Source: an uncultured Nitrospiraceae bacterium (GTDB lineage: Bacteria > Nitrospirota > Nitrospiria > Nitrospirales > UBA8639). Taken from it: 32,000 bases of DNA. The stretch is from assembly GCA_964525045.1 (NCBI GenBank), contig CAZGFD010000007.1:120394-152393 (forward strand). Direction: 5' to 3'. This document shows, one piece after another, positions 1 to 32,000 of this stretch (its first letter is position 1; each line of letters starts with the position of its first letter). The notes beneath the pieces were generated by a model. That model was not told the DNA's origin. It saw nothing but the letters and a program-made list of their open reading frames with translations, and made no database searches. The translations under genes and the position numbers were made by a program.

Positions 1-149
1 TGGTCTGTGCTCCCCATGATGAATTCGCCCCTGGGTATTAGCGACATGTCGTGATCCCCATCTTGTCCTGCTTGAGTGAGTGAGGTGACCCCAATGAAGA
101 ATATGCTGGAACAGAGTGTGATGGTGAGAGTTGTTGTAAATGGTTTCAC
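1..149 (-). CDS. Partial CDS (5' end only, continues past window start): secreted protein that opens an FGE-sulfatase/SUMF1-like domain
   Basis: Absent from the ORF track because no stop lies in the window. GTG at 149 is preceded by AGGAG (rc of 158-162) with an 8-nt spacer. The translation VKPFTTTLTITLCSSIFFIGVTSLTQA looks like a signal peptide. It is followed by MSLIPRGEFIMGSTD, which resembles the usual opening of FGE/SUMF1-type domains. Confidence 0.45.
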   Translation of the reverse strand, partial: MKPFTTTLTITLCSSIFFIGVTSLTQAGQDGDHDMSLIPRGEFIMGSTD

Positions 150-254
150 GGCTTTGACTCCTTTCCGTATGTGAATGTTATGACCGATTCATTGTTTTTG
201 AAAAGAGCTAGAATCTATTTCCCTGCTGAATGATGCATCAATAGACATTAAAGT

Positions 255-557
255 TCAATGACTTAGGGTTAAACTCCTAGGTTTGGAAATGTGAAGCCCT
301 ATTTGTGCATGATTCTGTAACTGTTGTCCGTTACGCTGTCGATTCCTAAGTATTGTTGGGTCGATGGTCTCGCCACAAGAGAGACACTTTCGAATCTCGA
401 TCTCAAATTCTCCTGTATTACTTTCTACATCAAAGCATTGATCAGTGATCATAAGACCACCGCATCGATGACAATCTTTGTTTAGTAGAAGTTTCATTGT
501 CCTCTCGACATCATCTTGTTCCTTCCTTGGTTTAATTTTTTCTATTGCAGTGGCCAT
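255..557 (-). CDS. Small zinc-ribbon protein (CxxC...CxxC), function unknown
   Basis: The ORF spans 255..569. The second ATG (557) has GGAGG (rc of 563-567) 5 nt upstream, so it is preferred over the ATG at 569. There are two Cys pairs, CHRCGG and CLSCGE, about 26 aa apart. The gene is divergent from the MerR/B12 regulator. Confidence 0.6.
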   Translation of the reverse strand: MATAIEKIKPRKEQDDVERTMKLLLNKDCHRCGGLMITDQCFDVESNTGEFEIEIRKCLSCGETIDPTILRNRQRNGQQLQNHAQIGLHISKPRSLTLSH

Positions 558-599
558 TTTTGCCTCCATGGTTAAAGTTTGTATAAACTTATGTCTAAT

Positions 600-621
600 A
601 TATATAAAATGTTTTATATAT
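600..621. promoter_or_regulatory. Perfect 22-bp palindrome ATATATAAAA-TG-TTTTATATAT in a divergent promoter region; candidate operator
   Basis: Read directly: the arms at 600-609 and 612-621 are exact reverse complements. It lies in the AT-rich 113-bp gap between the zinc-ribbon gene and the MerR/B12 regulator. A second inverted repeat, AAGTTT-GTAT-AAACTT, sits at 575-590. Confidence 0.4.
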
Positions 622-682
622 TTGTCAAGAGTTTATTTATAAAAGTTTTGATAAAAATTAGACTGTATGTTAGAAAATAATC

Positions 683-1603
683 ATGAATATTCACAGAATC
701 AACAGATTTGCCAGATTAACAGGGCTTTCTACTCACGTAATTCGGGCCTGGGAGCGACGATTTCATTTGGTACAGCCCACTAGGGGTCCCAACCGATATC
801 GCTTGTACTCGGATGAAGACGTCGCCTTATTTCGCTATTTAAAGGAAGAAACCGACAAGGGCTCTTCCATCGGGGAATTAGCGGAACTCGGCCGGGAGGA
901 ATTGCTCCGGCGTTGCAAACTGGCGGAAATTGAATCCCGTCAATCTAGTCCACCTATAGACCGGCTGATCGATGAACTTATCACCGCGTTGCAGGATCAC
1001 GATCGAGCGTCTTTTGAGAGGCGCCTAAACGGAGCAGTCGCGGTTATTCCCTTTGAGGAAAGTCTGAACAGGATTCTTTTGCCCTTGCAGATACGGGTGG
1101 GGGAAATGTGGCATGAAGGAAAGCTGAGCGTGGCGGTGGAGCACTATGTCACGAGGCAAGTTCAACAGAAACTCTTTGCGGCCATGAATCAATTGAGAAC
1201 CATGGATCACGGACCTCAAGTGGTGGTGGCTTGTCCCCCGAAGGAGTTTCATGAAATTGGAGCCCAAACGGTCGCCTATTTTTGTGCCGTGCGAGGATGT
1301 CGCGTTTCTTACTTGGGTGCTGACGTGCCGGTTCCTGCCTTAATCGATTTTTCGAAGAAGATTCGCCCTCATCTAGTCCTCATGTCTTTCACGGTGCCAT
1401 GGGGCAACGCGAACGGGGTGGACATTCTTGCTGAATTGAAAGACGGACTAGAGAAAATTTGTCCGCTGATTGTGGGCGGGCAGGGGATTCCTGCTATGCA
1501 GGAAAAAATTGAACGGTTCGAGATTGAATATGTTGAAGATCACCAGAATCTGGAACCCCTGCTATTAAAACTTTCCGGGTCTCGCGCGATATCTTCGCGG
1601 TAG
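683..1603 (+). CDS. MerR-family transcriptional regulator with C-terminal cobalamin-binding domain (CarH/LitR-like)
   Basis: The N-terminus is a MerR HTH (INRFARLTGLSTHVIRAWERRF...YRLYSDEDV). It carries W143-x9-E153-H154. It also has E188-F-H190-E-I-G193, then 41 aa, S235-F-T237, then 27 aa, G265-G266, which is the B12-binding Rossmann pattern. Confidence 0.88.
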   Translation: MNIHRINRFARLTGLSTHVIRAWERRFHLVQPTRGPNRYRLYSDEDVALFRYLKEETDKGSSIGELAELGREELLRRCKLAEIESRQSSPPIDRLIDELITALQDHDRASFERRLNGAVAVIPFEESLNRILLPLQIRVGEMWHEGKLSVAVEHYVTRQVQQKLFAAMNQLRTMDHGPQVVVACPPKEFHEIGAQTVAYFCAVRGCRVSYLGADVPVPALIDFSKKIRPHLVLMSFTVPWGNANGVDILAELKDGLEKICPLIVGGQGIPAMQEKIERFEIEYVEDHQNLEPLLLKLSGSRAISSR

Positions 1604-1840
1604 TCGATCCTACCACCCCGCCCTCTGTTCCACGGGCAGCACTAAGGTAATGTGACTTGCGCGATCGGTCGGAGTCCGGCAACACTAATTTTGTGTAGGC
1701 TCATATGATATGGTACGCCTCTAAACCAATGAAACATGATAGGTCTCCACGACTGGGCACTGTACCAACATCCCCGCCTAGGGGGAACGGGGGATCGCTC
1801 CCTTTTCTCCGGAGACGCCACTTTCGAGGCTCTCAATATC

Positions 1841-3775
1841 TTAGTGTCCCGCCTGTGGATCGGATGGGTCACGATGTTCTTGAACATTGGGCAATCCCTG
1901 TTTTTTGAGTATCTCGAGGATTTTCGTCGCCTGCCTGACTCCGAGCTGTTCCGCTCGCTGATAACTTTGGATCGCTTCCTTGAGACGGCCTGCATAGACC
2001 AGTGCCCTTCCGAGATTGTTGTGAGCCGCCCCATTGTCCGGATCAAGCTTCGTGGCCTCTACATAATTTTCTAAGGCCTTGTCTCGGCGATGTAGATTCT
2101 CGTAGGCTAACCCTCGATTATTATAGGCTTTGGAATAATCAGCTTGGTGTGCGATGGCTTGGGTGTAATCATCAATGGCCTCCTCATACCGCCCCATTTC
2201 GAAGTAGACCAATCCTCGGCCGAAATAGGCTTTCGCCCAGTTGGGCCTATGGGCTATTGCCTGGTTGTAATCCCCGATAGCCGCTTCATAGTTTTTCATT
2301 TCCAGAAACGCGCTTCCCCTGTTCACATAGTCATCGGTGTACCCGAGCTGGATGGCTTTCGTGAGGTCCTCTATGGCTTCGGGATATGTGCCTGCACGGT
2401 AATGTTGCACTCCGAGGTGGCTATAGGCCCGGAACGATTGTGGATTGCAACCCAGGGCGTAGCGCCAAAGTAGACGTTCGTGCGTCCAGTAGCTGTTATA
2501 AGAATGGGCCTTGAGGGAATAAGCGCCAATAAGAAGGCCTCCGACCACCGCCATCAAGGGTATGGCATAGCGAGGTTGGAAGCGATGGAAGTTCGTGTAC
2601 AACTTTTCCCCCAAGCAGACCAAAATGATGCAAAATCCTGCAGAGGGAATGTACATATAACGATCGGCCAGGATATAGGACGTGGGAACTAAATTGGAAA
2701 TGGGGAGATAGGATATGAGAAACCAAAAAATCCCAAATGCCAGAAGAGGTGAGCGGCGGGCGATAAAAAAGGGCACTGCCACAAGGGCTATCAACCCACT
2801 CCAGGAGAGAAGGGTTGCCGGTTCAAGAAGTGAGCGGGAAAGTTCGACGGCATGGTCCGGACACAAACCGCTTGGCCACACCAAAAGTTCTACATACCGC
2901 CAAAAGGTTATGCCCGATGTAATCGCGACTGAATACAGTGACAGTTCTCCACGGTAGCCCCTAAAAATTTTGCTGGCACGTAAGTTTTCCAGATCAACAA
3001 CGAGTAAGACATAGACCAAAAGAAGAGCTCCACCCAATATGATCCCCCCGCTCACCAGAAGGCGGTTCCTGATCAGGAAACGGTTTTCTTTCGGCACATA
3101 CAGAAACTCATACGTTATCAGGAGAAGAGGGAGCACAATGGCGACCTGCTTGGATGACAAGGCGAGGATCCAGGCCAACACCGCTCCGGTGAGCCAGGCC
3201 CATCGCTTTCGACCGACTTTTTGAATAAACCGATGGTAGCTGACAAAGGAGGCTAACAAGAAAGCCATACAGAGAGACTCTTTTCGATCCGTGATATTCG
3301 TGACCACCTCCACATGGATCGGGTGGATCGCGAAGAGTAGGGCAGCCGGGAGCGCGATGGAAACACGCTTGGATAGGGACTTGACGAGCATATAGAAGAG
3401 TCCCACCGAAAACAGATGCCAGAAAAGGTTGTGAACGTGGTAGCCGGTCGGTGAGGTGCCAAACAGGGCGTAGTCGACCATATAGGTCACTCGTCGTAAG
3501 GGCCGACGCCATCCGTAATATTCATCTCCAAAGTCCACCAGATCCCAGAAGTTCCCTTTTTGAACCTCAGGGTTATTGATGACCGTGTCCCTATCGTCAA
3601 AGGTGAAATCGGCAGAAAGGCTTTCCGAAAATAACAACAGAGTGAACCCCATTAACCCGGCAAGCAGGAGCCCTTCGACCCAACGAGCCGATAGCTTTTG
3701 AGGTAACGCCGATTCCCCCCCGGTCAACGTTTCCTTTTTAGGGGCGCGTCCTTTTTTCCCTTGCTGCTTACTCAT
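1841..3775 (-). CDS. Polytopic membrane protein with C-terminal TPR repeats; GT-C-type (PMT_2/TMTC-like) putative glycosyltransferase
   Basis: 644-aa ORF starting at ATG 3775 with an AGGGGA SD. Many hydrophobic helices fill aa 30-430. The loop after TM1, FTFDDRDTVINNPEV, carries a DD motif as in GT-C/TMTC proteins. About five TPRs occupy aa 440-615 (AYSHLGVQHYRAGTYPEAIEDL..., AYFGRGLVYFEMGRYEEAIDDY...). Confidence 0.88.
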   Translation of the reverse strand: MSKQQGKKGRAPKKETLTGGESALPQKLSARWVEGLLLAGLMGFTLLLFSESLSADFTFDDRDTVINNPEVQKGNFWDLVDFGDEYYGWRRPLRRVTYMVDYALFGTSPTGYHVHNLFWHLFSVGLFYMLVKSLSKRVSIALPAALLFAIHPIHVEVVTNITDRKESLCMAFLLASFVSYHRFIQKVGRKRWAWLTGAVLAWILALSSKQVAIVLPLLLITYEFLYVPKENRFLIRNRLLVSGGIILGGALLLVYVLLVVDLENLRASKIFRGYRGELSLYSVAITSGITFWRYVELLVWPSGLCPDHAVELSRSLLEPATLLSWSGLIALVAVPFFIARRSPLLAFGIFWFLISYLPISNLVPTSYILADRYMYIPSAGFCIILVCLGEKLYTNFHRFQPRYAIPLMAVVGGLLIGAYSLKAHSYNSYWTHERLLWRYALGCNPQSFRAYSHLGVQHYRAGTYPEAIEDLTKAIQLGYTDDYVNRGSAFLEMKNYEAAIGDYNQAIAHRPNWAKAYFGRGLVYFEMGRYEEAIDDYTQAIAHQADYSKAYNNRGLAYENLHRRDKALENYVEATKLDPDNGAAHNNLGRALVYAGRLKEAIQSYQRAEQLGVRQATKILEILKKQGLPNVQEHRDPSDPQAGH

Positions 3776-4330
3776 GAGGTCCCCTTAAAAATAAAAAGCC
3801 CTCATCCTACGTATTTACATGGATGGACATGTTTCAGATTTCAATGTTCAAAAATAGAGAGGCGGTATCCGATACCGGCAACATGACACTTGGAATGCCA
3901 ACGCATGAACCGGGCCTTCACGAATGTCCCCTTCACGCGTCCTGAAATTCGGGGTGTTGTTTGATCGCTGCCAGTATTTGGGTCGGAATCAATTGAATCG
4001 AAAGCGATAGGAATGAAAGGAGGACTGGAATGATCATTCATGAGCGGGGTTCACCCTCATTGTGGCACCCGACTTTTGTAGCAACTTCAGGGGTATCGGC
4101 TCAAGGACCAGGTCCGCGGGCTTGCTACCCCCTATTCAGGATTTTGTATGCGAGACGTTGCTTTGGATCAGGTCAGGAACCTGAAAACCATCAATCATCC
4201 CATGGCCAATGGTTGATAGGGCCATGGTTGACAGGTTCGGGCTGGTTTGTTAAACGATAGAGTATGAGGCGAGGGGGACAGCGTTGTCGCTCCTTGCAAT
4301 AAAGAAGAAATTGTTTGACTGGACAATGAA

Positions 4331-4370
4331 CGTCCATTTCCCCGATGGGGGAGATGGGCGTTTTTTTTTT
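4331..4370 (+). terminator. Rho-independent terminator: 13-bp stem, GATG loop, T10
   Basis: CGTCCATTTCCCC (4331-4343) pairs with GGGGAGATGGGCG (4348-4360), giving 11 Watson-Crick pairs and 2 G-U pairs. The loop is 4344-4347 and ten T residues follow at 4361-4370. The complementary strand has no U-tract after the stem, so this is a plus-strand terminator. Confidence 0.8.
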
Positions 4371-4393
4371 CTATTTGGAACAGCGGAAGGACC

Positions 4394-5629
4394 ATGAATT
4401 CTCACCTCCCGTTAGAGATTCATCAACTGTTTGATCATATTACGGCTGTTCTGACGGGTGATGGGTCTCCGGAACTCCGTATCGGAAAGGTCTTAGCGCT
4501 TGTGAAACAAGCGCGCGGTCGAGTACTGGCGGAGCCCAAGAATCAGGTCCCGCTGTCCTCATTGTCTCCGGAAATTCCACTCGCTCCAGGATCTCTCCCC
4601 CCTCTGGAATCCAAACGAAAACGCCCGAAGCCATTTCCACGGCTCATTGGTGAAAGTCCCGCTATGACCTCAATCTTTGAGACGATTGAACGCGTTGGGG
4701 ACAGCCAGGCGACCGTCTTGATTCGAGGCGAAAGCGGGACAGGAAAAGAATTGGTGGCCCAGGCGATTCATGAGGCCGGTGTTCGTCATCAAGGTCCCTT
4801 TGTGCCGGTTCACTGCGCCGCGTTGCCGGAGTCGTTGATCGAATCGGCGTTGTTTGGTTATGAGCGTGGGGCATTCACGGGAGCGGTGCAGATGCGAAAA
4901 GGGAAAGTTGACCAGGCTTCAGGAGGAACGCTCTTTTTGGATGAAGTCGGAGATATTCCGGTGAGTACTCAGGTGAAACTCCTTCGAGTCCTTCAGGAAC
5001 GCCAATATGAACGGGTAGGGGGGCTGACGACTTTGCCGGCCGATATTCGTGTCCTTGCAGCCACCCATCGTGATCTAGAGGCAATGGTGGCATCGGGAAC
5101 CTTTCGGGAGGATTTGTATTATCGACTCAACGTCGTGCCGATTCGGGTCCCGCCGGTTCGGGAGCGGAAGGAGGATATTCCGTTACTCGTGAAAAATTTT
5201 CTCGACCGATTCAATCGGGAGAATCGACGACAGGTGAAGTTGAGTCCAGACGTCATGGCGATCTTTGCGAGATACCATTGGCCGGGGAATGTCCGGGAGC
5301 TTCAGAATTGTATTGAACGGTTGGTGGTATTGGCTGACTCTTCGACGCTTACTATTACTGCCATTCCGAAACCCTTGCGATCCTATATCGACCATATTAA
5401 GGACGTGACCTCCACTTCCCGTCCTTCCTCGGAAAGAAAGGCCATGGAGACTTTACCTTCGCACGTTCAAAACATTGAACGCGAGCAACTGATTCATGTG
5501 CTTAACGAAGTGGCATGGAACAAAGCAAAGGCGGGGCGCAGGTTGGGATTGACTGCTCGTCAGGTCGCCTATAAAGTTCAAAAATATGCCATAGGAAAAC
5601 CTTCAAAGGCTCTTTCAGCTACACCTTAA
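4394..5629 (+). CDS. Sigma-54-dependent transcriptional activator (bacterial enhancer-binding protein) lacking an N-terminal sensor or receiver domain
   Basis: Walker A GESGTGKE, the sigma-54 contact loop ERGAFTGA, Walker B TLFLDEVG, and a C-terminal Fis-type HTH (AGRRLGLTARQVAYKVQKY). Only about 82 aa (a short helix plus a Pro-rich linker) precede the AAA+ core. Confidence 0.95.
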   Translation: MNSHLPLEIHQLFDHITAVLTGDGSPELRIGKVLALVKQARGRVLAEPKNQVPLSSLSPEIPLAPGSLPPLESKRKRPKPFPRLIGESPAMTSIFETIERVGDSQATVLIRGESGTGKELVAQAIHEAGVRHQGPFVPVHCAALPESLIESALFGYERGAFTGAVQMRKGKVDQASGGTLFLDEVGDIPVSTQVKLLRVLQERQYERVGGLTTLPADIRVLAATHRDLEAMVASGTFREDLYYRLNVVPIRVPPVRERKEDIPLLVKNFLDRFNRENRRQVKLSPDVMAIFARYHWPGNVRELQNCIERLVVLADSSTLTITAIPKPLRSYIDHIKDVTSTSRPSSERKAMETLPSHVQNIEREQLIHVLNEVAWNKAKAGRRLGLTARQVAYKVQKYAIGKPSKALSATP

Positions 5630-5684
5630 ACAGTTTTTCGACTCAAATATTTTTCCATCCTCAAACCTACAACCAGCCCGACGC

Positions 5685-5718
5685 GACAAAAATGTCGGTA
5701 GTGAGAGACAAAATTGTC
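5685..5718. promoter_or_regulatory. Two GACA-N4-TGTC palindromes 22 bp apart; candidate upstream activator sequences (UAS) for the adjacent EBP
   Basis: GACAAAAATGTC at 5685-5696 (extends to CGACA...TGTCG) and GACAAAATTGTC at 5707-5718. The centre-to-centre spacing is 22 bp. They lie about 80-110 bp upstream of the -24 element. Confidence 0.5.
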
Positions 5719-5793
5719 GAGTCCTTCCTCATGACCGCCGCCATTTTTTTCGAAAACCCGCAGTTTTCATGTACTTACTAGTGGAATGACTCT

Positions 5794-5809
5794 TGGCAAG
5801 AGAATTGCT
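5794..5809 (+). promoter_or_regulatory. Sigma-54 (-24/-12) promoter for the FNT-nirA operon
   Basis: TGGCAAG-AGAA-TTGCT compared with the consensus TGGCACG-N4-TTGCW. GG is at 5795-5796 and GC at 5807-5808, exactly 12 bp apart. The orientation is correct and it sits about 175 bp upstream of the FNT ATG. Confidence 0.75.
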
Positions 5810-5895
5810 AGAGACAATATTAGTATTTCACTAATCCGAATTATCAATCTACGCTAATCGTTGATGAGCCCGGTGGCAATGGCGCCACTGCTGAC

Positions 5896-5944
5896 GGATG
5901 CCAACGGCGTTGGGATCCATCCACAGCAGTTGGCGTTTTTTTTT
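5896..5944 (+). terminator. Hairpin(s) plus T9 tract in the FNT-nirA leader; possible attenuator, or terminator of the upstream EBP gene
   Basis: A local hairpin spans 5896-5918 (9 bp, one mismatch, GGC loop). The same CCAAC (5901-5905) can instead pair with a second GTTGG (5929-5933), giving a 7-bp helix at 5899-5905/5929-5935 that abuts T9 (5936-5944). The terminator form has a long imperfect loop, so this call is tentative. Confidence 0.4.
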
Positions 5945-5982
5945 CGTTTGACAATCAATAGAACATTCTGAGGGGGAAATTC

Positions 5983-6825
5983 ATGCATACCGATGATCTC
6001 GAGCGAATGGTTCTTATGGCAAAGAAAAAAGTCGAGTACCAACAAACGTCTCCGTTGGGCTATATAGTGCTCGCCATGTTGGCGGGAGTCTACTTGGGTT
6101 TTGGGATTACATTAATTTTTAGTGTTGGGGCGCCCTTTGCTGCTGAGGGATCGGCTGCGGTGAAGTTGGTGATGGGTGCGTCCTTTGGGATTGCCCTCAC
6201 CTTAATCATATTTGCAGGGGCGGAATTATTTACGGGCAATAATATGATTTGCACAATTGGAGCCTTGGGACAAGGGATATCTTGTTCGCAACTCAGTCAG
6301 ATTTTTCTGTGGTCTTTTCTAGGAAATCTGGCCGGCTCCCTGGGTATTTCATGGGTGGTCGCTCAATCAGGGGTTTTGGCCAATGCACCACACATCGACC
6401 TTCTCATGAAAGTGGCAGGCGCCAAAATGTCTCTACCGGCCTGGGAATTATTCCTTCGGGGAATCTTGTGTAATTGGTTGGTATGCCTGGCCGTCTGGAT
6501 GGCGATGCGGACAACGAATGAAGCCGCGAAAATCATGCTGATTTTCTGGTGCTTATTCGCGTTTGTTGGCAGTGGCTTCGAACATAGTATTGCGAATCAA
6601 TCCGTGCTCGCCATCGCGTTATTTCTTCCCCATGGGGTTGAAATTTCCTGGGCTGGGTTCGCCTGGAACCAATTGTGGGTGGTGTTGGGGAATGTAGTCG
6701 GGGGGGCCGTGTTTATGGGAGGGGCATACTGGTTAACGAGTCCGCTTCCCGGGAAGGTCTCCGAACCGTCCTCGGTCAAAAAACCATCGGCCCCTTTGTT
6801 GGAAACCCAGGGGGTACAAGGATAA
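5983..6825 (+). CDS. Formate/nitrite transporter (FNT) family channel, NirC/FocA-like
   Basis: Contains the FNT signature motifs GAELFTGNN and GFEHSIANQ and six hydrophobic helices. SD GAGGGGG lies upstream of ATG 5983. The gene sits immediately upstream of nirA. Confidence 0.92.
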   Translation: MHTDDLERMVLMAKKKVEYQQTSPLGYIVLAMLAGVYLGFGITLIFSVGAPFAAEGSAAVKLVMGASFGIALTLIIFAGAELFTGNNMICTIGALGQGISCSQLSQIFLWSFLGNLAGSLGISWVVAQSGVLANAPHIDLLMKVAGAKMSLPAWELFLRGILCNWLVCLAVWMAMRTTNEAAKIMLIFWCLFAFVGSGFEHSIANQSVLAIALFLPHGVEISWAGFAWNQLWVVLGNVVGGAVFMGGAYWLTSPLPGKVSEPSSVKKPSAPLLETQGVQG

Positions 6826-6872
6826 CTCATTCACAGGCCTTGTTGGTCTTTGATGATGAGAAAGGAATAAAG

Positions 6873-8519
6873 ATGAATAAAGTGGAGCTCTTGAAATCTG
6901 AGAAAGATGGCCTTGATATTCGGGATGATATCAAGAGATTTGCCAAAGTTGGGTGGGAGTCCATACCGGAAGAAGACGTTCAACGCTTAAAGTGGTACGG
7001 ACTGTTTCTGCGTCATCCTACTCCAGGGTATTTTATGCTGAGAGTACGCATACCAGGAGGGCGGGCCACGTCAGCCCAGATTGGAACATTGGCGGGGCTC
7101 GCGGGTACCTACGGGAACGGAATTCTGGATTTGACGACACGTCAGCAATTTCAACTTCGAAATCTCAACATTGAAATCATTCCGGAAGTCTTCCGATTAA
7201 TGGAGGAAGTGGGACTGTGTTCCGTTCAAACAGGAATGGATAATGTGAGAAATATCATGACCTGTCCTGTGACGGGGTTGACCGGGAAGGAAATGCTGGA
7301 TGCCACAGGATTGGTTCATGACCTCACGACGGAGATCGTCGGGAATCGGGCCTTTTCCAATCTTCCAAGAAAATTTAATATCGCGATCTCGGGTTGTCTG
7401 GAGAATTGCTTGCATTTGGAGACACAGGATTTAGCCCTCGTTCCTGCCGTCTTTAAAATGGACGGTCAGGAAAAAAAAGGATTTAATGTTTTGGCAGGAG
7501 GCAAACTGGGGTCAGGGGGATACCGAATTGCCACACCTCTGGATATCTTTGTGGAACCGCAGGGGGTGGTGGAGTTGGTCAGTGCAGTTCTCTCCGTCTA
7601 TAGAGACTGTGGTTTCCGCGAATCTCGAAATACAGCCCGATTGGCCTTTCTCCTTGATGATTGGGGGGAAGAACGTTTCCGAGCGGCCGTCGAAGAGCGG
7701 GTCGCCAAGGATTTGGCGCGGGCCGGAAGAGATTTACGGGCCCGTGGAGTGAACGATCACATGGGAATATATCGTCAGAAATCCCCCAGTTTGAATTATG
7801 TGGGGCTCAAGGTTCCTGTAGGACGGATCACATCGGAAAATTTATTTAACATAGCCAGGCTTGCAGAAGCGTATGGGACTGGCGAACTTCGGCTCACCCC
7901 GCATCAGGCCCTCATTATCCCAAATGTCTCCGACAAAAAATTGGGGGATCTCACGGAGGAGCCGATCCTCAAAGAATTTGTCTACAATCCTTCCCCTGTC
8001 CAAAAGGGGTTAGTGAGTTGTGTCGGCAATGACTATTGCAATCTTGCGGTCATTGAAACGAAAAGTCGAGCTGTGGAAACGGCGAAGATTGTAGAGGAAA
8101 AATTGGGTACCGACCTGAAACCCATTACGATGCATTGGTCCGGGTGTCCGGCGGGATGCGGAAATCATTTGGTTGCCGATGTCGGGCTCATTGGAAAAAA
8201 GACTAAAATCAAAGGGAAAATTATTGAGGCTGTGGATGTGTTTGTCGGCGGCCGTTCGGGCCCAAACCCGAGTCCTGCGATCAAGCTGCTGGAAGATGTC
8301 CCGTGCGATGTGCTTCCTGAGGTGTTAAGCGGAATACTTCCTTATCATTCAAGAGAAAAAATGCATCGGAGTAAGGTCCGGGTAGTAAAGAATTCAACTA
8401 TCCGCACCGAAACGGGGACAGAAGGGAAAAAGAGAGTTGTTCCTCAAGAGTTGAGGGGTAGTACAGAGAAAATGAACCCGAAACATGTATCCGTATTCTC
8501 CTCCCCGGAACATAATTAA
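6873..8519 (+). CDS. nirA: Ferredoxin-nitrite reductase (siroheme/[4Fe-4S] sulfite/nitrite reductase family)
   Basis: The N-terminus MNKVELLKSEKDGLDIRDDIKRFAKVGWESIPEEDVQRLKWYGLF resembles cyanobacterial/plant-type NirA. The cluster/siroheme cysteines are C-x5-C (8019-8039) and C-x3-C (8145-8159). The start is set at ATG 6873; the 6675 start would overlap the FNT gene. Confidence 0.9.
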   Translation: MNKVELLKSEKDGLDIRDDIKRFAKVGWESIPEEDVQRLKWYGLFLRHPTPGYFMLRVRIPGGRATSAQIGTLAGLAGTYGNGILDLTTRQQFQLRNLNIEIIPEVFRLMEEVGLCSVQTGMDNVRNIMTCPVTGLTGKEMLDATGLVHDLTTEIVGNRAFSNLPRKFNIAISGCLENCLHLETQDLALVPAVFKMDGQEKKGFNVLAGGKLGSGGYRIATPLDIFVEPQGVVELVSAVLSVYRDCGFRESRNTARLAFLLDDWGEERFRAAVEERVAKDLARAGRDLRARGVNDHMGIYRQKSPSLNYVGLKVPVGRITSENLFNIARLAEAYGTGELRLTPHQALIIPNVSDKKLGDLTEEPILKEFVYNPSPVQKGLVSCVGNDYCNLAVIETKSRAVETAKIVEEKLGTDLKPITMHWSGCPAGCGNHLVADVGLIGKKTKIKGKIIEAVDVFVGGRSGPNPSPAIKLLEDVPCDVLPEVLSGILPYHSREKMHRSKVRVVKNSTIRTETGTEGKKRVVPQELRGSTEKMNPKHVSVFSSPEHN

Positions 8520-8866
8520 CCGAAATGTAATCAAGGGCTAACTCTATTGCAATAAATATGAGATACATTATCCCCATCCCGCATTTTGCCCTTCCTTTCA
8601 GGGCGTTCAGATTTCCCCCTAGCATGTATCTGAGCGCCCTCCTTCCCTTCGGCAGAGAGAAATCCCTCATTGGCTTTTGTTGTGTGTAAGGCCGATTCTT
8701 CCTCAAAAATATTTTCTTAAAAGTAATCTTCTCTTAAATGACTCGTAACAAGCGTATATTATAAGCACCATCGGGGATGGAGATTATGGCACATCCGAAA
8801 AGTTTGATGGCTCGCGGCTCTTTGCTGTGTTCTCAACTTTCATGACGATAAAGGGGGGCTTTCTCT

Positions 8867-9643
8867 ATGAAGCGACATGAGAAAAACGTCACTGACGCCT
8901 ACACAAGGCGAAGGTGGTTAGTTGAATTACGTGGAGACAGCAATTTTCTTGGTGAATTATTCGCAAATTTTTCGTGGCAGGAATTGGGAAAGGTTAAAGA
9001 ACCCCGGTTTTTTCTAGAGGCGGTGTATGGCCAGATATTTTTACAATCTTTGACCTTCGAGGCGTTTACCGATCCCAAGAGGGTTCAATGTGAGGGAGAA
9101 CGCCTATTAAGTCTTATGAATGGAATCTTAAAACTCCAGGTGCCAGGCCGGCCTAATGATGTTACGGAGGTCGGTGGAGTGTTTGTCGATGAAACCCAAA
9201 CCAGGATGAGAAACCCCGTATTCTGCTCTTACCCTGACCATATGGCGCTTCATTCATCCAACCCGTTTGAATGTCGTAAGCTTGTAGAACTTTCGGCTGC
9301 CGATGAAAACGCAGAAAAACTTTTACAGCACTTTGGGTCGCAACACCCATTTTGGTTGACCCTGCTGGAAATGATGGAAATAATCACCTCCGATATGCAG
9401 GCGTTGAAATATGAGGAAGGCTTGCCGTCAGAAGAAAAAATCAAACATTTTCAATTTACAATCCAACAGCATGTTGTTGGCGAAAACAATTCATCAATCA
9501 TTAATCCGAATCAAGACGGTGAGCCGGAAACCCCTATGCCGCTGATTGAAGCCCGGCTGGTCATACATGCACTCTTAGCAGGGTGGATGAATTGGAAACT
9601 GAACCAAAAACCCCAGGAGATGGCGCTCTCTCTTGAAGAGTAA
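8867..9643 (+). CDS. Hypothetical protein (258 aa), no recognisable family
   Basis: A long ORF starting at ATG 8867 with a G-rich SD (AAGGGGGG, 8851-8858). I recognise no motifs. It is flanked by long AT-richer non-coding stretches. Confidence 0.65.
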   Translation: MKRHEKNVTDAYTRRRWLVELRGDSNFLGELFANFSWQELGKVKEPRFFLEAVYGQIFLQSLTFEAFTDPKRVQCEGERLLSLMNGILKLQVPGRPNDVTEVGGVFVDETQTRMRNPVFCSYPDHMALHSSNPFECRKLVELSAADENAEKLLQHFGSQHPFWLTLLEMMEIITSDMQALKYEEGLPSEEKIKHFQFTIQQHVVGENNSSIINPNQDGEPETPMPLIEARLVIHALLAGWMNWKLNQKPQEMALSLEE

Positions 9644-9652
9644 TATAATATA

Positions 9653-9922
9653 CTAAGAATTCCCTCCACTGGCGCTGTAAAGAGTGAGCCAAAGCCACCG
9701 ATTTTGGCGATCAGCTCTTGCCAACTGCTCCTCCATATATTCGCGAGTGAATTGTTTTTTGATTTCCTGTCTATTCCAAATCCGGGCATGTGCGACTTTC
9801 GCTCGCTCTTGAAGGGAATTGGCTCCTGAGGCATTTAAGAGCAGCTTCCTTCTCAGGAGGATTTGGGAACGTCTCGTCATAGTGGCTTTGCGAGACCTGG
9901 GCATCTGGTTGAAGCCTCCCAT
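9653..9922 (-). CDS. Hypothetical small basic protein (89 aa or shorter), doubtful
   Basis: An ORF convergent with the 258-aa gene, with a helical, charged translation. It has no recognisable family and no clear SD. Confidence 0.3.
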   Translation of the reverse strand: MGGFNQMPRSRKATMTRRSQILLRRKLLLNASGANSLQERAKVAHARIWNRQEIKKQFTREYMEEQLARADRQNRWLWLTLYSASGGNS

Positions 9923-10387
9923 ACGTAAGAAATTGCCTCAGACAAACAACCTCACCTGACAACCTAACCGCATGGGATTGCAGTGGTGTTACAGGAGACG
10001 AAAAAATTAGGAAAATAGATTCCGTATGTGGGGTTGGTAGTCAATTGAATGTTTACCTATTTGTCACCTGCTCACAACGCGTTCGCAATCACCCGCGATT
10101 AGTCTTGCCTGGTTCCGATATGTGGAACTTCCTCCGGAGGGGTGTTTGGGAGGACCCACCTGAACACCCCTTCCCCCTTTCTGTCCTTCAACCTTCTCAT
10201 GGCCGGTTTTTTTTACTATTTTTTACCTGTACTTTACGCGTTTGCCATAATGATGCAACACCCGTTTTCTACGATATGAAGTAAGCCTAATACAGGCCTT
10301 CCGGGAGTGATCCAGATTACCCTTGAGGTGATCTATAACCAGTATCGGTTTTTCTCAAATTCTAATTAATCATCGAAAGGAGGGGTT

Positions 10388-10603
10388 ATGACGGTCAAAC
10401 AACTTTTGGAAGATGAGGGTCAACGTGATCGTATCGCCGAGCGTGCGTATGAGTTGTTTCTTCAAGACGGGTGTGAACACGGGAATGATCTCAACCACTG
10501 GCTTCGGGCTGAACAGGAGATTTTTGAGGATTTTCAAGTTGAAGAGCCCGAAGTGCGGCCATTGGAACGAAAGGGCGGGCAAAAGGCCTCGCGTTCGAAA
10601 TAG
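10388..10603 (+). CDS. DUF2934-family small protein
   Basis: A strong SD (GGAGG, 10379-10383) precedes the ATG. The motif IAERAYELFLQDGCEHGNDLNHWLRAEQE matches the ERAYxLWxxxGxPxGxxxxDWxxAE core of DUF2934. Confidence 0.8.
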   Translation: MTVKQLLEDEGQRDRIAERAYELFLQDGCEHGNDLNHWLRAEQEIFEDFQVEEPEVRPLERKGGQKASRSK

Positions 10604-10648
10604 GACTCACTGATCGAACAGGTGTTGCGCGTGGAATTCTGAATCGGA

Positions 10649-11668
10649 ATGAAAATCGCAGTCATTACTGATGCCTGGCATCCCCAGGTCAACGGTGTCG
10701 TCAGAACACTTGACCAAACACGTCATCAATTGGAGAGGCTTGGGCATCAAACGGTCTTCGTGACGCCTCAGGATTTCACGACGTATCCCTGTCCGACTTA
10801 TCCAAGCATTCGCCTTGCGCTCTTTCCTAAAAAACGAATCGAACGAACTTTATCACAATTCAAACCTCACGCTGTCCACATTGCGACAGAAGGTCCACTG
10901 GGGTATTCCGCCGGATCACTGTGTTTCCAGTCGGGAATTCCCTTTACGACATCCTTTCACACGCAATTTCCTGAATATATCCGCGCACGCATTCCGTTTC
11001 CGGTTAGCTGGTCGTACGGTTATCTACGACGGTACCATAGTCGCGCCATCAGAACTTTTGTGGCGACCCCATCGTTGCGGAAACGCCTTCATGATCTTGG
11101 ATTCAACAACCTGGAAATCTGGTCTCGTGGAGTAGATACCAGTGTTTTTATGCCTGGACCCAAGACCTATTTTTCAACCCCGCGTCCAATTTCACTATAT
11201 ATGGGAAGGGTGGCCATCGAAAAGAATATCGAAGCCTTCTTGGAACTTGACCTCCCAGGTTCCAAGTATGTGGTTGGAGAAGGTCCTGACTTACGCTATT
11301 TACAGTCAAAATATCGTGATGTGCATTTTGTTGGGCAGAAACTCGGAAAGGATCTGGTTGCTCATGTTTCGGCGGCGGACGTATTTGTTTTTCCGAGTTT
11401 GACAGATACCTTCGGGCTGGTATTGCTAGAGGCTATGGCTTGTGGCGTTCCCGTTGCGGCTTACCCAGTCACCGGTCCAATTGATGTGGTGCAGAATGGG
11501 AAGACCGGTGTCCTTGATACAGATCTCCGACGAGCCATTTTCCGTGCCCTGAACCTCGACCCCGCGGATTGTATCGCTTATGCCAGGAAGCATTCGTGGG
11601 AGCAATGGACAAAGCGTTTTGTGTCTCTCCTCGAACCGATTGATGAAGGTCGTTGGCCGCTCAATTGA
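10649..11668 (+). CDS. Glycosyltransferase, GT4 (GT-B fold, group 1) family
   Basis: The N-terminus MKIAVITDAWHPQVNGVVRTL is a typical GT4 start. The C-terminus carries the E-x7-E region FPSLTDTFGLVLLEAMACGVPV. Confidence 0.92.
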   Translation: MKIAVITDAWHPQVNGVVRTLDQTRHQLERLGHQTVFVTPQDFTTYPCPTYPSIRLALFPKKRIERTLSQFKPHAVHIATEGPLGYSAGSLCFQSGIPFTTSFHTQFPEYIRARIPFPVSWSYGYLRRYHSRAIRTFVATPSLRKRLHDLGFNNLEIWSRGVDTSVFMPGPKTYFSTPRPISLYMGRVAIEKNIEAFLELDLPGSKYVVGEGPDLRYLQSKYRDVHFVGQKLGKDLVAHVSAADVFVFPSLTDTFGLVLLEAMACGVPVAAYPVTGPIDVVQNGKTGVLDTDLRRAIFRALNLDPADCIAYARKHSWEQWTKRFVSLLEPIDEGRWPLN

Positions 11669-11732
11669 GTCGACCTGATTCTCGTGTTTTCACCTTTCTT
11701 CTTTTAAATCGTTAATACCCGCTTCCATAGGA

Positions 11733-12269
11733 TTACTCTTCGAAATAAGCCCCGAGCAGGTAATACCCGGTTTCCAGCATGGGTAGCAGGTACCAATCCT
11801 CATTGGGGAAGCGCATGGCTAGGAAAAACCCCCAAATGGACAGGACGGTCCCCACGTATTGGGGATGGCGAAAGAGCGAAAAGGGGAATCCTTCGCGCCA
11901 GGGGACATCAAATCCGAATTTATTACCATAAAACACGCCAACCTTGCCCAACTGAATAAAGACGCTGAAGTTGAGCAATTGGCCGACGAAAATCAGGAAC
12001 GCCCCGATACTTAACCAAACGATATCACTTGTCAGGGGATTGAGAGTCCCCTCACCATAGAAATAACACCATCCAAAAAACACCGAAAGTTGAATGCCCT
12101 TAAACATAAAAAAGAGTTTGCGAATCACTTCGATGGGTCCACCCAAGAATTGCATCCAGGGCAGGGCGCACACACGACAAAACAGGTGAGGAAAGCGCCA
12201 AATCCAGGCGTAGCAGATCCGCTCAATACTCAGGAATAGGGCGGCAACCAGAAAACTCCAGAGTTCCAT
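11733..12269 (-). CDS. Integral-membrane SAM-dependent methyltransferase of the PEMT/ICMT superfamily (phospholipid N-methyltransferase-like)
   Basis: Four to five TM helices. GVFYGNKFGFDVPWREGFPFSLFRHPQYVGTVL resembles the PEMT/Opi3 C-terminal motif (GDYFG...FPF...NPMYxG). The start lies 4 nt after the upstream gene's stop codon, consistent with an operon. Confidence 0.82.
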   Translation of the reverse strand: MELWSFLVAALFLSIERICYAWIWRFPHLFCRVCALPWMQFLGGPIEVIRKLFFMFKGIQLSVFFGWCYFYGEGTLNPLTSDIVWLSIGAFLIFVGQLLNFSVFIQLGKVGVFYGNKFGFDVPWREGFPFSLFRHPQYVGTVLSIWGFFLAMRFPNEDWYLLPMLETGYYLLGAYFEE

Positions 12270-12273
12270 TCCC

Positions 12274-14580
12274 TCACTTATTTTTGCGTTTGCCCGGATA
12301 TGGAGGCAGGAAAGCTTGGGCCTCGCTTAATGATCGTGGGGTATAGGCGATCAGATCTGTAAAGGGGTCCGTGATGAGTTTGACAAACCAAATCATCGAA
12401 ACCCGGAAATCATGGAGCCACACGAGATAGGCGACTCGTCCCACCACGACCACCAACGTTAACCCGAACCATTGCTCGGCAATGGCTGGTAACTGTTCGA
12501 CGAAGGCGGCGAACGTCCAGGCACTGGCGTTGAACAAATTCATGATGGGAATTAACAGAAACGCAGAGATGATGAGCGTCTTATTACGTGTGTTATATCC
12601 TAATAGCAGCTCTTCCTTATCGTGACACGGAGGTTCAATGATGGCATGGCCTAATTGCCTGACAAACAAAGCCGCCAGACTGAATGTCACGGCCGTCGTA
12701 AGATCGGTGAAGATCAGAAAATAGCAATAAATGAACACACTTGAGCTAAGGATATGAAAAAATTGATTCAGCGGATGGCTATGCGAGGCCACATGATCAT
12801 CATGTTTGCGTCGCATGACTTCCGTATAGAAATGTTGTAGAGGTTTAGGCACTCGCACAAGACTGCCTAAAATTTCCCAAATAAGACCCGTCCGCATTTT
12901 TTTCTCCCTCCCGGGTTGTTGTTGTTCGCTTAACCACCACCCATCCTGGTTCATTTTCCGTGCCGCGTTGATGAGCTTTTCCTGAAGCTCCTGATAATGT
13001 TCCGCGGTAAATTCCATATTGCTTAAACATCGTCCGGTCCCGACCCAGCTCAGGGTCACACCCTCAGCGCGCAAATAGTATTGCAGCAACCAGTTATAAC
13101 GACTGGGTTCCTGGAAGAGCACCGTCCACACCGTCGCCATGTGAACCACCCGAAGAGGCAATTTCGATTCGGCCAGTTCTTGGTTGGTCTCTTGGGCCCA
13201 TTGGCTACATCGCTGATTGGATTCCTGATACAAGTTGGCTGTTGAGGGATCTGTTACCCAGCGTAAGAATTCATTCATGGATCCCATGACGTGTGGATGG
13301 GCGGAAAATGTTCCAATGACATAGGCAAGTCGCATCGGGTGATCAGGGTCAAAGCGTCGCATCAGATTTTTTTTGCCACATACGACGCCGATCGGCATTC
13401 CGCCAGCGACCGTTTTGCCATACACGACCAGATCAGCTTGGACATTGAAATATTCCTGGGCCCCGCCCGGTGCGAGGCGAAATCCGGAGTAGACTTCGTC
13501 AAAAATTAAGGGAATCCCATAGGCCGTGCAAACCACGCGCAATTGGTGGAGCCATTGTTCATATCGAGAATGCTCGTCCTGGGTTTTCCGTACACTACTG
13601 GTCAGCAATAAGGCATCGCTCGGGGGAGGTGAATTGGGGTGAAATGACTGGACCGGATTCACGAGGACCCCGGCGATGTCTTTCGCCCGCCAACGAATCA
13701 CATCGAGAGAGGCGGGATGGACATCCTTCAATGTCAGGCAATCATTGAGATCACGCTCATTTCCTAAGCCTGGCTGCACGCCATCCCACCAACCGTGATA
13801 AGCCCCGGAAAAGCACACGATCATTTTCTTCTTTGTATTGAAGCGGGCGAGGCGGACGGCGGCCATGACGGCCTCGGTTCCACTCATATGGAAAGACACC
13901 TCGTCTAACTTGGAAATCGATTTGAGGACCGTAATATTTTCTGCCACGATGGGATGCAATGGCCCTAAAACGGGGCCTAAATTCTTGACCCGCTCCAATC
14001 CTTTTTTCATCCATTCTTTGTAGCGGTTATAGCCGGCCACATTGACGCCATAGGATCCGCTTAAATCAAGTGTCCAATTATCGTCAATATCACGGAGTTT
14101 TGGTCCGTCCGAGGCGGTGACAACCGAACAGAGATTAAAATTTTCTCGCATGATACGCATAAAGGGGAACGGGACCCGACCCGCATCCGTGAATCGCAAA
14201 TCGGAGAAATGTTCCCGCATCGCGTTGCCCCAGGCGATGGATTTTGAGCACTGTGTTTGGAAATAATTCGACAGTCGGTTCAACGCGCTTTTTCGGCGTG
14301 TGATCCATCTCTCATCGGCCCCATCCGCCCGAAAAAATTCCTCTTCTGAATAGTCCCTTGATTTCACCCATCTGGCTATACGACGGGACAGCGTTGGTGC
14401 AAATGCCAGCGCTCGTACTGTGATGAGTGCCATCATGAGTTTTCGCCCTAAGAAAAAGAAGGCTATAGCAAAGAGAAGAACACCGGTTAAGATCCAACCA
14501 TTTCCAATCTCACCAATTCCAGATGTCGTTGGGTGGAATTCCAAAGCTAACATTCCCATGCGTAATATTTCGTCTGGCAC
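12274..14580 (-). CDS. Fusion protein: N-terminal TM anchor + class-III (GSA-aminomutase-like) PLP aminotransferase + C-terminal Mpo1/DUF962-like membrane domain
   Basis: The maximal ORF reaches a TTG at 14652. GTG 14580 has GGGGGAGG 5 nt upstream and is preferred. Aminotransferase motifs are HMSGTEAVMAA, IFDEVYSGFR, and the PLP-lysine region ADLVVYGK(413)TVAGGMPIGVVCG (K codon at 13414-13416). The C-terminus carries SHSHPLNQFFHIL...RQLGHAIIEPP within about 5 TM helices, resembling the Mpo1/DUF962 His motifs. Confidence 0.9.
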   Translation of the reverse strand: MPDEILRMGMLALEFHPTTSGIGEIGNGWILTGVLLFAIAFFFLGRKLMMALITVRALAFAPTLSRRIARWVKSRDYSEEEFFRADGADERWITRRKSALNRLSNYFQTQCSKSIAWGNAMREHFSDLRFTDAGRVPFPFMRIMRENFNLCSVVTASDGPKLRDIDDNWTLDLSGSYGVNVAGYNRYKEWMKKGLERVKNLGPVLGPLHPIVAENITVLKSISKLDEVSFHMSGTEAVMAAVRLARFNTKKKMIVCFSGAYHGWWDGVQPGLGNERDLNDCLTLKDVHPASLDVIRWRAKDIAGVLVNPVQSFHPNSPPPSDALLLTSSVRKTQDEHSRYEQWLHQLRVVCTAYGIPLIFDEVYSGFRLAPGGAQEYFNVQADLVVYGKTVAGGMPIGVVCGKKNLMRRFDPDHPMRLAYVIGTFSAHPHVMGSMNEFLRWVTDPSTANLYQESNQRCSQWAQETNQELAESKLPLRVVHMATVWTVLFQEPSRYNWLLQYYLRAEGVTLSWVGTGRCLSNMEFTAEHYQELQEKLINAARKMNQDGWWLSEQQQPGREKKMRTGLIWEILGSLVRVPKPLQHFYTEVMRRKHDDHVASHSHPLNQFFHILSSSVFIYCYFLIFTDLTTAVTFSLAALFVRQLGHAIIEPPCHDKEELLLGYNTRNKTLIISAFLLIPIMNLFNASAWTFAAFVEQLPAIAEQWFGLTLVVVVGRVAYLVWLHDFRVSMIWFVKLITDPFTDLIAYTPRSLSEAQAFLPPYPGKRKNK

Positions 14581-14709
14581 ATTCACCTCCCCCAGATGGG
14601 TCGTATTAGTTGATGGAGTTGCATGCTTCAAATTCAAATACTGAAGGATCAACCTTGAAGATGTTCACGGGAGATCGCTGACGGTTCAAGATGAGTCTGA
14701 ACGTGGTTG

Positions 14710-15552
14710 CTAGCTAACTGAGACTTCCACTTTTTCTTCAGAGGGTATGGATAACGGGTCGTAGGAGGCTTCTTGAGCGCGCTTTGTTATCCCTGCCACA
14801 TCCTCCCGTCGCAGCAACTCCAGTCTTCCATCGTAATGTTCGACAATGGCGCTGTTACTCTCGACCCAGTCTCCACAATTTCCGTACACAATCTTGTTTA
14901 GTGGCGTAATCTCCGGTCTATGAATATGTCCGCAGATCACCCCATCGACCCCAATCCGAGCCGCCTCGAAAGATACCGCTGCTTCAAAATTACTGATGTA
15001 TTGAACCGCATTTTTCACCTTGTTCTTGATTGAGGCCGCTAGTGACCAGTATGGCAGGCCCATTTTCCTTCGGATCAAATTGAGCCAAATATTGATATTG
15101 AGCAGGGTGTCATAGGCCTGGCTTCCTAATAACGCAATCGCTTTTGAAGACCGCACGACGCTATCGAATTGATCTCCATGGATCACAAGAAATTGCTGGC
15201 CGTCTGCTTTTGTGTGGACAATTTTGTCAACGATTCGAACGTTCCCAAAATCCATGCCGTTATAGTCACGAAACATTTCATCATGATTGCCGGGCACATA
15301 AATCACCTTAGTCCCTCGCTTGGCTTTACCGAGAATCGTCCTGACGACATTGTTATGTGCTTGAGGCCAGAATGGGCGTTTTTTCACTGACCAGATGTCG
15401 ATGATGTCGCCAACGAGGTACAGAAACTCGCACTCCATTGAATGAAGAAAGTCAAGAAGGGGCTCAGCACTACATCCCCAAAATCCTAAATGGACATCGG
15501 AAATCCAGACTGTGCGATAGACTTGGCGTTTGGTTTGAAATGAGGCCAGCAA
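14710..15552 (-). CDS. LpxH-family-like calcineurin-type metallophosphoesterase (UDP-2,3-diacylglucosamine diphosphatase-like)
   Basis: Carries the ordered motifs ISDVHLG, LVGDIID, VPGNHDE, IHGDQFD and CGHIHRP. The start is TTG at 15552 with AGGAG upstream. It is the first gene of a three-gene minus-strand operon. Confidence 0.88.
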   Translation of the reverse strand: MLASFQTKRQVYRTVWISDVHLGFWGCSAEPLLDFLHSMECEFLYLVGDIIDIWSVKKRPFWPQAHNNVVRTILGKAKRGTKVIYVPGNHDEMFRDYNGMDFGNVRIVDKIVHTKADGQQFLVIHGDQFDSVVRSSKAIALLGSQAYDTLLNINIWLNLIRRKMGLPYWSLAASIKNKVKNAVQYISNFEAAVSFEAARIGVDGVICGHIHRPEITPLNKIVYGNCGDWVESNSAIVEHYDGRLELLRREDVAGITKRAQEASYDPLSIPSEEKVEVSVS

Positions 15553-16063
15553 TTCACCGGGCTCCTACCGATGAAATGAACAACCAACCTTTCATGCTGG
15601 CAATCCTAACAAGGCAATATTTCACACTTGTAACAATTCCGGGTCATAGTGATGAATAATTAGGGTCAAGGCAGTAAATTCTATATTTCAAAGCCGTTAC
15701 AAGCGATGTAGGGTTGGGTATAGCTTGAGCATTGATCAAAGGTCCTGGGTTGGGGGAATTCAAAAAAAGGTATCTTTACGAAGTAAAACCGGTTAGTGTG
15801 AGAGTCTTCTTGCCCAATCAGGGCTTCTTCGATTTGAGGGACCTCCCAATTTCTGAGTCAACAGTGGCGCTTGACCTATGGAATGCCCTCAAGAATGGCG
15901 GTTTTTTATACAATGACCGAATGAAGACCTTTCACTTTCATTGTCAAAATTTTTGTGGGAATTCGTAAAAGGCCTCCCCCTGAATACTCCTCCGGATTGA
16001 TGTGCGGCTTGGAGGACTACCCGCAGTCAAAATGGTCCCCGACAGTACAGGAGACTGTGATTC

Positions 16064-18286
16064 ATGAATAGATTGGGAATGAAGGGTCGAAATCGGAATG
16101 CGCTGAAACGGCAATGGGTGATGGGGCTTTGCATTTTGGGCGTTCTGATTTCAATTCGAATTTGGGATCCTCTGCCGGTTAAACTGCTTCGATTCCAATC
16201 GTTTGACCTGTATCAAAGAACCCAACCCCGAACGGTTAAAGAAAATCAAATTGTCATTGTTGATATTGATGAATCCAGTTTGGCTCAGTACGGCCAATGG
16301 CCCTGGCCTCGAAATGTGATGGCTGAGCTTGTTCGGAAAATTGTTGATTCCGGGGCGAAAGTCATCGGATTTGATATCGTGTTTGCCGAGGCCGATCGCC
16401 TTTCACCAACCCACATGGCGAGGTCGCTGATAAATCTTGATCCGGCCTCAAAAAAACGGCTCGAACGCCTTCCTGACCACGATACGTTGCTTGCCGATGC
16501 CTTTAGAGAGACTCAGGTTGTGGTTTCGCAAAGTGGGTTGGAGAAAAACACCCTTACCCTGGCAAATATTTCACCCGGAAAACCTACGATAATTAAGATC
16601 GGAGAGGATCCCAACCCCTTCCTCATATCGTTTGCCGGACTTCTTCCTACTATCCCGAAGTTGGGAGAGGCTGCAGCTGGTCATGGGGTGATTAGCATCA
16701 GTCCCGAACCCGATGGGATTGTCCGGCGGGTTCCGGCGATACTGAGAGTTGGCGAACACCTATTGCCCGCCCTCAGCCTCGAAATGTTCCGGGTGGCATC
16801 CGGAGAATCGCATATATCGGTCCAGAGTGAATTTGAAGGGGTTCGGGGAGTCAAGATTGCAGAAACCTTTATTCCCACCGATAAAGCTGGTCGTGTATGG
16901 GTGCATTTTGCCAGACGCAACTCCCAGGAATATCTTTCAGCCGTGAGCTTGCTCAAAGGCGAACGGCATTCCAGGACCTTGCAAGATAAATTGGTTCTTA
17001 TTGGCACTTCCGCTGTCGGGTTAGGTGATATTAAGGTAACACCGGTAGACGGGAATGTTCCCGGAGTAGAAGTTCACGCACAAATGTTGAGCATGATGCT
17101 TGGTCAATCATTTTTAACCCGACCTAACTGGATTCTCGCCACTGAAGCCCTCAGTATGTTCTTCCTTGGCCTTGTCATCATCTACTGGGTTTCGCGCTTT
17201 CGTGCCCTGTCCATCATCTGGATGACGGGGAGTCTATTCATGGGAATCATTGGAGCCTCCTGGTATGCATACAGGGTCCAGGGAGTGTTATTTGATGCAT
17301 CCTTCGGCGTTATCGGACTATTGGGTCTGTATGGGTACCTGAGTTACAACAACTACGTTCGTGAAGAGCAATCCCAACGACGTATCCGAAATACCTTCAG
17401 TCGATATCTCTCACCAACCCTTGTGGAACAATTAGCCGTGAACGCCTCTCAATTAAAGCTGGGGGGCGAAACCAAAATCATGACGGTGATGTTTTGTGAT
17501 GTTCGGGAATTTACATCGATTTCCGAGCAGTTCCAATCTGATCCACAAGGGTTAACGCAACTGCTGAATAGTCTGCTGACCCCTCTCACGGAGGTCATCC
17601 TTCGGCACAAAGGAACGATTGATAAGTATATGGGGGATAACATTATGGCTTTTTGGAATGCCCCCCTCGATGATCCGGACCATGCGTACAATGCCTGCCA
17701 AGCGGCGATAGAGATGGTTCGGAGTCTGGAACACCTTAACGCGATTCGTCTTAGAGATGCCCAGGCCAAGAACCAGCCGTTCATTCCCCTGAAAGTAGGG
17801 ATTGGAATCAATACCGGCTCCTGTGTTGTCGGCAATTTAGGGTCTCAACAACGTTTTGACTACTCGGTTCTCGGCGACCCCGTCAATATTGCCTCACGTT
17901 TAGAAGGGCAATCAAAGATGTATGAATTGGAAATTGTCATTGGGCCGCAAACAGCAGAACAGGTACGTGATCGCTTGGCCCTACTAGAAGTTGATCTCAT
18001 TACTCTTAAGGGAAAGGAAAAACCCGCCAGAACGTATACCGTACTCGGGGATCATCGACTCCGTTCTGCCTCCGAGTACCAAAAATTGATGAAAACCCAT
18101 TTGGCCATGTTGGCGGCATTTCGCAGCCGGGAATGGCTACGTGCCCGGACACTGTTGAAGGAATGTCGAGAGAATAGTTATGCCCCACTTGGAGTCTATG
18201 AACAATATGAAGAACGGATTTCCCACTATCAACACCAGCCGCCTCCTCCAGAGTGGGAAGGGGTTTTTGTCGCAACGACCAAGTAG
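16064..18286 (+). CDS. CHASE2-sensor class III adenylate cyclase
   Basis: One N-terminal TM is followed by an extracytoplasmic domain of about 310 aa (IVIVDIDESSL..WPWPR.., GTSAVGLGDIKVTP). Then come 3 TM helices and a cyclase domain (aa 470-655): MFCDVREFTS, DKYMGDNIMAFW, GINTGSCVVGNLG, VLGDPVNIASRLE. Confidence 0.95.
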   Translation: MNRLGMKGRNRNALKRQWVMGLCILGVLISIRIWDPLPVKLLRFQSFDLYQRTQPRTVKENQIVIVDIDESSLAQYGQWPWPRNVMAELVRKIVDSGAKVIGFDIVFAEADRLSPTHMARSLINLDPASKKRLERLPDHDTLLADAFRETQVVVSQSGLEKNTLTLANISPGKPTIIKIGEDPNPFLISFAGLLPTIPKLGEAAAGHGVISISPEPDGIVRRVPAILRVGEHLLPALSLEMFRVASGESHISVQSEFEGVRGVKIAETFIPTDKAGRVWVHFARRNSQEYLSAVSLLKGERHSRTLQDKLVLIGTSAVGLGDIKVTPVDGNVPGVEVHAQMLSMMLGQSFLTRPNWILATEALSMFFLGLVIIYWVSRFRALSIIWMTGSLFMGIIGASWYAYRVQGVLFDASFGVIGLLGLYGYLSYNNYVREEQSQRRIRNTFSRYLSPTLVEQLAVNASQLKLGGETKIMTVMFCDVREFTSISEQFQSDPQGLTQLLNSLLTPLTEVILRHKGTIDKYMGDNIMAFWNAPLDDPDHAYNACQAAIEMVRSLEHLNAIRLRDAQAKNQPFIPLKVGIGINTGSCVVGNLGSQQRFDYSVLGDPVNIASRLEGQSKMYELEIVIGPQTAEQVRDRLALLEVDLITLKGKEKPARTYTVLGDHRLRSASEYQKLMKTHLAMLAAFRSREWLRARTLLKECRENSYAPLGVYEQYEERISHYQHQPPPPEWEGVFVATTK

Positions 18287-18520
18287 GGATAAAAGTCAAT
18301 CGATGATTTCCCAACTCAAAGTGGAATCTAGCCATAACAAAATTTTCGAATATACTTAAAACTTTGGACCATCTCATCCCTACCTGGTTTTCAGACACAG
18401 GGGGGTATGGGCTTTCCCAAATGGTACCTTCACTAACAACTGGAGAAATGAACCTTATAGAATTGTATGACATATTGACTCTGAATTCCTGCCACACATC
18501 AATTTTGAAATGAGGAATAT

Positions 18521-19012
18521 ATGAAGCCTTTCGTTGTCATATGGGTGATCGGGATGATTGTCCATCTGTCCTTAATAATGGCGCAAGCTGCCCCGATTGG
18601 AATGATAAAGGTCTCAAAAGGAGAAACGTCTATTTTGAGAGACGAAACGCAGTTGATAGGGCAAATCGGCCAATCAGTATTTCAAAATGATGTCTTGGAA
18701 ACCGGGAAGGATGGTGCCTTAGGGGTGACATTCAAAGATAATACGAGAGTCTCCCTTGGACCCAACAGCCACCTAAGCTTGACGAAATTTTCGTTCAACC
18801 CCAAGGAGAAAGAATATTCGTTTTTCTCAGAGATTGCCCGAGGAACACTCGTGTATATTTCCGGCATGATGTCAAAATTGTCTCCCGAGTCGGTTTCGGT
18901 CAAAACCCCTGCAGCGACAATTGGCATACGAGGGACGCGTTTCCTTATTCGGATTGATGACGAAGAGCAAAACGAAATGTCTAAAGAGCCAGGTATCGGG
19001 GTTAAGCCATAA
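18521..19012 (+). CDS. Secreted FecR-domain protein
   Basis: A signal peptide (MKPFVVIWVIGMIVHLSLIMAQA) is followed by the FecR-like motifs GDVLETGKDGALGVTFKDNTRVSLGPNS..., GTLVYISG and IGIRGTRF. The stop codon abuts the next gene's start. Confidence 0.85.
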   Translation: MKPFVVIWVIGMIVHLSLIMAQAAPIGMIKVSKGETSILRDETQLIGQIGQSVFQNDVLETGKDGALGVTFKDNTRVSLGPNSHLSLTKFSFNPKEKEYSFFSEIARGTLVYISGMMSKLSPESVSVKTPAATIGIRGTRFLIRIDDEEQNEMSKEPGIGVKP

Positions 19013-21715
19013 ATGCCAGGTCATCAAACCTGTGGGTTACGGATAGACCATCTAACCTGTCGAAGGCTCCTACAATGCATCTGGAGCGCGGCAGTCTCCC
19101 TTCTGGTCCTGGTTGGCTGTGCGACACCTCCACCCGGTCCGACACTGGCTCCGACGCTAATAGAAGGTGAGAGCCGTGTTTCAGGTTCTGCCGTACCTAA
19201 AGCCTCTATTAACGTCCTGGTCAACGGGCAGTCTGTAGCCAAGGGGCCGGCAACAGACAAGGGGGATTTCGTTCTGGATGTTCCCCCTTTAGCTGTCTCT
19301 CAAATTGTGACGGCGACTCAGTCTTTGGAGGGGCTCACGAGCGTTCCTTCCGCCCCGATCATTGTGCAGAAAGCTATTCTGGTCAACATGACCCTACAGC
19401 CTGAACAAACCCTTTCGCTTGTCCTAGGCAGTACTCAGGCTTTTTCCGCGACGGGTACGTTTTCCAATGGCCAGTCTGAGGATCCCCTCCCAGAGGTCAT
19501 ATGGAAGAGTAGCAACCCAGCAATCCTGAGCGTCGATCCCCGGGGACAAGTTGCCGGCCTGAAAGTCGGGACAGCCGAGATTTGGGGTAGTCGAGGGGAG
19601 GTTCAGTCCGCCCATACAGTCATCCACGTCAAGCCACCCCCGCCGTTAATCGTTGGACCTCTGAGAGCTGGAGATTCCGACATTCAGGGGCAGTCGGAGC
19701 CATTTGCCAGCATTCAGATTTGGGTCAATGGGATTCCTCGCGGTGGTGAAGTATTGGCAGATGAACAGGGGCATTGGCAAAGTAGCCATCCACTCTACTT
19801 GGAAGAGGATGACCACATCTTTACCACCCAAACCGTTGCGCAGCATCAGAGCGATCCTTCAGATCCCATTCCCGTTGGCCCGCCCATACTCCTGGAAATT
19901 GACATTCATCCTTCGAATTCGGCCACTCTATCCACCGGTCGGGAATTGAAGTTTACCGCTTCCGGTATCTATTCAAATGGACAAATTGAAAGTCCCTTAT
20001 CCGGAACGTCTTGGTACAGTGAAGATCCATCCGTTGCCATCATTCAAAATGATGGAGTAGCCACTGGGATGAAACCGGGAAGGGTATGGATACAGGTTCT
20101 CAGGGATGCCGTTCAGTCGAAGAAGTCAATACTGATCGTTGAGCCCACACCCCCAACCATCACGACTCGCCCTCGCGCAGGGGACACCGCGTTAGAGGGC
20201 ACAGCCGATCGTTTCGCCAATATTTCCCTGACTATTAATGGCGTGATCCAGGAAATAGAAGTTGGAGCTGATGCTCAGGGTGACTGGAAAGCGGAGGGGA
20301 TGGCCCCGCTCACTGAACACGATGAAGTGACGAGCCAACAGACGGTGAATAGTATTCAGAGTGCATCTTCCACTCCAGTCATCGTGGGGAAGGCGATTCT
20401 CACTCAACTTGAGGTCCCGTCTTCTCAGGTGGTGATTGAAAAAGGTGCCCAATCTCAACCCCTCGCCGCTAGAGGAATCTTTTCAAATGGAAAAGTGAAT
20501 CAAGCCATGACCGATGTGAAGTGGTCTGTCGAGGACCCCCAGGTAGTGACGATTAATTCGGAAGGTATTATTTCCGGAATCGAGGTCGGCGTCACGACAA
20601 TCCAGGCAAGTCGAGATGACATAAGCTCCCCCCCTGTCACTGTCCTTGTCAACCCATTACCACCGGTGATTACAAGCCAGCTGAAAGCTGGAGATACGAC
20701 CGTCCGCGGAACGGCAGAGCCCTCGGCGAGTATTCAGGTTCTGTTGGATGGGGCGACTCTTGGTGGACAGGTTTTGGCTGATGGTCTGGGTGAATGGCAG
20801 ATTCGTGATCTTCCTTCATTTGATAAGGATGATCGTATTTCGGTTACACAAACGGTCAATGATCTAAAAAGTAAGCCTTCAGGTGTCGAAACGGTCCTCC
20901 CCAATCATCCACCTGTCCTTAAACCTATGGAAGACCAATTGGTGTATTTGGGAAGTACCTTGACTGTCACAATAAATGCTCGTGATCCCGATGATGATGA
21001 ATTGACCTACAAGCTCATCCAACCCTCTGTGTTGCCCAATAGTACTCTGGATATCTCATCGGGCCGGTTGACCTATTCCCCGTTGTCGGGCCAGGTTGGG
21101 GAGTGGGAACTCAAGGTGAAGGTGAGTGATGGGAATCTAGCGACTGAAGGGACAATCGTCATAAATGTGTCCCTGCCCAAGAACCTGATTGTATTGCTTG
21201 ATAATGCAGATGGAACGGTGGGTATGATCGATATTACGAATGCCGGCGTGACCCGGGTTCTTGATCAACCGGCCCAGGCCGTAGGACTATTCGGTGGGGC
21301 CTCACCGCCGAGTGAAACCTTTGTACTAAAAGAAAAAACTATTCAAGCGGTATTTAAGGAATCTTTGAAAGCCAAACCGGAAGATCCTCTCAAATTCATC
21401 CTCTATTTTAAGACTGATACTATCAAGTTATCTGCGGAGTCAGAAAAACAACTGCCCGAAATCCTTTTGACCATTACAAATCGGGAGGTACCCGATATTG
21501 AGGTGATCGGCCATACAGACCGGACAGCCTCGGCAGAGTATAATCATCAACTTTCCTTGCGTCGGGCCCATGCCATTCGCGATATGCTGGTGGTCAGGGG
21601 GATCAACCCTCAGGTTATACAGGTCACAGGACATGGAGAAAACAACCCGCTTCTTGAAACACCGGATAATGTCAGTGAACCCTTGAACCGTCGTGTGGAG
21701 ATTATGGTCCGGTAA
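19013..21715 (+). CDS. Large outer-membrane-associated lipoprotein: 4 Ig-like modules alternating with 3 Big_2 domains, a cadherin/He_PIG-like domain and a C-terminal OmpA/MotB peptidoglycan-binding domain
   Basis: The lipobox is LVLVGC, with the Cys36 codon at 19118-19120. Big_2-like segments contain ATGTFSNGQ, ASGIYSNGQ and ARGIFSNGK. The OmpA-like C-terminus is VIGHTDRTASAEYNHQLSLRRAHAIRDMLV...NRRVEIMV. Confidence 0.92.
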   Translation: MPGHQTCGLRIDHLTCRRLLQCIWSAAVSLLVLVGCATPPPGPTLAPTLIEGESRVSGSAVPKASINVLVNGQSVAKGPATDKGDFVLDVPPLAVSQIVTATQSLEGLTSVPSAPIIVQKAILVNMTLQPEQTLSLVLGSTQAFSATGTFSNGQSEDPLPEVIWKSSNPAILSVDPRGQVAGLKVGTAEIWGSRGEVQSAHTVIHVKPPPPLIVGPLRAGDSDIQGQSEPFASIQIWVNGIPRGGEVLADEQGHWQSSHPLYLEEDDHIFTTQTVAQHQSDPSDPIPVGPPILLEIDIHPSNSATLSTGRELKFTASGIYSNGQIESPLSGTSWYSEDPSVAIIQNDGVATGMKPGRVWIQVLRDAVQSKKSILIVEPTPPTITTRPRAGDTALEGTADRFANISLTINGVIQEIEVGADAQGDWKAEGMAPLTEHDEVTSQQTVNSIQSASSTPVIVGKAILTQLEVPSSQVVIEKGAQSQPLAARGIFSNGKVNQAMTDVKWSVEDPQVVTINSEGIISGIEVGVTTIQASRDDISSPPVTVLVNPLPPVITSQLKAGDTTVRGTAEPSASIQVLLDGATLGGQVLADGLGEWQIRDLPSFDKDDRISVTQTVNDLKSKPSGVETVLPNHPPVLKPMEDQLVYLGSTLTVTINARDPDDDELTYKLIQPSVLPNSTLDISSGRLTYSPLSGQVGEWELKVKVSDGNLATEGTIVINVSLPKNLIVLLDNADGTVGMIDITNAGVTRVLDQPAQAVGLFGGASPPSETFVLKEKTIQAVFKESLKAKPEDPLKFILYFKTDTIKLSAESEKQLPEILLTITNREVPDIEVIGHTDRTASAEYNHQLSLRRAHAIRDMLVVRGINPQVIQVTGHGENNPLLETPDNVSEPLNRRVEIMVR
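19160..20896 (+). repeat. Protein-level tandem domain repeats inside the OmpA lipoprotein (about 170-aa supermodule, Ig-like + Big_2)
   Basis: Four paralogous segments: SRVSGSAVPKASINVLVNGQ..., AGDSDIQGQSEPFASIQIWVNG..., AGDTALEGTADRFANISLTING..., AGDTTVRGTAEPSASIQVLLDG... Each is followed by ...D..G.W... and ...TQTV... motifs. The repeats have diverged and are not identical at the DNA level. Confidence 0.7.
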
Positions 21716-21863
21716 GGATCTAGTGGCGCGGATTTCGATTCAACTTTTGAGAGACTTCATTGATTCCATGTTCGACATTCGAAATTCCCCCAACGTTGGC
21801 CCTCCCTGATGCAGACAGGTTGGAGATTGGTCTCGGTGGTCAATAACGAACTTTGGATGTTCT

Positions 21864-22547
21864 CTATTCCGCCGGGACGCAAAATTTTCCTCCCCGTTCT
21901 TCGCAGAGCCGCTGACGAAATCGATCGGACCAATATTGAAAGGCTTTCTCTACATGGCTCCAGGGGTTTCGCACATCGGTTAATTCCCGCCCACCTCCTC
22001 GGCGGTCCACCCCCGCCATCAGGACCTCACCGGTGACACTGTCGGAAACCTCCCCTTCAATGCCAGCGGACCCTACAAAGGCTCGGGTCCCCGTGGCCAT
22101 TTTGGATACGCTGGGTAAAGGCACCACTGAAGTCACGGCATGCATCGCTCTGCTGGCCTGTTCGGCTTCGGTCAGGGCGACCCTGATTCGCATCACCCCC
22201 GGTCCCGGTTTATCAACGACCTGCATCCCTTCGGCTCTCACCGCCTCAATGGCCTTCACCCTCATGAGGCGGGTTAACCGTTGCAGGTCACGTGGAGGAA
22301 TTTCCCCTAAATTGGAATCCTCCCCTCGCCAAACCGTAACGGGGTCAACCATGGCCTTGTCGTAGTCCTTCCAATTCGCGGTGGGGTTTCGATAGTACAG
22401 TAAGGGCTCTCCGGGTTTTCCGGGACGCAATTTGGAATAATCTTTTAAAAATCCGGTGGTCTCGACTTTTCCGGCTTGTTCAGAACCCGCACATCCCCAG
22501 AACAGCACGACCACTCCCAGGATAATGAGCACTCCCTTACTCTTCAT
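21864..22547 (-). CDS. DUF3313-family lipoprotein
   Basis: The start is set at ATG 22547, which has a GGGGG-rich SD; the ORF extends to 22586. The lipobox is LFWGC. TGFLKDYSKLRPG...NWKDYDKAMVDPV resembles DUF3313. Confidence 0.8.
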   Translation of the reverse strand: MKSKGVLIILGVVVLFWGCAGSEQAGKVETTGFLKDYSKLRPGKPGEPLLYYRNPTANWKDYDKAMVDPVTVWRGEDSNLGEIPPRDLQRLTRLMRVKAIEAVRAEGMQVVDKPGPGVMRIRVALTEAEQASRAMHAVTSVVPLPSVSKMATGTRAFVGSAGIEGEVSDSVTGEVLMAGVDRRGGGRELTDVRNPWSHVEKAFQYWSDRFRQRLCEERGGKFCVPAE

Positions 22548-22643
22548 GGATCCCCCTTTTTCTCTCAATTTTGGATTGGGCATCAAGCGATAAGGACGAA
22601 GTATAACCGTTTCAGGCCCTTCACTTTCAATGCGTGCAAATGA

Positions 22644-23603
22644 TTATTCGTCACGCTTCTCCCGAATGAGTTGATGCACAATGATTTCCGGACGACAGAG
22701 GAATCGAACGGGAACGACGGACACTCCGACGCCGGGGGAGGTATAGCCTTTCATATTCTGATACCTCCAGGGGCCACTGGCAAATTTCCGAGGGGATCCC
22801 CCTGTAATGATGGGGATGCTTTTGGGCAAGCAAATTTGCCCACCATGTGTGTGGCCGCACAGATAATAATCCACACCGACTGCGGCCGCATCTTTGATCA
22901 AGTCCGTGGAATGTGCCAATAAAACCTTAACCGGGTCCGCATGTGAGGGAACGGATCGCAATGCCTTTGCCAGGTCGTCTGTTTCGTACCAGTGGGGGTC
23001 GTCCACTCCAATCAGCCAAATGGTTTGGTTCCCCCGGGTGATTGGTATGGATTCATTCAAGAGGAGGGTAATGCCAAGGCCTTCCAGCCCAGGGACCATC
23101 TCAAGAAAGTCATGATTCCCAAGGATGCCAATCGTTCCATGAGGACACTGAATGACCTTGACCAAGTCGGCCATGTAAAGGATGGTTTTTCGGTAATCGC
23201 CGAATGTCAAATAACGGAAATCCCCCGTCAACACACAAAGATCATACTCGAGCTGGGAAAGGATGGTTCGAAGCTTCCTCCCTTTGTCGGCAATACCCTC
23301 AACATGAAGATCGGATAAATGAAGAATCCGAAATCCCTCAAAGGCGGCTGGCAGGTTCCGAAGCCCGACCGTCTGTTCGACAATTTTGTAGTCCAGAGAC
23401 GTTTCTACCCCTCGGTTCCAAAGTCCGGAAAATTTCAGAATCCACTTCAAATACGGACTTAGGAAATCGAGGTTCTCGGGGTAGAAGTGATGTCCCCTCG
23501 TTCCGAATCTCACCGCAGAATGAACCGCTTGAAGCTTTAACCGTTCTCGAACATGGTGGGAGCCAATTCGCGCAAGTAATTGAGTGAGGAGAGAGGAATC
23601 CAT
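22644..23603 (-). CDS. Calcineurin-like metallophosphoesterase (YkuE-like)
   Basis: Carries the motifs LHLSDLHVEG, VLTGDF, ILGNHD, GVDDPH and LCGHTHGGQI. Confidence 0.9.
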   Translation of the reverse strand: MDSSLLTQLLARIGSHHVRERLKLQAVHSAVRFGTRGHHFYPENLDFLSPYLKWILKFSGLWNRGVETSLDYKIVEQTVGLRNLPAAFEGFRILHLSDLHVEGIADKGRKLRTILSQLEYDLCVLTGDFRYLTFGDYRKTILYMADLVKVIQCPHGTIGILGNHDFLEMVPGLEGLGITLLLNESIPITRGNQTIWLIGVDDPHWYETDDLAKALRSVPSHADPVKVLLAHSTDLIKDAAAVGVDYYLCGHTHGGQICLPKSIPIITGGSPRKFASGPWRYQNMKGYTSPGVGVSVVPVRFLCRPEIIVHQLIREKRDE

Positions 23604-23654
23604 GAGGCGGTAGCCGACTTGTCAACCCGTTATCTTCAAAGATACCATATCTGA

Positions 23655-24068
23655 ATGCAATCGCTAGATGTCCAAAACCCCGGGATGCCGGACCTTCAAT
23701 TCGTGTTGCTGGTCTTAGCCCTGTCCACGTCTGATCTTCACTCTCTAAATCTCTCATTGTCGGGAAGGGAAACGCTCTTTAATCGCTGCTGGGCGTTGCT
23801 TCACGAAACTCCCCCTCCTGTGAAAAAGGAAGAACGAGTGCTCGATCTCCGGTACGGGGATGAGCTCACCCTTGAAGCGATGGTCCAGGTGATTCGGCAA
23901 ACCCTCCAAGAGCAAGGAATCGCTCAACTCACTTGGGATCATCCACCAAGCGAACCTACCCGGAGCACGACCCCCGAGGCGAAGCCCTTAGTGGAGCGCT
24001 TACAGAAACTCTACCCCATTGAACCTGATCAATCTGAATCCCCACCAAGCGGATCCAGTTCGTCATGA
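23655..24068 (+). CDS. Hypothetical protein (137 aa), uncertain
   Basis: The ORF fills an otherwise 540-bp gap. It has no SD and no recognisable family, and its tail is Pro/Ser-rich. Confidence 0.35.
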   Translation: MQSLDVQNPGMPDLQFVLLVLALSTSDLHSLNLSLSGRETLFNRCWALLHETPPPVKKEERVLDLRYGDELTLEAMVQVIRQTLQEQGIAQLTWDHPPSEPTRSTTPEAKPLVERLQKLYPIEPDQSESPPSGSSSS

Positions 24069-24143
24069 TGGGTTACCCCCCTTTCCATTGATCGGATGTT
24101 TCATTCCCGCCAACCATCCTTGGCCGCCAGGAAGAGGAGTAGG

Positions 24144-24611
24144 ATGACGAAGAGAAATTATGCAACTTGGGTAGGTCGATGTCTTGGGATAGGCAGTATG
24201 GTCGTGTGGCTCCTTGCCTGTTCAGAGCAGCCGGATCAACCATTTGAACAGGCGAAGCCAGGGGGCAATCCGGAAAGCCGTCAATCCCTTGAGAGTGAAC
24301 CTCAATCTCTGGCCAACAATGACCAAGCCGCGGCTGAACTGATGATGGCGCTAAAAGAGACCAAAATGGCATTAAAAGAATCGGAAGAATTGCTGCGCGA
24401 TGCGATGCCGGGAAAGGATTCGGACCGTCCCCTAAAGGCATTAGAAAGAGAACTTCAGGCCGCTGAGGGACTGTTGATAGAGGTTCGAAAGACTATTGAG
24501 CAGGGAGACTATCTCAAGGCCAAGGGACAAATCCATGATATGACCGATCGGACCAACCATATCAATCAACAAATCAAGGAGGCGATTCGAAAACAAGAAC
24601 GTGCGAGTTAG
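24144..24611 (+). CDS. Hypothetical coiled-coil lipoprotein
   Basis: ATG 24144 has AGAGGAG 4 nt upstream; the ORF extends to 24096. The lipobox is VWLLAC. The remainder is charged and helical. Confidence 0.6.
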   Translation: MTKRNYATWVGRCLGIGSMVVWLLACSEQPDQPFEQAKPGGNPESRQSLESEPQSLANNDQAAAELMMALKETKMALKESEELLRDAMPGKDSDRPLKALERELQAAEGLLIEVRKTIEQGDYLKAKGQIHDMTDRTNHINQQIKEAIRKQERAS

Positions 24612-24712
24612 CGGGTCCAACCCTCCAGAAACAATCATGGTACATGTCCCAGCCCAAGGCGATACCGATGAATAGGAAATCATAGGACCGCGTTCCCGAA
24701 GGAGCCAAAATC

Positions 24713-25588
24713 TTACTTCACCATGAACGTCTTTATTTTGGAGTTTCGAACAGGCCCACTACTGACATTTCCCTTGATGGTATACACGCCGGTTGGTGCT
24801 TCAGCGGGCACCTCAATTGTCTGAGAATACGAAAAAGTGCCAGGTGCGCGCTCGACCGTGTCCTTCAGGTTCTGGATGCTGAGGGTGCCTTTGAGTAATA
24901 CTACTTCTTCCAGATATTTCAATGTGGGGCCATCCGGTTCCCCTTCCAGGTCATATTTCACGGTCACGGTGAATTTAGATTTACGTTCTACCTTTGGGGG
25001 GTCTATCACGATCTCGACAATCTTTATTTTTGGTATTTCGGACTCATCCAATTCCGGGGAAGCGTCTTCGGTCACCACAGGAGCGGCGACTACTGCTCCC
25101 GGCCCTCCGGGAGGGGAACTCGGAGAAGGGGCAACCGGCGTATCTGGGAATGCGGGGACAGGATTGGCCTCGGGACCTTTTGCCGTCTCACTCCCTACGG
25201 TTTTATTGGCATTTTCGATCCAACGGAGTCCCTCTTCATACCGCTTTTTCTCTGCGCTGAGAAACCCCTGGATGGTGGCTGTGACTGCCAGGAGGGAGGC
25301 TCGAAGTTTTTGATTCTCTTTAATAATATCTTCATAGTCTCTGTTAAATTCTTTATCCTTATTTCTTAGTTGTTTGATGTCTTGCGAGAGGGTTTTGATT
25401 TTCTTCCTCAGGTCATCCTGGCCTTCTCTCGTTTCTTTTTTAAAGGTATTGATTGACTGTTGGGTGCGTTCGTTCGCGGATTCAATGTCCCCAAGCGTCG
25501 CACATCCAGTCGCGGCCAAAACATTCAACAAAATGAACGAAAGTGCGAGCTTCACATGGTTGCCCGACCCACATTCTTTCCGATCCAT
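24713..25588 (-). CDS. Hypothetical lipoprotein: coiled coil, Pro-rich linker, C-terminal beta-rich (Ig-like) domain
   Basis: The lipobox is LAATGC. ATG 25588 has GGAGGG 4 nt upstream, with an alternative ATG at 25600. The linker is PVPAFPDTPVAPSPSSPPGGPG. Confidence 0.75.
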   Translation of the reverse strand: MDRKECGSGNHVKLALSFILLNVLAATGCATLGDIESANERTQQSINTFKKETREGQDDLRKKIKTLSQDIKQLRNKDKEFNRDYEDIIKENQKLRASLLAVTATIQGFLSAEKKRYEEGLRWIENANKTVGSETAKGPEANPVPAFPDTPVAPSPSSPPGGPGAVVAAPVVTEDASPELDESEIPKIKIVEIVIDPPKVERKSKFTVTVKYDLEGEPDGPTLKYLEEVVLLKGTLSIQNLKDTVERAPGTFSYSQTIEVPAEAPTGVYTIKGNVSSGPVRNSKIKTFMVK

Positions 25589-25670
25589 AACGCCCTCCAT
25601 AAAAACTTTTTTGCTTGGTGGTCAATATACCAAATTTCCGGTTCCTGTCATCAACAATGGCGAAAAAAAG

Positions 25671-27302
25671 TTAATGGACAGGATCGCGCGTGAGAAACGC
25701 AGGTGATTTTCGACGTTGTGTTGCCTGTTCAAATGCATAGGCGATTTTTATCAATGTGGGTTCACTGAAGGCTCTTCCAAAAAATGAGATGCCGACGGGA
25801 ATCCCGGAAATGTACCCTACAGGGACGGAAATATGAGGATAGCCGGCTACAGCCGGAGCTGATGGCAACCACTGTTTGCTTGTCCAGGGAGGAACAATAT
25901 GATCGCCCAGCGTGAGGTCAATCGGGAAAGCCGGACCCAATGTGGGACCCACAATCACGTCGAGATAATATTTCTTGATGGTGGCATCAATTCCCTCGGT
26001 GGCGGCAAGCCGAAAACTGTGCTGGCGGGCCTCTCTATAGGCCTTGTCAGTTAAAGGGCCTATCTGATCCGCCATTTCAAATATTTCTTGTTCAAAGTAG
26101 GGCATTTCGATCGGCCGGTGCTGTTCATTGAATGCCATAAGGTCCCGTAACGATTGAGGGCCAAGTGGAGACCGTTTCCGGAGATACGCTTCGAAAGAGG
26201 TTTTGAATTCATACAACAGAACGGTGAATTCAGAGGCACCGAATTGTCCGGCCGTTTCCACATTCGCCGGGTCTATGATGACAGCCCCGTGATGTTTCAT
26301 CACCTCGATAGCCTTGTTGATGAGCGCATCGAGGTGTTCGTGATAGCCAAAATAATTTCTGGCAATGCCGATCCGAGCCCCACGGAGTCCGTCTTTTTGA
26401 AGGAATGGCCTATAATCGGAGTGAGATTTCCCATGAGACTCATCAGTCCGGGGATCATGCGGATCGAGTCCCGTCAGGGCTCCCAGGAGAATGGCCGCAT
26501 CGGACACCGTTCTTGCCATGGGTCCCGCCGTATCCTGCGAAGGGGATATGGGAATGAGGCCGGCACGACTGATGAGGCCAACCGTGGGTTTGAGCCCGAC
26601 GATGGAGTTGGCTGAGGCCGGGCACACAATTGAGCCGTCGGTTTCAGTCCCAATGGCGACGGTTACCAAGTTGGCCGCCACCGCGACAGCTGATCCGGAG
26701 CTGGACCCACAGGGATTCCGAGTCAGGATATACGGATTTTTGGTTTGTCCCCCCCGTGCGCTCCATCCACTGCTGGCACGTGTAGAACGAAAATAGGCCC
26801 ACTCGGACATATTCGCTTTCCCGATAATCACCGCACCGGCCTCACGGAGTTTTTTTGCGACAAAGGAATCACCGGTGCCAGGGACCCCATCCAAGGCATA
26901 GGATCCGGCGGTAGTCTGAAGTTTATCCGCCGTTTCGATATTGTCTTTGACAAGAACGGGAATCCCGTGCAAGGGACCTCGTACCCGGCCGTTCCGGCGT
27001 TCTTGGTCCAGTTGTTCAGCCACAGCCAAGGCGTCGGGATTCACTTCCAGATAGGATCGAAGGGCGGGGCCTTTTTTATCGATCTCCTCCACGCGTGTCA
27101 GATAGGCCTCAACGATCGCGCGTGAGGAATAAGTTCCGGTACGCATGCCTGCCTGTAAATCGGCGATGGTCACCTCATCCAGGTCAAACGCGTGGAGCCC
27201 AATCGCTGGAAAGATGAGGCAGGCGAGTGCCAAAGCCGTCAGTACACGACAGAATCGCCGTAGGCCAATGAGATATAAGGTTTTCTTTTTCTCGACAAAC
27301 AT
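25671..27302 (-). CDS. Amidase-signature (AS) family amidase with an N-terminal signal peptide or anchor
   Basis: Carries the catalytic Lys motif GIPVLVKDNI and the Ser-cisSer motif CGSSSGSAVAVAA. The N-terminus RRFCRVLTALALACLIFPAIGLHA is hydrophobic. ATG is at 27302; the track uses a TTG at 27308. Confidence 0.92.
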   Translation of the reverse strand: MFVEKKKTLYLIGLRRFCRVLTALALACLIFPAIGLHAFDLDEVTIADLQAGMRTGTYSSRAIVEAYLTRVEEIDKKGPALRSYLEVNPDALAVAEQLDQERRNGRVRGPLHGIPVLVKDNIETADKLQTTAGSYALDGVPGTGDSFVAKKLREAGAVIIGKANMSEWAYFRSTRASSGWSARGGQTKNPYILTRNPCGSSSGSAVAVAANLVTVAIGTETDGSIVCPASANSIVGLKPTVGLISRAGLIPISPSQDTAGPMARTVSDAAILLGALTGLDPHDPRTDESHGKSHSDYRPFLQKDGLRGARIGIARNYFGYHEHLDALINKAIEVMKHHGAVIIDPANVETAGQFGASEFTVLLYEFKTSFEAYLRKRSPLGPQSLRDLMAFNEQHRPIEMPYFEQEIFEMADQIGPLTDKAYREARQHSFRLAATEGIDATIKKYYLDVIVGPTLGPAFPIDLTLGDHIVPPWTSKQWLPSAPAVAGYPHISVPVGYISGIPVGISFFGRAFSEPTLIKIAYAFEQATQRRKSPAFLTRDPVH

Positions 27303-27362
27303 ATCCAATAACTTTCGTATTGAAGGAGTCGTGTAGTGGTTTTCCCTAACCTTCCCCGCAAA

Positions 27363-28634
27363 TCAGGTGACTTGAATCCAGCTTTCCCTGCTTGTTTCCG
27401 GTATAAGAAAAATTGCCGTGATCAGGGTAATCGCTGCCGCAAAGGTGATCCAATAGGCTGGCGTGATCGGGTTTCCTGTGAGGGCGATCAGCCAAGCGGC
27501 GATCAACGGGGTCGTCCCGCCAAACCAACCAATCGAGGCGTTATAGGCAAAAGCCAGGCCGGTGCAACGAACGGCTGTGGGGATCAGTTCCACGCTGGTC
27601 GTCACAACGCCACCGGCCATTAATCCAATGGCTATGGCAAAGCCCACCTCTCCCATAAAAATTACCACGGGCTCGGTGGTGTGAATAAGATGAAACAAGG
27701 GAATGGATCCAAGGGTGAGGAGCGTACCTCCAGTGATCAAAAGGGGTCTTCGCCCGAACCGGTCGGCTAACCAGGCGCCTGCGGGAAGGAGAACTAACAA
27801 CAGCGACATGCTCAGGGTGTTGAGATTGAACGCCACTTGTCCGGGAAGGTTATCGACCACCTTAATATAGGTCACCGCATAGACGAAGGCCGCGTAGAAA
27901 GACACCCCAAACCCGACATTCAAGAGTGCAACCCGGATGACCGATGGACGATGTTTTCCAAAAGAATCGAGGATCGGGCTTTGGCTATCACCCCTTGGTT
28001 TATCGGTATGAATGCTGCGCCGTACGAGATATCCGGTGCCAGCCACCAGGGCCCCCACGAGGAACGGAAGACGCCAGCCCCACGTCGCCACTTGCGAAGC
28101 GGTCAGAATATTGGTGAGGAGGGCACCCACTCCTGAGCCGAGAAGAATGCCTGCGGTCGCCCCCCATACCCCCCAAATGGCGTTAAAGGCTCTTCGATCT
28201 TGCGGAGCATTCTCGACTAAGAATACAAGAGAACTGGTATATTCTCCTCCAACCGATAGGCCTTGAATAATTCGAAGGGTCACCAGCAGGACGGGCGCCG
28301 CCAATCCTATTGACTGGTGGGTGGGTAACAGACCAATGATAACAGTCGGGATGGCCATGGTCAGCACCGATAAGGTTAATGCTCGCGAGCGGCCTACTAA
28401 ATCACCGATCCGTCCGAATAACAAGCCACCTAAAGGGCGGACTAAAAATCCTGCGGCAAAGGCTCCGAAGGCCGCGATGAGTGAGACGGTGGGATTATCG
28501 GAAGGAAAAAATTGATGGCCGATGACGCTCGCAAAAAATCCGTACACCGCAAAGTCATACCATTCCATGACGTTGCCGACCAGGCCCGCTAAGATGATGC
28601 GTCCTTGTGACGGTTTGGGCCGGACGTTATTCAT
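27363..28634 (-). CDS. MFS transporter, metabolite:H+ symporter (ProP/KgtP-like) subfamily
   Basis: Starts MEWYDFAVYGFFA, carries the GRIGDLVGRSRAL loop motif, and has 12 predicted TM helices. ATG is at 28634; the track uses a TTG at 28652. Confidence 0.92.
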   Translation of the reverse strand: MNNVRPKPSQGRIILAGLVGNVMEWYDFAVYGFFASVIGHQFFPSDNPTVSLIAAFGAFAAGFLVRPLGGLLFGRIGDLVGRSRALTLSVLTMAIPTVIIGLLPTHQSIGLAAPVLLVTLRIIQGLSVGGEYTSSLVFLVENAPQDRRAFNAIWGVWGATAGILLGSGVGALLTNILTASQVATWGWRLPFLVGALVAGTGYLVRRSIHTDKPRGDSQSPILDSFGKHRPSVIRVALLNVGFGVSFYAAFVYAVTYIKVVDNLPGQVAFNLNTLSMSLLLVLLPAGAWLADRFGRRPLLITGGTLLTLGSIPLFHLIHTTEPVVIFMGEVGFAIAIGLMAGGVVTTSVELIPTAVRCTGLAFAYNASIGWFGGTTPLIAAWLIALTGNPITPAYWITFAAAITLITAIFLIPETSRESWIQVT

Positions 28635-28720
28635 AATGTGGCAGTGATCCAAACTAATTTGGAGCGCCCGCGAGCGCGAAGATGGGAGAATCGGATACAG
28701 CCGATGGTTTAAAGGGATGA

Positions 28721-29473
28721 TTAATTCCCAGTTTTACAAGCGCTCTTATCTTCTTTGGGGCACAAGGCCGGATTTCGCAGGGCTGAAAGGAGTCCGGAAA
28801 ACCCCAGGTCGGTAACCGAAATGGAGTGCATGATTTCCACAGGTTCCACGGTAGTTCCATAAAAGGATTGGTTGAAATCATCGGAAACAACGATACGAAT
28901 TCCGCTTAGAGGAATATTCGTGTAGGTTCCCGTAGATTTCAACCTTGAAAAGGAAACCACATCGACGGCTAAGTCATCAATGGGAGATTGCTGGAGAGTC
29001 GTTCCATCGGCTAATTTGAGACCCCTCCCCAGTTGAAACCCACCCGTATAAAAGGAACTCAATGCCATGTGACTTCTGATCAGAAGCACGATTTCTAATT
29101 TATCACTGGTGAGGTTAAAGCCCAAATCAGGGACTTCCACCCTATAGAAGGCTTTTTGGGACCATCCGTCTTTCTGTCGAACGATCAGGACTCCGCTTCC
29201 TCCTGTTAACATCCTTCCCCTATAGAGGTTTGGGCCGATAAAAATGGCCATGGCTTTCGTGACATGCTCTTTGAACCAATCATTCTTTGCAGATAAATCT
29301 AAAATGAGGGCTTCCGCTGCATTCGCGAGTTCCTGCTCCTCCTCCTGCTCCTCCATATCCTCCTCCATTTGAGCCCATGCGGGAACTCCAACGACGGAGG
29401 TAAAAAAACTGAACAGGAGGAGGAGACATAGTATCCGCGAAAAAATAACGACCTGGCCGTAAGGTTTTTGCAT
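28721..29473 (-). CDS. Secreted SYLF (Ysc84/DUF500) lipid-binding domain protein
   Basis: ATG 29473 has a GGAAGGA SD. The signal peptide is ILCLLLLFSFFTSVVGVPAWA. An acidic run MEEDMEEQEEEQE follows, then SYLF-like GGSGVLIVRQKDGWSQ...GFQLG. Confidence 0.82.
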   Translation of the reverse strand: MQKPYGQVVIFSRILCLLLLFSFFTSVVGVPAWAQMEEDMEEQEEEQELANAAEALILDLSAKNDWFKEHVTKAMAIFIGPNLYRGRMLTGGSGVLIVRQKDGWSQKAFYRVEVPDLGFNLTSDKLEIVLLIRSHMALSSFYTGGFQLGRGLKLADGTTLQQSPIDDLAVDVVSFSRLKSTGTYTNIPLSGIRIVVSDDFNQSFYGTTVEPVEIMHSISVTDLGFSGLLSALRNPALCPKEDKSACKTGN

Positions 29474-29720
29474 GGTGGAGTCCTTCCGACAACAAATTTG
29501 GATTGGAGATATCATTGAGGCATTCTCCATTCAATTACTTGTTTATCAAAACGGCGATCATTGTACCCCAATGAGTTTCATAGGGTGGCCATCGGCTTAA
29601 TGTTAATGGTGCTACTCCGGCCGATACCGTACCCAGAGAAGGCAAATATTGTCAAAGGGATAAGGCCGGGGCGAATCCTATGTCTTGACTTTACTTAGTT
29701 TTGATTTACAGGCTCCCCAT

Positions 29721-29755
29721 CCGAAACCCGAAACCCGAAACCCGAAACCCGAAAC
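29721..29755. repeat. Perfect tandem heptamer (CCGAAAC)x5
   Basis: Read directly and cross-checked against two ORF-track translations (PKPETRNPKPET). It is intergenic, 27 nt beyond the DUF1499 stop codon and about 250 bp upstream of the SYLF start. Confidence 0.95.
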
Positions 29756-29781
29756 TCTTCCCCCTTGGGGCAGCCTTCAGC

Positions 29782-30150
29782 TTATTGCCCAAACTGTTGG
29801 CGAAGGGCCTCAATTCGTTTTCGATTCATTCCGAGGTCAGAATATCCAATCCGGGAGGCCGATCGCACATGAATCAGTTTTTTTTTATAGTCGAACAGGA
29901 ACTCCACATCATCAACAAATCGAAAAATGAGGGAAGTCCATTCAGTATGAATATAATGTTCGGTGTTTGAAATGATTTGGGTGCGCGGCATAGATTCAAT
30001 GACCTTCAGAAGCCTGGCTCTTGCCTCGTTCGTTGAATCAGGGTAAGAAAGAGGCTCAACGAAATGGGAGGGGTCCGGGCTCTGGGATGAGACACAATTG
30101 GGGGAATCGGGACAAGGAGATAATTTCCCGTGGGTGATTCCTATTGCCAT
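29782..30150 (-). CDS. DUF1499-family protein
   Basis: LSPCPDSPNCVSSQS near the N-terminus and the FVDDVEF region are typical of DUF1499. Confidence 0.82.
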   Translation of the reverse strand: MAIGITHGKLSPCPDSPNCVSSQSPDPSHFVEPLSYPDSTNEARARLLKVIESMPRTQIISNTEHYIHTEWTSLIFRFVDDVEFLFDYKKKLIHVRSASRIGYSDLGMNRKRIEALRQQFGQ

Positions 30151-30211
30151 GGTTCAAGATTCGAAAGAGAAAAGGGAGTGCAAGGATAATTAAGGGGTCG
30201 CCACCTTGAAA

Positions 30212-31588
30212 TTAGGATCCGCCGGGTTTCTCGGTGAACAAGCGACTGTTGAGGATTTTCCGTCCAATGAAAATTAGGCTGAAAGAAATCAACAATGATA
30301 TGGGGACAAACACCCCGGAGGCGAAGGTGGCATTTTCCAACCATCCCGCTTCTTGCAAGGCTTTGAACACATAGTCCCCAAGCCCGCTTAAATAGTAGGC
30401 AATCACAATAATGGAAAGGCCTTCAACGGTGTGTTGGAGGATGGCCTGGCTTTTGGTTGTCTTGTCCACGCTCGCCAACATTTTCAGATTTTGATCTTGT
30501 AACGCAATATTATGATCTTGCAGCAGCAATTCCACTTTCGTCCGAATCACCGAAATCGTTCCTTCAAAATCTTTTTCAAGCGCGTCGATTCTTCGGAGGA
30601 GTTGTTGGTATCCTTCGGCCACCCCGGTGATTTTGTGTTGGATGAAATCCGAAATCAATCGCCCGCTGGTCAGGGGCTGTTCCTGTAAAGCCTGGAGATT
30701 GCTTATGACAATCGTTTCGTAGGGAACAGATGCGGACAATTTGTAACGCATGGATTCAGCCATTCTGCTCACTTTCATAAAATCCTGGGTCAGAACGGTC
30801 AGCCAGTTTTGAAGCGTACCGGATGTGGCAGATTCAAGTTGTGTCGTGATCACATTCCGCTGATAAAGATGCCGTTGTTCAAACTGATGAACTTGATCCA
30901 CTGATGCGCTAAAGGCCTGGTAAGGAAGTAAAATGAGGTGAGTGTAGTTTTCAATGGCCACGATGGTATCGATCAACCGAGCGAGTTGTGGAAGCAAAAC
31001 ATCCCGTGAAGTTGAATACAGACAATACCGCTCTCGCGAATACTCATCCGGGGTGAAATTTGCTACAACGGATATGTCCTTCCCGAAGACGCGGCTCCCA
31101 TACAATTGAGGGCCCGCCATTTTGGCTTTCAATTCCTCCGGGGTGAATTGCATGTTGGGACATATGAGAATATCCAAGGCATTGACCTGGATACCTAAAG
31201 GAGACAAGGGAAATTGATATTGGGGAAATGTGATAGGCCCAAATTCCAAAGGTTTGGTTGATTCGTGCGGAATGTGCCATATCTGGTAACTGTAATATTC
31301 CGTATGTGCCTCCCAGGCGAGGACGAGACGGTCGCCGTTTTCAGCCATGAGGACTCCAAAGCCGAATTTGTCGTAAACGACCCTTTGCTCATCCGGAATG
31401 TGAAAGCAATCCAGAAGTTCTTTGAACTCCCTGCGACTTTGCGGGCGCTCCATCGGGGGGTTAGCCATACGATGGGCGATATGGTGGACATGGGCGGGGG
31501 CATCGAGCCAGTCTGCTAAATATTTTTTTGGAGGTTCATGGAGCTGGCGCAGGTAGCTGTGCATTGAGGGTTTGGGTTTAAGGCTCAT
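30212..31588 (-). CDS. DUF3422-family membrane-anchored protein
   Basis: WEAHTEYYSYQIW resembles the DUF3422 WERHTEF motif. It has a long helical middle and two C-terminal TM helices, a CorA-like topology. Confidence 0.7.
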   Translation of the reverse strand: MSLKPKPSMHSYLRQLHEPPKKYLADWLDAPAHVHHIAHRMANPPMERPQSRREFKELLDCFHIPDEQRVVYDKFGFGVLMAENGDRLVLAWEAHTEYYSYQIWHIPHESTKPLEFGPITFPQYQFPLSPLGIQVNALDILICPNMQFTPEELKAKMAGPQLYGSRVFGKDISVVANFTPDEYSRERYCLYSTSRDVLLPQLARLIDTIVAIENYTHLILLPYQAFSASVDQVHQFEQRHLYQRNVITTQLESATSGTLQNWLTVLTQDFMKVSRMAESMRYKLSASVPYETIVISNLQALQEQPLTSGRLISDFIQHKITGVAEGYQQLLRRIDALEKDFEGTISVIRTKVELLLQDHNIALQDQNLKMLASVDKTTKSQAILQHTVEGLSIIVIAYYLSGLGDYVFKALQEAGWLENATFASGVFVPISLLISFSLIFIGRKILNSRLFTEKPGGS

Positions 31589-31680
31589 GGAATGATCTGC
31601 GTAGATGATGACGAAGTGTAAGGTTCCAGGTGTCAGGATTCAAGTTTCAGGTAAAAAAATCTAATAGTCTTCTTTCTGCC

Positions 31681-32000
31681 TTAACCTCGTGCCTCCGCTG
31701 ATTTGTGATGCTGGACGAAATCAATGATCCGGTTTTCAGCCCAGAAGAGATCTTCATCCGGATGGGGTCTCTGGAGAAAACCACAATGTCCGCCATACCG
31801 TGGTGCGACAAAATGAATTGCCGGGTTGGTCCGAATTGCCGACTCTTCGAAAATGTGATAGGGGATGAACGGATCGTCTTGCGCGGTGATGATGAGTGTA
31901 GGCAGATGAATGTGTTCCAGAACATGTCGGGCTCCGCTTCGTTCATAATAATCGACGGCATCGCGGTAACCGTCGTCCTTTGATGTGAATGCATCATCAA
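31681..32000 (-). CDS. Partial CDS (3' end only): alpha/beta-fold hydrolase (YheT/ABHD-like)
   Basis: Absent from the ORF track because no start lies in the window. The frame ending in TAA (rc of 31681-31683) translates as ...DDGYRDAVDYYERSGARHVLEHIHLPTLIITAQDDPFIP...APRYGGHCGFL...FWAENRIIDFV. This contains the catalytic Asp (DDPF) and His (GGHCGF) motifs. Confidence 0.75.
   Translation of the reverse strand, partial: DDAFTSKDDGYRDAVDYYERSGARHVLEHIHLPTLIITAQDDPFIPYHIFEESAIRTNPAIHFVAPRYGGHCGFLQRPHPDEDLFWAENRIIDFVQHHKSAEARG

Follow-up and report, generated by a model that had tools for sequence, protein, structure and literature searches.

The window, the 32,000-nucleotide stretch of DNA that was analysed, carries three open reading frames at 16064-18286, 18521-19012 and 19013-21715, all on the plus strand, as the initial annotation had placed them. 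They encode a CHASE2 adenylate cyclase, a FecR-domain protein and an OmpA-domain lipoprotein, and their features are as follows.

16064..18286, plus strand: gene of a 740-aa inner-membrane receptor adenylate cyclase (ORF, Pfam, hydropathy, 3r5g alignment)
16148..17179, plus strand: CHASE2 domain, aa 29-372, predicted to be periplasmic (Pfam)
17477..18043, plus strand: class III cyclase domain, aa 472-660, predicted to be cytoplasmic (Pfam)
18287..18520, plus strand: cyclase-FecR spacer of 234 nt, similar in length in relatives, sequence not conserved
18521..19012, plus strand: gene of a 163-aa secreted stand-alone FecR-domain protein (Pfam FecR, family alignments, AlphaFold2)
19010..19015, plus strand: TAA/ATG junction where the FecR gene meets the lipoprotein gene; translation of the two is likely coupled here
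19013..19120, plus strand: lipoprotein signal peptide with lipobox L33-V34-G35-C36 and Ala at +2 (translation, hydropathy)
19145..21169, plus strand: Ig-like spacer region (Pfam, unit alignment)
21170..21382, plus strand: "premod", a module of ~65-70 aa directly ahead of the OmpA domain (alignments, model)
21383..21715, plus strand: OmpA-like domain, predicted to bind peptidoglycan (Pfam OmpA 2e-17, aa 798-892)

The cyclase was matched by Pfam to CHASE2 (2e-60, 205 bits against a cut-off of 26.3, aa 29-372) and to Guanylate_cyc (1.8e-21, 77 bits against a cut-off of 21.9, aa 472-660). By hydropathy, a single transmembrane segment (TM1, aa 19-37) precedes CHASE2, and a hydrophobic stretch further on, aa 355-426, fits three such segments, so that CHASE2 would lie on the periplasmic side of the membrane and the cyclase domain on the cytoplasmic side. 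In this predicted topology the protein has the layout of a CHASE2 receptor, with one N-terminal transmembrane segment, a C-terminal transmembrane block and then a cytoplasmic output domain. The nearest solved structure is CyaB of Pseudomonas aeruginosa (3r5g, 1.3e-32), and the catalytic residues were read against it and 18 homologues. The initial annotation had credited the cyclase with all class III residues, including Lys/Asp adenine specifiers. D479 (in FCDV), D525 (in GDNIM), K521, N608 and R612 (both in NIASR) were all found, but the second base specifier is not Asp; it is Ser601 in DYS, aligned with the Thr of DYT in CyaB, and D599 is not its equivalent. The base-specifying pair is K521/S601, a Lys/Ser pair that is class IIIb-like. 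As far as can be judged from sequence, this pair is still compatible with adenine, and every feature required of an adenylate-specific class III cyclase is present.

The second protein was matched by the Pfam family FecR (PF04773; 4.6e-12, 46.7 bits against a cut-off of 24). It has a signal peptide at aa 1-23 (cleavage after IMAQA, before AP), an all-beta domain at aa ~26-146 with a conserved TP..TIGIRGT motif, and an acidic tail at aa 147-163 that was modelled with low confidence; the AlphaFold2 model had a pLDDT of 89. At E<=1e-30 the family comprises 553 clusters, formed at 50% identity.

The third protein was matched by Pfam to Big_2 (three stretches), Big_6, Big_9 and OmpA. Its Ig region comprises three units of ~170 aa (each Big_6-like plus Big_2), a fourth Big_6-like domain and then a Big_9/cadherin-like domain. 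The three units are 26-30% identical to one another in protein alignment and are visible as repeats only there, a tandem-repeat search of the DNA and a protein self-BLAST both being empty. Long forms of the lipoprotein occur in Nitrospirales relatives (722 aa in L001, 892 aa in L002 and 900 aa in L169), and the median length elsewhere is ~207 aa. Short homologues likewise have a lipobox (LSAC in L003, LAGC in L006). On the proteins compared, the Ig repeats are a lineage-specific insertion of Nitrospirales type, and what is conserved of the lipoprotein is a form of ~200 aa, made up of lipobox, premod and OmpA domain. The description of a giant Ig-repeat OmpA lipoprotein fits this locus, where repeats and OmpA domain are both present, but the repeats are not conserved and the usual partner of FecR is a protein of ~200 aa.

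Premod, a conserved module defined here, has the consensus GLPxxYVVLLxNPDGxxGxIxVTN…FGxALxAxP and a predicted fold of four beta strands and one helix (model with pLDDT 91.7). Searched alone against Pfam at E<=1, it matched no family; the Foldseek hits of the premod-OmpA model came mostly from its OmpA part, leaving premod without a fold class. In the OmpA domain, GHTD…N..LS.RRA is conserved, and the D, N and R columns of IGHTDRTASAEYNHQLSLRRAHAI are invariant in the family alignments. The protein has the hallmarks of an OmpA/Pal lipoprotein, namely the lipobox Cys (in LVGC, aa 33-36) and the Asp and Arg of the diaminopimelate pocket, from which peptidoglycan binding is predicted. Among NCBIfam models the domain resembles YiaD, YfiB, PA1041 and Pal, each below its own cut-off, and Foldseek matched it to the peptidoglycan-binding domains of OprF, OmpA and Pal (all three at E about 1e-9) and of YfiB. 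The initial annotation had taken the Ig protein to be surface-exposed, which is unlikely; because an N-terminal lipid anchor is combined with a C-terminal peptidoglycan-binding domain, the whole chain most likely lies in the periplasm.

The abutment of the FecR stop codon (TAA, 19010-19012) and the lipoprotein ATG (19013) was verified in the letters, and the lipoprotein ORF has no alternative in-frame start codon ahead of its signal peptide. The same TAA/ATG abutment is found in L169 and L170. Tight coupling, which had been noted for this locus, proved to be general: among 50 homologous FecR/OmpA pairs, 21 overlap by 4 or 1 nt and 40 are separated by a gap of at most 15 nt. The cyclase gene may be transcribed apart from the FecR gene, given the 234-nt gap between them. 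This spacer is 222 nt in L001, 247 nt in L002 and 238 nt in L169, and its alignment with L001 and L002 gave no conserved block, so a shared operator or RNA element cannot be claimed. Positions 15400-22000 had no Rfam match at E<=1, and a promoter and terminator consensus scan gave counts at or below the shuffled background, making it uninformative on operon structure. Metallophos genes flank the module, one upstream (14710-15552, weakly LpxH-like) and one downstream (22644-23603, weakly YaeI-like). They were considered as cAMP phosphodiesterases and set aside, as neither could be assigned and the upstream one is missing from the nearest relative, L169.

The initial annotation had made its proposal depend on the three genes being syntenic in other genomes. 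The triad is kept in the Nitrospirales relatives L001, L002 and L169, and a shorter form occurs in a Methylomonas genome (L003), a Gallionellaceae MAG (L004), a MAG annotated as Deltaproteobacteria (L006) and many metagenome contigs. An OmpA-lipoprotein gene directly follows the FecR gene in 8/8 contigs found through FecR homologues, in 3/3 found through OmpA homologues and in 41 of the 53 metagenome loci whose downstream flank was long enough. A CHASE2 protein gene lies near the pair in 9/11 of the looked-up contigs (6/8 via FecR, 3/3 via OmpA), and within 7 kb in 17 of 24 FecR/OmpA loci with at least 3 kb of flank on each side. Judged by gene order, the arrangement is above chance, since it recurs across phyla. 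The outputs of the neighbouring CHASE2 proteins differ: a cyclase at 12 loci, HD-GYP at five (L098, L109, L126, L130 and L154), a histidine kinase at three (L090, L106 and L171) and PP2C/SpoIIE at L172 and on a JGI contig. These varied outputs beside the same pair indicate that the pair is linked to the CHASE2 sensor domain and not to cAMP. It had been suggested that the FecR and OmpA proteins are input-side partners of CHASE2, and a pair that accompanies CHASE2 whatever the output is what this predicts; the two proteins are probably a co-receptor for CHASE2.

The remaining 7/24 well-flanked pairs had no CHASE2 gene within 7 kb (L005, L170 and others), so the pair can stand on its own or work over a distance; the neighbours of three such pairs (L127, L133 and L142), checked for another sensor, were unrelated metabolic genes only. 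These pairs favour a reading in which FecR protein and OmpA lipoprotein are an independent unit of envelope structure or adhesion and the cyclase senses something else. The same can be said of the upstream flank of the cyclase gene, which is variable, with ~7 kb inserted relative to L169, and of FecR-like domains that also serve to anchor RTX adhesins (5ix9). We nevertheless regard such a loose neighbourhood as very improbable, as CHASE2 genes are a very small fraction of all genes and still lie close to the pair in the loci and contigs counted above, in several phyla and in varying orientations.

The link to RTX proteins also bears on how the FecR protein and the lipoprotein may be joined. 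In large proteins of the RTX/BapA type, premod directly follows FecR in one chain at the N-terminus, with E-values for premod down to 4e-12, as in the fusion IGIRGTSLAGKI…FSLLADPGGTVGEIVLTNDGGTVVLNQ. An artefact of glycine-rich repeats was considered and rejected, since premod adjoins FecR far from the RTX repeats, reaches E 4e-12 and has a clear motif. By the Rosetta-stone argument, these fusions suggest that FecR and premod bind each other. The family profile of the stand-alone FecR matched the ice-binding RTX adhesin of M. primoryensis (5ix9, "cell surface anchoring domain", LapA-type) at 3.6e-06, and the folds agree with a TM score of 0.80 over 66 residues. Unlike in the RTX adhesins, which are type I-secreted, FecR and premod are here carried by separate periplasmic proteins beside a receptor.

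Bacteria use CHASE2 widely as a sensor domain, and the factors that it recognises are described as unknown (PMC5192318). The earlier statement that no such module had been functionally described was too strong, as there is a precedent in the NsrA-CyaK system of Sinorhizobium meliloti, and FecR-CHASE2 clusters have been noted in Campylobacterota (a cAMP cluster, PMC9239204) and Burkholderia (PMC5192318). In S. meliloti, the CHASE2 cyclases CyaK, CyaD1 and CyaD2 require the outer-membrane protein NsrA, whose beta-barrel spans aa 600-1200, for signal perception (PMC7529298, PMC13001267), and a CyaD1 construct without CHASE2 produced cAMP constitutively, CHASE2 being inhibitory (PMC5498481). An ORF immediately upstream, overlapping the cyaK start by 1 nt (L087), encodes 1190 aa with FecR (aa 66-160), TPR repeats and a C-terminal beta-barrel-like region. 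From its size and layout, we take this ORF to be, most likely, NsrA. The window FecR is 28% identical to the FecR domain of this protein (E 3e-10), the TPAA..IRGT motif included. A large FecR-domain protein is encoded within 8 kb of 28 of the 57 well-flanked alphaproteobacterial homologues of the cyclase, in many cases directly upstream, and about half of the closest ones had no FecR neighbour by HMM. A second CHASE2 cyclase of S. meliloti (L088), beside cobUWN, has a convergent gene for a 294-aa FecR protein; it was not equated with cyaD1/smc02177.

As in NsrA-CyaK, the gene of a CHASE2 class III adenylate cyclase here adjoins that of an envelope-associated FecR-domain protein. In S. meliloti, however, one chain joins FecR to TPR repeats and a beta-barrel of ~600 aa, whereas the window FecR is a free single domain of 163 aa and a second protein, the lipoprotein with premod, Ig repeats and OmpA domain, provides the outer-membrane tether. 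The hosts also differ, S. meliloti being a plant symbiont with Clr and the host of the window being Nitrospirales-type, with no Crp/Clr-type gene found in the window. By analogy, the module may do in separate pieces what the FecR-TPR-beta-barrel protein of S. meliloti, which feeds CHASE2 cyclases, does in one.

S. meliloti also offers an example that points the other way. Mutants have been made of the FecR-domain gene smc02177, which lies beside smc02178 in the vicinity of cyaD1 and clr; the gene is a target activated by cAMP-Clr, and its small FecR product is dispensable for perception of the plant signal but needed for the downstream phenotype (PMC5498481). By this example, the FecR protein and OmpA lipoprotein could be outputs, that is, envelope proteins under second-messenger control whose genes adjoin the cyclase for co-regulation, and the 234-nt spacer would leave room for a separate regulated promoter. 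We consider this improbable, as the pair also stands beside CHASE2 proteins with HD-GYP, histidine kinase or PP2C, for which a shared output role is unlikely, and as neither a CRP-type regulator gene nor a conserved spacer motif was seen.

Considering the above results, we lean, without great confidence, towards a three-component trans-envelope signalling module in which the FecR protein and the lipoprotein serve as co-receptor for the CHASE2 cyclase. In this model, the periplasmic CHASE2 domain would hold the catalytic domain of the cyclase off until a signal arrives. The FecR-like protein would be exported to the periplasm and made in fixed proportion with the 900-aa lipoprotein, which would be anchored by its N-terminal lipid in the outer membrane, bind peptidoglycan through its C-terminal OmpA-like domain and hold the FecR-like protein through premod. 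The resulting complex would act as an envelope-tethered co-receptor, its outer-membrane tether being a Pal/YfiB-like lipoprotein in place of a beta-barrel. Its contact with CHASE2 would shift with the state of the outer membrane or cell wall, or with something that the Ig-repeat spacer binds, and the shifted contact would relieve the inhibition by CHASE2 and raise cAMP. The ~680 aa of periplasmic Ig domains between lipid and peptidoglycan anchors form an odd geometry, which counts against this model.

The same parts could work by the opposite logic, with FecR as a diffusible inhibitor instead of a tethered co-activator. The YfiBNR (TpbB) system of P. aeruginosa senses the envelope (PMC4887326, PMC3375315), and the window module is like it in logic, not by homology. 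In a comparable partner switch, free periplasmic FecR would bind and repress CHASE2, and the OmpA-like lipoprotein would capture FecR under envelope stress, switching the cyclase on. The lipoprotein has a lipobox and an OmpA-like domain, the domain is YfiB-like in sequence (NCBIfam 1.9e-19, 70.1 bits against a cut-off of 128, hence below it) and in fold (6ikj, 4zhv, 4zhy), although its fold fits YfiB and other OmpA-like domains about equally, and FecR is here a separate soluble protein. Nevertheless, YfiR is not FecR-fold, and YfiN is a PAS-HAMP-GGDEF protein that makes c-di-GMP, its PAS domain being unrelated to CHASE2, whereas the window cyclase combines CHASE2 with a class III domain. Moreover, FecR is elsewhere covalently joined to premod or to TPR and beta-barrel, which fits a permanent tether better than a reversible capture, and NsrA is reportedly needed for activation and not for repression (PMC7529298). 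A partner switch of this kind is therefore unlikely in our view.

The co-receptor model also has parallels in the Fec, Fox and Pup systems (FecA-FecR-FecI), where a periplasmic FecR domain (PF04773) relays an outer-membrane signal inward. The window FecR has a weak fold match to the C-terminal signalling domain of PupR (6ovk, prob. 0.85), and its RGT motif is conserved, FoxR being known to cleave itself at a GT site (PMC11637429). This site could not be mapped onto RGT, as neither a FoxR nor a FecR sequence was among the hits of the PDB profile search. Unlike the Fec-type proteins, the window FecR has neither an N-terminal anti-sigma domain nor a transmembrane helix, only a cleavable signal peptide, and its output is a cyclase; no ECF sigma factor (sigma-70 r2/r4) or TonB-dependent transducer was found among the scanned window ORFs of at least 150 aa. 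The Burkholderia operon of a LysM-FecR protein and a CHASE2 kinase likewise has a FecR-domain envelope protein next to a CHASE2 receptor, and its FecR protein carries a peptidoglycan-binding LysM domain (PMC5192318); PA4035-PA4036 belongs to the same survey group. The Campylobacterota and Burkholderia clusters differ in using fused FecR, either LysM-FecR or a FecR outer-membrane protein with TPR. The stand-alone FecR with a premod-OmpA partner, and the association of this pair with CHASE2 across output types, are new relative to these clusters, neither being described there.

More speculatively, the stand-alone FecR and premod-OmpA lipoprotein could be a general extracytoplasmic co-receptor of CHASE2, a proposal that we put forward as doubtful but possible. 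Such a co-receptor would be peptidoglycan-anchored and periplasm-spanning, and would report the status of the outer membrane or cell wall, or a ligand on the outer-membrane side, to any output, be it cAMP, c-di-GMP hydrolysis, a phosphorelay or a partner-switching phosphatase. Premod would then be a new family of FecR-docking domains, the FecR-premod unit of RTX adhesins would tie surface adhesins to CHASE2 signalling, and the RGT motif might self-cleave in the manner of FoxR.

The symbiosis cascade of S. meliloti is the only worked CHASE2 example that we found in the literature. A two-gene cassette of FecR and a ~200-aa lipoprotein that follows CHASE2 across phyla and outputs therefore offers a testable route to CHASE2 signal perception. 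The module predicts two protein contacts, FecR with premod, for which Pfam holds no match, and FecR with CHASE2. In nitrite oxidisers of Nitrospirales type, it suggests cAMP signalling tied to the envelope and encoded next to genes for nitrite assimilation.

The 16064–21715 stretch of the window is taken up by three ORFs running in one direction, and the FecR stop codon (TAA) directly abuts the ATG of the lipoprotein gene. ORF calling and the junction sequence bore out the initial annotation in this respect. The module comprises the following features:

16064–18286, + strand: 740-aa CHASE2 adenylate cyclase (Pfam CHASE2, 2e-60, aa 29–372; class III cyclase domain, 1.8e-21, aa 472–660)
18287–18520: cyclase–FecR spacer, 234 nt
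18521–19012, + strand: 163-aa stand-alone FecR protein with a cleavable signal peptide and a single FecR domain (Pfam)
19013–21715, + strand: 900-aa OmpA lipoprotein with Ig-like domains and an OmpA-like domain (2e-17)

Alignment of the spacer with relatives revealed no conserved sequence, Rfam gave no match, and promoter and terminator signals did not rise above background. An antisense ORF of 163 aa (18006–18497, − strand), covering the 3′ end of the cyclase gene and the spacer, is most likely a chance ORF. Homologues of the window proteins carry names that indicate Nitrospirales, and genes near the triad include nitrite-reductase-type and formate/nitrite-transporter genes.

Hydropathy of the cyclase gave a single transmembrane segment at aa 19–37 and a hydrophobic block at aa 355–426 compatible with three transmembrane segments, a layout that makes CHASE2 periplasmic and the cyclase domain cytoplasmic. 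The nearest match of the catalytic domain was CyaB of Pseudomonas aeruginosa (3r5g, 1.3e-32). All class III catalytic residues had been claimed for this protein, and the metal-binding D479 and D525, the N608/R612 pair and the substrate Lys K521 are indeed present and conserved in its closest homologues; however, the second specifier position holds Ser601 ("DYS", "DYT" at the aligned site of CyaB) and not the Asp named. Class IIIb adenylate cyclases are defined by Lys plus Thr/Ser. The cyclases of a Methylomonas genome (L003:2421–4556), a Gallionellaceae MAG (L004:9373–11502) and a MAG annotated as Deltaproteobacteria (L006:7833–9971), which pair with a short FecR/OmpA cassette, have Arg in place of both Lys and Ser at the base-specifying positions ("DRIVGD", "DYRALGD").

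Synteny in other genomes, which the initial annotation proposed to examine, was found in close relatives, distant relatives and metagenome loci. The nearest relative (L169) has the same triad with the same stop/start abutment, a 900-aa lipoprotein and a FecR protein 84% identical to that of the window, and the triad is kept in the homologous loci L001 (61%) and L002 (about 55%), where the lipoproteins measure 722 and 892 aa, respectively. In the three distant relatives with short cassettes, the FecR gene is directly followed by the OmpA gene (204–362 aa), and a CHASE2 cyclase adjoins the pair in varying orientation; two further loci (L005 and L170) have the pair without a CHASE2 gene nearby. 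The stand-alone FecR family comprises 553 clusters (50% identity, E ≤ 1e-30). Metagenomes were scanned with a FecR alignment as query, and loci were scored with HMMs made for this analysis: an OmpA partner directly followed the stand-alone FecR gene in 41 of 53 loci with at least 400 nt downstream, and among the 24 loci flanked by 3 kb or more on each side, 17 had a CHASE2 protein. When the search started from the OmpA partner, all three contigs reached had FecR upstream and an adjoining CHASE2 receptor. The two genes overlapped by 4 or 1 nt in 21 of 50 pairs and were separated by at most 15 nt in 40 of 50, counts biased to short gaps by taking the start codon closest to the FecR stop as the OmpA start; even so, coupled genes typically show such peaks at −4 and −1.

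The neighboring CHASE2 protein was a cyclase in 12 of the 17 metagenome loci; elsewhere it carried an HD-GYP phosphodiesterase (L098, L109, L126, L130, L154), a histidine kinase (L090, L106, L171) or a PP2C/SpoIIE phosphatase with STAS partner-switching genes (L172 and a JGI contig). The cassette thus tracks one sensor domain through five unrelated outputs, which is best explained if it is the partner of that domain, and this independence of output argues against a role of FecR/OmpA downstream of cAMP. On gene neighborhoods, these variable outputs are the strongest support for the central idea of the initial annotation, that both proteins may be partners of the CHASE2 sensor; comparative genomics upholds its synteny and sensor-side link, but not its surface exposure or lack of precedent, discussed below. 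Partner-switching genes (STAS, HATPase_c_2, cNMP-binding SpoIIE/PP2C; L004:4924–9300, L005:4930–6967) and the gene of a glutaminase that binds cNMP also lie directly next to FecR/OmpA pairs, and in L172 and the JGI contig the SpoIIE output is part of the CHASE2 receptor itself, which hints that cAMP made by CHASE2 cyclases may feed partner-switching cascades. In the Nitrospirales-type relative L002, a class II cyclic-nucleotide phosphodiesterase gene (4445–5233; PDEase_II/Apyc1-like metallo-beta-lactamase fold) lies directly upstream of the cyclase, and Lactamase_B_2/Apyc1-like genes adjoin the CHASE2–SpoIIE genes of L172 and the JGI contig; no counterpart was found within the window.

Several flanking genes differ among the relatives:

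10649–11668: GT4 glycosyltransferase
11733–12269: PEMT-like methyltransferase
12274–14652: 792-aa protein
14710–15552: LpxH-like metallophosphoesterase
21864–22586, − strand: DUF3313 lipoprotein (lipobox FWGC), convergent, after the triad
22644–23603, − strand: YaeI-like metallophosphoesterase, convergent, after the triad

The first four lie in about 7 kb (8867–15552) that separate the cyclase from the nitrite-reductase-type gene. L169 has the cyclase immediately after this reductase gene, and the additional DNA of the window resembles an inserted block for envelope-lipid or glycan modification. In the 792-aa protein, an N-terminal hydrophobic segment (from translation) precedes a class III aminotransferase core, and a long, hydrophobic C-terminal region comes after it. 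L169 and L001 have the convergent pair after the triad as well, and L002 lacks it there; an unsupported possibility is that the pair is tied to the module, for instance as a phosphodiesterase. Unrelated to the triad, 683–1603 (+ strand) encodes a MerR-family regulator that contains two B12-binding domains and is laid out like the light/B12-responsive repressors of the CarH type.

The lipoprotein carries its lipid anchor at Cys36 of the lipobox LVGC, followed by about 680 aa of Ig-like sequence, namely three units of about 170 aa (Big_6-like plus Big_2) plus Big_6 and Big_9; roughly seven Ig domains lie between its two anchors. The OmpA-like domain retains the peptidoglycan-pocket residues in alignments, and its fold matches OprF, OmpA, Pal and YfiB. 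The surface exposure initially proposed is unlikely; the protein is probably periplasmic over its whole length. Alignment of its C-terminal ~180 aa with the short partners revealed a module of about 65 aa immediately N-terminal to the OmpA domain, here termed premod (consensus GLPxxYVVLLxNPDGxxGxIxVTN…FGxALxAxP), which matched nothing in Pfam even at E ≤ 1 and was modeled as four strands and one helix beside the OmpA fold (pLDDT 91.7). In partners of about 200 aa the lipobox Cys is only a few residues ahead of premod, and in the window lipoprotein, the longest of 50 partners (median about 207 aa), the Ig repeats sit between them, indicating a lineage-specific spacer outside the core. The Gallionellaceae partner (L004:12239–13324, 362 aa) seemingly has two extra degenerate premod-start motifs ("YVVVLKYP…", "SYAVLLEPEADRPG…") ahead of the canonical one, and premod can apparently be repeated within one protein.

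The FecR protein was modeled as an all-beta domain (pLDDT 89); the RTX ice-binding adhesin of Marinomonas supplied its best match, the "cell surface anchoring domain" (5ix9; fold TM 0.80, sequence profile 3.6e-06), and the PupR signaling domain a weak one. In about ten metagenome loci, large RTX/BapA-type proteins carry premod right after FecR in one chain, with the motif clearly matched (E-values down to 4e-12). As classical fusion evidence, these chains suggest that FecR and premod also bind one another when they are encoded separately. Such proteins reach more than 2,500 aa and, in L143–L165 (e.g., L151:726–1800, L157:423–1406, L145:5151–6935) and L010:13305–15266, begin with a weak BapA_N prefix, FecR domain and premod, in this order; from sequence and models, the end by which some type I-secreted adhesins are anchored in the periplasm seems to consist of FecR-like domains. 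The motif G-I-R-G-T (aa 135–139 of the window FecR) is invariant or nearly so in the stand-alone family (alignments A2/A5), and RGT also occurs in the RTX fusions and in the FecR domain encoded upstream of Sinorhizobium meliloti cyaK. A periplasmic Gly-Thr site is the self-cleavage point in FoxR-type anti-sigma factors (PMC11637429).

The initial annotation held that no such module had been functionally described, which proved wrong, as FecR/CHASE2 association is known in principle. On S. meliloti pSymB, the 1190-aa product of an ORF overlapping the cyaK start by 1 nt has FecR (aa 66–160), TPR repeats (aa 378–587) and a C-terminal region that faintly matches a beta-barrel. The nsrA gene is presumably located upstream of cyaK, and from size and layout we infer that this ORF is NsrA. 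NsrA is an outer-membrane protein (beta-barrel, aa 600–1200) that the CHASE2 cyclases CyaK and CyaD1/D2 require to perceive their signal (PMC7529298, PMC13001267, PMC10463352). Genome surveys reported a CHASE2-cyclase/phosphodiesterase/FecR-outer-membrane-protein/TPR cluster in Campylobacterota (PMC9239204) and, for Burkholderia and P. aeruginosa, an operon of LysM-FecR and CHASE2-kinase genes (PMC5192318). For 80 homologues of the window cyclase from alphaproteobacteria (42–48% identity), 28 of 57 well-flanked loci had a large FecR-domain protein within 8 kb, mostly directly upstream and in some cases with cadherin/Big_9 repeats. What these systems share is a FecR domain that is encoded beside a CHASE2 receptor and has a tether to the outer membrane or cell wall. 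The tether differs, being a beta-barrel, LysM or adhesin elsewhere and a Pal-like lipoprotein in the window, where FecR is a separate 163-aa protein and not part of a 1190-aa TPR protein as in S. meliloti. Our literature search found no description of a cassette of stand-alone FecR and premod-OmpA lipoprotein.

Considering these results, we favor a tethered co-receptor model. FecR and the lipoprotein would be co-produced and form a complex through premod; the lipoprotein would hold it by lipid at the outer membrane and by its OmpA domain at the peptidoglycan, a two-point fixing drawn from sequence features and established knowledge of Pal/OmpA-type lipoproteins. The FecR domain would touch CHASE2, and a change in the envelope or the Ig spacer would shift this contact, lift CHASE2 inhibition and raise cAMP. 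That CHASE2 is inhibitory follows from the constitutive cAMP of a CyaD1 construct lacking it (PMC5498481). The same parts could also work by the logic of YfiBNR, with FecR as a diffusible repressor that the lipoprotein captures (PMC4887326); this ranks second, because other lineages have FecR covalently fused to its tether, and the reported role of NsrA is activating. Among published findings, the chief one to speak against FecR as a simple input is SMc02177, a small FecR protein encoded next to smc02178 near cyaD1 and clr, which is a cAMP-Clr target required for infection control and dispensable for signal perception (PMC5498481).

On the co-receptor model, the window system represents a FecR-assisted CHASE2 receptor of an already known sort, and the association is not new in principle. 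What may be useful beyond this locus is that the cassette tracks CHASE2 regardless of output, and that it contains an unannotated FecR-associated module.
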